A stretch of 44,273 nucleotides of DNA from the IMG/VR virus record IMGVR_UViG_3300010362_000036, positions 1 through 44,273 of that record; one strand, 5' to 3'. The translations under genes and the position numbers were made by a program. The notes under the pieces were generated by a model. That model was given only the letters and a program-made list of their open reading frames with translations. It was not told the origin of the DNA and searched no databases. This document shows positions 1 to 44,273 of this stretch, one piece after another (within the stretch, counting starts at the first letter, position 1; the number at the start of each line of letters is the position of its first letter). This stretch comes from a virus. Its lineage: Duplodnaviria; Caudoviricetes.

Positions 1-420
1 GACGATCGTTTTCCCGGGCGTGGCATTCGCCGCGTTCACGATCGCTGACCACCCGAAGTTGTCGCCCGGGAACGCCACGAGCGCGGCGCTCACGTTCGAC
101 GGGATGCCCTCCTGCACCGATGCGGCGCCCGCTGAGTCCAGCATGAGCAAATACTTCTGCCACATGTTGAATCCCACGGTCGCCCCAGCTGGGGTCCACA
201 GATCCGCCGTCGCCGCCTTCGTGGCCGGGGCGCCGCCGACGGTGTAGTTAATCGTCGCCGTCGAGCTGACCTTCGACGGTGTCGTGCCAATGGCCACTCC
301 GCCTGCCGTGGTTGCACGGTTGAGCGTTGCCGACGCGATGGCATTGGCCATCGCGCAGACTGCGCGGATGGCCGATGCACGCGGAAGCTGATCAGGCAAC
401 GGTCGGACGACGGCGGGCAT
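1..420 (-). CDS. Putative capsid decoration/minor head protein, truncated at the window start (not in ORF track)
   Basis: The ATG at 420 overlaps the capsid TAA (TAATG). The frame is open to base 1: MPAVVRPLPDQLPRASAIRAVCAMANAIASATLNRATTAGGVAIGTTPSKV...PGKTIV. Ala/Thr/Gly-rich and directly after the capsid gene. Confidence 0.6.
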   Translation of the reverse strand, partial: MPAVVRPLPDQLPRASAIRAVCAMANAIASATLNRATTAGGVAIGTTPSKVSSTATINYTVGGAPATKAATADLWTPAGATVGFNMWQKYLLMLDSAGAASVQEGIPSNVSAALVAFPGDNFGWSAIVNAANATPGKTIV

Positions 421-1727
421 TACGGCGACTCCGTGAGATTGGAGGCGTAGCCGGTGCCACCACGGTTCGTCCAAATTCTCGCATACACGAAGTTGTAACT
501 GGCCGCGTATGCGCCACGATCCTGGACTTTATCAAGTTCGAACATGCTCGGGCCGCCTTCGTAATCCGGCTTGTCCGAGAGCACGCGCTTGGTGATGCAG
601 TCCGAGTTCCAGCCCATGAACAGCCCTGGCGGCGCGAGCACGGACGTGTAGTACCGAATCCCATCGCTCGAGATTTCGCCGTTCAGGTTGAAGCGCGTGT
701 TGTCGTAGCGGAGCGCCGCGCGCTCACCCGCGATGACATCGCGGCGGATGCCTTGCGACATGATCGCGCGATTCATGCGCACGCCCCCGTTGTTCCACAG
801 GCCGTTGATCATCGCCTCTTGCAGTTGGTACGAGAGGCGCCCGCCTGCGGTGTTCGAATATCCGGCGAACCAGTTCGCACCGCTGAAGCCGTGCACCGAC
901 GCGGAGGTCATGCCGTCGAGCAATCCCACCGGCCAGCGGTTCTGGTCCGTCGCCGTGAGCGCCGCATCCGTCACTGCCGCTGCCGGAACGATGAGATCGT
1001 CCACCGTCGGCGTGATGGAACTGTTCCAGACGGTGTCGATGAACCCGACGCCCGAGCCTGTGGACGGCGAGGTCACGACGTTGCCGAACTCAATCAAGAC
1101 GCCGCCGCGAATGAGCGCGATCGGATCGCCGAGCGATGGCGCTAGGGCACCACGGAAGAGGTTCGACAGATACGTGCTGTAGGCGAGCGTGCCGCCCGGG
1201 ATCAGCGTCGAGCCGTAGCCATTCTTGAGGCGCACGCCATTCTGCACTGTGCCCGCTGCGCCAGCGGTCTGCGCGACCATGGCGACCGTGCCCGTGCTGA
1301 ATCCGTACGTTTGCTTGCCGATCTTGCGCGCGAAATTCTCGACGGCCTTGATCGAGGCGTAGAGCGTCTGCGCCTGGATCTGGCCCGCGCGGCCACGACG
1401 ATCGAATGCCTGCTCCAACGTCGTGAACGAGTAGCGGAAGTTCGCCTGCACAAACGTGAACAGCCCGTGCTGCGCCGGGGCCGTCGTCAAGACGGCTTCC
1501 CATCCGCCGTCGGGGATCATCGCGGCGGTGTCGGGCTGGTACTGCACGTCCAGCACGATGCGCATCTCGTTACCCGACGGCGTGATCAGTTCTTCAGGGA
1601 AATCATCGAACCAATCGTACTCCTCGGTTTTTCTTTTCAACGCCACTTTGACGGCGGTATTCGTCTTTTTGTATAGCTCCGCCATCGAGGCGACGGTGGT
1701 ATAGGTCGGCCCCGTGTTCGTTGCCAC
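420..1727 (-). CDS. Major capsid protein (HK97 fold likely)
   Basis: 435 aa, follows the scaffold-like gene. Composition and C-terminal pattern (VQDRGAYAASYNFVYARIWTNRGG) are typical of capsid proteins. Confidence 0.75.
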   Translation of the reverse strand: MATNTGPTYTTVASMAELYKKTNTAVKVALKRKTEEYDWFDDFPEELITPSGNEMRIVLDVQYQPDTAAMIPDGGWEAVLTTAPAQHGLFTFVQANFRYSFTTLEQAFDRRGRAGQIQAQTLYASIKAVENFARKIGKQTYGFSTGTVAMVAQTAGAAGTVQNGVRLKNGYGSTLIPGGTLAYSTYLSNLFRGALAPSLGDPIALIRGGVLIEFGNVVTSPSTGSGVGFIDTVWNSSITPTVDDLIVPAAAVTDAALTATDQNRWPVGLLDGMTSASVHGFSGANWFAGYSNTAGGRLSYQLQEAMINGLWNNGGVRMNRAIMSQGIRRDVIAGERAALRYDNTRFNLNGEISSDGIRYYTSVLAPPGLFMGWNSDCITKRVLSDKPDYEGGPSMFELDKVQDRGAYAASYNFVYARIWTNRGGTGYASNLTESP

Positions 1728-1780
1728 TGTATGTCTCGCTTGCGCGCTAGAACCGCGCGGCGGATGTCATGAGAGAGTGC

Positions 1781-2989
1781 TCATTCATCCGATTCATCGG
1801 GATCGGGAATGAGGTCGAAGATCCGACCCGAGCGCATGGCGCGCGTGAGCTCGCCGTAGCTCATGTCATCGAGCTTCTTCGGCGCGGGAGGCGCGGGCTT
1901 CGCCACCACAGGTCGTGCGGCAGCGGGAGCGGCGGCAGGGGTCGGCGCCGCAGCGGCGAGCCGTGCGGCGTTTTCTGCTTGGAGCTTCGCTTGCGCTTGC
2001 GCCGATGCCTGAAGGGCTTGGCGCATCTGGTGCCGTTCCGTGAGCCACTGCAGGATCACCGGCGAGTTGATGACCATCTCGCCCGGTTGCACTCCGGCGA
2101 TGCGCGCCTCCTCCGGGTTGGCGGGATGCACGATCGCATTCGCCACCGCCAGCGCATTGGTGCGGACGGCGGCGATATCCTCCGGCGTCATGCCGGGGAC
2201 GTGCTGCGTCGCCAGCAGCGCGACGGCGTTGTTGATGGCCGTATGCGCCACCTGCTGCTGATCGATCACGGTCTGGTGCGCGGTCGCGTCGCGCGCGAAC
2301 TGCTCACGGAATTCGTTCTGCGCGGTGTACTGCGCTTCCCGCGCCGTGAGGTTGACATCCCGAAGCAGCTGCTCACGCTCGCGCGGATCCGTCGCGAGAC
2401 GCATGAGGACGTCGGGATTATTGAGCGTATTGATGAGGAGCGCGCCGACTTTGTCGAGCAGCGCGCGCTGCGTCATCATTTCGGTGATGCCATCACGACC
2501 ACCGAGCTTCTGGTATTCCTGGGCGGTTTGGTAGAGCGACTCGTTCTGTGCAACGAGGCGGTCTGCCTGGTTCAAGCGGTCCTGTAACCGGGGAAGCACC
2601 TCGTTCGGAATGATGGCCCCTCGACCGGGAATCACGAAGGCGCCGTCGAACGTGCGGGTCGCGCCGTCAACGACGTACGTGAGCGGTTGCTGAGTCGCGA
2701 GCAGCTCAGCAGGCGTGGGTTCCTTGGGTGCGTCCGGTGCTGGCGCGTCTGGCTTCGCTTCTTCCGTCGGCTGGGTCGCAGCGTCGGGCTTGGGCGCTTC
2801 AGGCGCAGGCGGCGCTGCCTTCGGCTCTTCTGCCGGGGCAGGCGCGGGGGAATCGCTGGGCGCCGGAGAGGTCGTCTCCTGCTCGCTGTCTTCTTCCCCC
2901 TCCACGATGGCGTTGGCGAGCTCGCCGAACGCTTCGGCTAGGGTAGGATCAGCAGCTTGCGTGGCGTCGGGAGCGATGCTGGTACTCAT
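1781..2989 (-). CDS. Scaffolding protein
   Basis: Acidic Pro/Ala-rich N-terminus, helical coiled-coil middle and Ala/Pro tail; immediately upstream of the capsid gene. Confidence 0.65.
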   Translation of the reverse strand: MSTSIAPDATQAADPTLAEAFGELANAIVEGEEDSEQETTSPAPSDSPAPAPAEEPKAAPPAPEAPKPDAATQPTEEAKPDAPAPDAPKEPTPAELLATQQPLTYVVDGATRTFDGAFVIPGRGAIIPNEVLPRLQDRLNQADRLVAQNESLYQTAQEYQKLGGRDGITEMMTQRALLDKVGALLINTLNNPDVLMRLATDPREREQLLRDVNLTAREAQYTAQNEFREQFARDATAHQTVIDQQQVAHTAINNAVALLATQHVPGMTPEDIAAVRTNALAVANAIVHPANPEEARIAGVQPGEMVINSPVILQWLTERHQMRQALQASAQAQAKLQAENAARLAAAAPTPAAAPAAARPVVAKPAPPAPKKLDDMSYGELTRAMRSGRIFDLIPDPDESDE

Positions 2990-3225
2990 GGGACAGGCTC
3001 CATCGGTAGGACAAACGGCGGCAGCGCCGGTGGCGGAGGCACATGGGGTGTGGGCTCCGGCACCTGCGTTTTGTAGAATTCGAGAATCGTCTTGAGTCTT
3101 CGCTGAAGCTCGTCCGCGACCTCATGTGGACCGGGATCCCCGAAGATGTTCCACAGGTCGACGCGCAGGGTCTCGGCTCGCGTCCAGAGATCGGTCGCGA
3201 AGTCGAGGGCCTGCTGCTCCGTCAT
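2986..3225 (-). CDS. Hypothetical protein
   Basis: 79 aa, ATGA-type coupling to the scaffold gene. Confidence 0.55.
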   Translation of the reverse strand: MTEQQALDFATDLWTRAETLRVDLWNIFGDPGPHEVADELQRRLKTILEFYKTQVPEPTPHVPPPPALPPFVLPMEPVP

Positions 3226-3226
3226 G

Positions 3227-3523
3227 TCAGTAGACCGGGGTGTTTCCCTGGCCGAGAAAATTTCCGGCGCGCGTCATCGTGAGCGCCGTCGGTGCTTCAC
3301 TCATTGGGGCGGTGGAGATCGGCGCCGCGATGCCGCCGCCCTGTCCGAGCAGCGCCGCGAGCGAGGTGGCGGCGTTTGCCTGCGGTGGTGCGGGCGTCGC
3401 GGCAGGCACGCCGAGCGGTAAGGCAGGGGCAGGACGCGCCGCTGGGAAGCCAAAGAGGTTGACGGGCGAGCGCGTGCCGCCGCGCATCGACTGGATCGCA
3501 GCGGTCAAGCTTCGCATTGCCAT
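3227..3523 (-). CDS. Hypothetical Ala/Pro-rich protein
   Basis: Tightly packed in the late operon. Confidence 0.5.
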   Translation of the reverse strand: MAMRSLTAAIQSMRGGTRSPVNLFGFPAARPAPALPLGVPAATPAPPQANAATSLAALLGQGGGIAAPISTAPMSEAPTALTMTRAGNFLGQGNTPVY

Positions 3524-3526
3524 GTG

Positions 3527-3865
3527 CTAATCGCGCTTATCGGCGAACGGCTCGTTGTCGTTGGCCGTATCCTCCGCGCGCTGGACCGGCGCATTCGGAT
3601 CGCCAGCCGCCGATGCGGGACGCGCCTGTTCTGCTTTCGCCTTGTGCTCGGCACGGCGGCGCTTGTTGACCGCGTTGAGCGCGCGGAACACGTGGCCGCG
3701 CGTCTCATCAGTGTTCCGCCCATTCATCGCATTCGTCAAATGCTGATGGATGTCTTCGTCGGTGTGGCCGGTGCCCTTCAGTTGATTCTTCCGGCCCTTG
3801 GGGCCACGCAGGCCGCGCGGCACGCGCCGCACGCGCATCGTGGCGATGTCGGACATGAGGCTCAT
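3527..3865 (-). CDS. Hypothetical basic protein
   Basis: Arg/Lys-rich, overlapping start/stop with its neighbour. Confidence 0.55.
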   Translation of the reverse strand: MSLMSDIATMRVRRVPRGLRGPKGRKNQLKGTGHTDEDIHQHLTNAMNGRNTDETRGHVFRALNAVNKRRRAEHKAKAEQARPASAAGDPNAPVQRAEDTANDNEPFADKRD

Positions 3866-4119
3866 GGCATACTCTCCACGAGGTTGGCACCGTTCCCCGC
3901 TGGCGCGGACGCGGGCGCTGTGAGCACGATCTCCGTCTCGGTGATCTGGATGTTGTAGCCGACTAGCTCGCGATCGACCGTGGATTCCACGAGCGCGGAG
4001 AGCACGTTGTCGCGGACTTGGGCGGCAGCGTTGGCATTCGCCATGAGTGTTTGCAACCGCTTGTGCTGCGCGGCGGTGATGGGAACGCGAATGGTCTCGT
4101 CCATAGATACTCGTCTCAT
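3862..4119 (-). CDS. Small fibre-associated protein (possible chaperone)
   Basis: Short helical protein two genes after the S74-type fibre. Confidence 0.45.
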   Translation of the reverse strand: MRRVSMDETIRVPITAAQHKRLQTLMANANAAAQVRDNVLSALVESTVDRELVGYNIQITETEIVLTAPASAPAGNGANLVESMP

Positions 4120-4120
4120 G

Positions 4121-4450
4121 TCAGGTTCCAGCGGGGATGCCTGCGAGATCGTCCCAGCTCGCAGAGATTTGTGCCAAGAGCGCCGCGTCGGTGACGGAGG
4201 TGACGACGCCGGTATCCTCCATCGTGATCGTGCCGACGACGTTGGTCGTTTGGGCCAGGAACGGCGCGGCGGTGGCCGCCGTGAACGCGGGATTGTTGAT
4301 CACGCGCTGCGCATAGGCGACGCGCGCCGGTTGTGATGGCGTCTCGGCGAGCACCGTGGAGGCCTCGCCCAGGAGAATGGTCGCAACGCGGGCCTGAAAC
4401 GTCGGGTCAATCCCGAGCAGAGACGCTAACCGCGATGTGCTGATAGCCAT
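4121..4450 (-). CDS. Fibre-associated protein
   Basis: 109 aa directly downstream of the fibre; motifs DPTFQARV...TDAALLAQISASW. Confidence 0.5.
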   Translation of the reverse strand: MAISTSRLASLLGIDPTFQARVATILLGEASTVLAETPSQPARVAYAQRVINNPAFTAATAAPFLAQTTNVVGTITMEDTGVVTSVTDAALLAQISASWDDLAGIPAGT

Positions 4451-4470
4451 AAGAGAAGTCTCGTAAAGGA

Positions 4471-6906
4471 TTAGGCTGGCAACCGGGCTTCGATGGCGAG
4501 CACGCGCCGCATCAGTTCCTGCGTGACGGCGATGTGCGCGTGGAAGAGATCTGTGATGCGCACGCCCATGAAGGCGGGGTGTCCCTCGTCGCCAGGGAAG
4601 GCATCATCCACAACGAGAGCGGCGGCGACGGCCTTCACTTGCTGGGCGTAGACACCGATGTGATCAACGTCGTCGGTCTGATCGAGATACCGATAGGAGC
4701 GGATTTCGAGTGCCGCGAGGCGATCCCACCAGTCCATGGCGGCGACGATCGTGCCCGCGTTTTTCAGCCTGGCATCCGAGAGATTGACGTTGTTCGCGGA
4801 GAAGTTCGCGAGGCCACCATTCGAGTCGATGCGGGCCTTCACCCCCGCAGTGTCTTGGCATTGGAGAAATTGCTGCGTGGCGTTGTTCGGCGCGGCAGCC
4901 GTGAACAGAGACCGGATGCCCGTCGGAGCGGCCCCGGTGCATTGGACCGTCAGGGGCCAACTGCCCGTTCCGGTAAAGCTCGAATTGATGGTGGTGACAT
5001 TGTTCGTTGGACTGATACGGAGTGCGTTCAGGGAAGCGCTGCTGTTATAGATCTCGAAAGTATCCGCGCCAATGCCGATATTCAGACCAACTTGCCATTT
5101 CACGGCGCCGCTGGCCGAGTATTGCAGCGCCACAGCCGGGTTGGCGGCGGGTGAGTGCAACAGCAACGCGAGGGCGCCTTGTGCGGACGCTTGCACGAGA
5201 CCGGTGAAGACTTGGAACAATGCAGCGTTGGTGTAGTCCGCAACACGGAGGCAGTAATTGCTGGCACTGCCGCCCGTGATATTCATTCCGTAGCCAGTGG
5301 AATCCGTGTTGGAGCCATCCAAGGCGACATCCGCCGGGATGGTTCCCTGGATGCTGACGCGCTGGTTGAACATCGCGCCGCCGCCCACGCGCAGCTTTCG
5401 GGTGGTACCGGGATCAGTGCCAATCACCACCGTGTTGTCCGGCATAAGGGACAGGAGTGGCGGGGCGAATGTGGTGCCTCCTGCGCCGATAGATCGCGCA
5501 AACTCTAATCCGCCGACGATGGTCTGCTGATACCCGATGCGCCAGTTTACTTGCGTGTTGGAGCCCGTGATGTTGAATGCCAGCGCGGAGTTGGTTGTGG
5601 GGACCTCCTCCCCCAGCGTCAATGTCGATCTCACGGACGCGCTCGGATTGACGCGCAGTGTGGCGGTTCCCCCAGGATCGGGGCCGATCACCGTCGAGCG
5701 CGAGATGAAGATCGGCCCGACCAAGCGGCGTGAGATGAAGATCGGCTGATCGATCGCCGTGCCCGCATCGTTGAACGCTTCGATCACGAAGTCGTTGCCG
5801 AGATCACCGGTGGACTCCGTGTTGCCGCTTTTCCGAATCTTCCAGCGCAACACGTTGTTCATCGTGAACCGAATAGCCTCGCCACCCACGATCGCCGCAT
5901 CGAAGGCGATCGCGCCACCGGAGGGCACCGTGATCAGACTGTTCACACGATTGATCGACAATGCCACGGCGCCGTCAGCGCCACGCGCTATGACCAGATT
6001 GTCCGACGGATCGGCCATGATATAGGCGACGGGATTCGCGCCTCGTACGAAGGCAGCGAGGGCGTTAAATGACCCCCCTGCCGCCGTGTTGACGACGCCG
6101 AGCGCCTGCCCATTGTTTTGGGCGGTCAATTGACCGCCCTGCACGGTCAGCCCAGTCGCAAACGTGTATGTGCCGGGGAACGTTCCGCTGGTGACGTTGT
6201 TCGCCGGAATCGTCGTCAGCGCGCCTGGCGTTTGCCACGTGGGAACACCACCGACGACCGTGAGCACTTGATTCGCCGTACCGATCGGGAGCTTCACCAG
6301 CGTGCTTACCGCGCTCGCATAGAGCAGGTCACCCACCGCATAGAGCGCGATGCCGGTGCCGCCCCACTGCGGGTTGATCACCGTTCCGTTCCACGTCCCG
6401 GTCGCAATCGTCCCGAGCGTCGTGATCGATCCCTGCCCGACATAGGCCGCATCGATATCCACCACGGGCGCCGACGGCGTTCCCGTAATCGCGATGCGAG
6501 CTGGTGTGCCGCTGACCGACACCACGCCACCTGGCGCTGGCGTCTGCCACGCGGGCACGCCACCGACAACGGTGAGCACCTGGCCGGTCGTGCCGACCGC
6601 GCGGCGCGCCAACACATTGGTCGCGCTCGCGTAAATGAGATCGCCGGTCGTATAGGCGGAGAGCCCGGTGCCACCCGATGTCGGGGGGACTGGTGTCGCG
6701 AAGTTCACCGTGCCGCCGACGATCAGATTCCCGCTGACCGTGACATTGCCCGGGATGTTCGACAGCGCCTGCGAAAACGTGATCTTCTTCGTCGTGCCGC
6801 GCGGCGACGCTGAGAGATCGCTAATGTCGACCATGACGAGCAGGTCGCCGACGTCTCCACCTGCGCCAACAAACGCAGGGAGATTCGCAATCGAGACAGT
6901 GGCCAT
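4471..6906 (-). CDS. Long fibre protein with C-terminal intramolecular chaperone (peptidase S74)
   Basis: Gly/Thr-rich. Two internal repeats GD(L/I)xYAS...QVLTVVGGVPxWQTP. C-terminal SDARLK...LEIRSYRY...GVYAQQV and terminal coiled coil. Confidence 0.85.
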   Translation of the reverse strand: MATVSIANLPAFVGAGGDVGDLLVMVDISDLSASPRGTTKKITFSQALSNIPGNVTVSGNLIVGGTVNFATPVPPTSGGTGLSAYTTGDLIYASATNVLARRAVGTTGQVLTVVGGVPAWQTPAPGGVVSVSGTPARIAITGTPSAPVVDIDAAYVGQGSITTLGTIATGTWNGTVINPQWGGTGIALYAVGDLLYASAVSTLVKLPIGTANQVLTVVGGVPTWQTPGALTTIPANNVTSGTFPGTYTFATGLTVQGGQLTAQNNGQALGVVNTAAGGSFNALAAFVRGANPVAYIMADPSDNLVIARGADGAVALSINRVNSLITVPSGGAIAFDAAIVGGEAIRFTMNNVLRWKIRKSGNTESTGDLGNDFVIEAFNDAGTAIDQPIFISRRLVGPIFISRSTVIGPDPGGTATLRVNPSASVRSTLTLGEEVPTTNSALAFNITGSNTQVNWRIGYQQTIVGGLEFARSIGAGGTTFAPPLLSLMPDNTVVIGTDPGTTRKLRVGGGAMFNQRVSIQGTIPADVALDGSNTDSTGYGMNITGGSASNYCLRVADYTNAALFQVFTGLVQASAQGALALLLHSPAANPAVALQYSASGAVKWQVGLNIGIGADTFEIYNSSASLNALRISPTNNVTTINSSFTGTGSWPLTVQCTGAAPTGIRSLFTAAAPNNATQQFLQCQDTAGVKARIDSNGGLANFSANNVNLSDARLKNAGTIVAAMDWWDRLAALEIRSYRYLDQTDDVDHIGVYAQQVKAVAAALVVDDAFPGDEGHPAFMGVRITDLFHAHIAVTQELMRRVLAIEARLPA

Positions 6907-7091
6907 TATGGCGATTCCACGATCAACGTGATCGGCGTTGAATCTTCCGTCGTGAGCAGAATCGGCGGCTCATCTTCGGTCGTGATGCCGGTGTCCGCTG
7001 GCGGCGGAGGCGCACCGCCCCCTGCGCGCCGCGCATACGGCCAGCTGAGCCAGACCACACGCGGGCGCACCTCGTTGGCGGCTGGGCTCAC
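6906..7091 (-). CDS. Small peptide with ITTE/LTTE motifs (possible fibre anchor)
   Basis: 61 aa, coupled on both sides; ends TGITTEDEPPILLTTEDSTPITLIVESP. Confidence 0.55.
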   Translation of the reverse strand: MSPAANEVRPRVVWLSWPYARRAGGGAPPPPADTGITTEDEPPILLTTEDSTPITLIVESP

Positions 7092-7486
7092 GCGGCGGCA
7101 CCCTTCATCGGCGACCAGTAAATGCGCCCGGTGCCGCTCGTGTACGTGATGTCGAGCGCGATCTCTAATCCCGTCGCGGGAATGAGAATGATCGAATCAG
7201 TCGTGATCGGCGCGACGTCGTAGGTCATGTCGGCGACCGCGCCGTTCAGGAAGAGTTTCAAGTACGGGATCGGTCGGAAGGTCACGTCATCGATCGCGGC
7301 TTGGGGAATGCGCGAGCGCGCTTTCACGATCGCCGACACGGAGAGCGCCCCGCGATTCACGAGGTGCACGCTGAACGTGCCCACGAGTCCGTCCGACGCA
7401 TCGCCGATCGTGTACAGGCCCGTGCCTTCGTTGGGCTTGGTCGAGAGATCGAAGACCCGACCCACCGTGCGATAGGTCGGAGGCAT
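7088..7486 (-). CDS. Beta-rich virion protein, paralog of 41663-42094
   Basis: The real start is MPPTYRTVG at 7486 (TAATG coupling). Shares YxxGDAxDG, PIPY and IPATGLxIALD(I/V)T with 41663-42094. Confidence 0.65.
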   Translation of the reverse strand: MPPTYRTVGRVFDLSTKPNEGTGLYTIGDASDGLVGTFSVHLVNRGALSVSAIVKARSRIPQAAIDDVTFRPIPYLKLFLNGAVADMTYDVAPITTDSIILIPATGLEIALDITYTSGTGRIYWSPMKGAAA

Positions 7487-7662
7487 TAGCGGACTCGCAT
7501 ATTCGCGGCGCCGGGCCACAACTGCGCGAGCAGGAAGACCACGGCGAGAATGACGACGATGACGAGCGTGGGCGTTTGCCACGGTTGCGGCATGTACATC
7601 TTCACGATCCACAGCACGAGCAGGATGATGCAGATCGCGACGACGAGCTCTAGGAGTGTCAT
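7486..7662 (-). CDS. 58-aa two-TM membrane protein, holin candidate (missed by ORF track)
   Basis: MTLLELVVAICIILLVLWIVKMYMPQPWQTPTLVIVVILAVVFLLAQLWPGAANMRVR. ATGA overlap with the portal stop and TAATG overlap with the next gene. Confidence 0.65.
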   Translation of the reverse strand: MTLLELVVAICIILLVLWIVKMYMPQPWQTPTLVIVVILAVVFLLAQLWPGAANMRVR

Positions 7663-10388
7663 GCGGTCGCCTGTGGCTGGGAGCCGTTCCGGCCCGGTGA
7701 GAGTTGCTGCGCGGGCCCCGACGTCACACCGCCCGGGCCCGGGCTATTCGCTTGCGCCGTGCCGCCCATCTGGAACGCCGTCGCGCCCCCAGCGGCGCCG
7801 AAGGGATTGCCGCCCTGCTGGAGTTGTTGCGCGGCAGCGGCGGTCGGGAGGCCGATCGCGGACGCCTGGCGCATCTTCACATATTCCTCATAGAGCGGCT
7901 GTTGCCACTCGATCGGCTGGGCCGAAAACCGCGCCGTCGACATCAGACGCGACAATCGCCGCTTTCTCAAGGCGGCGATCTCGGGTTCGGTGTCGTTGGG
8001 GAGCGTGTACTGGAACGGCGTCCACGGCTCTGGCGGTGGCGGAATCTGTGGCGGTTGCGGCGGCATCGGCGGCAGGGGGTGCACGCGCGACTCGATGACG
8101 GCGCGCTGGTACATCTGCATCGCCGCCGCCTGCTGATTCTCCGGCCCGATCGTTGGCGGCGGTGGGCCGCCTTCCACGATCGCGGCGATCTGCGCGGCGA
8201 ACTGGTACTGTTGCTGCGCCTGTTCGAATTGCTGCATCGCCAGGTCGAACTGTTGCTTCATTTGGCGATACTGCTGCCACTGCGCGATCCACTCCGGCGA
8301 CGGTGGACCTTTGAGCCAGAGCGACACTTGGCGCTCGATGCGCTGCGCGTGCGACGATTCGCCGAGACCGATCGGATCCGAGAACGTGGGACGTGCCGCG
8401 TCAGCGGCTTCGTCGGGCGTGAGCCAGTGCATCTGCTGGCCGAACGCGATGTGCTGCTGCTTCTCGGCGCTGGGCATCATGCTGCCGGTGCCCGCCTGAA
8501 TACTCACACGATCGATCACGGCGAAATCGTTGCCGCGAAACCATTCGACTTTGTAGGCGCCGTCTTCCCCGACGTAGTGAATCGCCTGCGGCGCCTTGAA
8601 GTACTTCATCGCGAGCTCGAGTTTGATCCGCCAGTAGCGCGTCCACGCATTCATCGTCTGCTGCGCGGCGCGGCTCAACGCGACCATCGCTTGGCGCACG
8701 GCGATGTTGCGCGCGATCCCACTGACCTCTTGCTGATCGTTGGCGCCGAGCGCTGGCTTGGTGAGGCCGCTCGCCGATTCCATCTGCGAGTAGTTCCACG
8801 CCACCGTCTCGACCAACCCCGGTGGCAACGGGCGTGGTTCTTCGTAATGCGGATAGTCATCGCGCGAGACGACCGGCACCGGTGTGCCGGTGCCGCGCGA
8901 CTGCTCGATCTGCCAGCCCTGAATCGGCGACGTCGAGGGAATGAACTTGGCGGGGTGCAGAATGATATCGAGCGCCTGGAGGTACGCCGTGAGCAATGTC
9001 TGGGATGCTTCGCTCGCGCCGCCGAAGAGCGACATCGTCGCCATGCCGGTCGGATCGCGATCGTCGGGATCCATGCGCGGCGTGATCTGGACGACCGGGA
9101 TCTCCATGCAGCGCCGATCGGTGAGCTGCTGGCCGGAATTCGTCGGGACCTCGACTTCGGCGGTGAGATTACTCCGATCGAGCACAAAGCCGCCGAAGGC
9201 GCCACTCACGGCGACCATCGCGCCATACGGATAGCCCTGGTAGCGACCGATCGTGCGGGGTGTGGCGCGGCGATAACAGAGGTAGTAGAACATCAGCCGC
9301 TCATCGTTCGACCCGCCGGGCGTGTCGTTGGCGGCGCCGGTCGAGAGCTTCCACCGGGCGCGCAGCGACGGCGGCAGGATTACGAGGAAGCGTTGCGGCG
9401 TCCAGTCACACAACTGCGCGAGTTGATCGGGCGGGAGATTCGCGACGCGCGGCCAGCGCCGCTTCGCATCGCCGAGCGTGCAATACCAAATGACAATGAC
9501 CATTTCGGCATCGCGCACACTCAGAGTCTCGGGATAGGTGCGCACATGCTCGCGGCCCAAGACGTCGATGCGAATTTTCGGGATCCACGACTGCCCCGCG
9601 TCGGCAGGATTTTCAACGAATGCGACCGGATTGCCCTGACCGTCATCGCTCACGTAGCGCAGGATCGGGTCTGCGGTCGGGAGGAATTGGCCGGTGACCG
9701 GATCCTGCGCGACGTCGGGGCGACGTGGGTCGGTCGCGTGGGGGTGCGCTTTGATCTGGAGGGGCGTGTAGCCGCCGCCCGACGTGTCGACCCACAAATG
9801 CAAGAAGCCTGACGCGCGACAGGTCGCGGCGTCGAGGGCGTTCCAGAACTTCTCTGCATCGGCTGTGCCGGTGTCGCCGCCATCGTAGAGCAAGAACTGC
9901 TCAGCCATTTCGGCGCCGCGCTCCGCGACTTCGCCCAGGTCGAGCGCGCGGGGATCGGGTTGCGGCGGATCGACCATGAGTGTTTCGACAAATTTGCTGC
10001 AGAGGTCCGCCGCCTTGTTCGGCACAGCGGCAGCTGCCGATCGTTCGGCGCCGGGTGGCGTGATCGCGCGCCACAGATCTTGGTCTTGTACTTTCTCTAA
10101 TCGCGACCAGAAGCCTTGGCGGATGCGCGTCCAGTGCGCGTCTTGGGCGAGGCGATTGCGCGCGAGCCGTTCCTGTCGCAGGACGAGATTGTGGATCGTC
10201 GTGTAGGCCGTCTCGTCGTCGGCTTCGAGCAGCGGCCCGATGAGATAATTCTGAACTTGCGGGGCCGCCTCGCCGATCGGGGCCTGCGGGGTCGAGCGTC
10301 CGAAGGCGCCGTTGAAGCCGGTGTCGACGCCGCCGCGCGGCGCATCGGAGATCGGAAGCGAGGCGAGGCGCGCGGCATCTCCGGTCAT
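7659..10388 (-). CDS. Portal protein (P22-like, long Gln/Pro C-terminus)
   Basis: 909 aa between terL and the head genes. Motifs ASGLTKPALG...EVSGIA and a Q-rich C-terminal barrel-like region. Confidence 0.8.
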   Translation of the reverse strand: MTGDAARLASLPISDAPRGGVDTGFNGAFGRSTPQAPIGEAAPQVQNYLIGPLLEADDETAYTTIHNLVLRQERLARNRLAQDAHWTRIRQGFWSRLEKVQDQDLWRAITPPGAERSAAAAVPNKAADLCSKFVETLMVDPPQPDPRALDLGEVAERGAEMAEQFLLYDGGDTGTADAEKFWNALDAATCRASGFLHLWVDTSGGGYTPLQIKAHPHATDPRRPDVAQDPVTGQFLPTADPILRYVSDDGQGNPVAFVENPADAGQSWIPKIRIDVLGREHVRTYPETLSVRDAEMVIVIWYCTLGDAKRRWPRVANLPPDQLAQLCDWTPQRFLVILPPSLRARWKLSTGAANDTPGGSNDERLMFYYLCYRRATPRTIGRYQGYPYGAMVAVSGAFGGFVLDRSNLTAEVEVPTNSGQQLTDRRCMEIPVVQITPRMDPDDRDPTGMATMSLFGGASEASQTLLTAYLQALDIILHPAKFIPSTSPIQGWQIEQSRGTGTPVPVVSRDDYPHYEEPRPLPPGLVETVAWNYSQMESASGLTKPALGANDQQEVSGIARNIAVRQAMVALSRAAQQTMNAWTRYWRIKLELAMKYFKAPQAIHYVGEDGAYKVEWFRGNDFAVIDRVSIQAGTGSMMPSAEKQQHIAFGQQMHWLTPDEAADAARPTFSDPIGLGESSHAQRIERQVSLWLKGPPSPEWIAQWQQYRQMKQQFDLAMQQFEQAQQQYQFAAQIAAIVEGGPPPPTIGPENQQAAAMQMYQRAVIESRVHPLPPMPPQPPQIPPPPEPWTPFQYTLPNDTEPEIAALRKRRLSRLMSTARFSAQPIEWQQPLYEEYVKMRQASAIGLPTAAAAQQLQQGGNPFGAAGGATAFQMGGTAQANSPGPGGVTSGPAQQLSPGRNGSQPQATA

Positions 10389-10423
10389 GGGACCGAAGGC
10401 GCCGTTGGTATTCGTCGGAATGG

Positions 10424-10807
10424 CTAGCGGATCCCTTCGAAGGCCTCGTCTTCCGACGAGGGCCAGTGGAGGATGTGGTTGATCAGTTCCGTCTCATCCA
10501 TCCCTTCGAGCTTGCGCTCGGCGGCCCAATGGTGCAGGTGGCGCGAGAGGGACGGATCGTTCGTCGCCTGCAGCTCGATCGCGATATCGAGGTCGCTGCG
10601 CTCGACAGGTTGTAGCGGTTGTTGCGGCTGTCGCGGTTGCACCGGGGGTGGCTGGAGGGCGATGCGCTCCAGCTTATCGAGAATGGCCTTCGATAGCTCC
10701 TGCGCCTGCTCGGCCATGCGGATGGCCGCAGATGTCTGCTGCATCGCCCGCTCGGACTGTTCGCGCACTCGCTCAAATGTCGCGCGAGACACCCACGGCC
10801 ACCGCAT
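10424..10807 (-). CDS. Hypothetical coiled-coil protein
   Basis: MRWPWVSR start, helical, upstream of the portal. Confidence 0.55.
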   Translation of the reverse strand: MRWPWVSRATFERVREQSERAMQQTSAAIRMAEQAQELSKAILDKLERIALQPPPVQPRQPQQPLQPVERSDLDIAIELQATNDPSLSRHLHHWAAERKLEGMDETELINHILHWPSSEDEAFEGIR

Positions 10808-10848
10808 ATCCGTTATGCGTCCTATCTATAGATGTCTTTACAGTTTCT

Positions 10849-11319
10849 TCACGGCGTCGGGGGCGGCGTAACCGTCGCTGCCCCAACAACGTCGAGCGAT
10901 CCGCAGTTCGCGCAGCGCGGCTTCTCCGTCGAGCCCACCGGACGATTCAACCAGAGCGAGGCCCACTCCACAGGCAGATGTTTATGCCCGCAGTTGTTGC
11001 AGACCATGACGTCGGGATCCCAGTCGCGCTTGAGGACCGGCGCCTCCTTCGGCAGTTCGGCGGGCCAGATGTACTTGGGATCGCCTTCCTCGGTGACCGG
11101 GGTGCGCCCGCACTGATCGCACGGGACGTACTCGACCGAGTCGGGCGTGGCATCCCACTTCTCTTGCCACCGCTCGGGGGTGTGGGCGAAGCCGCACACC
11201 CGGCAGATCATGCGAATGCCAGCGGCGGGCGCGTATTCATCGACGTACGGGGCCTGCGATTCATCGACGGTCGTGGTCGTTGGGTCATCGACCGGAGTCG
11301 GGGTGCGGGCACGAGCCAT
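10849..11319 (-). CDS. Tandem zinc-ribbon protein
   Basis: Four CxxC motifs in two similar units. Confidence 0.6.
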   Translation of the reverse strand: MARARTPTPVDDPTTTTVDESQAPYVDEYAPAAGIRMICRVCGFAHTPERWQEKWDATPDSVEYVPCDQCGRTPVTEEGDPKYIWPAELPKEAPVLKRDWDPDVMVCNNCGHKHLPVEWASLWLNRPVGSTEKPRCANCGSLDVVGAATVTPPPTP

Positions 11320-11777
11320 TAGAGGATCCTCACGAAGACGAGGTCAGAAGAATGCGGGATGTCTCGTTCATACACACCGTCGCCGTTGGACGAGAGGCCA
11401 TCCGCCGACGTGTTGCCGGAGATCTGGGTGATGCGGCCATCGGGCTGCACGGCGCACACGAACCCGACGTGATGCGCATCGGTCGCGCCCTTCACGCGCA
11501 GGTAGAGGTCGTTGGGCAGCGGCTCGGTCACGACCCAATTCGCGTCCTGGGCGACCTGGAGGATCTCGTCGCAGCTGCCGGTGCGTTGGATCGGCGCTTG
11601 GCCTTGATAACAGATGTCTAACACCAGCGTGGCGAAAAAGGCGCACCAGGAGTCGCCGGGCTTGCCGCCGCCCCAGTGCTGGATCGCCTCGACCCGCTGG
11701 CCGCGATTGCCGGAGAGCTCGCGGACGTACTTGAACTGCCGTGCGATCTGCACGGGCTCGTAGTGTCGCGTGGCCAT
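11319..11777 (-). CDS. CHAP-domain amidase/endolysin
   Basis: PGDSWCAFF (catalytic Cys), HHVGFV (His), ISGNT. Start MATRHY at 11777 with GAGG RBS. Confidence 0.85.
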   Translation of the reverse strand: MATRHYEPVQIARQFKYVRELSGNRGQRVEAIQHWGGGKPGDSWCAFFATLVLDICYQGQAPIQRTGSCDEILQVAQDANWVVTEPLPNDLYLRVKGATDAHHVGFVCAVQPDGRITQISGNTSADGLSSNGDGVYERDIPHSSDLVFVRIL

Positions 11778-11779
11778 GG

Positions 11780-13333
11780 TTACCTCGGGCCGACGGGGCG
11801 GCGCCACGTGGGCACCGCATGCGTGAAGGGCGCCGCGTTCTTCGGACGGCCCCACTCCTGGAAGATCTCATTGAGCGCCGCCGCCGGAGTGACGCGGACG
11901 AGTCGCTGCTGCGCGATGTCGAAATGCGGCGCGCGATCGCCCACCTTGAAGCCACCGGGTTCCGCCGCCATCGCGGGAGTCAGCGGTCGTGAGGCGAGGC
12001 CATAGCGCACCATGTCGTACGCATCGTCGCCGCCCTCGCCGCGATCGTCGGCGTCGGTCTTGAGGATATCCTCAGGATCGTCGGGGTCGGACACGCGCGA
12101 CTCCAAACAGTCGTACACGCGCCGATTCGTGAGCGTGTCACAAATCTGGAAGCGTGGGGGAATCTCGCGTTCGCCGAGCTGGTCGCGGAGCTTCCAGTTC
12201 AGGTAGCGCCGGATGTTTTGGACGCCCGCGACGCGCGAGATATTTGCGCGTACCAGCGGCAGGCCGAGCGTTGCGAAGTGCTCAGCGATCGTCGGGACGT
12301 GCTCGCCGCGCGCTTTATGATCTGCCCAGCAATCATGCCCGGCAGCGGTGTAACGCAGATGCGACGCAGAGAGCCCGAGTGCTTTGAGTCGATCCAGCAC
12401 GCGGAAGACGATGTCTGGCGGCTGGAGGTGGCGACCGGTGATCGCGTCCAGCAGATAGACCGTGCCGCCCTCGTCACAGGCGAATACCCCGAAATAAAAG
12501 GGATGGTGATACCCCCAGTCGAAGGCCGCGAAGAGGGTCCAGTGTCGCGGCACGTGGTCGAGCCCATACACGAGATGCTTCTCGCGCGAGAGATCGGCAA
12601 GCCCCAGGCCCACGCCCGCATCCCAGTCGCCCATGGCGAGCCAGCGGTATTCGAGTTCTGGCAACATGCGGAGGCGCGCTTCGTAGCCCGGGTCGGCGAC
12701 CATGAGCGTCGGATTGTCGCGCAACGTTGCCTTCACAAAGGCGCGCGTGGTGGTCTCGGCGCCGCCGTTCTCGGGCACGATCTCGACCGGACGTCCGTCG
12801 TTCGGGCAGCGCGACACGAAGCGACGTTTGATCCACGCATGGCCCGGCCCGCCCGGATTGGCCGATGCGCGCATCATCCGCACGAGGCCCGCCGACGCGG
12901 TCCGATTTCTTGACATCAAAAAAAGCCAGATGCGTTCTTCGGGGAGTTGCCCCAGCTCATCGAACGCGATCGTCGTGAACTGCTGTCCCTGGTATTGCAT
13001 CGCTTCGGCGTACGTGCCGCAGTAGCCGAACTGGTAGGTCGCGCCGCTCGGGAAGGCCCACCGGTGATCCCGCTCGTTCCACGTGGCGCCTGTCTCGGGG
13101 AAGACAGCGAGCGATCGGTCCACGAGCTCGCGGAGTTCGGGAAAGGTTCTGCGGAGGATGAGCGCTTTGTAATCGGGGTGATCGATCTGGCGGAGCGCGC
13201 CGAAGAGCAGTGCATCGGACTTGCCGCCCCCGGCCTGCCCGCCGTAGAGCACTTCGTACGCGCTCGATGCCAGAAACGCCGATTGTGGTCCCGGGTGCGC
13301 CGTCCAGATCGCCTTCTGTGATGCGGCCAACAT
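11780..13333 (-). CDS. terL: Terminase large subunit
   Basis: Walker A YGGQAGGGKS, Walker B IAFDELG, motif III ASANPGG, RNase H-like nuclease AFDWG...DDAYDMVRY. Confidence 0.97.
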   Translation of the reverse strand: MLAASQKAIWTAHPGPQSAFLASSAYEVLYGGQAGGGKSDALLFGALRQIDHPDYKALILRRTFPELRELVDRSLAVFPETGATWNERDHRWAFPSGATYQFGYCGTYAEAMQYQGQQFTTIAFDELGQLPEERIWLFLMSRNRTASAGLVRMMRASANPGGPGHAWIKRRFVSRCPNDGRPVEIVPENGGAETTTRAFVKATLRDNPTLMVADPGYEARLRMLPELEYRWLAMGDWDAGVGLGLADLSREKHLVYGLDHVPRHWTLFAAFDWGYHHPFYFGVFACDEGGTVYLLDAITGRHLQPPDIVFRVLDRLKALGLSASHLRYTAAGHDCWADHKARGEHVPTIAEHFATLGLPLVRANISRVAGVQNIRRYLNWKLRDQLGEREIPPRFQICDTLTNRRVYDCLESRVSDPDDPEDILKTDADDRGEGGDDAYDMVRYGLASRPLTPAMAAEPGGFKVGDRAPHFDIAQQRLVRVTPAAALNEIFQEWGRPKNAAPFTHAVPTWRRPVGPR

Positions 13334-13349
13334 TTTTCGCTTTTTTCGC

Positions 13350-13679
13350 TTATTTCGCTCGCCACTCGCGCACGGGAAGTCCGACGGGATTCGTCACCTT
13401 TCTGCCCGTCCATTCGGCGCGCCCGAGATCCACGAGATCTTTCCGCCGCTTCCGCACGCACCGCTGCGGCGGCCAGCCGTAGCGTTCACAGTTCGCGTCG
13501 TAGAAGTTCTGCAGCGCCTCGTCACACGCGGGGCCCAGGAGGCGCATCGCGACCAGGACATGCAAGCAGGCTTCCGAGATTTTTTTGTTGACGTGCGCGG
13601 CGGCGATGTGCGACGTGTCAGGATCGGAGTTTCGGGTGTGCGCTCTCGCATCGAAGAGATCACCCTGCTCGTACATCAC
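13350..13679 (-). CDS. Winged-helix-like DNA-binding protein
   Basis: [13 protein letters not shown]-terminus; [11 protein letters not shown]...W pattern common in phage wHTH proteins. Confidence 0.55.
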
Positions 13680-13867
13680 CGTCGATCGAACGCTCGCCGG
13701 AGACGCCCCAGTCGCTTCGCCTTTACCTCATCCTCGATGCGGGTCCCCTTTTTCGGCGGCCCGGCGGCCACGAATTCCTTGCCGACCGATGACGGGATCC
13801 CAATGCGCGACTCCCCATGCGCCGCCGCTCGCATGGCCCGGTACTGCCGCTGTGAGACCGCAGGCAT
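13676..13867 (-). CDS. Small basic phage protein
   Basis: [18 protein letters not shown]...[11 protein letters not shown]; GAGG-like RBS region; coupled downstream. Confidence 0.6.
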
Positions 13868-13921
13868 CCTATGAGGAAGTACTCATTCGTGGATACGATA
13901 CATCCATACGGCGTATCTGTG

Positions 13922-14167
13922 TCACGTGGCACCTGGCGGTTTCTTCACGATCCGCTGCCACTCGCCGCACCAGTCCGTCTCGTACACACGCGGCCACGCC
14001 ACCTCCGGCACGTCCCCACCGTTGTCCGACGTGAACAACCTCGGCTCCGGCGCTAACCGCCGACACAGCCCCTCGTGCTCGTCATGATCCCCCTCAAAAT
14101 CAAAAAAGCGGCACGAGGCGCACCGTTCTTCCTCCGGGCGCTCGTACCGCTCTGGATTGTCGTCCAC
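13922..14167 (-). CDS. Small Cys-rich protein
   Basis: CASCRFF...GLCRRLAP...WPRV...DWCGEW pattern. Confidence 0.6.
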   Translation of the reverse strand: MDDNPERYERPEEERCASCRFFDFEGDHDEHEGLCRRLAPEPRLFTSDNGGDVPEVAWPRVYETDWCGEWQRIVKKPPGAT

Positions 14168-14176
14168 GCTTCGTTG

Positions 14177-14422
14177 CTAGTTCCGCTGCGTGTCCTTCTG
14201 CCGGAATGAGCCAGGGCCCTTCGCCCGCGTCTTCTTCCCCTTCTCAAACGCCTTGCCCCGCTTCCGCGCCACCCCCCGCCGCATCGCTTCCCGCCGCTCG
14301 TGATCAAGCTTCGCTTGCTCCTTCAACATCGCGCGACGCTCCGCTGCTCCCGCCTCTTGCACCGCCTCGGGCGTGTGAGCTGCCCGTAGCTCCTCCTCCG
14401 CTTCATCGAATCCGTCTCGCAC
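14177..14422 (-). CDS. Hypothetical charged protein
   Basis: Fills the operon gap; basic C-terminus. Confidence 0.45.
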   Translation of the reverse strand: MRDGFDEAEEELRAAHTPEAVQEAGAAERRAMLKEQAKLDHERREAMRRGVARKRGKAFEKGKKTRAKGPGSFRQKDTQRN

Positions 14423-14624
14423 TCAACTCCTCCAGTTTGGTCTCGATCGATTTCACCCGCTGCCCGAACTCCGTCGACATCACCACCTTGTCGAGCCGCG
14501 CCGCAATCGCCCTCTCGATCATCGCCCAAATCTTCTCCCGATACTTCCACGCGATCGCTGCCACCAGCGCGGGCACACTCGCTGTCCCTAGTAAGCTAGC
14601 CAGCCAGTCCCCGATCGCGTGCAT
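14403..14624 (-). CDS. Single-TM protein with coiled coil (lysis accessory candidate)
   Basis: Hydrophobic N-terminus LASLLGTASVPALVAAIAW; TAATG coupling to terS. Confidence 0.55.
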   Translation of the reverse strand: MHAIGDWLASLLGTASVPALVAAIAWKYREKIWAMIERAIAARLDKVVMSTEFGQRVKSIETKLEELSARRIR

Positions 14625-15112
14625 TACTCGATCTCCACCTCAGCCTCCTCGTCGTACACCGGATCCGTCGATCCCGGCAATGCCCCACGCACCGGCTCCA
14701 ACGCGGGCAACACCACCACCCCCACATGATGCCGATGCTCCTGAATCACCCGGTCGCCATACAACTTCGGCGCCACCTTCGAGGTGAACCACTTCAGCGT
14801 ATCCACCCGGAGCCGGTTCCGCTGCACCCCCGCCATGTCCCCCGGCTCAATCGACTCGTTCGATATCCGTATCGCTTCATCCGCCAAACTGTGCGCCTGC
14901 TCCACTCGCGCCTCCCGCCACCGCTCCGCAAACCCCTCATCCCGCTGAATCCATACACTCACCGTCTCCACCGGAATCGATAACGCCGCACACGCCTGCG
15001 TCTTCGTCATCCCCCCTCCCACCAACCGCAGCAACTGCTCCCGATCCCGCTCCGTGTACCCCACTAACCGAAACGGCGACCCCGGCCACGGCCTGTGCGG
15101 CAACCGCTTCAT
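14624..15112 (-). CDS. terS: Terminase small subunit
   Basis: N-terminal HTH, then ARVEQAHSLADEA...NRLRVDTLKWFTSKVAPKLYGD (Sf6/P22-like terS signature). Start MKRLPH at 15112. Confidence 0.9.
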   Translation of the reverse strand: MKRLPHRPWPGSPFRLVGYTERDREQLLRLVGGGMTKTQACAALSIPVETVSVWIQRDEGFAERWREARVEQAHSLADEAIRISNESIEPGDMAGVQRNRLRVDTLKWFTSKVAPKLYGDRVIQEHRHHVGVVVLPALEPVRGALPGSTDPVYDEEAEVEIE

Positions 15113-15375
15113 CGCACCGCCCGCAGTTCCGCCATCCGAGCTCGCTTCCGCTCGTTCCGCCGCTTCGCCTTCGCTACCGCACTCGCCTCCGCCGCCTGCA
15201 ACCGCCGCTGCTCCACCAACGCCAATCCCATCCACCACCGCAGCACGCTCACCGCCAATAACGGCATCAACGACCGATCACGCTCCGCACACCTCCGACA
15301 GAGCCCCCGCGCCCACGGCTCCCGACACTGAACACACTCCTCCACCATACCCCAAATGGTCGTCAATACCCCCAC
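15109..15375 (-). CDS. Hypothetical Zn-finger-like protein
   Basis: CVQC...CRRC; ATGA coupling to terS. Confidence 0.5.
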   Translation of the reverse strand: MGVLTTIWGMVEECVQCREPWARGLCRRCAERDRSLMPLLAVSVLRWWMGLALVEQRRLQAAEASAVAKAKRRNERKRARMAELRAVR

Positions 15376-15542
15376 CCCCTAACAGCTTCCCACCACACCA
15401 CACTTCCGGCCCCCTGTATGCAAATCGCTGATACTCACCCGCGTTTTTTGAGACCAGTGCATACAAACCCACGCTCACGCGCACGAACAACCACCAGCCG
15501 GAATAATGCTCCGGGCTCCCGCGCCGGGCGCCGGGCAAACCA

Positions 15543-15606
15543 CCCACCCCCTCCCCCCCACCCCCTCGATTGTGGGCGCAGCTGACGCGCTCTACCCCCG
15601 GGGGTA
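15543..15606. other. Candidate packaging/terminus signal: G4-type G-run tract and 14-bp palindrome
   Basis: The minus strand reads GGGGG-T-GGGGGGG-A-GGGGG-T-GGG at 15543-15565. Perfect palindrome TACCCCCGGGGGTA at 15593-15606. Upstream of terS where the base skew changes. Confidence 0.45.
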
Positions 15607-15657
15607 TCGATCGCCGACCGGGCTCGACCGCCCGCAGTTATCAGAGATCTCTAACAA

Positions 15658-15677
15658 TGGGGAACAGACTGGGGAAC
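15658..15677 (+). repeat. 20-bp direct repeat TGGGGAACAGACTGGGGAAC, copy 1
   Basis: Exact copy at 30491-30510. Confidence 0.95.
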
Positions 15678-15974
15678 AAACCCGGCAAACATTGCTAAAT
15701 CGTTGCCATGTAAAGACATCCAGCGACATGTAAATGGGTCGCATGCCTTTTGTCGCTAGGCGCTGTGCGCGCGCCATGGTGCACCAATCGCAAACGCGCG
15801 CGTCGAGCTGCGAAAATCCGATTCCGAGCTGTCAAAAATCGATCGCGGAATTGTGCAGAATGCGCGCGAACGGCGACGTGCACGCCAAGGCGTTTCAGCG
15901 CTGAGCGATCGATCCTAGGGGGATTGTGAGCGTCCTAGCGTCGGTTTGGCGGAAGCGAGCGGGCAGGAAATTTC

Positions 15975-16052
15975 GCTTATATAGATGTTGGCACTTGTGA
16001 CCTAATAGGCACCTGGCTAGTCTTATAGGCACATAGGTGCCAATAGCGGCAC
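15975..16052 (+). promoter_or_regulatory. Early promoter/operator region with phased GGCAC repeats
   Basis: GGCAC at 15990, 16008, 16028 and 16048, inverted GTGCC at 16037, next to an AT-rich stretch. Confidence 0.5.
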
Positions 16053-16084
16053 CATTCGACACCTTTCAAAGCGGAGTTTACGCA

Positions 16085-16849
16085 ATGAAGAAAGGCATCA
16101 AGTTGTTGACGAAACCGACAGCACAACCCAAAGCGGAAAAGTCGATGTCGGTTGGGTATGCGACGTTTGTGTTGCATTTCGCGCAGTACGACCTATCAGG
16201 TCGGAACGTCTGCCCTTGGGCAGGTCTGTGCACCTTGGATTGCTTGGGCAAAGAGGGACGGGGCGGAATCAACGCGGGAACGATGGACGACATTCGCGCG
16301 CGCAACACGAACAAGATTCAGTTAGCGCGGTTGCGTCGGACTGATTGGTTTTTCTCGGATCGTCCGGCATTCCTAGTGCGGTTGCGTCGCGAGATTCGGA
16401 ACGCGCGCAAATGGGCCGAAAAACGCGGGTTGCGTTTGGCCATGCGGTTGAACGGCACAAGCGACGTCGTGTGGGAACGGATTGATCCGACATTGTTTGT
16501 GGAGTTTGCCGACGTCGTGTTTTACGACTACACAAAGGCACCATTCATTGTGCGCGACGAGTTACCGGCGAACTACTCGTTGACGTTCTCGTTTGGCGGT
16601 GACAACTGGCACAACTTCGGCGAATCGTTAGCGAACGGTCGGAACGCATCGGTTGTGTTTCGTGTGAAGCGGAATGGTGCCTTGCCGTCGACGTTTGCCG
16701 GGTTGCCGGTGATCGATGGGGATAAGACCGACGCGCGGTTTCTGGATCGGTCTGGCGTGATTGTCGGTCTCCGCGCGAAAGGTCGGTCCATCAAGTCAAC
16801 GAGCAAGTTCATTGTCAGCACCGGCAGAATTTTGCCGGTGCTCGCCTAA
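16085..16849 (+). CDS. GP88-family protein (radical-SAM-like Cys motif)
   Basis: NVCPWAGLCTLDCL, RLNGTSD, FYDYTK, YSLTFS, DGDKTDARF, VGLRAKG. Start MKKG with GGAG RBS. Confidence 0.8.
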   Translation: MKKGIKLLTKPTAQPKAEKSMSVGYATFVLHFAQYDLSGRNVCPWAGLCTLDCLGKEGRGGINAGTMDDIRARNTNKIQLARLRRTDWFFSDRPAFLVRLRREIRNARKWAEKRGLRLAMRLNGTSDVVWERIDPTLFVEFADVVFYDYTKAPFIVRDELPANYSLTFSFGGDNWHNFGESLANGRNASVVFRVKRNGALPSTFAGLPVIDGDKTDARFLDRSGVIVGLRAKGRSIKSTSKFIVSTGRILPVLA

Positions 16850-16876
16850 CGCATCACACACAAGGGAATTCGGGAA

Positions 16877-17212
16877 ATGGTTTACATCCACGATGGAAAG
16901 AACGTGGCGCGCGTCACGGAAGCGGAAGCGACGCGCCTAGTCGACGCCTGGCACGTCGACCCCAAAGCGGTGACCTGGCGTGGACGCCAGTGCTATTTCA
17001 CGGGCAATGTGCTCGTGGCATTGCGGGCGATCGATCCCGACGCGCGGAAGTCGTTTGTCATCACGAGCGCGCGCGAAGACTACTGCCACGAATGCCGTTC
17101 GTGGACCTATCCGTTTACGCTCGACGTCGACTATCGGGAAATCTGCGACGCCTGCTACCCGGACTGGCGCGAAGCGAGAGCGGAAGAGCAAGCGGAACGC
17201 GACGCGCGCTAA
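16877..17212 (+). CDS. Hypothetical protein with C-terminal CxxC pair
   Basis: CHEC...CDAC; RBS present. Confidence 0.55.
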   Translation: MVYIHDGKNVARVTEAEATRLVDAWHVDPKAVTWRGRQCYFTGNVLVALRAIDPDARKSFVITSAREDYCHECRSWTYPFTLDVDYREICDACYPDWREARAEEQAERDAR

Positions 17213-17252
17213 CGACTACACAACACACACACACACCTGGAGTCATCGAAGA

Positions 17253-17774
17253 ATGTCGTACACAACCAACCTGCCCTATCTCTGGCCAAAGCAAACCGCT
17301 GTCGTGATTCGCGGGATCCTCAAACGCGCGTTTCCTGGCGTGAAATTCTCCGTGAAAACCAATCGCGGCGCCGGTGTTTCGTCGGTTGACGTTCGCTGGA
17401 CCGACGGGCCGTTGGCGCGCGACGTGGACGCGCTCGTGAACGTGTTCGTGGCAGGGACCTTTAACGGCATGGTCGACATGTACGAATACGACCGTGACCA
17501 CATCATCACAGTCGACGGCGTGCGCTACCAACCGGGAACGCGCTATGTGTTCACGCGCCGCGAGATTTCCGTGGACCTGGCGCGCTTCGCCGCCGGTGTG
17601 GTCGCGTCGTACTACCGGCGCGAGGCGCCACGCATCAACGACCGTGGCACGTGGTGGGACATCGCCACGTTTGCGCCACCGGCGCCGCTCTCGGACTGGC
17701 ATACGCTCATCCACCGGTACCTGGCCAACCCGGCAGAATTCACGATGACACCGCCGTACGCCGAAGCGATCTGA
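17253..17774 (+). CDS. LPD29-domain protein
   Basis: IRGILKRAFPGVKFSV...SVDVRWTDGP...FNGMVDMYEY. Start MSYTTN with GGAG RBS. Confidence 0.75.
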   Translation: MSYTTNLPYLWPKQTAVVIRGILKRAFPGVKFSVKTNRGAGVSSVDVRWTDGPLARDVDALVNVFVAGTFNGMVDMYEYDRDHIITVDGVRYQPGTRYVFTRREISVDLARFAAGVVASYYRREAPRINDRGTWWDIATFAPPAPLSDWHTLIHRYLANPAEFTMTPPYAEAI

Positions 17775-17848
17775 GGGCGAAACCGGCGCGTCGCCGGTCT
17801 GCTGGTATCTGCCAGCACTGATGAGCCCATACACGAGGTTGTAGAGCG

Positions 17849-18043
17849 ATGGCGATCGATCCCAAGGCGACCTGTGGACACGATTGTGCCTGTCCGAACG
17901 TGGTCTACCATGCGGCGCAGGAATGCGTCGCGCGGTACGATGCGCCGATCCCCTCGCCGTCGGCGTTTGAGTTAGTCAGCATTCTGCTGGACGCGCTCGC
18001 CGAGTACGACGAGAGCGAACCCGAATCCCAGGAGGCGGCCTAA
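17849..18043 (+). CDS. Hypothetical protein
   Basis: GAGG RBS; coupled to the next gene. Confidence 0.5.
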   Translation: MAIDPKATCGHDCACPNVVYHAAQECVARYDAPIPSPSAFELVSILLDALAEYDESEPESQEAA

Positions 18044-18264
18044 TGCCGCAACAGATCGCAATCAGCTGGACCTACACCGATGCCGACGTGGCGAACATTC
18101 GCGAGGCATGGGACGACCACGAGAAACCCGCTGCGGACCTCGTGCGCGAGTACATCATCCACACGGTCGATAACGCGCTCATGGCGTTGAACGATCGCTA
18201 TCACAACACCGATCTGTCGTCCGACGATCGGCCCACCGCAGAGGAGCACCCGAAGAATGCGTAA
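18043..18264 (+). CDS. Hypothetical protein
   Basis: TAATG coupling, AGGAGG RBS. Confidence 0.55.
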   Translation: MPQQIAISWTYTDADVANIREAWDDHEKPAADLVREYIIHTVDNALMALNDRYHNTDLSSDDRPTAEEHPKNA

Positions 18265-18538
18265 ACGCTCAACCACCAACCCTGTCGTGCGCGCCGTCCA
18301 GAACATGGGCGGCAGTCCGCTGGGCCCCAAGTCAATGTGTCGCTGTGGCCACACCGGCGACGGGCCGAACAGCGAGCACGCAAACGCCATCGCGCTTGGT
18401 CACGGCGCGTGCACGCAATGCAATTGCGTCCAGTTCACCTGGCAGTCGCGCATCGTGCGCGCGGAAGACCTCTGCCCACAGTGCCACGAGCGCCCGGCGC
18501 AGTATCACGGTTGGTGCGACACGTGCCGGAGCGCCTGA
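18257..18538 (+). CDS. Cys/His-rich hypothetical protein
   Basis: CRCGH...H...CTQCNC...CPQC...CDTC. Confidence 0.55.
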   Translation: MRKRSTTNPVVRAVQNMGGSPLGPKSMCRCGHTGDGPNSEHANAIALGHGACTQCNCVQFTWQSRIVRAEDLCPQCHERPAQYHGWCDTCRSA

Positions 18539-18540
18539 GC

Positions 18541-18804
18541 ATGTTCCCCACCATCAACGGATGGGTGCGGACGATCGCGCCCATTGAACGCGTTCCGATC
18601 TACGACCACCAGGACCCGATCGACCTGGAGGGAACCATTCCCGCCGGTGTCGTGGGCGTCGTGATCGATCAGTCAGACGACTTCGTGACGATCGCATTCA
18701 CCTGGGGCGGAGGCGAGGCGCCACGCATGGCGGTGGCCACGCTGCCGACCGACGACGCGCTCCGGCAAACACTCACCGCCTGGCAGGAGGGCGACCCATC
18801 GTGA
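18541..18804 (+). CDS. Hypothetical protein
   Basis: MFPTING start; beta-rich. Confidence 0.5.
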   Translation: MFPTINGWVRTIAPIERVPIYDHQDPIDLEGTIPAGVVGVVIDQSDDFVTIAFTWGGGEAPRMAVATLPTDDALRQTLTAWQEGDPS

Positions 18805-19079
18805 AACGCGAAGACATCAAACCAGGCGCGCGGGTGGAAGCGACGCGCGACCTGGCCGGGCGATACAAGAAAGGCACGCAGGGCACGATTGTCTCGCTGC
18901 TGCACGGACGCGCCTACGGCAATGGCGGATGGGAAATGGTCGACGTCATGTTTGACGGCGACGAAATGCCCTATCGCGTCGCAATCGAGCACGCCGAGTT
19001 CCAGTTTCGGCTCGTCGGCGGCATCGCCGCCCAACGCGAGGACATCCGCCGACGGCGCCGGGAAGCGGGCGATGAGTAA
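18801..19079 (+). CDS. SH3-like barrel hypothetical protein
   Basis: IKPGARVEA...GTQGTIV...VDVMFD pattern; GTGA coupling. Confidence 0.5.
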   Translation: MKREDIKPGARVEATRDLAGRYKKGTQGTIVSLLHGRAYGNGGWEMVDVMFDGDEMPYRVAIEHAEFQFRLVGGIAAQREDIRRRRREAGDE

Positions 19080-19401
19080 ACACACACACCTCGCGCCAGA
19101 CAAACACACGCACGGCGGCGTGCAAGACGTCAAGCTGGTGCAGGACGCGCTCGACGCCACGCGCCTCACCGTGCCCCTCCTCGCGCGGCTCATCGTCCGC
19201 GAAGCGCGCAACGTCCAGGGCTGGCTCGACGGCATCCACCCGGTGCCCGGGCCCGTCCGGCTTCGCCTGTTGGAACTGATGGCGACCGATCCCGAAGAAC
19301 GGTATTACGAAATGCAGATGTTCCTCGCGCGCGTCGCGCGCTTCCCTCGCCGCGAACGCAACCACAATACCCGCCGCACCCGCCAACCCAAAGGAGCCTA
19401 G
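19072..19401 (+). CDS. HTH-like hypothetical protein
   Basis: LARLIVREARNVQGWLDG...PVPGPV resembles a phage HTH. Confidence 0.45.
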   Translation: MSKHTHLAPDKHTHGGVQDVKLVQDALDATRLTVPLLARLIVREARNVQGWLDGIHPVPGPVRLRLLELMATDPEERYYEMQMFLARVARFPRRERNHNTRRTRQPKGA

Positions 19402-19403
19402 CA

Positions 19404-19646
19404 GTGCCTCTCAGCAAGAAGGACATCACCACCCCGGTCACCGTGACCCAGACGTTCACATTCGCCGTGGCCGATCTGCGCAACATGTTCGATGAGTTCA
19501 CGGACGGCGGCCTGCCCATCGGCGACGACGTGCAAAGCGTCGAAGATCTCGCGCGGTTCACCGTCGACAGCGCCGTCGAAAACTCGCTCGACAACCTCAA
19601 CGACACCTGGGGCAACCCGGACCTGCCGACGGAGGACGACGCATGA
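19404..19646 (+). CDS. Acidic hypothetical protein
   Basis: AAGGAG RBS; strongly Asp/Glu-rich. Confidence 0.55.
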   Translation: MPLSKKDITTPVTVTQTFTFAVADLRNMFDEFTDGGLPIGDDVQSVEDLARFTVDSAVENSLDNLNDTWGNPDLPTEDDA

Positions 19647-20056
19647 GCAACACGTGGCGCGCACTCCTCATCAGAGACGGCGAGATCTCGCCGGTCGATC
19701 TCCGTCACGGCATCGATCACCTGAACGAATTGATTGGCGACACCTTCTGCTCGGCGTTCGTCGTCTGGCAAGAGAACGACCGGAAGCTCATTGGCTACTG
19801 CGATGACAACGGCCTCGCCAAGAACCTGCGCACGAACGTGATGCTCTCGGAGGATCTCTATTCGATCCCCGGCTATCCGATCGTGGGACCGATCGTCGTG
19901 TGCGCGCACGCCGGGCCCGACACCGTCGACATGACGGACGCGGAGCGCTCAGCCTTCTACACGGTCGACATTCCTACGGTCGCCACCGGCAAACATCCCG
20001 ACCGGGGCCGCACGATCACGCCAATCCTGCGCTATCGCGGGCCCCGCGCGCCGTAA
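19643..20056 (+). CDS. DUF3846-like protein
   Basis: LNELIG...YCDDNGLAKNLRTN...PIVGPIVV pattern. Confidence 0.6.
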   Translation: MSNTWRALLIRDGEISPVDLRHGIDHLNELIGDTFCSAFVVWQENDRKLIGYCDDNGLAKNLRTNVMLSEDLYSIPGYPIVGPIVVCAHAGPDTVDMTDAERSAFYTVDIPTVATGKHPDRGRTITPILRYRGPRAP

Positions 20057-20434
20057 CTACGCGCGACGCTCGACACACACGGCACCCTGGCCATCGCTGG
20101 GGTGCCGTTGTGCTTTCGCCAGTTCGCGCTCGAGTGTCTGTAAACGCTCATACAACGTCCGCGCCTGCAGTTGCGTGATCCAGAACCGCACCCGATCGAT
20201 CGGACGCAGCTCATCCGCCGCGAGCTGCGACTCACTCAGCTTCACCGCAATCGCCTGCACGTGGACAATCACGCGGTCACGACTGATGCCAAGTGCATGG
20301 CCCAGCTGCGCATAGCTCAATCCCTCGCCGATGAGCATTGTGACACGCAACTCCGTGCGCGTGAGCGGACGAATCAACCGACGCGAGAGCTCGCTGGGTG
20401 CGGGCAGAGGAATCTTGGGACCTGTGAGCATCAT
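20057..20434 (-). CDS. LuxR/GerE-type HTH regulator
   Basis: LTRTELRVTMLIGEGLSYAQLGHALGISRDRVIVHVQAIAVKL; GGAGG RBS. Confidence 0.75.
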   Translation of the reverse strand: MMLTGPKIPLPAPSELSRRLIRPLTRTELRVTMLIGEGLSYAQLGHALGISRDRVIVHVQAIAVKLSESQLAADELRPIDRVRFWITQLQARTLYERLQTLERELAKAQRHPSDGQGAVCVERRA

Positions 20435-20562
20435 TCGCCTCCTTGCGCATAAGTCTCGCCACCGTCAGATATTACGCTAGACCGTCCTGGCGAACAATCG
20501 CGGACGCGCGAGGAAGCGCGCAACAGGGCGGCCTCACCTTTCCGATCAGCAGGAGTCGTTTC

Positions 20563-21084
20563 ATGGCACAAACGCGCTATGCGTTCAAGATGGCGGGCAT
20601 GTACGAGTCGCTAGAACTCGATGCCCAGGCCGTCGGCGAAGAATTAGAGCAACTCATCGCCGACAAAAATGAGCACGTCACGCACGACGAGATCATCGCG
20701 CGCGCCCGCAAGTCAGACAGCGCGATGCACGGGGCGTTCACCTGGGACCAGGAGGTCGCTGCCGCCAAGTGGAACAAGAGAGAAGCGCGGCAACTGACAC
20801 AGCACCTCGTCGTCGCGAAAAACGGCAAGGCCACACGCACCAAAGCATTCGTCTTCGTCCATCATCCGGCGCACGATGGCAAGAAGGTACTACTCACCAC
20901 GCGCAGCGCGATGGCGAATCAAGCGACACGCCAGGAAGTCATCGAACAGGCCGTGCGCTCCCTGCAGCGGTCCCTCAATTGGTGGGGCCATGCGTATGGC
21001 GGCAATCCCGCGTTGCGGCGGCTGGCCAAGAACGTTCAGGCGCTCAAAGAGCGCGCTGAGCGCGAATTGCTGGCAGGCGTCTAA
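20563..21084 (+). CDS. Conserved phage protein of unknown function
   Basis: VTHDEIIARAR..DSAMHGAFTWDQEVAAAKW..REARQL motif; AGGAG RBS. Confidence 0.65.
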   Translation: MAQTRYAFKMAGMYESLELDAQAVGEELEQLIADKNEHVTHDEIIARARKSDSAMHGAFTWDQEVAAAKWNKREARQLTQHLVVAKNGKATRTKAFVFVHHPAHDGKKVLLTTRSAMANQATRQEVIEQAVRSLQRSLNWWGHAYGGNPALRRLAKNVQALKERAERELLAGV

Positions 21085-22013
21085 TGCACACACGCCCTCA
21101 GAAGCTCTACGACGCGGGCACGTTCGGGCACTACCTCCAAAACGATCTCAAGATTCCAGCAGGGCCCACGCGGCTACCGCTCGCCGTGCGCAACATTGCC
21201 CTGCGTCTCCAGCGTTCGGCGGAAGGCGTCGCGCCGAACTCGCCCATGCTGCCCGGCCTCGCGAAGTATCTCGGCGTGCCGCTCGACACTGTGCAGAAGT
21301 TTGCCAAAGGCGCGCCCCTCAACGAGAAATGGCTCTCGAAGATCTCGACGCAACTCGCACGGGGCACCATCCCGCGCGGCAAGAAGCTCGGCAAGGCGAT
21401 CCATGCGAAGCACGCGAGCAAGAAGAAAACGAAGGGGCGTGCGCCGGTGGAGATCCAGCCACACACGAAGCACGAGTTGACGCGCATCGCCGCCGAGAAA
21501 GGCTTCAGGCTCGGAGATCTCGCAAAGGAGCTAGGCGTGAAAGCCGGATCGCTGTGGGCCATCGCGACCGGCAAGTGTGCGCCCAGTCATCCCTTGCTTC
21601 CCGAAATTGCCAATGCGCTCGACATCCCGCTGCGGCGCCTGCAGGCGATGTGCAAGCTCCCGGGCTTATCAATCGGGCGCCCGAAGGCGAAGCGCAAAGA
21701 GAAGGTGCTGGCCGTCGTCCACGTGTCGCGCGAGCACACGCATCAGCACAACGGGAATGGTCACCCGAAGAACAACGGCCATCACCCGCGCAAGTACAAC
21801 GCGATGCGCAAGCAAGAGATCGAACTGCGCCAGGCCGCCAGGAGTATTCTCTCATCGCTCAACCTGGCGATCATGGAAGGCCAGCAATGGTCCCCACCGT
21901 TGCCGGTCGCCGCACTGCACGCCGTGATGCAAGACTACATGAACTCGAAAGGCGGGCGCGGCGGCGCTCTCGTGCTGGATCCACGGTTCGCCGAGTTCTT
22001 CGATCCGAAGTAG
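21084..22013 (+). CDS. XRE-family HTH protein (two HTH-like regions), repressor candidate
   Basis: LGDLAKELGVKAGSLWAIATG..PS..LLPEIANALDIP plus an earlier LAKYLGVPLDTV; very basic. Confidence 0.65.
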   Translation: MHTRPQKLYDAGTFGHYLQNDLKIPAGPTRLPLAVRNIALRLQRSAEGVAPNSPMLPGLAKYLGVPLDTVQKFAKGAPLNEKWLSKISTQLARGTIPRGKKLGKAIHAKHASKKKTKGRAPVEIQPHTKHELTRIAAEKGFRLGDLAKELGVKAGSLWAIATGKCAPSHPLLPEIANALDIPLRRLQAMCKLPGLSIGRPKAKRKEKVLAVVHVSREHTHQHNGNGHPKNNGHHPRKYNAMRKQEIELRQAARSILSSLNLAIMEGQQWSPPLPVAALHAVMQDYMNSKGGRGGALVLDPRFAEFFDPK

Positions 22014-22029
22014 GATTTGAGAATCGCCG

Positions 22030-22067
22030 GGGCCCGGGGTTGGCCGGGCCCTCACGCTTTTGCGTTT
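22030..22067 (+). terminator. Probable intrinsic terminator
   Basis: Stem GGGCCCGG/CCGGGCCC followed by a T-rich tail after the XRE gene. Confidence 0.5.
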
Positions 22068-22074
22068 GAGTTAG

Positions 22075-22359
22075 ATGCTGCTGCTCGATATCGAGATCGC
22101 CGACCGACTGTCCGACGCCATCGTGCAGGCGTCGAACGTCGAACTGGACGGCATGCGCGCAGGCCTGCGGCCCCCAGGCGCCGTCGCCATTACCCTGCTC
22201 ACGGGCCATCTCCTCGGACTCATGGCGGTGCTGCGCACGGCGCCACACCCGCGCCCCACCACCCTCCAACACGTGGAGGATGCCGTCGTCGCGTGCCTCG
22301 ATGACATCGGGATCGTGGCGAATGTGCCAAGGCTCCGACCGACGGATGAAGTGTCGTGA
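22075..22359 (+). CDS. Hypothetical protein
   Basis: Coupled to the next gene. Confidence 0.4.
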   Translation: MLLLDIEIADRLSDAIVQASNVELDGMRAGLRPPGAVAITLLTGHLLGLMAVLRTAPHPRPTTLQHVEDAVVACLDDIGIVANVPRLRPTDEVS

Positions 22360-22670
22360 GACCTCCGTCGAACCTGCGAGGAGGGGAGATCCGGCTCATG
22401 CCCAACGGTGTGATCTACCTGCGCACCATCAACGGCGATGGGTTGCGCGAAGCCGCTCCGCTCGCCGCGAATCACTGGATTGTCAAAGAGCAGCGCGCGT
22501 GCCCTTGGTGCGAACACGTCTTCCACGAGGGCGACATCACCACGCTCGTGCCCATGGCAGCGGCGACGCCGCATGACCGCGACCAGCAGCTCGCCAACAA
22601 ACCGTACACCGCGATCGCCCTCGTCTTTCACCACGAGTGCGGCAAGGAGAAACGAAGCTATGAGAAATGA
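22356..22670 (+). CDS. Hypothetical Zn-binding protein
   Basis: CPWC...HHEC. Confidence 0.5.
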   Translation: MRPPSNLRGGEIRLMPNGVIYLRTINGDGLREAAPLAANHWIVKEQRACPWCEHVFHEGDITTLVPMAAATPHDRDQQLANKPYTAIALVFHHECGKEKRSYEK

Positions 22671-23046
22671 ACACGACGGCACGTTCGCAGAGATCGTGCG
22701 CGAGATGGACACCGCGATCGAGCGCGGCTACATCGTCTTTCAGAAATTCACCTGCGGCGGCTGTGGCGCGCGGCAGAACATGGATGTCCCCAACAGCCTG
22801 TACACCAGCGGCCACTGCGAGGAGTGCGGCCACGTCACCAATCTCCAGCAAGACGGCTGTGGGTTCAAAGCCGTGCTGGCGACCGAGCCGTTCTACACGA
22901 AAGTGCTGTGGAAGGACGAGGGCGAGAACTGGGGCAAGGTCTATTTCTACCGCGATGACAAAATCCTCAACGACGAGGCGTGGATGCCCAAGGACCAAGC
23001 CCGACGCACCGCCGCGCAACTCCACGCCACCTTCGAGGAGGGATGA
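22660..23046 (+). CDS. Hypothetical Zn-ribbon protein
   Basis: QKFTCGGCG...CEECG; AAGGAG RBS. Confidence 0.55.
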   Translation: MRNEHDGTFAEIVREMDTAIERGYIVFQKFTCGGCGARQNMDVPNSLYTSGHCEECGHVTNLQQDGCGFKAVLATEPFYTKVLWKDEGENWGKVYFYRDDKILNDEAWMPKDQARRTAAQLHATFEEG

Positions 23047-23333
23047 TGCCGGTGAACGAGCCACGCGCAGTGCGGCACCTTCGCATCATCACGCGCATCA
23101 CCGATGTGCTATCGATCGTGGTGCCCGCCGTCTTGCTCATCTTCGCCGTGTACTGGTACACGCGGCGGCACTACGGGTACGTGGTCTTCAACCTCGGCCT
23201 CGCCACGTTCAACATCGGCCTCACCGTGTACATGCAACGCCGCATCGTACGACTTCGCGAGAAGACACAGGCGGAGCTTCGACTCCTGGAGCGACTGATG
23301 CGAGAAACACATGAAACTCACGATCACGATTGA
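23043..23333 (+). CDS. Two-TM membrane protein
   Basis: Two hydrophobic segments; GGAGG RBS. Confidence 0.55.
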   Translation: MMPVNEPRAVRHLRIITRITDVLSIVVPAVLLIFAVYWYTRRHYGYVVFNLGLATFNIGLTVYMQRRIVRLREKTQAELRLLERLMRETHETHDHD

Positions 23334-23646
23334 TGACGTCGACATAGCGCGCTGGATGGAGCGGCTTGAGGATATGCTCATGCGATGCGCTCCGGCACCG
23401 GCGCCGCCACCAGCGCCAGCAGTTCCACTGCACGAGGTGCTACTGACACCAGAGCAGGCCGGGCAACTGTTGCATCTGTCGCCGCAAACTTTGGCCACAA
23501 AGCGTGTCTACGGCGACGGACCCGCATATCGGAAGCTGGGGCGGCGCGTCTTTTACCCACGCGAAGCACTCGAAGCATGGATGAAAGAGCGCGAGTTCCC
23601 ACACACCGCTGCCTACGACTACGACGGCAAAGGGAAACGCCGATGA
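23311..23646 (+). CDS. MerR-like/HTH_17 (excisionase-like) DNA-binding protein
   Basis: LLTPEQAGQLLHLSPQTLATKRVYGDGPAYRKLGRRVFY..EALEAW. Confidence 0.8.
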   Translation: MKLTITIDDVDIARWMERLEDMLMRCAPAPAPPPAPAVPLHEVLLTPEQAGQLLHLSPQTLATKRVYGDGPAYRKLGRRVFYPREALEAWMKEREFPHTAAYDYDGKGKRR

Positions 23647-24095
23647 TCATCGGCATCGTGGGCGCAGAGGGCGCGAAGTTCACGAAGGCAGGCGAGGAAC
23701 AGGCGCGCGCAGTCATCCTGCGCCTCCTGCTACACCCGGACATCACGCTCATGGTCAGCGGCGGGTGCCATCTCGGAGGCGCCGACATCTACGCCGAAGA
23801 GGAAGCTGAACTCCTCGGCATCCCGATGCGCATTCATCGCCCCCTGCGCCTGACCTGGGAGGGCGGCTTCAAAGACCGCAACATCCTCATCGCCCACGAC
23901 GCGGACGTTGTGCACAACATCGTGGTGGATGTGCTGCCGAGCGACTATGCCGGGATGGAATTCAAGAAGTGTTATCACTGCAACACGACGGAGCACGTGA
24001 AGAGTGGCGGCTGCTGGACCGCGAAGCACGCCCAAGGGCTCGGCAAGCGGGCCGTGTGGCATCTCATCCAAAACTACCCCAAGGACGGCGAGTGA
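23643..24095 (+). CDS. SLOG-superfamily (YspA/DprA-like) protein
   Basis: MIIGIVG...VSGGCHLGGADIYAEEEA...GFKDRNILIAHDAD. Confidence 0.7.
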   Translation: MIIGIVGAEGAKFTKAGEEQARAVILRLLLHPDITLMVSGGCHLGGADIYAEEEAELLGIPMRIHRPLRLTWEGGFKDRNILIAHDADVVHNIVVDVLPSDYAGMEFKKCYHCNTTEHVKSGGCWTAKHAQGLGKRAVWHLIQNYPKDGE

Positions 24096-24574
24096 TGAGA
24101 GATCTCTATTACATCCTCGATGAATATCGGCGCAAGCCGATCGTGGTGAGCAAGCGCCATTGGCGCCGCTGGATGTACTGGAACAACCGCGACGACGAGA
24201 TCGGCGTCGTGTTCTTCCTGCCGCACGCCCCCATCGCCTTTTCGTACACCTTCCACGGGCGCGCCCCGCTCGGCGCCAATCCGCCACTCGTGTGGCGGGT
24301 CAGCGCGTGCATTCCGAGCACCGAACGCCCCGATCCCTCGTTGCCCGACCACATCTCCTTCGCCCTGGCCCCGAAATGGTGGACGCCCGAACCGTTCGGG
24401 CTGGACTTCGAAGAGATCCGCGATTTCCCCACGGAAGGACTCGCGCGCAGCGGCATGCACGAGATGCGCGATCGCATCGAACGACGCCTGCGCGAGTACG
24501 AGAAGCGCGGCGGCATCGTGCCCCCACCACTGGGACGCGACGATGACGACGGCGAAGCGTGGAAGCGTGGGTGA
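24095..24574 (+). CDS. Hypothetical protein
   Basis: TGATG coupling; MRDLYYILD start. Confidence 0.55.
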   Translation: MRDLYYILDEYRRKPIVVSKRHWRRWMYWNNRDDEIGVVFFLPHAPIAFSYTFHGRAPLGANPPLVWRVSACIPSTERPDPSLPDHISFALAPKWWTPEPFGLDFEEIRDFPTEGLARSGMHEMRDRIERRLREYEKRGGIVPPPLGRDDDDGEAWKRG

Positions 24575-24620
24575 TGAGAAAACGCGAAACTCGAGTTCGG
24601 GGAGGCCCTCGAATGGGGAC

Positions 24621-24655
24621 TTGTAGGGGTGATTAGATTTCATATATCACCCTTT
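24621..24655 (+). promoter_or_regulatory. Inverted repeat/operator in an AT-rich gap
   Basis: GGGTGAT-N12-ATCACCC upstream of 24676. Confidence 0.4.
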
Positions 24656-24675
24656 CATCATGAGGTTCTCGTAAT

Positions 24676-25242
24676 ATGGGAAAAGTCACACGCAAGGAAT
24701 GGTACCGCCGCGTCAACGCCGCCTGGCCCGGGACGGTCCCCACGCTCACCGCAGAGGAGGCGGTGCGCGCCGCCAAGAAGCTCTATCGCTTCGCCATGGG
24801 CTTCTCGTGGACCGGCCCCGTGGTCGTCACCAGCGGCAACCGCAACACGTGGGTCCGCGCGCGCCGCGTCAATGGCGCCTGGGAGCGCGTGCTGGTCGTC
24901 AACCCGGAGCACGGCTGGCACGATCTCGTGCACCTGCTCTCGCACTACTGTCATGAACGGACGGCCCACGACGGAGAGCACGGACACAACGCGGCCCACG
25001 CCCGAGCCGAGATGCGCATGATCAAAGAAGTCGTACGGCGCGGATGGCTCGATGGGAAGCTCAAGGACGAGCCGAAGCCGGAGCCTCCGCCGATCGATCC
25101 GCGCGCCGTGAAGCTGGAACGCACCGATGCCTCCATCGCGCGCTGGGAGGCCAAGCTCCGCCGCGCAGAGAACGCGCTCAAGAAACTGCGCCGTCGCAAG
25201 CGAGCGATGGAACGATACGCGGCGAAGCAGGCCGCCGCATAA
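24676..25242 (+). CDS. His-rich zincin-like hypothetical protein
   Basis: WHDLVHLLSHYCH...HGH...H and a C-terminal coiled coil; GAGG RBS. Confidence 0.6.
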   Translation: MGKVTRKEWYRRVNAAWPGTVPTLTAEEAVRAAKKLYRFAMGFSWTGPVVVTSGNRNTWVRARRVNGAWERVLVVNPEHGWHDLVHLLSHYCHERTAHDGEHGHNAAHARAEMRMIKEVVRRGWLDGKLKDEPKPEPPPIDPRAVKLERTDASIARWEAKLRRAENALKKLRRRKRAMERYAAKQAAA

Positions 25243-25254
25243 CCCGGGAGAACC

Positions 25255-25467
25255 ATGAGCAAAGTGGAATCTGGGCACACCGCCCGCGTGGTGAAAATCC
25301 GACGCGGCCACGACACGACCGCTTGGGTGGCGCAGTGCACCTGCGGCTGGGTCGACCGTCCGCGACCGACGGAGGAGGAAGCGGAGGACGAGGTCATCGG
25401 GCACGTCGCGGCGGTGGTGCACGACGGGCAGGTCGCGAACGTGGTAGTGCACGACGAAGAATCCTGA
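25255..25467 (+). CDS. Small Zn-binding hypothetical protein
   Basis: H...CTCGW...H pattern; GGAG RBS. Confidence 0.55.
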   Translation: MSKVESGHTARVVKIRRGHDTTAWVAQCTCGWVDRPRPTEEEAEDEVIGHVAAVVHDGQVANVVVHDEES

Positions 25468-25475
25468 CGGCACGC

Positions 25476-25511
25476 AAAACGCCCCACCGGTCGCGTCGAC
25501 GGTGGGGCGTT
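25476..25511 (-). terminator. Intrinsic terminator at the convergence of the two operons
   Basis: 12-bp stem AACGCCCCACCG/CGGTGGGGCGTT with a TTTT tail on the minus strand. Confidence 0.75.
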
Positions 25512-25589
25512 CGCCCTCAGACAAAGACTGCTGCGCTGGGGTTGGTATCTATGCAAAGAGATAACCCAGCACGATCGGCCCGAGAGCTT

Positions 25590-25769
25590 TCACGGCACTC
25601 GAAGATACGACTGCCAGAACGAGGCGGGCAAGATCCCCATGTTCTTCGCGACGACCGTCAGGTACACCGCCTCCTGGAAACTGATGCGCTGGAAGTAGCG
25701 CCCGAACGACTCCCCCGGTTCGCCCATCGGGAGCGCGCGCTTCTCTTGCACCTCGACAAAATCAATCAT
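25590..25769 (-). CDS. Hypothetical protein
   Basis: MIDFVEVQ start with ATGA coupling. Confidence 0.45.
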   Translation of the reverse strand: MIDFVEVQEKRALPMGEPGESFGRYFQRISFQEAVYLTVVAKNMGILPASFWQSYLRVP

Positions 25770-26122
25770 CGGAAGATCCGCATGTTGCCGGGCCCGACGC
25801 GCTCCGCCCAGCCGCGATCGATCGCAAACTGGTGCAGCACCTCGTCGGTGCCGATGAGATAGAGTCCACCGCATCCCTCCCACTGCAGCCGGAAGCGCAC
25901 CTGGTGCACGCTCGCGCGTCCAACCTCCGTCTTCGCTTCCCACCACACCGCACAGTTCCGCGCCGTGTTCATGTACAGGCGATCGGGAAATCCCGGCGTC
26001 TGCTGCGTCGGGCGGGCTTGCGAGAGATGCCACGACTCGAAGCCGAGCGATGCCATGAAGCGATCGCCCGCTGCCTCGACGTCTTTCTCTCGGCGCACGT
26101 CCACCCGAAACTTGCGACTCAC
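25766..26122 (-). CDS. VRR-NUC (PD-(D/E)xK) nuclease
   Basis: EKDVE...PGFPDRL...WWEAK..GR.S.HQ. GTG start at 26122. Confidence 0.85.
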   Translation of the reverse strand: MSRKFRVDVRREKDVEAAGDRFMASLGFESWHLSQARPTQQTPGFPDRLYMNTARNCAVWWEAKTEVGRASVHQVRFRLQWEGCGGLYLIGTDEVLHQFAIDRGWAERVGPGNMRIFR

Positions 26123-26430
26123 CGGTCCAGCGCCTCCTGGTGATTGCAATAGCATCCAGCGCGCACGCACAACTCTGGATGCGGGCACCCGCAGTCCGCG
26201 ACCGCCGCCGCGTCGCGCAGCGCCTTGATCGCGAGGCCCATCTCCAGTTCCAACAGCAACCGCTGCTCCCGGTCGCGCTGCCAGGCCGTGAGCGCCTCGT
26301 CGAGGATGCCCGCCCAGCGGAGCCACGAGCTCGCGTGATCGAGCTTCGCGCATGTCACGAAGTGATCGCGCAGATCGGCGAGCGCGCCCTCGACGCGATG
26401 CGTGCCGTCGTTAGTGTCGCTTAATACCAT
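26119..26430 (-). CDS. Hypothetical protein
   Basis: Coupled; Cys-rich end. Confidence 0.5.
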   Translation of the reverse strand: MVLSDTNDGTHRVEGALADLRDHFVTCAKLDHASSWLRWAGILDEALTAWQRDREQRLLLELEMGLAIKALRDAAAVADCGCPHPELCVRAGCYCNHQEALDR

Positions 26431-26608
26431 GCTTCACCGGGTCGTGCACCATGAACACGCGCTGCGGGCCCGGCACCAGCTGCGGGATCCACTCGTGCGT
26501 GAGCGGGTCTTCGACGTAGATCGTGTCGCCCTGGTCATCGACAGCAGGCTTCATCGTTTGCTGGATCTGCTCACGTGCGCCGCAGATCTGACAGATGCTC
26601 GTGCCCAT
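26411..26608 (-). CDS. Hypothetical protein
   Basis: CQIC; packed in the operon. Confidence 0.5.
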   Translation of the reverse strand: MGTSICQICGAREQIQQTMKPAVDDQGDTIYVEDPLTHEWIPQLVPGPQRVFMVHDPVKHGIKRH

Positions 26609-26810
26609 CGGTCATCATCCCGTCGAGGAGGAGCTGCGTCTGATCGAGCGGCTCCGGGTTCAGCTTTCTCCACATCTCGGCGCGCCAAAGCTCCGAGTGA
26701 CGTTGCCCGTGCAGTGCGCCGCCGCACGCACAGTGGCAGGTCGGATGTCTCGCTGTTTCACATGCGGTCGCGTTGCGCTCCAATAAGGCGCGTTGAGGGG
26801 ATCGTTTCAT
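26571..26810 (-). CDS. Cys-rich hypothetical protein
   Basis: ACETA...CHCACGGALHG motif; AGGAG RBS. Confidence 0.6.
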   Translation of the reverse strand: MKRSPQRALLERNATACETARHPTCHCACGGALHGQRHSELWRAEMWRKLNPEPLDQTQLLLDGMMTDGHEHLSDLRRT

Positions 26811-26839
26811 AGCAAGCTCCTGTACGCATCACGTGCACA

Positions 26840-27170
26840 CACCGTGGTTGAGAGTTTTTTCTCACTACCTGCCTGACTCCCGGCATTCCCGTCACAGAGG
26901 GGTCACCGCTGGGTGTGGCCACCAGTCCCTGCCTCACATCGCGCGTCCGTCGTTCACCGCCCCTTCCGCAACCGGGGAGTCGATTGGAGCTCACCGGTAT
27001 GGCGCCCTCAGTTTTGGTGTCTGCGACGTGCAGTGCCCTACCACAGCGAGGGGATGTGACGGACCAGGTCGTAGCCGTTGCCGTTGCCTGGATTTGTTTG
27101 ATGCGCCCCTCGATGCTTCCTCCCGTTGTTCGTGAGCGTGGCGCGACTTCAGGCTCACCCGGTGACGGTG
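26840..27170 (-). ncRNA. Candidate structured non-coding RNA
   Basis: ~350-nt gap in a tightly coupled operon with at least 5 local hairpins and 4 long-range complementary pairs. Strand inferred from the flanking genes. Confidence 0.45.
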
Positions 27171-27710
27171 TCAGAAACCGGGATCGGTCTCACTGAGCGA
27201 CATCGCCCATTCCCAGCTTTGCTCACTTTCGTCTTCGATCCGTCTCGCGTGCGCATGGCCGTCCAGGCCCACCCGCACGTGCAACTCCTCATCATCGTTT
27301 TCTAGGACCGGCATCGCGGCGGTGCCGTACGACCAGAGGCGACGCCGATGCGGCGCGTCCTCCGGCGGCTCAAAGAGGCGGCGCGTTTTCTCCGCCCAGA
27401 ACAGATCGCGCGCTTCCTCGGCGAGCTGCTCGCGCGTCTTGGCACGACGTGGTGGCGGCGGTGGCGGAGGTGGGGCCTGCCGCCGCCGGGCCTCCCGCAC
27501 GCGCTCCTCTTCTCGCCAGGTGCGCTCGCGCTCCGCCCAGAATGCCTTCTGTCGCGCCGCCTCTGCCGCTGCCTGGCGTTGCTCTTCCTCTTCGAGGGCG
27601 ATCCACACCGGGTGATGGGGATCGCTCGGCATGCCGCACACGAGGCAGAGCAGACCGCCGCCGAAGATGTGGTGGTAGTGGCCCATGCAGGGCCGAAGCG
27701 TGTCACTCAT
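27171..27710 (-). CDS. Hypothetical protein (Zn-finger N-terminus, charged helix, poly-Pro)
   Basis: C..HYHH...CLVC; overlaps the upstream gene. Confidence 0.55.
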   Translation of the reverse strand: MSDTLRPCMGHYHHIFGGGLLCLVCGMPSDPHHPVWIALEEEEQRQAAAEAARQKAFWAERERTWREEERVREARRRQAPPPPPPPPRRAKTREQLAEEARDLFWAEKTRRLFEPPEDAPHRRRLWSYGTAAMPVLENDDEELHVRVGLDGHAHARRIEDESEQSWEWAMSLSETDPGF

Positions 27711-27924
27711 CGCGCACTGCCTGCAGTTGTTGATTCTTCGTCAGGTGCGCGAGCCGCAGTTCGTTGAGGATGAAGTCGCACTGCGCTTCGGCGCTCGCGA
27801 GTTTGATCGCCATCTCGCGCGCGAGCCGGGAGAGCTCGTAGATGTTCTGATCGCGGATCGCTTGATCGACCAGCGCACCGTAGGACTCCGGCGCGACATA
27901 GCGCTTGATCGTTCCGACAATCAT
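27703..27924 (-). CDS. Hypothetical protein
   Basis: MIVGTIK start with ATGA coupling. Confidence 0.5.
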   Translation of the reverse strand: MIVGTIKRYVAPESYGALVDQAIRDQNIYELSRLAREMAIKLASAEAQCDFILNELRLAHLTKNQQLQAVRDE

Positions 27925-28112
27925 TTGGGGAACCGCTGCTTGAGGATTTCCTGAATCCTCGGGTCGTCGCCGTTGACGCCCTCGGGGAAATAGCCGTCGC
28001 GCGCGAGGCGCGACCAGAAGGACGGCGGATCGTCTTCCTTCAGCGTTTCGATGTATTCGTCGGTGAGCGTGGCCCACACGTCATCGATGGACTGGCGGCG
28101 CGGATTCGTCAT
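27921..28112 (-). CDS. Hypothetical protein
   Basis: MTNPRRQ start with ATGA coupling. Confidence 0.5.
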   Translation of the reverse strand: MTNPRRQSIDDVWATLTDEYIETLKEDDPPSFWSRLARDGYFPEGVNGDDPRIQEILKQRFPK

Positions 28113-28564
28113 GAGAGTTCCAGCATCAACTGCCACCGGTGTTTGTCTTCCGTGGGATGCGTGTCGATGCGCGGTCGCGATTCACAGTCCCAGCTGCGAC
28201 CCTTCACGCGCGCCTCGGGAGACAGGCCGAGCGCGCGCAAACTCGAGCCGCTCTCGCGCGCCAGCGTGTACGTGATCAGCGAGGTATAGCCCATCGTCTG
28301 ACACACCCGCCGCGCGGCAGCGTAGAGAAACGAGCAAGCGTTCTTGGTGCCATCGGTCGCGAGGCGCGTCACCTCGGCGTGCGTACGCGCGTGGGCGCCA
28401 CGCGCAACCGTGCGTCCGACGACAATCACGCCGACGAGCGTGTCGCCCTGCATCGCGCCGAGACAGAACCGACAGCCGCGCGTCGTCCCGTGATGCCGAT
28501 GCTCCTCGCCGATGAAGCGATTCGCTTCGCGGAGCGTGACCGGGACGAGCACGAGGCGACTCAT
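28109..28564 (-). CDS. XF1762-family, Mom-like GNAT-fold protein
   Basis: LREANRFI.EEHRHH...GVIVVGR.VAR...EVTRLATDGTKNACSFLY...MGY..LITYTL..ESGSSLRA. Confidence 0.8.
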   Translation of the reverse strand: MSRLVLVPVTLREANRFIGEEHRHHGTTRGCRFCLGAMQGDTLVGVIVVGRTVARGAHARTHAEVTRLATDGTKNACSFLYAAARRVCQTMGYTSLITYTLARESGSSLRALGLSPEARVKGRSWDCESRPRIDTHPTEDKHRWQLMLELS

Positions 28565-29298
28565 CCCACGAGATCCATGTTGAACTGCGTCCCGAACGTC
28601 CGTGTCCAACGCGGCGCGCTCGCGTGGCGCTCGATGCGATCGATGAGCACCAGGCCACCCATCGTGCCCGTGAGGTGATACATCTGCCGCTCGCGGACGT
28701 GGTTCTGTGCGACGTTGCTCGAATCAGCGGAGCTAAACGGCAACTGCGAGAAGACTGTCGGGTTGAGCATGCGCAGGCCGTGGAGCTTGCACGGCGGGCG
28801 CCCCTCGGCGTCGCAGATGTGATCCATCGCCGCGCCCATGCGCTCCCACCAGCCCGGCGTGCCGATCTCCGCCCACTGGCCTGAACTGCCGAAGGCGACA
28901 CGCGGATATTCGCGACAGAGGCGCCCGAGCCGCTCTAGCGATTCGTGCAGATGCCACACCGGCACGTTCGTCAGGAGCTTGCCGCCCAGCTTCCCCCACG
29001 TCGCGAGCGCGAGCTCATTGGCCGCTTCATCGCCATCGATGACGTCGGGCAGGATGCACCAGTCGAAGCCCGGGTGCCGTTCCCACTGCTGCACGAAGTC
29101 GAGGTAGGCGTGGATGTCGAACGTCGCGCCGCGCTGCCACACCGAGTACGCGCCGTTATCGATCGCGAAGGTCTGACACACCTCGGCGGCGAGCGCGACC
29201 TGATCAGGGCGCTCGAAGGACACGAACGCATGACGGCGCGTCCACACGTCGACCGCCACCGAGAGCGGCGTGATGGGGCCCCCGTGATAGTGAATCAC
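28561..29298 (-). CDS. DpdA/TGT-like TIM-barrel base-exchange protein
   Basis: FAIDNGAYS, ILPDVIDG, VPVWH, VAFGSS, KLHGL and FSSADS match TGT-fold motifs (DSG-like, PD, PVxH, HxxG, SxDS). Confidence 0.7.
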   Translation of the reverse strand: MIHYHGGPITPLSVAVDVWTRRHAFVSFERPDQVALAAEVCQTFAIDNGAYSVWQRGATFDIHAYLDFVQQWERHPGFDWCILPDVIDGDEAANELALATWGKLGGKLLTNVPVWHLHESLERLGRLCREYPRVAFGSSGQWAEIGTPGWWERMGAAMDHICDAEGRPPCKLHGLRMLNPTVFSQLPFSSADSSNVAQNHVRERQMYHLTGTMGGLVLIDRIERHASAPRWTRTFGTQFNMDLVG

Positions 29299-29675
29299 TT
29301 CGGCCCCACCATGATCGGGTCCGGCATCGGCAGCTCAAGCTTCTGCGGACGCCAGAGATGCAGGCAGTAGTCATGCGCGTTGACGTAGGACGCGCGCGGT
29401 GGGTGGTACTGCACCACGCACTCGTCGGGGCCGAAGAACACGCCCTTGATGAACGACATCTCTTCCCAGCTGGGCGTGCGATATACGGGGCGCAGATTGT
29501 GTCGATCGATCGGCACCACCGACACATGGTCCCAGTCCAAGCCGTCCGCTGCGATGACCTGCAGCACGGCGTGCCGGTAGGGAATGCGGAACGCGCCGAC
29601 GTTGCCGTAGGAATCGTCCGACGCGAGGCGCCCGTCGCGCACCCGATACTTGTTCAGTTCCGGGTTGTCACGCAT
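29295..29675 (-). CDS. Conserved phage protein (HVS...PxWEEM...YVNxH..CLHLWRP family)
   Basis: Motifs WDHVSV, PSWEEMSFIK and YVNAHDYCLHLWRP. Confidence 0.7.
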   Translation of the reverse strand: MRDNPELNKYRVRDGRLASDDSYGNVGAFRIPYRHAVLQVIAADGLDWDHVSVVPIDRHNLRPVYRTPSWEEMSFIKGVFFGPDECVVQYHPPRASYVNAHDYCLHLWRPQKLELPMPDPIMVGPK

Positions 29676-30012
29676 CGCCCGTCTCCTCGGCCACAACCCG
29701 CACCCGACTACGCCGAGCGAGATCCGGCGAGTGCCGCTCGCGGAACTCCGCCTTCGTGCACCAGTCGCGATAGGCGCGGTCCCAGATCTTGCCCTTGGGC
29801 GGCAGTTCGTAGTTGGTGACATCCAACCACGCATTCGGGTCGACCGCCGCGAGCCGCACGCGCACGATCGTTCGTGCCTTGTTGACCCAGATCGCGGTCA
29901 CGCGAATTGGCTGGAACTCCACCGGCAGCGCCTTCGCGATCTCTGGCGTCTTCGCGTGGTGCGCGACGACGTAATCGCCCTCTCGGAGATCGAGCGCGTC
30001 GTCGAGGGTCAT
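29668..30012 (-). CDS. Hypothetical protein
   Basis: ATGA coupling; SH3-like start. Confidence 0.55.
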   Translation of the reverse strand: MTLDDALDLREGDYVVAHHAKTPEIAKALPVEFQPIRVTAIWVNKARTIVRVRLAAVDPNAWLDVTNYELPPKGKIWDRAYRDWCTKAEFRERHSPDLARRSRVRVVAEETGDA

Positions 30013-30407
30013 GATGCCACCCCCGAGCGTTTGATCGATTGGAGGTGGAAGCCCGCTCGAATGGCGAGGCGTCTCGCGGCGCGCACGCTGAAGCCGCAGA
30101 CACCAGCGGCGATATCGAGCGAGGCGCCCTCAGAGAGGAGCTTGAAAAAGAGGCGGCGCCGGGCGAGGACCGCTGGGGAATAGACTGGGGAATGTTCCCC
30201 GACCGGGGTGCCACCCTCGACGCGGAGGTGCGACGTCGAGGGGGCGGTGCCCTGTCCTTCTAACGCAAGTTCGTACTGGGAGTTACGCTCTGCACTCGCA
30301 GCGAATTGCTGCGCCCATTGTTTGAGAGTACTGATCGCGCTGACAATGGGTGTGAAACACATTTGGCCCACCTGGCGCAACTGCTGACCCCACAACGATT
30401 TCGGCAT
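30009..30407 (-). CDS. Protein with C-terminal HTH, overlapping the attP-like region
   Basis: LLSEGASLDIAAGVCGFSVRAARRL. The only in-frame ATGs are at 30407 and 30362. Confidence 0.45.
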   Translation of the reverse strand: MPKSLWGQQLRQVGQMCFTPIVSAISTLKQWAQQFAASAERNSQYELALEGQGTAPSTSHLRVEGGTPVGEHSPVYSPAVLARRRLFFKLLSEGASLDIAAGVCGFSVRAARRLAIRAGFHLQSIKRSGVAS

Positions 30408-30437
30408 CTAACACCCCGTCTGGTAACAAGTTAGCCA

Positions 30438-30481
30438 TGTCGGATGCTGTCGGTTCCTGTCGGTTCTTGTCGGTTCCTGTC
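30438..30481 (+). repeat. Four tandem 10-bp TGTCGG(T/A)Tnn repeats
   Basis: TGTCGGATGC TGTCGGTTCC TGTCGGTTCT TGTCGGTTCC TGTC. Confidence 0.9.
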
Positions 30482-30490
30482 ACATGCATT

Positions 30491-30510
30491 TGGGGAACAG
30501 ACTGGGGAAC
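30491..30510 (+). repeat. 20-bp direct repeat TGGGGAACAGACTGGGGAAC, copy 2
   Basis: Exact copy at 15658-15677; variant at 30174-30192. Confidence 0.95.
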
Positions 30511-30553
30511 GCCGAAACGGGTCGGAGGCCAAACTGGGGAACGGCAACCCCCG

Positions 30554-31954
30554 CTAGATGGCCTTCAGCTTCGGGAGCCCTGGGTCCTCCGCCATCAGCA
30601 CGCCCTCGCCCTGATACTGCCGTGCCTTCACGTACTTGTTGAACGTCACGCGCGAGCCATCGCGATGGCCCGCCTGCTGCTGCGCGGCCCGCAGACCGCC
30701 CTCGGTGTCCAGCACCCCGCTCTCCGCCTCCTGCGTCAGGTACGAGTGCCGACCCAGATGCATCGCGTGCCCCTTCTTCCGCTTGTGCCAGAGCCCCGCG
30801 TCCTTGAGCGCCTGGTCCCACGCGCGGATGTAGTGCATGTATGACTTCGGGGCGAACGCATCATCCCAGCGCAGCGACCGCAGGTAGGGCTCGATGTACA
30901 GATCCCACGCCCAGTCGCGCTTGACCTCGCACCACCGGTTGCGCGGCGACGTGCCCTTCCGCTTGGCCGTGAGCGACGCCTTCGGGCCGCGCGCGAAGAA
31001 CCACCGCGTGAACCGGTGCGTCTTCGGGTCGACCTTGAAATCCTTCTTGAAGAGCACCGGATCCTTGAGCTTCTTGCCGTCCGGTCCCGTCACGCTGCCG
31101 GTGTGGCGAATGGCGCTGAACTCGACGCACGCCGCGTGAATGAGCGCGAACACCGCGCGCTCGGCGGGCCCCTTGCCCTTGCTCACATGGCGCATCTGCT
31201 CTTCCTCGGTGAGCGCATCGCCCGCCACGAGGTCGTTCGCCTGGGCGTACATCACGTCGGGGTCGAGCGTCTTGATCGTCACCGTGAGCACGATGTTCGT
31301 GCTGAGGAGCTTCTTGCCGATGAGGAACTCTGCGAACGTCGAGAGCCCGCCGCGATGATTCCGGCGCGTGCCGAAGGAGCAGCCCTCCTCGGGCAGCAAC
31401 TCGTTCAAGTGCCTGCGCAGGTTCTCGACCGTGAAGTCATGCGTCGTCTTCGCGCCGGTCGTCTTGATGAAGCGCGCGAGCATGCGCTTGTTGAGGAGGC
31501 GCGTGTGGTACGCGGGACTCGACTCCGGCGCCGAGCCATCCCATTCCTCGGCGAGCTGGGCGAGCGGGCGCGCGTCGCGTGTGTTGAGCACGTGCTGCAA
31601 TCGGTCGTCCCACGAGGCGTTCTTCGTGTGGCCCGGGTTCATCGGATCCGGCACCTTCTCGCACTCCGCCATCTTCGCCTCGAAGCGTTCGACCGTCATC
31701 GTCTTCGTCACGAACATCTCGGCAAGCAAGCCGCGCACATCGCGCGTCGGATGCGCAACGAGCGCGAACAGCTTTTCGAGTTCCAGCAAGCGGCGCGTGC
31801 CCAGCTTGGTCTTCTTCTCTTCGGCAGCGGTACAGCCGAGCCGCCCGAACATGCGATTGCCATTGTCGCTGACGAGCCCGATCGATGCGCCCTCGGCGAC
31901 GGTGAACACGACGTACAGACTGCCTGCTGCGCCTTTCGGTGATGAGAGTTTCAC
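30554..31954 (-). CDS. int: Tyrosine recombinase/integrase with atypical box I
   Basis: Core-binding region (T..N.R..LS.F..FL), HLGRHS (HxxR), AGH and FNKY (Tyr). GTG start at 31954 with GGGGGAG RBS. Confidence 0.8.
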   Translation of the reverse strand: MKLSSPKGAAGSLYVVFTVAEGASIGLVSDNGNRMFGRLGCTAAEEKKTKLGTRRLLELEKLFALVAHPTRDVRGLLAEMFVTKTMTVERFEAKMAECEKVPDPMNPGHTKNASWDDRLQHVLNTRDARPLAQLAEEWDGSAPESSPAYHTRLLNKRMLARFIKTTGAKTTHDFTVENLRRHLNELLPEEGCSFGTRRNHRGGLSTFAEFLIGKKLLSTNIVLTVTIKTLDPDVMYAQANDLVAGDALTEEEQMRHVSKGKGPAERAVFALIHAACVEFSAIRHTGSVTGPDGKKLKDPVLFKKDFKVDPKTHRFTRWFFARGPKASLTAKRKGTSPRNRWCEVKRDWAWDLYIEPYLRSLRWDDAFAPKSYMHYIRAWDQALKDAGLWHKRKKGHAMHLGRHSYLTQEAESGVLDTEGGLRAAQQQAGHRDGSRVTFNKYVKARQYQGEGVLMAEDPGLPKLKAI

Positions 31955-31981
31955 GATAGATCTCCCCCTGGTTGAATAAAC

Positions 31982-32024
31982 GGACGAGCTAAGATCCAGT
32001 AAATGAACTACTTGGAACTCGTCC
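31982..32024 (-). promoter_or_regulatory. Long imperfect hairpin between xis and int
   Basis: Nested pairs GGACGAG/CTCGTCC, TCCA/TGGA and GTA/TAC. Confidence 0.45.
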
Positions 32025-32036
32025 TGACAAGGGGTT

Positions 32037-32312
32037 TCAGTCAGCCGCGCCCGCGCCTCCAGCGAGCAGGTCATCAAGCTCATTCAGGTCATAGCGATAG
32101 GCGCCTTTGTCCCCGTGCCGGAGGTGCCCGGCTACGCGGACCAGGGTGGAGCGGTGCATGTGGCAGTAGTCTGCCGCCTCCGCCGTGGTCGCCCAGCGCC
32201 GGGGCCGCTCAGGATGTGGCCGCTGACCCAGCGCGGTCACGTTCGGGTCAAGCACGAATATCTGCGCCTTCTTGGCGCGGCTCTTAGAACGGAAGGTCGC
32301 TTTGGTCTTCAT
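32037..32312 (-). CDS. xis: Excisionase-like HTH protein
   Basis: WATTAEAADYCHMHRSTL...YRYDLNELDDLL, immediately upstream of int. Confidence 0.65.
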   Translation of the reverse strand: MKTKATFRSKSRAKKAQIFVLDPNVTALGQRPHPERPRRWATTAEAADYCHMHRSTLVRVAGHLRHGDKGAYRYDLNELDDLLAGGAGAAD

Positions 32313-33099
32313 CGTTCAACGCCGGTGGATAGTCACTGAAGTCCGGCTCCGCCGCCGTCGGCAGCGCCGTCCGTGCTGGTTTCTTCGTCGCGGTCGTCCC
32401 GAGCGATTGATCCATCAACACGGTCGCGATGTCCTCCGCCAAGTCGGCGAACTTTTTCACGCGCGCGGGATCCTTCGGGTCGCGACACCACTTGAGTAAT
32501 TTCTTAAGTTCGTCTGCCGTGCGGTCGCCGATGCGCACGCCCTTGAAATCGCCGAACGGCATCGGGTGGTCCGCTGGCGTGCCGGTCCAGCCGTGCCGCT
32601 GCGTCGCGGCGCTGGCCTTCTTACCAGGCGACGGCGAGGGCGGCGCGCCGTACGGGTCATCGAAGGCCGCGTTCACCTGGTCGCGCACCGACGCGGCCTT
32701 GGGCGGCACCGCCGCGTTCCCATCATCGTCATCGTCGCACACGATGCAAAGGAGGCCCGCCGTCGAATACCGCCGACCGTAGGTCAACGCCGCTCCCGCG
32801 CCCTGCGCATCCCGTTTCGCGAGCGGGATGTAGACCGTGCTCGTCATCGATTCCCCGGTCTTGTAGATGAGACGCGCCCGCACGAAGAGCGCACTCCCGT
32901 CCTCGCTCGGCTCCGCGTCCTGCGTGAGCGCGCAGTCGTGATCCGCGCACGTCCCGCGCACCGTGTCGTAGATCGCATCCAGGCTCGCGTACTTCCGATT
33001 GCCGAATTGCGAATTCTTTGAATCCTTGATGACCGGACGCAGGGCCTTCTGGAGCGCGATGAACGCCGCTGCGAATTCGGGACTCACGATGAGATTCAT
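32284..33099 (-). CDS. erf: ERF-family ssDNA annealing protein
   Basis: KNSQF...KYASLDAI and AQGAGAALTYGRRY; C-terminal MPFG.FKG module and DLPF tail. Confidence 0.9.
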   Translation of the reverse strand: MNLIVSPEFAAAFIALQKALRPVIKDSKNSQFGNRKYASLDAIYDTVRGTCADHDCALTQDAEPSEDGSALFVRARLIYKTGESMTSTVYIPLAKRDAQGAGAALTYGRRYSTAGLLCIVCDDDDDGNAAVPPKAASVRDQVNAAFDDPYGAPPSPSPGKKASAATQRHGWTGTPADHPMPFGDFKGVRIGDRTADELKKLLKWCRDPKDPARVKKFADLAEDIATVLMDQSLGTTATKKPARTALPTAAEPDFSDYPPALNDEDQSDLPF

Positions 33100-33371
33100 C
33101 GTGCACCTCCGCGTTCGGTTCGGCTGGCCTGCTCGCGCTCCAGGCGCGCGCCCAGAAGCGCGATCGTATCGCGCCCATGACCGAACCAGGTGGATATGAG
33201 TTTTTCGATTTCGAGCTCGACGCGCTCGCTCGTTAGCCCCGCCAGGACGTGGTAAACGTGAGATTTATTATGCCCATGACTGGCCGCCCAGTTGCCGATC
33301 GATTCATGACCGGAGAGCAGAATCGCGCAGCGAAAGAGAATCCCGCGCTGTTGCTTCGTGATGCCCTGCAT
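33096..33371 (-). CDS. Cro-like HTH protein
   Basis: SIGNWAASHGHNKSHVYHVLAG..SER; first gene of the operon. Confidence 0.55.
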   Translation of the reverse strand: MQGITKQQRGILFRCAILLSGHESIGNWAASHGHNKSHVYHVLAGLTSERVELEIEKLISTWFGHGRDTIALLGARLEREQASRTERGGAR

Positions 33372-33824
33372 CGTGGTGGAGCGCCCCGGCGCGCCTGCAG
33401 AACGTGGTGAATGAACACACGGTTCTTCGCCGTCTCCTCGCGACAGCATCGTGAGCGAGAGGCCGACATCGTACGAATTCCAGGGCAGCAAAGTCAATGG
33501 CCAGATCCGGCGCCGTCGATTCACGCGGACACACCGGAGCGAGGCAGAACTTGCGCGCTCCGGTGCGACACTTGAGAGATCTCTAAGGGGTTCCAAAACG
33601 CGACCAATGCCACTTGCCTATGATCGCGGCGCGATCAGATTTAGAGATCGGTCACGACGTGGATTTTCCCAAGTGTGCACACGGTGCGTACATCAGTCCG
33701 GCATTTGTTACCCTAAAGTCCAACACGATCCCGGGGATCCCCCTATTGATTCCCATTTTCCCAGTGCTATGGGAACCCGGCCCTAGCGGAGCGATTCGTC
33801 CCCATCGCCATCCCATGGGACCCG

Positions 33825-33833
33825 TGCTATCTT
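33825..33833 (+). promoter_or_regulatory. Extended -10 promoter for a leaderless gene
   Basis: TG-C-TATCTT ends 5 nt before the ATG at 33839. Confidence 0.5.
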
Positions 33834-33838
33834 TCGGC

Positions 33839-33985
33839 ATGGCATGGTTACTCTTCCTCATCGTTTTCGTGATAGTCCCGGTGCTCGTGGCAATTAAAGA
33901 TGCCGGGCTGTGGGATCTCCCGCGCATCAAACGGGAGCGCGAGGAAAAGCGCGATCGCTGGAGCGACTACAGTCGTCGCTGGTAG
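33839..33985 (+). CDS. 48-aa single-TM protein (superinfection-exclusion candidate)
   Basis: MAWLLFLIVFVIVPVLVAIK plus a charged tail; convergent with the last ejection gene. Confidence 0.55.
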   Translation: MAWLLFLIVFVIVPVLVAIKDAGLWDLPRIKREREEKRDRWSDYSRRW

Positions 33986-35974
33986 CTAGCGCGGCTGCCG
34001 GAGCCGATCACGCTCCGAGAGCGCGGCGTTCGCGGCGGCATTCACACCGCCCAGGAAGCGCAGGAGCGACGGCGTCGAGAGCGGATCGAGCACCTTTCTC
34101 AGCGCGTGCACGCGCGCTGCCGGTGTGACCAACGGCGTCAGCGCTCCGACGACAGCGCCGACTTTCCCGCCGGTGAGGAAGCCGAGCCCCGGCGACAACA
34201 ACCCACCCGCGCGCACCGCTCGACTGCCCGCGCCCGGTGACGCCTTGAGCGCGGCATTCAACAACGCCTCCGTCTGCGTCGGGGTCGCCGTCTGCGCCCA
34301 TTCGGTGATCGCCTCAATTGAGAGATCCTTCAAGTCCTTCTCGCTCGGCGATCGCCCAGCTGCGCGGGCGAACGCGCGGCCCCGCTTCGCGGCAGCCTGA
34401 AGACCCGCGACCTCTCCTGCCGTCTCGAAGGCGTGGCGGTACTGGCCGGAGAACAATGACGGGACCACTTCCGCCGGGGCCGTCTGCACGCGCATCGCTG
34501 GCGTCTCGATCCGTGAGCCAGGAATCACCTCGGCGGGACGCCCCGCCATCACGAACGCAGGTTTCGCGGCGATCTCCGGTCGCACGACCTCCGGCGGCTG
34601 AGCGCGCAGCACAAACCCCGGGCCACCCGGGCCGTGCATCCCGAGCGGCGCATCGGGGAACGCACGCAGCAAGTCGCGCGTCGAGGGCGGCGGCGCCTGC
34701 GTGTACATCGACAGCGGCTCCTGGCGAATGGGACCAGCGATCGTCTCCTCTCGCCCCGGCAACACTTGGCCGCGCTGCCCGCCTTGCATCGGACCCAGCA
34801 TCTCCCGTCGCCCAGGATCTTTGACGACGGGCTCCGTCACGTGCACTTGCGCAGGCACATCGAACATGATCGGCGGCTTCACGCCCGACGACTCCATCAA
34901 GTTGATGAGCTGCGCGCGGCGACCGAGTACGTGCTGCTTGGCGTAGCGACCGACGTTCGCCTTCGATGGCTCGACTTGCGCCAGTCCCTTCTCCAACTGC
35001 CGCGCGTCGTCACCCATCGACTTGACCAGCGCATCGAGCATGCGCGGGTTGTCCGCTGCGACTCCCTGGAAGCCCTTCTCGCGCAGCGCGGCGATACGCT
35101 GCGCGATGTCCGGCTCGCGCAAGAACGCCTTGAGCTCCGGTGTCACACCGAACACTTCGCGGTTGCGCGCAGCGGTGGCCAGCGCTTGGTCGTAGAGCGG
35201 GCCCACCGCCTTCTGCTGGGCGCGCATGGTGGCATACTGCTTCCCGAGCGTGGGTATCCCGCCCAGCGCTTCCGGGAGCAGCGCGCGCCCCGTCGCGCCG
35301 AGCGTCTTCGCGAAATCGCCGATCTCGCCGACTCCGACGCTGAGCAGTCCACCGAGCGGCGCGGCAATGGCTGCCTCGGTTGCGCGTTCTTTAATGCCCT
35401 TGTTCGGCGCCGCGCTGAGCAAGGGATCGGCGGCACTCAGCGCCGCTCCCGCGACTGCGGTCTGAGCGCGCGGCGAAAGCGCTGCCCACGCAGCTCGCGC
35501 GGCAGCGGGAGTCTTTCCAAGCAACCTGGCGGCGGCGGGCACCTCGGCAATCGCCTTCGCGCCGATCACCTCCGGCAAGAGGAGCGCAGCACCGGCGATC
35601 TGCTCGCCGAAGCGCAGGGCGGGCGAGATTTTCTTCTTATCCTCCTCCAGTCGCTGATAGGCTTCGGTCCACGTGAGCGGTTTGTCGAAGCCCGCACCCG
35701 GCAGGCGACTCGAGCCCACCATCAAGGCGGTGAGCGCACTCTCCGCACCAGGGAGACCCTGCACGGCATTCGTGACATGGCGTCCGACTTTCGTGATGAC
35801 ATCTTCGTCGTCACCCCACGAGCCGCTCGTGCCGCGTGCCGGACCACTGAAGGCCGAGCCCTTCGACTCATTGAGAATGTTGTCGAGCGCATCGCCCCCG
35901 CGTGCACCGGGCGCGGGCTCGTTCAGAATTTCATCAAGCGCGTCTCGCCGCTGCGGACGAACCGGTGCCGTCAT
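33986..35974 (-). CDS. Internal virion/DNA ejection protein
   Basis: Ala/Gly-rich helical protein, DALDEIL N-terminal repeats, last late gene. Confidence 0.65.
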   Translation of the reverse strand: MTAPVRPQRRDALDEILNEPAPGARGGDALDNILNESKGSAFSGPARGTSGSWGDDEDVITKVGRHVTNAVQGLPGAESALTALMVGSSRLPGAGFDKPLTWTEAYQRLEEDKKKISPALRFGEQIAGAALLLPEVIGAKAIAEVPAAARLLGKTPAAARAAWAALSPRAQTAVAGAALSAADPLLSAAPNKGIKERATEAAIAAPLGGLLSVGVGEIGDFAKTLGATGRALLPEALGGIPTLGKQYATMRAQQKAVGPLYDQALATAARNREVFGVTPELKAFLREPDIAQRIAALREKGFQGVAADNPRMLDALVKSMGDDARQLEKGLAQVEPSKANVGRYAKQHVLGRRAQLINLMESSGVKPPIMFDVPAQVHVTEPVVKDPGRREMLGPMQGGQRGQVLPGREETIAGPIRQEPLSMYTQAPPPSTRDLLRAFPDAPLGMHGPGGPGFVLRAQPPEVVRPEIAAKPAFVMAGRPAEVIPGSRIETPAMRVQTAPAEVVPSLFSGQYRHAFETAGEVAGLQAAAKRGRAFARAAGRSPSEKDLKDLSIEAITEWAQTATPTQTEALLNAALKASPGAGSRAVRAGGLLSPGLGFLTGGKVGAVVGALTPLVTPAARVHALRKVLDPLSTPSLLRFLGGVNAAANAALSERDRLRQPR

Positions 35975-37179
35975 CGCCGCCGTCCCGTGCTCGGATCCCA
36001 GCCCTCCGCCTGCAGCGTGGCGCGAATCTGTTGCGCCGAGACACCCGATGCTTTGAGCGCACTCGCGCGCGCACGGAACGCCGGATCGGGACCCGTGGCG
36101 CCAGCGGGAGCCGGAGTGAGATGCACCCCTGCCGGAGAGGTCGTCGTCGGCGCGAGCGACGTTCCGCCACCAGCCCCCTCAGGATTGAAGCCATAGTTCC
36201 TGAGAATCTCTGCTGCCTCGGCACCACGTCCGGTGAGTTGGAACTGTCCCGCCAGGAAGAGTTGCCGCGCGCGCGCTTTCTGGGCGAGCGTGCCTTGGTC
36301 GTCACCCAGTTCGGGAATGTAGACGCCGAAGAGGCGCTGGAACTCTGTGTCCGTGATCGCCTTTCCAGATTTCACATACACGACATTGGTGATGAACTGC
36401 CGCGCCTGTTGTTCGAACTGGCGGCCCTGCTCCGTCTTGAGATAGTTGCCGACGAGCGGGATATCGCTGAACATCCGCGACATGAGATCTGGAGTGATGG
36501 CATCGAGCGCCAGCGCCGCTTGCTCGATCTCCGGCTGCATCGCTTTGGCCTGCGCGATCGCTGCGCCACCTGCACCACCAACGCCAGTAGGAGGACGATG
36601 CTCTAAGAGCCACCGTGCATTGGCCCGATTCAGATCTCCCTGCGTCGCGGTCGCGGCGATCTGCTCTCGCGTTCTGGTGTTTTGGCCCGACTGCCGGAGT
36701 TGCTCCTGTGCCAAATCTGCGGTGTCTTTCGCTGCCGCCGTCGCCTGGCCCAGCGTCGCCGTATATCCAGCGCCAAGCACATCGTACGCTTTGTTGATGT
36801 CGCCGCCCTGTTCCTTGATGACCTGCATCGCGTGCACTGCGCGCGGGTCCCCCGGGAATGCGGTGACGAATCCCTGCAAATCTCTAATCCCTTGCGCGCG
36901 GTCCTTCGCCGCTGCCACCGCCGTCTGCGACGTTGTCGTCGCCTGGCCCGTCGCGGCGATCCGCGCGAGCTCGTTCGTTTGCTGATTCACTTCGTTCGCC
37001 GTCTGCGCCGCCTTGTAGGCGATCTCCGCTTCAGTCTTCCGCTTCTCTAAAAACGCTTTCGCGGCGGCGGCAGCAGCGGCCTGCTGTTCCCGGATGGTGT
37101 CCGCTTGCCCTTGCCGCTGCGCTGCCAGCACCTGTGTCCCCACGTTGAGCGCGGGGCTCAGCCAGTCGAGGAGTCCCAT
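35971..37179 (-). CDS. Internal virion/DNA ejection protein
   Basis: Ala/Gln-rich; SGKAITDTE...YIPELGDD..TLAQK motif typical of podovirus ejection proteins. Confidence 0.65.
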   Translation of the reverse strand: MGLLDWLSPALNVGTQVLAAQRQGQADTIREQQAAAAAAAKAFLEKRKTEAEIAYKAAQTANEVNQQTNELARIAATGQATTTSQTAVAAAKDRAQGIRDLQGFVTAFPGDPRAVHAMQVIKEQGGDINKAYDVLGAGYTATLGQATAAAKDTADLAQEQLRQSGQNTRTREQIAATATQGDLNRANARWLLEHRPPTGVGGAGGAAIAQAKAMQPEIEQAALALDAITPDLMSRMFSDIPLVGNYLKTEQGRQFEQQARQFITNVVYVKSGKAITDTEFQRLFGVYIPELGDDQGTLAQKARARQLFLAGQFQLTGRGAEAAEILRNYGFNPEGAGGGTSLAPTTTSPAGVHLTPAPAGATGPDPAFRARASALKASGVSAQQIRATLQAEGWDPSTGRRR

Positions 37180-37976
37180 CAGAAGCTCGTGTTCGGATAG
37201 GCGGGCTGCCGCGCGCCCGTGGGATAGTTATACGGCGACGTGGGGAACAGGCTGCTCCAGTCGAAGGTGGTCGTCGGCGATGGGTTCAGGACATTGGCGG
37301 GCAGCGTGGCAGGGGTGCCCGTCCGCGCCGCGTTCAACCCTTGCTGGGCCTTCATGAGGTCAAGCAAACTCTGAATGCCGCCCTGCTGGCCAAGGATCTG
37401 CGCCTGCAGCAACTGCGCGTCGTACGGATTCCCGGACTGGCCCGCGATGTTCTGCTGGTACGCGCGATTGAACGCGGAGTTCGTGAGCTGGTCCTGGGTC
37501 TGGATCCCCGTGATCGCCTGGTTGAATGCTTGGTTCTGCGCGCCTTCCTGGAACGCCCGCTCGGCCAAGAGATTATTAAAGTTCTGTTGCGCATCCTGGA
37601 CGCTGCCCAGGAGCGCATTCTGGAAGAGTGTGTCGCGCGAGGTCTGCAGCTGCTGATTGCGCTGGTTGGCGAGATCGCCGAACGACGTGCGGAGCATGCC
37701 CGAGCCCAAGCGCCCCGTCGCAGCGGCAGCGCGGTTGGCGTCGCGCAGCGCGGCATCAAACGCGGACTGCGTCGAGTTGGCGAACGTGCCGAACTGCTGG
37801 CCCGCCAGCTTGAAGCGATCGACCGACGCCCCCGGCGTGATCTGCTGACCGCGCAGATCATTCTTCGGATCCAGTGGCGTCATCACCGGCATGAGCCCAC
37901 TGCCCGGCGCCTGCTGGAAGGCCATCGGATCGATGTTCGGCTGATAGGCCGACGCGGGCTGAATCGTCGTAGCCAT
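37179..37976 (-). CDS. Internal virion/pilot protein
   Basis: Gln/Asn/Ala-rich; AAATGRLGSG motif. Confidence 0.6.
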   Translation of the reverse strand: MATTIQPASAYQPNIDPMAFQQAPGSGLMPVMTPLDPKNDLRGQQITPGASVDRFKLAGQQFGTFANSTQSAFDAALRDANRAAAATGRLGSGMLRTSFGDLANQRNQQLQTSRDTLFQNALLGSVQDAQQNFNNLLAERAFQEGAQNQAFNQAITGIQTQDQLTNSAFNRAYQQNIAGQSGNPYDAQLLQAQILGQQGGIQSLLDLMKAQQGLNAARTGTPATLPANVLNPSPTTTFDWSSLFPTSPYNYPTGARQPAYPNTSF

Positions 37977-38809
37977 TAGCTCACCCTCGCTGGCGCGGTC
38001 GCCGAGCCGACACCGGTGTATCGGGCGGCAGGCGCGATCGCAGGCAGTCCTTGCGCATACGGTCCCGCGTTCACGAGCAGCGTGCTGATATCAGGCGTGA
38101 TTGGATTCACCATGCCCTCGATCCCCGCCGTCCGCAGGCGCGCGCGCTCCGCATAGTTTTGTTCCAGTCCTTTAATCGCTCGCTTCGCGGCGTCACTCGC
38201 TTGCTTCTGCTGGTAGATCGAGTTGAGCGCTTGTGCGAGCCCGAGCGCGTTCGCGCCACTATTGCCGGTGAGCCAGCCCAGGGCGCGCTGGAGGATGTTT
38301 TTACTGCCCGCGCTGCCCGCGCCCCCGGCGCTCGTGCCGAGTCCGAGCGCATCGCCGACGTAGTTGCCCACGCGCTCGACGCCGCCGGGCACGCCCTTGA
38401 TGATGTCGGTCGCAGTCTGCAGCCCACCCGGGCCCGCGATACCCGTCGTTCCTGGCGCGACATTCCCGGCAATCGTGCCAGCGGCAGTACCGCCACCACC
38501 TCGCAGCAGGCCCGCGAGCCCGCTCGCGAGCGCGCCCTCGGCACCGCCAGTCAATGCGCCGCGCGCGGCATCGCCAATGTTGCCACCTGGAGAGATGAGC
38601 TCACCGATGCCCTTCGTTCCCGCCATGATCGCGGCTGCCGCCGGAGCGCCAACGCCCGTGAGCGCGAGCACACCCGCGAGCCCCGCATCCACGAGCGGGT
38701 TCGTCGCCACGCGCCCGAGTGCGTGCCCCGTTTCCTTCAGCGCCCGCCCCGACGTGATGTCATTGATCGAGTTGATGTGGATCCCCAGCCGATCGGAGAG
38801 CCAACTCAT
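37976..38809 (-). CDS. Internal virion protein (Gly/Ala-rich, hydrophobic)
   Basis: First of four ejection-type genes after the gp10-like gene. Confidence 0.6.
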   Translation of the reverse strand: MSWLSDRLGIHINSINDITSGRALKETGHALGRVATNPLVDAGLAGVLALTGVGAPAAAAIMAGTKGIGELISPGGNIGDAARGALTGGAEGALASGLAGLLRGGGGTAAGTIAGNVAPGTTGIAGPGGLQTATDIIKGVPGGVERVGNYVGDALGLGTSAGGAGSAGSKNILQRALGWLTGNSGANALGLAQALNSIYQQKQASDAAKRAIKGLEQNYAERARLRTAGIEGMVNPITPDISTLLVNAGPYAQGLPAIAPAARYTGVGSATAPARVS

Positions 38810-38824
38810 GAGCGTATCCTCATA

Positions 38825-39211
38825 TCAGAACGTGGCGGTTCGAAACCAGCCGGATTCATCGGCGAAGAGTTGCATGCCGTGGTATTGGCCGACGATCGTC
38901 GGATTCACGACGCCGTCGACCGTGCCGATGAGCGTCACCGTGTTCGCGCTGGCATCGACGCGCTTGATCGTGAGCACCAGGCCGTGCACGCGACTGGGGT
39001 CGGGCAGATTGATCGTCACCGCCGCCGTCGCGTTCACGAGCAGCACGGAGTCCTGGACCGTCGCCGTGTATTGTCCGCTGGTGATGTGAATGATTCGGGA
39101 CGGTAGGATCGCCCGCTGGATGTTGCCCAACTCCGTCGACCACCACCCGCTGTTCCAGAGATCCGGTACATCGCGCTTCGCGTACGGCGGTCGAGCCCAG
39201 ATGCGTGCCAC
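38825..39211 (-). CDS. Tail tip/needle-like protein
   Basis: GTG start overlapping the upstream TAG; VTINLP...LTIKRVD...VTL domain common in tail proteins. Confidence 0.55.
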   Translation of the reverse strand: MARIWARPPYAKRDVPDLWNSGWWSTELGNIQRAILPSRIIHITSGQYTATVQDSVLLVNATAAVTINLPDPSRVHGLVLTIKRVDASANTVTLIGTVDGVVNPTIVGQYHGMQLFADESGWFRTATF

Positions 39212-40920
39212 TAGGCGTCCTCCGGCCTCGCTTGGCTCGCCGTGGCAACGATCTGAATGCGATTGAGCGCCCACTGCGTGTTCGCATCGAGCACGCGCAC
39301 CTTGACCTCGGTGCCGCGCCCGAAGACGCGACACCCGCACACGAGGCGCCAGGTGCGATCCGCCGACGGCGAGGGCGTTGGTGTGCCTTGCACGACGCCC
39401 GAGACCGTACTCGAAATCATCGACACTTCGAGCGGCGCGGGATTGCCGGTGATCACCGTCGCGCGGTCGACCAGCCAGACGACATCGGCTTGATAGCCGA
39501 GCCGTTGGGTGCGCGCCGTGAGCTCCGGCAGTTGGTCATCATCCAGCCACACGGCGGGCGCACTCTCTGTCATGATGCGGCGCGCGCTGCCTTCGGTCGT
39601 GATGTACGTGACCGGCGCGATGACCTGCGTGGTGAGCGCGCTCGCGAACGTTCCGCGTCCGGCGTTGAACGACCACACATAGCCGTTCGCCACTCCAGGG
39701 CCACCCGAGTCCTTCGTGCCCAGCACGATGAGCCGCGCGCCGCCGAACGAATCGAGGAACGTGCCCATCGCGTCTATGCCGATGCCATTCGGGCCTTTGA
39801 TGTTCCAGCGCCCGAGATAGATCCCCGAGCGCGCGTCGAAGGCATACATCTGCGTCGGTGGCGTGGCGCTCGCGGGCTCGGGCGACCAGATCGCGACGAG
39901 ATAGAGATTGAGTGTGGGCTCGAAGGCACTCGTCGTCACCGTCTGCGTGGCACTGCCGAAGCCCGTCTGCGCAGCGTCGACTTGCGCGCGCATGTTCAGC
40001 CAGATCGGCTCCGGCACGCCCCCGAGCGCGAGCCGCCACGGGCGACCGATCGCGTCGGTGAAGTAGATGTAATTGCCGAAGAGTTGGATCGACTGCGGCG
40101 CAATCGTGCCGACGTTGAAGCTGATGGCGTCGTGCGTCGAGGTCGTCTGGAGATCGGGACCCACGGCGCCCGCGATGGCGCCGATTGATCGCTGGCGGAA
40201 ATAATACAAGGCGACGTTGGTGCCGACGATTGCATAGATCGGGGAACCGCCCGTCTGCTCCAGCGTCCAGTTATTATCAAAGTTTAATTGCTGCCAGCCG
40301 GTGGCTGGCGTGCCCGGCTCACTCCACGAGAGATCCGACTGGCGCGCCACACCCGCGACTTGCTTGAGCACGGCGAAGAGCGCACCGCCCCAGACCGTGA
40401 TGTCCTGCGCCGCCCACGAGACGCCCGAGCCGTTGTAATCGATCGGCGTCGCCGTGATGGGCGTCGCACTGAGATTACTCGCGATCCATGGACGATTGAC
40501 GCCATCCGAGACGATGAGCGCATCGGCCATCGAGACCATTTTGACCCGCACGCCGTCGGCGCCGCTGATCGGGCTCCCAGCAGGCGTGACGTCGGTGAAG
40601 GTCGCCAGATCATTACTGACCCGGAATAACCGCCCCGCCATAACGAGGAAGTTGTACGCCGTGCCGTCGACCGCGATGTGCGTGTAGACGAGTTGGCCCC
40701 GGAACGGCACCTCGCTGGTGAGGAGCGGCTGCTTGTTGTGCAGCAGCCCGAACCCAGGCCGCGAGAACGCCGCGCTTCCACCCAACGGATCGGGGATGAA
40801 GAGATTTGTCGCGTCGACAAACAGGTCGGGCGTGTCATCAAACGGCTCGACCGTATCGCGCACGCCTTTCCACGTCCCGGCCTGCAATGTCGTGCGGCGG
40901 GGCGTAGCGACGCGAGCCAT
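39211..40920 (-). CDS. Tail tubular/packaged-DNA stabilisation protein (P22 gp10-like)
   Basis: 569 aa, beta-propeller-like (LSWSEPG..TGW, VGTIAPQSI); located after the adaptor. Confidence 0.7.
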   Translation of the reverse strand: MARVATPRRTTLQAGTWKGVRDTVEPFDDTPDLFVDATNLFIPDPLGGSAAFSRPGFGLLHNKQPLLTSEVPFRGQLVYTHIAVDGTAYNFLVMAGRLFRVSNDLATFTDVTPAGSPISGADGVRVKMVSMADALIVSDGVNRPWIASNLSATPITATPIDYNGSGVSWAAQDITVWGGALFAVLKQVAGVARQSDLSWSEPGTPATGWQQLNFDNNWTLEQTGGSPIYAIVGTNVALYYFRQRSIGAIAGAVGPDLQTTSTHDAISFNVGTIAPQSIQLFGNYIYFTDAIGRPWRLALGGVPEPIWLNMRAQVDAAQTGFGSATQTVTTSAFEPTLNLYLVAIWSPEPASATPPTQMYAFDARSGIYLGRWNIKGPNGIGIDAMGTFLDSFGGARLIVLGTKDSGGPGVANGYVWSFNAGRGTFASALTTQVIAPVTYITTEGSARRIMTESAPAVWLDDDQLPELTARTQRLGYQADVVWLVDRATVITGNPAPLEVSMISSTVSGVVQGTPTPSPSADRTWRLVCGCRVFGRGTEVKVRVLDANTQWALNRIQIVATASQARPEDA

Positions 40921-40932
40921 GAGCGTTCTCTA
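40914..40932. repeat. 19-bp direct repeat GAGCCATGAGCGTTCTCTA, copy A
   Basis: Exact copy at 42088-42106; 15-bp core also at 41648-41662. Confidence 0.9.
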
Positions 40933-41652
40933 GATATAGAGTGCTCGTCCTGATCCACCCGGTCCTGACCCGGCGGGTCCACTGCGAATGCGGACGAGTG
41001 AACCCACATCCTGCGAGAACACCAGAATGGCCATAGCCCCGGCCTGCCCGGCGGGGTCATCCACCACGCACTTGATGACGGTGTTGTAGTTCGCGAATTG
41101 GGCGATGAAGCGCCCGCTGATGCCACCGGCATTCACGCTGAGTCCCTGCGACAGCGCATTGGTATTGTTGATTTGCAGCGTGGCGATCTCCGCCGTGTTG
41201 TCTTGCAATGCCATGGATTTCGCGCGGATGGAGCCACCGACGCGGAAGATCTCGCCCGCGTTCGCCGGGTCCGCCCCGACGACGAGCCCGGCGAACGTGT
41301 GCACCACCCCGTTCGCACTCTCGATGTACATCGGCGAGGTGCCCGTGGTGAAATCGCGGAAATTCAGATTCGCGGTGCCGCTCACGAGCATAAGGCCCCA
41401 CTTGGGCGTTCCGGCATTGTCCACCACGATGAGGACCGGACTGTCATCCGTGTTGGGCGATCCCACCGTGAGCGTGCCGTTCACATCCAGATTCCCGCTG
41501 ATCGCGTTGATGGTCATCTGGTTGAACGTGACCTTCTTCGTCGTGCCTTGCGGCGATTCGGACGTATCACTGATGTCGACCATCACCAGGAGGTCGAACG
41601 GCGCGTTGGTTCCGACGAGCGCTGGAAGATTGGCAATCGAGACATCGGCCAT
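40930..41652 (-). CDS. Short fibre, paralog of the N-terminus of 4471-6906
   Basis: MADVSIANLPALVG..DLLVMVDISD.S.SP.GTTKK.TF matches MATVSIANLPAFVG..DLLVMVDISD.S.SP.GTTKKITF. Confidence 0.75.
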   Translation of the reverse strand: MADVSIANLPALVGTNAPFDLLVMVDISDTSESPQGTTKKVTFNQMTINAISGNLDVNGTLTVGSPNTDDSPVLIVVDNAGTPKWGLMLVSGTANLNFRDFTTGTSPMYIESANGVVHTFAGLVVGADPANAGEIFRVGGSIRAKSMALQDNTAEIATLQINNTNALSQGLSVNAGGISGRFIAQFANYNTVIKCVVDDPAGQAGAMAILVFSQDVGSLVRIRSGPAGSGPGGSGRALYI

Positions 41653-41662
41653 GAGCGTTCTC

Positions 41663-42094
41663 CTATGTCGTAATCGCCTGGCCCTCGACGGGCGTCCAGA
41701 ACACCCACGCATCGCCTGCGACGGCGGTGACATCGAGCGCGATCGCGAGGCCGGTCGCCGGGATCTCGATGATGCACGTCCCGGTCAGTGGCGCAGAGGA
41801 CCATACGGGTGGGGAGACGGCGGCACCCGCGTTGTTCAGCTGCACATACGGAATCGGCAGGAACGGCATCGGCGGCACGGGCATGGGCGGCGTGACTGGC
41901 TGGGCCGCCTCTGGGTTCCGCGCGCGCGCGAGCACCGACATGCTGCCTGTGAATCCCGCCTGCGCCCACACACACAGCGTGATGGTCGAGATCTTCCCAT
42001 CATGCGCGTCCCCCAGGATGTAGGTGTTGATTCCCTCGCCCGGCGCGGGCGAGATATGGAACACCTTGCCCTGGTCGCGATAGACAAGAGCCAT
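41663..42094 (-). CDS. Beta-rich virion protein, paralog of 7088-7486
   Basis: Shared motifs as listed for 7088-7486. Confidence 0.65.
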   Translation of the reverse strand: MALVYRDQGKVFHISPAPGEGINTYILGDAHDGKISTITLCVWAQAGFTGSMSVLARARNPEAAQPVTPPMPVPPMPFLPIPYVQLNNAGAAVSPPVWSSAPLTGTCIIEIPATGLAIALDVTAVAGDAWVFWTPVEGQAITT

Positions 42095-42106
42095 GAGCGT
42101 TCTCTA
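42088..42106. repeat. 19-bp direct repeat, copy B
   Basis: Identical to 40914-40932. Confidence 0.9.
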
Positions 42107-42766
42107 TATGCTTGGAAGGAAAGCGACGAAGCGGAACGCGGTGTCCGGCATCCAACTCGTGAGCGGCGACATCGCACCGCCCGAGCGGAACTGCGTCCGG
42201 TAGACGAGCATCCAGCGCGAGAATTCGCGCCCCCACTCCTCGGTCATCTGCATCGCGAGATCCGGGTGGAGATTCCCGGCCTGCGCGAAGGCCTTCACGG
42301 CGTAGATCGTGATTAGCTCGCGTGCCATCTCTGGCATGAGCACCGGCTGCATCGATGCGCTGATCTCGGGCGGCGGGACGACGCCGCGCCAGTAGAGCGG
42401 ATACGGCAAGCTCCGATTGTTGGGAATGCGTATTTGCGTTCCCTCATTCAGATAGTCCCATCCCTCATTGAGCGGGAAGTCGGGAATATCTTCGAGCCGC
42501 CGGTAGATCCCCGCTTTGCCCATCGGGAAGAGCGGATAGCCGTTCGCGTCCGTGCCGAAGTTGAACGTCATGCCGCCGTCGGTCGTGACCATCTGCATCG
42601 GCGGCTGGACGAGCACTTCGGGCTGTCGCGCGAGAATCTCGCCCACGACCTTGGCCTGCCCCTCGGAGAGGTAGGTGTACTTCGTCGCGGGCGTGATGGC
42701 GTCCGCATCTGGTCGACCGGCGTAGCGATTGAACTGGTCGAGCAGGTACGCGCTATCCCACAGCAA
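42104..42766 (-). CDS. Head-tail adaptor (P22 gp4-like)
   Basis: YLSEGQ..V...L...PE helix pattern and C-terminal PEMARELITIYAV. Probable TTG start at 42766. Confidence 0.6.
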   Translation of the reverse strand: MLWDSAYLLDQFNRYAGRPDADAITPATKYTYLSEGQAKVVGEILARQPEVLVQPPMQMVTTDGGMTFNFGTDANGYPLFPMGKAGIYRRLEDIPDFPLNEGWDYLNEGTQIRIPNNRSLPYPLYWRGVVPPPEISASMQPVLMPEMARELITIYAVKAFAQAGNLHPDLAMQMTEEWGREFSRWMLVYRTQFRSGGAMSPLTSWMPDTAFRFVAFLPSI

Positions 42767-43439
42767 CGGACTTGCGTCCTGGGCGCGGCGGCGGAGCCGG
42801 TGGCAGATCGGCCTCGTCTTCGGCCAGGATCTTCGTCCGATTGATGAGCTGCTCGATCGGGATCTCGACCGCGCGACCGATGCGCAGGTCGCCACTGTAC
42901 AGCAGGCGCTCGATGTATTCGTTCTTCTCGTCGGTGAAGCCCAAGAGCCATTGATCTCCGGCGAGCGCGGCCTCGGCGATACGCGGCGTGCGCGGCGGCT
43001 GCCCGACGATCGCCTTGAGTTTCCAGGTGATCGCATCCCCGTGATCGGGGATCGGCAGGTTGAGCACAGCGGCCTCCCCGGCGGCGCGCTGGTAGTACTC
43101 ATCCCACGCCTGGCGATAGTCGGTGATCATGCGCTCATACATGATCGTGAAGCGATTCGTCTGCAGCGTGCCCATCGACATCTGCATGTATTTCGCTTCC
43201 GGGATCCACGGCGCCGTCCAGCCGCCATAGGGAATGAGCTCACCGACCGGCATCGGCAGCGCCGCGCCATCGGCGGGACGCTCGGTGACGCACCACCACG
43301 GGCGCCCGTCGGGGAACTTCGTCGGGTGCCGGTGCTGATCGAAGAAGAGACCGAGTCCACGCTGTTTGTTTTGATTCCAGCCTTCGACGGGCGGCTGAAA
43401 GCGGACCCCTTTGGGGCCTGGCATTTCGAGCGGGGGCAT
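42753..43439 (-). CDS. Hypothetical protein
   Basis: 228 aa between the head and adaptor genes. Confidence 0.6.
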   Translation of the reverse strand: MPPLEMPGPKGVRFQPPVEGWNQNKQRGLGLFFDQHRHPTKFPDGRPWWCVTERPADGAALPMPVGELIPYGGWTAPWIPEAKYMQMSMGTLQTNRFTIMYERMITDYRQAWDEYYQRAAGEAAVLNLPIPDHGDAITWKLKAIVGQPPRTPRIAEAALAGDQWLLGFTDEKNEYIERLLYSGDLRIGRAVEIPIEQLINRTKILAEDEADLPPAPPPRPGRKSVAVG

Positions 43440-43450
43440 AATGAGTGTTG

Positions 43451-44239
43451 TTAAAACGCGGGATGCGACGCAGGCGCGTAGCCGGTCGCAAGGAAGTGGT
43501 CCCTGAGATCGAGCGCCGCCGCCACCTCAGTCTTCGAGGCGGGCCGCAGTACCCGATCGGCTTCGCTACGCTTCGAGAACCACGTGAGAAAATCGCCCGA
43601 CGGTTGGATCGCGCCGTCGAACCAGTCGAGGAAATGTTTACGGAATTCGTAATCGGCGGCGTCCGCTTCATCGCGCAGGCCTTTCTCGATCGCGGAGCGC
43701 TCGAAGAGCCGCTCGACCATGCCGCCCGCCTGGAGCAGCAAATCGTGGGACTGAATGCGCCGCAATACGCGCAGGTCGAACGGGCGATAGCGCATCGCGC
43801 CGACCGGCGGCGGCACCGTGGGCTCGCCCATCGCCTTGAACTGCGCGGCCTCGACGTCGCTGTACGCTGCCGGGTGACCGCCCGGTGGACCCTGCAAGAT
43901 CCAGAAGGGTCGCGTGTAGCCACCGTGCTGCCGGTAATACCGCCACTGATAGTCATCCACAAACGCATATCGCCCGGGCTTCTGGCCATTCGGCAATGAC
44001 CACGGCGGGCGATCTTCGAGCATGGCGCGAATGCCCGGCGGAATCGCGTGCTTCGGCTGGACCTGTTCTAGCGTCCAGCGCGATCGATCGGTCATTTGCC
44101 CGCGCTTGAAGCCCGCCGTGAAGACCCAGCGGAACTCCAAGTGCGAGAGGATGCCGGTGATCGGGTCGTGCTGCCGGAGCAAGCGCTCCCACTCCGGCGG
44201 CACAGCCCGTGAGTATTCTGCGACCACGCTGCACTTCAC
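43451..44239 (-). CDS. Hypothetical protein
   Basis: 262 aa, GTGA coupling to an upstream stop. Confidence 0.6.
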   Translation of the reverse strand: MKCSVVAEYSRAVPPEWERLLRQHDPITGILSHLEFRWVFTAGFKRGQMTDRSRWTLEQVQPKHAIPPGIRAMLEDRPPWSLPNGQKPGRYAFVDDYQWRYYRQHGGYTRPFWILQGPPGGHPAAYSDVEAAQFKAMGEPTVPPPVGAMRYRPFDLRVLRRIQSHDLLLQAGGMVERLFERSAIEKGLRDEADAADYEFRKHFLDWFDGAIQPSGDFLTWFSKRSEADRVLRPASKTEVAAALDLRDHFLATGYAPASHPAF

Positions 44240-44273
44240 AGGAGCACGATCGGTCGCAACTGCTGATCGCCCA
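44236..44273 (-). CDS. C-terminal fragment (..GDQQLRPIVLL*) of an upstream gene, probably the gene truncated at 1-420
   Basis: TGA at 44236-44238 overlaps the GTG of the next gene. Confidence 0.4.
   Translation of the reverse strand, partial: GDQQLRPIVLL

Follow-up and report, generated by a model that had tools for sequence, protein, structure and literature searches.

Arm-type sites, as known from the heterobivalent tyrosine integrase of phage lambda, are usually placed only in att, and phage integrases are treated as recombination enzymes. In the soil phage studied here, represented by a 44,273-bp sequence without end repeats that we refer to as the window, an exact copy of an arm-type repeat from the phage's own attP lies ~14.8 kb away from it, where the late and early operons diverge. 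The question raised by this locus is what such an element might do beside the terminase genes: recombine, regulate, or nothing at all.

The remote pair and its surroundings

The remote element (15658-15677, minus strand) consists of two 8-bp units with a 12-bp period and shares its strand with the attP pairs, int and the late genes. It had been described as an exact copy of the attP repeat at 30491-30510, and the two are indeed identical over all 20 bp. This 20-mer is the longest exact direct repeat anywhere in the window; in dinucleotide shuffles an exact repeat of at least 20 bp arose in 0/200, and a length of 18 bp was reached in 21/200. With up to four mismatches allowed, the sole further copy in the window is 30174-30193, which matches the remote pair at 18/20 positions. 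All three pairs share one spacer, which suggests that the spacer belongs to the motif. An assembly artefact, the possibility that would have explained the copy away, is made unlikely by contigs of the separately assembled run X1, which cover 13500-20450 and 26947-33400 and span both sites with 0 differences at an even depth of ~10; X1 is perhaps the window's own source, so this agreement argues against misassembly and does not count as a second sample. Next to the pair is a box (15689-15708, minus strand) that matches attP 30421-30440 at 16/20 positions in inverted orientation and that we take, like the boxes in attP, to be IHF-like by the consensus. Box-like sequences of this kind also occur in the junction regions of two relatives, G001 and G002, with a weaker one in L052.

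Leftward from ~15.1 kb run the genes for the small and large terminase subunits, a P22-type portal and tail proteins. The first well-annotated late gene is that of the Sf6-type terminase small subunit (terS; 14624-15112, minus strand), whose likely start is separated from the remote pair by 546 bp. Rightward from 16.1 kb are GP88, LPD29 and DUF3846 genes, and the GP88-family gene (16085-16849, plus strand), first of this early-type operon, has its likely start 408 bp from the pair, which itself lies within the non-coding gap between terS and the first rightward gene. Gene content and layout suggest that the rightward genes are early and that the genome end coincides with the junction. The motif GGGTG(G/C)TTT (15537-15545, minus strand), found on the late strand in 6/6 junction regions examined, is a candidate packaging or genome-end signal. 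A sigma-70 promoter consensus was not found in 14900-16300, and no repressor gene was recognised at the early/late junction; a weak HTH_3 protein is encoded within the early operon.

Several other features of the window were recorded. The late strand is G-rich at 14400-15600 (GC skew -0.34 to -0.57), and the sharp end of this G-richness at 15.6 kb is adjoined by a 14-bp palindrome at 15593. A 10-bp palindrome, AGAGATCTCT, occurs three times in the window (15643, 24098 and 33575), the copy at 33575 being upstream of the small HTH-ERF-xis-int genes, and is possibly an operator. A 15-19-bp repeat marks the starts of three tail-region genes (40914, 41648 and 42088-42090), and a queuine tRNA-ribosyltransferase-like gene (28561-29298; phrog_887, E 9e-66) is a DNA modification candidate. 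There is no tRNA gene in the window. A CRISPR-repeat reading of the repeats was dropped because the window is without an array, as was a hairpin-telomere reading because it holds no long palindrome.

The attP region and the integrase

Leftward toward 30.55 kb, the window phage carries genes for an ERF single-strand annealing protein (32284-33099, minus strand, upstream of xis-int), an HTH_17 protein that is a candidate excisionase (32037-32312, minus strand, directly upstream of int; E 1e-5, just under the curated cut-off), and a divergent 466-aa tyrosine integrase, P0002 (30554-31954, minus strand). Behind int follow, in order, a single arm unit (30533-30542) and the int-proximal arm pair (30491-30510), both on the minus strand within 30491-30542; 10-bp tandem repeats that are candidate excisionase sites (30448-30481, plus strand); two IHF-like boxes (30393-30434, plus strand), labelled by the same consensus; a 37-bp imperfect dyad with perfect 8-bp ends (30314-30350), which we read as a putative 15-7-15 core; and, 120 bp on, the second arm pair, distal to int (30174-30193, minus strand). 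The 10-bp repeats lie at 30448, 30458 and 30468, recur once at 28466 and are missing at 15.6 kb. The pair at 30174-30193, the single unit, the 10-bp repeats and the stretch shared by 15689-15708 and 30421-30440 are additions to the preliminary description.

In having a dyad core that is flanked by arm pairs and located behind int, 30174-30542 fits a lambda-type attP, in which the IHF and excisionase labels are putative. The claim that the repeat is of arm type is borne out by position, since pairs flank the dyad core at 120 and 140 bp behind a tyrosine integrase gene, and it is further supported by a like layout at host-genome att sites of related integrases. In motif and period, the remote pair agrees with the phage's own att arms. 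Co-oriented arm-type pairs have been described in attP of the mycobacteriophages of Cluster K, L5 and Giles (PMC3203893). The window phage resembles these and the doubled motif of HE-PICI (PMC3203893, PMC10111431) in that co-oriented tandem pairs lie on both sides of the core, 80-140 bp off, directly behind the integrase gene; unlike the descriptions given in the cited portions of those papers, where pairs occur only within attP, it has an extra pair at the early/late junction, at a distance of 14.8 kb from att. Nothing convincing was found for attB, as the core pattern at 2 mismatches occurred in 5/401 genomes as scattered unrelated matches.

P0002 is without a Pfam match at E 1e-3. Compared with PF00589 clusters, it scores 0.98 by language-model features and TM 0.55 by structure, and a model built from six sequences (pLDDT 73.5) has as its best solved Foldseek matches XerA, Tn1549 Int and lambda Int (E 2e-5 to 1e-3). 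The predicted structure has the core-binding and catalytic fold of a tyrosine recombinase. H399, R402, H430 and Y441 (His II, Arg II, His III and Tyr) are invariant in 6/6 homologues; the expected Arg I is Glu278, likewise Glu in 6/6, with the Arg I position set by motif and not by structural superposition. Arg I is 91.2% conserved across the tyrosine recombinase family, and in Cre a His can stand in for it, according to one study (PMC2943603, Table 1 for the conservation). Given Glu at this position, the conserved residues make P0002 likely, not certain, to be catalytically active. In the family of P0004, the integrase of relative G002, the position is G in 18, H in 11, N in 2 and S in 1 (n=32), and members are still found at tRNA att sites. 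Neither the P0002 group (with P0003 and P0126-P0129) nor the P0004 group has Arg I by motif, and both escape Pfam PF00589. P0002 is thus a member of a small integrase subfamily with Glu replacing the first catalytic Arg.

A 44% homologue of P0002 is P0003, and one homologue comes from a Krumholzibacteria genome. P0002-type integrase loci were found in none of the viral contigs, annotated phages or 5 genomes, and a prophage carrying a P0002-type Int in none of the viral contigs or genomes searched. A scan of 68 ORFs of the window found no second recombinase. The host is probably a member of the Gemmatimonadota, because 8/9 genome loci of the P0004 family carry that label and distant capsid homologues occur in 5/401 genomes of the phylum.

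The pair in related phages

A terL search led to two close viral records, and a capsid scan of viral contigs returned G001 and G002 only. G002 is the closest relative with both regions (terL 69%, capsid 79%) and likewise has its early and late genes back to back. Its integrase shows no significant sequence match to P0002 (best E 3.1), and its attP has a tRNA-Asn-type core with arm units GTCCCCC behind int at 31539, 31551 and 31740; ARAGORN finds a whole tRNA-Asn inside this attP (31625-31696). In the early/late gap of G002 lies a remote pair (2255-2273) that shares its strand with int and the late genes and agrees at 14/14 unit positions. The first early ORF is 392 bp past it, as compared with 408 bp in the window phage, and an IHF-like box shared with the attP of G002 is 38 bp away. 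With up to 1 mismatch allowed, 0.01 such pairs would be expected by chance in 17.4 kb, and 3/200 shuffles gave one; the pair was first spotted in the gap and afterwards found behind int. Its units are kept and its spacer is changed, as expected of a protein-binding site. The IHF-like box is on opposite sides of the pair in the two phages. The distance from GGGTG(G/C)TTT to the pair is ~110 bp in the window phage and ~220 bp in G002, whereas the distance to the early gene is kept, which slightly favours an early promoter as the target.

Co-variation of both copies in relatives had been proposed as a check, and in G002 the remote copy does follow the integrase, with another integrase and another arm motif. 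The remote pair is present in 2/2 phages with both regions, one being the window. A motif-blind scan of 29 records for recurring tandem pairs recovered the window phage and G002; it also returned low-complexity or unrelated recurrences in G004, G007, G721, G723, G727 and G733, and an attL/attR pair in G079 that was to be expected. The arm motifs of the two phages are alike (TTCCCCA vs GTCCCCC), so a shared third protein is a possible binder.

Four close relatives are known from the junction only, without the int region. In two of these, L057 and L048, the junction has neither an IHF-like box nor a pair; in the other two, G001 and L052, a 12-bp-period pair of another motif (unit CCAACCA in G001, CCTCTGT in L052), with no att site to match it to, lies ~20 bp from the IHF-like box, but since such pairs occur in 4-9% of 150-bp segments anyway, these are leads only. 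At 4559-4572, the junction of L057 also contains 14 bp identical to the left edge of the attP core of the window phage (30308-30321), the best of 12 cross-comparisons. The remote pair was found in 0/7 more distant integrase-bearing phages with definable arms (G004, G005, G007, G079, G726, G727 and G737), two of which are complete genomes with related capsids; G004, G727 and G079 are complete and their early genes are not back to back with terS, and the other four are partial or unmapped. Left out of this count were G006 (att region as in G005), G008 (as in G004), G729 (integrase present, arms undefined), G010:C26 (truncated int), and those terL-related records in which no integrase was detected (PF00589 matched in 4/23, and atypical integrases can be missed this way). 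Stray matches with 3 mismatches (G005 16098; G727 13247 and 15245; G002 26551, 28378 and 31417) and one with 2 mismatches (G002 1267) were taken as background. The exact motif had 2 matches in viral contigs; each falls within the terminase coding sequence of an unrelated AT-rich phage, and both were rejected as chance. Of eight host-genome loci of the P0004 family viewed together with their flanks, six (L026-L031) have such a pair between int and a tRNA, and this supports taking the pairs for arms; in L024 a related pair is accompanied by a partial tRNA, and L025 has none. Among these records, G079:C1:2130768-2173578 is a complete 42.8-kb prophage located at a tRNA-Leu, with an att core of 59 bp and related capsid and portal proteins, and G010:C26:28879-29442 encodes a truncated integrase of the P0004 family within a phage contig of 41.5 kb.

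Possible roles of the remote pair

The preliminary description had also reported a core-like sequence overlapping the remote pair, and the match of 15640-15661 to the reverse complement of 30314-30335 at 18/22 positions is present. This half core look-alike (minus strand) contains the 10-bp palindrome at 15643, from which part of the match could derive, and it overlaps the arm pair by 4 bp, so that 4 of the 22 aligned positions are the first four bases of that pair. It is the best of 729 tiles compared with the 37-bp core, by a modest margin (score 12 vs 10.5). Relative to the attP core, it agrees at 13/15 positions of the left half-site, 5/7 of the spacer and 3/15 of the right half-site, and the remote site thus does not show a matching spacer between a pair of inverted core-type half-sites. 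The best core-side match at the G002 remote site is 13/15 with a score of 10, and cross-controls score up to 14. The fusion of arm-type and core-type motifs that had been noted at the locus is seen in the window phage but is particular to it; across phages the common feature is an arm pair adjoining an IHF-like box.

These data bear directly on whether the site recombines. Int might invert or excise the 14.7-kb segment, as one of three options put forward earlier had it, or might circularise the genome after injection by joining two terminally redundant copies of the site, in the way that Cre-loxP does for P1. The look-alike is inverted relative to attP and located at the inferred genome end, a self-by-self reaction would have matching spacers, and the active site is atypical in having Glu for Arg I. 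Nevertheless, we regard such a role as the least probable of those considered: only half a core is present, the arm overlaps it where spacing would be expected, G002 has no core above controls, and the phage already has ERF for circularisation. Junction contigs linking the two sites were found in none of 156 contigs of one run, contigs being prone to drop rare variants. A low-depth joint from 30247 to 14214 (23 letters between, depth 2.6) touches neither site and was discarded. Alternatively, the remote site could be a functionless attP fragment in which a core end was joined to an arm pair over a 4-bp overlap by an old duplication or illegitimate event. The window copy is exact, spacer included, and abuts core-like sequence, and the pair is missing from 2/4 other close junctions and from the 7 distant phages. 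We hold a relic to be quite unlikely all the same, since the spacer is common to all three window pairs, hence part of the motif, and G002 has its own motif with a changed spacer in the same place, which would call for two separate accidents.

Known systems offer several models for a regulatory role. The integrase IntS of KplE1 uses its att sites to repress a promoter (PMC2951348); in this it resembles our proposal, being a working integrase that represses through arm- and core-type sites, but the promoter described there is its own and overlaps attL, while the window site, a copy on its own at lytic genes, is distant from both att and int. The excisionases 186 Apl and D29 Gp36 regulate distant promoters (PMC7498355, PMC12266134), and Apl, Gp36 and P2 Cox are recombination proteins whose direct-repeat targets are located at att as well as at early promoters far from it, which is similar to the arrangement here. 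Unlike in those cases, the shared motif of the window phage is an arm-type pair and not the 10-bp Xis-like repeat, and the helix-turn-phased Xis repeats that att and promoter share in Cox/Apl-type operators are not found at the remote site. In SPbeta, MrpR has a tyrosine-recombinase fold and serves as master prophage repressor, its recombinase activity having been lost (PMC10516654). MrpR and phi3T SroF, in which such a fold acts as a prophage repressor on a repeated element, represent a similar idea; MrpR differs, as it is inactive, has many operators and leaves excision to a separate serine recombinase, whereas P0002 retains His-Arg-His-Tyr and has an attP-like site beside xis and one remote pair. 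Precedents thus exist for integrases that regulate themselves, for excisionases with regulatory roles and for a repressor that is a dead recombinase, while searches of the main texts in an open-access library gave no paper in which a phage's early/packaging junction holds a copy of the arm pair of its own integrase.

That an excisionase or another small helix-turn-helix protein binds the pairs and regulates the early promoter, as Apl, Cox and D29 Gp36 do, therefore has strong precedent (PMC7498355, PMC12266134), the window phage encodes two HTH_17 genes, and the cited part of the HE-PICI paper leaves the binder of doubled motifs open (PMC10111431). We nonetheless think it decidedly unlikely, because pairs are found 120-140 bp to either side of the core, which is how arm-type pairs are placed (PMC3203893), and because the separate 10-bp repeats are better Xis candidates; their absence from the remote site points to Int rather than Xis. 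Int itself could also act as a tether, a bivalent molecule bridging the remote arm pair and the att core in a loop, so that packaging or early transcription would be licensed only after integration or excision. An arm pair, an IHF-like box and a half core make up the toolkit of an intasome arm, and the co-variation in G002 fits a loop equally well. With sites 14.8 kb apart in the window phage and at least 4.7 kb apart round the circle in G002, spacing is not conserved, and we consider a loop unlikely.

The remote element is real and non-random, and it is most likely a second docking site with a regulatory role. Regulation of early/late promoters or of packaging by Int was among the options originally listed and fits best, and inversion or excision of the intervening segment finds no support. 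The poor fit to recombination, together with a shared arm pair and IHF-like box at a fixed distance from the early genes, leads us to prefer non-catalytic docking; comparative sequence evidence gives about an even chance that the remote pair, adjoined by an IHF-like box, serves as a docking site from which Int damps the early promoter and/or the start of packaging. The N-terminal domain of Int would bind the remote pair and IHF would bend the DNA there, with the half core perhaps offering Int a second anchor in the window phage. If the early promoter and genome end do lie at the junction, Int bound there would, as long as its levels are high, repress early transcription and/or keep packaging from starting. 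Int would thereby favour commitment to lysogeny, or postpone packaging until excision is complete. A bolder form of this proposal, which we advance tentatively and consider doubtful, is that the integrase is a lifestyle and packaging switch, its arm pair being rebuilt at the early/terminase junction after each swap of the integration module and standing in for a CI repressor. Int and IHF would then silence the first lytic promoter or gate the terminase, possibly via looping to att, and packaging would be tied to the integration state.

The remote pair provides a simple sequence test that could be run on any temperate phage, and gives binding and reporter assays a short, defined DNA to work with. 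If docking is confirmed, an arm pair that follows its integrase through a module swap would imply a direct role for Int in the lysis-lysogeny decision or in the timing of packaging after excision.

Follow-up and report, generated by a model that had tools for sequence, protein, structure and literature searches.

Gene content of the window and layout of the minus-strand operon

The DNA analysed here (the window), 44,273 bases in length, is a linear virus record whose sequence was found almost wholly in one soil run. Library scans identified a P22-like portal, terminase subunits, an endolysin, Erf, an excisionase-like HTH protein, and tgt-like and Mom-like genes. A terminase search returned two close relatives at about 70% identity, G001 and G002; G001 is a 17-kb fragment without the region studied below, and G002 is incomplete, without part of its own early region. 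The window ends inside the gene after the capsid gene and, on the other side, just before the start of the following gene of G002, with a relocated endolysin set aside. Because both ends therefore fall in a junction that is close together in G002, and because a second assembly of the phage measures 44,464 bp (191 bases more than the window), the window is a nearly complete genome of a temperate-type phage; a separate completeness estimate was 46%.

Several features outside the main locus were recorded. The tail-fibre-like genes at 4471-7612 and 40930-43102 (also L256) have duplicated N-terminal segments that match each other and several places in G002, possibly through fibre shuffling. A conserved stretch at 7484-7662 was dropped as a non-coding candidate, being an uncalled 58-codon membrane-protein gene that overlaps the portal stop, with 82–83% identity in G001 and G002; we read its product as one that may be holin-like. 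Between two converging operons, a strong hairpin at 25475-25515 (local z of -5.95 in that stretch) is likely a two-way terminator.

In the minus-strand operon, 13 of the 15 gene junctions overlap or abut, and the other two are gaps. The gap under study spans 26811-27170 (360 nt), and the second, att-like and at least 146 nt long, follows the integrase; an earlier note on this DNA, which had called the 360-nt gap the only big one, was thus nearly right. The integrase-like gene (30554-32083, minus strand; weak integrase matches) heads a region with attP-like tandem and direct repeats (30172-30553, minus strand), comprising tandem TTCCCCAG repeats on both sides together with several direct repeats that resemble GACAGGAACC. 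An exact copy of a 20-bp tandem arm-like site is present, with unchanged orientation, at 15658-15677 between terS and the early operon; this copy may be a second site for recombination or regulation. In G002, a tRNA-Asn-like sequence lies on the minus strand within the att region (L205, G002:C1:31625-31696), which offers a handle on the host. At 28109-29298, a tgt-like gene (phrog_887, E 9e-66) lies next to a Mom-like gene (phrog_1384, XF1762 family); the pair, which is missing from the same slot in G002, suggests two neighbouring DNA-modification activities.

All genes flanking the gap lie on the minus strand. Directly upstream is a 179-aa orphan gene (27171-27710), in place of which G002 has an unrelated 78-aa ORF. 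The first gene downstream (26571-26810) encodes a 79-aa CxCxC-type phage protein and is absent at this place in G002. It is followed by a gene for a 65-aa protein (26411-26608), the homolog of which (45% identity, E 1e-16) directly follows the conserved element in G002, and by a gene for a 118-aa nuclease-like protein (25766-26122) that is 49% identical to the G002 copy. The latter had no library match in the PHROGs or NCBIfam scans, and from its motif we take it to be VRR-NUC/resolvase-like. The 79-aa family comprises 133 proteins at E ≤ 0.001, itself included, and is widespread and unannotated (loci L082-L198), with a length of about 70–80 aa and the motif C-E-x-A...C-x-C-x-C-x-G...H-G. No Pfam or PHROG family matched it, and it is probably metal-binding.

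The gap is non-coding and folds no better than shuffled sequence

The earlier note had proposed that 26840-27170 holds a large structured RNA with two crossing long-range pairings, possibly a novel ribozyme, an antiterminator or a replication primer RNA. All 18 short motifs that it listed were found where it had placed them, with the correction that its 'TCTCA-ACC' actually reads TCTCACTACC.

All ORFs over the gap had negative codon scores (-0.27 to -0.52, using a model trained on the phage's own genome), compared with -0.04 to +0.55 for the neighbouring genes and -0.23 for the shuffled gap. Of 2000 shuffles, 593 equalled the best coding-like segment, and the score of the longest open frame resembled that of shuffled DNA. 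A 138-codon open frame on the minus strand was rejected, as such a frame arose in 804 of 5000 shuffles and no relatives of it were found; the overlap of its CTG start with the upstream stop is likely due to chance. The differences between the window and G002 showed no third-position excess in any of 12 frame pairs (p ≥ 0.23). The overlapping ORFs hence carry no conserved protein-coding signature, either in the window or in the comparison with G002, and the gap is non-coding.

Comparison of the folding energy with shuffled sequences, a check that the earlier note had suggested, did not support its structure, which at this stage failed the first refuting condition set in that note: z was -0.42 on the plus and +0.71 on the minus strand for the whole gap, and the best value in sliding windows (54 per strand) was -2.01. 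The best local fold within the gap (z of -2.45) was weaker than those of 9 of 12 control stretches, and the G002 copy also folded no better than its own shuffles. Nine perfect helices of at least 7 bp were present in the gap against 3.6 in shuffles, a number reached by 3 of 300 shuffles and by 90 of 366 windows of the genome. Pairings taken from the single sequence are barely above chance.

The covariance models of Rfam 15, likewise suggested as a check, gave no match at the gathering threshold (best E of 9.2 for the window and 0.56 for G002), and the element described below belongs to no Rfam 15 family, be it of ribozymes, riboswitches, C4-type RNAs or large orphan RNAs. A scan of the gap for a sigma-70-type promoter and an intrinsic terminator found neither. 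Two further readings of the gap were set aside. As an attP site it was rejected, since the att-like repeats sit at 30172-30553. An array of TCAC/GTGA repeats (11 copies) was reached by 3 of 2000 shuffles, and by 544 of 2000 after allowing for all 4-mers; it was dropped as the main reading because of the homolog with compensatory changes that is described next.

A conserved element shared with a second phage

The gap matched G002 in blastn with 76% identity over 257 nt (E 1.2e-40), and a second piece matched 26858-26895. Conservation between the two phages extends from 26849 to 27181. Within it, 26880-27181 (minus strand, inferred) forms the structured non-coding core, which is likely an RNA of some 300 nt and shares 11 nt with the end of the 179-aa ORF; 202 of 266 aligned bases are identical (76%), and the alignment has four 1-nt indels. 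The core thus departs from the extent of 26840-27170 given in the earlier note, and its likelier strand is the minus strand. A variable stretch (26895-26928), which in G002 is shorter by 21 nt, contains the left arms of two of the long-range helices of the earlier note.

This conservation does not reflect mere close kinship, since only 105 of 204 fourfold-degenerate sites of TerL are identical between the two phages (51%) and the element is the best-conserved piece between integrase and nuclease, with the nuclease gene next at 70%. The genes abutting it differ: upstream G002 has the 78-aa ORF and directly downstream the 65-aa homolog. As judged from this comparison, the element is kept under selection in the second phage. 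The analysis of conservation and covariation draws on two independent sequences, the window and G002.

Outside the core lies an equally spaced conserved block (26849-26876; TGAGA-N8-TCACT-N5-CCTGA on the plus strand). Its palindrome TGA(G/C)A-N6-T(G/C)TCA is the sole match at up to one mismatch in the window and in G002. The TGAGA stem that the earlier note had drawn here has one of its five pairs broken and the rest kept in G002. With a hairpin pair broken by this change, a DNA site (an operator or promoter) is a likelier reading of the block than a hairpin.

Read coverage over the locus was uneven. In the contigs of run X1, depth was 3.5 at 26782-26979, with a break (dip at 26782-26976), and about 9 elsewhere; run X2, from a different study, contained a single 166-nt contig at depth 2 that is identical to 26814-26979.

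Compensatory changes support a fold with two pseudoknots

Five helices had pair probabilities of at least 0.89 in a computation made before the homolog was known, and together they hold 29 pairs. In G002, four of these pairs differ at both positions without any loss of pairing, while two have a single change. A random double change stays paired in 390 of 1536 cases (0.254), so that four of four corresponds to p ~0.004, and at 24% divergence single and double changes are expected at about 6:1 (both by our own arithmetic). The RNAalifold consensus energy was reached by 2 of 200 column shuffles on the minus strand and 5 of 200 on the plus strand, and the count of compensatory pairs by 9 and 8 of 200, respectively. 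The full minus-strand model of 65 pairs has five compensatory and two consistent changes and one unpaired cell among 126, four cells of P3 being gaps; a sixth double-changed pair still pairs only after a gap shift. Its control gave 12 of 500, but the structure was fitted to these same two rows. Covariation that keeps helices, the mark of a structured non-coding RNA, is thus seen with the single homolog G002, at the depth of two sequences, which is below the standard of a family analysis. In our model, the element is probably a closed multi-helix fold with two crossing pairings.

Read along the minus strand, the predicted fold is closed by P1, in which 27169-27181 pairs with 26880-26894 through 12 pairs, three of them G-U; all 12 are invariant, and invariance is neutral on pairing. 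P2 (27159-27168) is a 3-bp hairpin. The P3 hairpin (27132-27158) contains the GTGAGC/GCTCAC stem of the earlier note, which was partly kept (1–2 compensatory changes, with indels); with the gap moved, P3 shows one compensatory change and one mismatch in G002, besides indels, and it is stronger on the plus strand via G-U pairs. The loop of P3 bears the 5' strand of PK1 (27141-27147), which would pair with 26938-26944 across P3 to form the first pseudoknot. PK1 was absent from the earlier list, and all seven of its pairs are kept on the minus strand, with one compensatory and two consistent G-U changes.

P4 (27043-27116, with 27107-27116 pairing with 27043-27052) encloses an A-rich linker, P5 and the 5' strand of PK2, and has two compensatory changes and one mismatch, which is in the window. 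The P5 hairpin (27064-27091), built on the CCAGG/CCTGG stem, keeps five of five pairs with one compensatory change, as does P9 (26971-26998), which is built on ACCGG/CCGGT and bears a variable loop; both of these local stems of the earlier note were thus upheld. PK2 would form the second pseudoknot, by pairing 27058-27063 with 26946-26951 across P4. Its six pairs are all invariant, with a pair probability of 0.98 on the minus strand, and it has invariant rival partners at 26889-26895 and in the loop 27025-27028, which leaves PK2 unproven. The intervening region (26955-27033) forms the invariant helices P6 (a hairpin at 27021-27033), P7 and P8. PK1 and PK2 have neighbouring 3' strands, so that the two helices could stack.

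An alternative helix, A1, would pair 27160-27165 with 26991-26996 on the minus strand and so exclude P2 and most of P9. All six of its pairs are kept, with two compensatory changes. A total of 15 helices, A1 among them, were tested, and chance double changes also occur in other weak helices; the comparison hints that A1 competes with P2 and P9 as a switch, with chance as a possible explanation.

The proposal of a large structured RNA with two crossing long-range pairings thus holds in kind, through one homolog with compensatory changes, and the helices named for it mostly do not. Among the four long-range helices, only GTCCGTC/GACGGAC was kept cleanly (7/7, invariant), and it survives as PK2. 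TCACATC 26934 with GATGTGA 27053 and GTCACCG 26902 with CGGTGAC 27160 are not kept in G002, and neither is the local stem CCCTC 27005. The pairing of GAGGGG 26897 with CCCCTC 27106 is kept on the plus strand only, in a variable, poorly aligned stretch, and CCCCTC 27106 pairs better with 27047-53. The helix set was also in part mutually incompatible, since two helices at 27053-64 share two bases and GAGGG 27048 was given two partners.

The likely strand of the putative RNA

We lean slightly towards the minus strand as the strand of the RNA. This is the strand of the operon, and on it P1 is longer, PK1 is complete through G-U pairs, the linkers are A-rich, and the constrained energies are lower in both sets that contain P1 and PK1. 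The plus strand has extra G-U pairs in P3 and inside P4/P5, lower single-sequence minima, and the fixed-spacing block 26849-26876 just upstream. Consensus energies were -69.6 on the minus and -71.0 on the plus strand.

Searches for further copies

Searches based on the neighbouring proteins gave no third copy, including 80 tgt-like loci that were checked. None of the 79-aa-family loci, 99 viral and 18 from metagenomes, carried the element, apart from L181, which is the window's own sequence. In whole virus records for 50 of the 99 loci, only three matches of 17–20 nt were seen. An exact 19-mer search of viral contigs gave no further homolog. A two-block pattern returned 39 loci in viral contigs, of which only G002 was real, and none in genome contigs; a pattern search for the 65-aa gene returned G002 only. 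A capsid search of genome contigs yielded no further copy, and the element model R1, run on 50 sources and four records, found no third copy. The family is therefore rare in the searched collections, or too divergent for exact patterns.

No description of the element was found in a literature search. PMC10690425 lists candidates of 29–151 nt only, and six short motifs of the element were absent from the three of its supplementary files that were compared; a sub-domain could be present elsewhere in its supplements. On the sequence comparison, the element is a real conserved non-coding element of a new sequence class, and it is probably pseudoknotted. It is rare to find a new class of large pseudoknotted RNA, and the one described here is unmatched in Rfam 15.

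A possible role at the phage replication origin

No family of helicases, primases, polymerases or initiators was found in PHROGs (72 + 31 sequences), Pfam (57 + 38) or NCBIfam (35); these five library scans took hand-picked ORFs, and orphan ORFs remain. A Walker A motif occurred in 3 of 324 ORFs, namely TerL and two others. The sole capsid relative in the annotated phage set, MW202627.1 (28% identity), has the gene order RecT, integrase, replicative helicase, RusA, terminase and P22-like portal; its recombinase-integrase...RusA...terminase-portal arrangement is shared with the phage studied here. The element lies between the integrase and the resolvase-like nuclease, where MW202627.1 carries its replicative helicase, and the statement in the earlier note that phages of this type usually have replication genes at this place is borne out by this distant relative. 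In both the window and G002, this slot contains no helicase-type gene and the element is its most conserved content; in G002, it holds only ORFs of at most 200 aa besides the element.

Based on the lack of a recognised replication gene, the position in this slot, and the precedents of ColE1 and of mycobacteriophages without Rep, we tentatively propose that the element may be a primer or activator RNA at the phage replication origin, replacing a replication protein. The support is circumstantial, and we give this reading, the likeliest of those considered, something short of an even chance. Among the functions suggested in the earlier note, primer RNA is the one that gained such support; nothing indicates a ribozyme, and an antiterminator or switch function is a less likely alternative, taken up below. 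According to the proposed mechanism, transcription of the minus-strand operon through the gap would yield an RNA that folds into the two-pseudoknot shape, part of which would stay hybridised to its template as an R-loop. Host enzymes, either RNase H with DNA polymerase I or those of a restart primosome, would then begin leading-strand synthesis from the element RNA in the manner of ColE1 RNA II, with helix A1 and the conserved DNA block 26849-26876 as possible control points.

Several observations do not fit an origin readily. The cumulative GC skew shows no turn at 27 kb, and the gap gave no match to a sigma-70-type promoter. No G-run common to both copies was found on the minus strand; the plus strand has a shared GGGG near 26899, which has no counterpart near the 3' end. 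The 5' and 3' ends paired in P1 seem to fit a free processed RNA better than a primer with its 3' end on DNA. Both phages carry integrases, and the RNA origins of mycobacteriophages act in plasmid prophages. Phage initiators are often too divergent for detection, and the 309-aa HTH protein encoded at 21084-22013, or another orphan, could be the initiator; in addition, the early region of G002 is in part missing. A bolder version of the origin reading, to which we give a somewhat lower chance, is that a new class of double-pseudoknot switchable RNA, unrelated to ColE1, replaces the whole replication-gene module in an integrating soil podovirus family, so that lytic replication would proceed from the folded primer RNA and host enzymes alone.

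The element might instead be a stable trans-acting RNA that is cut from the operon transcript, with its ends held by P1, and acts as a decoy or scaffold for a protein of the host or the phage. The 12 invariant end-to-end pairs and the many invariant unpaired bases would suit such a role, as would the independence of the element from the genes that abut it and the predominance of A among the unpaired bases on the minus strand (54 A vs 22 U). This reading leaves the missing replication module unexplained and comes with no named candidate for a binding partner, and the conservation with fixed spacing, which continues past P1 for about 30 nt, suggests that the element acts at its own place in the DNA; we rate the trans-acting reading as unlikely, though still a serious contender.

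We give rather less credence to a cis-acting switch (an attenuator, antiterminator or riboswitch-like leader) that governs read-through into the 65-aa gene and the nuclease. The element is upstream of these two genes in both phages, and A1 competes with P2 and P9, with compensatory changes in both A1 and P9. However, the gap contains no intrinsic terminator, the next gene differs between the window and G002, and the 79-aa family does without such a leader: by our count, 77 of the 99 motif-matched loci have an upstream ORF that overlaps or lies within 10 nt, and none of the loci matches the element.

It is improbable that the signal is a folded single-stranded DNA (an origin, primosome or recombination site) and not an RNA. 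Watson-Crick covariation is blind to RNA versus DNA and to the strand, and both strands fold about equally well. Yet conserved or consistent G-U pairs are present in P1, PK1 and P4, the fold contains two pseudoknots, and the element lies inside a transcribed operon; G-U pairs and pseudoknots are more usual in RNA than in DNA.

We have very little confidence in a self-cleaving or splicing RNA: P4 crossed by PK2 has the strand order of the P3/P7 knot of group I introns, but neither copy matched an Rfam ribozyme or intron at E ≤ 10 and no shared gene is interrupted. Equally hard to credit are a short leader peptide (ORF 26991-27158; 62 codons in G002), for which both copies do have a same-frame ORF over part of the 5' half but which has a codon score of -0.48 and lacks the third-position excess, and functionless DNA recently swapped between phages, which the mosaic nature of phage genomes would allow but which does not account for changes that arrive as compensatory pairs and not randomly.

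Many small phages have no recognisable replication genes. If the element is an origin RNA, 300 bases would offer a concrete, clonable answer to these missing genes, and RNA-primed replication, so far a matter of plasmids and plasmid prophages, would extend to integrating phages. The element could then also provide an uncultured soil host with a compact origin that needs no protein. Should it have another function, the element would still be a new phage RNA with a testable fold.

Comparison with known RNA systems

The element resembles tmRNA in its similar length, paired ends, pseudoknots and A-rich single strand; ARAGORN detected no tmRNA in either copy at a relaxed score, and the copies share no tag frame. 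The large ornate phage RNAs GOLLD and ROOL exceed the element in size. They share with it the character of multi-helix, pseudoknotted phage non-coding RNAs without a known partner (bioRxiv 2024.12.08.627333 / PMC12286853), whereas the element has no Rfam match, is shorter and has no tRNA genes nearby.

ColE1 has dedicated promoters for its primer and for an overlapping antisense RNA. In ColE1, a G-rich RNA segment pairs with a C-rich template near the origin; the element departs from this feature in having no G-run common to both copies on the minus strand. RNA-primed replication without Rep is established for ColE1, and the element is like RNA II/RNA I in being a long folded non-coding RNA with alternative pairings, no recognisable Rep and foldability on both strands (PMC8683028). 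It is shorter, at about 300 nt versus about 550 for RNA II, and is placed inside the operon of an integrase-carrying phage, where a promoter, an RNA I and a shared G-run were not found. No homology to RNA II/RNA I was detected by Rfam or plasmid blastn; against 72,556 plasmids, the element had no significant match, and three fragments of 12–14% appeared at E 1.

A blastn search of 50,697 phage records gave no match to the element, a result that covers the mycobacteriophage origins in so far as their phages are among those records. According to PMC7157519, the mycobacteriophage RNA origins lie beside parABS, replace the integrase, serve plasmid prophages only and are dispensable for lytic growth; the two phages compared here instead have an integrase-like gene and att-like sites, with no ParA/ParB match. 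The Rep-less prophages of cluster A mycobacteriophages nevertheless need a non-coding RNA region, for which an RNA-based origin was proposed with deletion and cloning support (PMC7157519). This system resembles the element described here in comprising a few hundred non-coding bases of a phage, in occurring where repA is absent, and in its place at an integration/partition locus.
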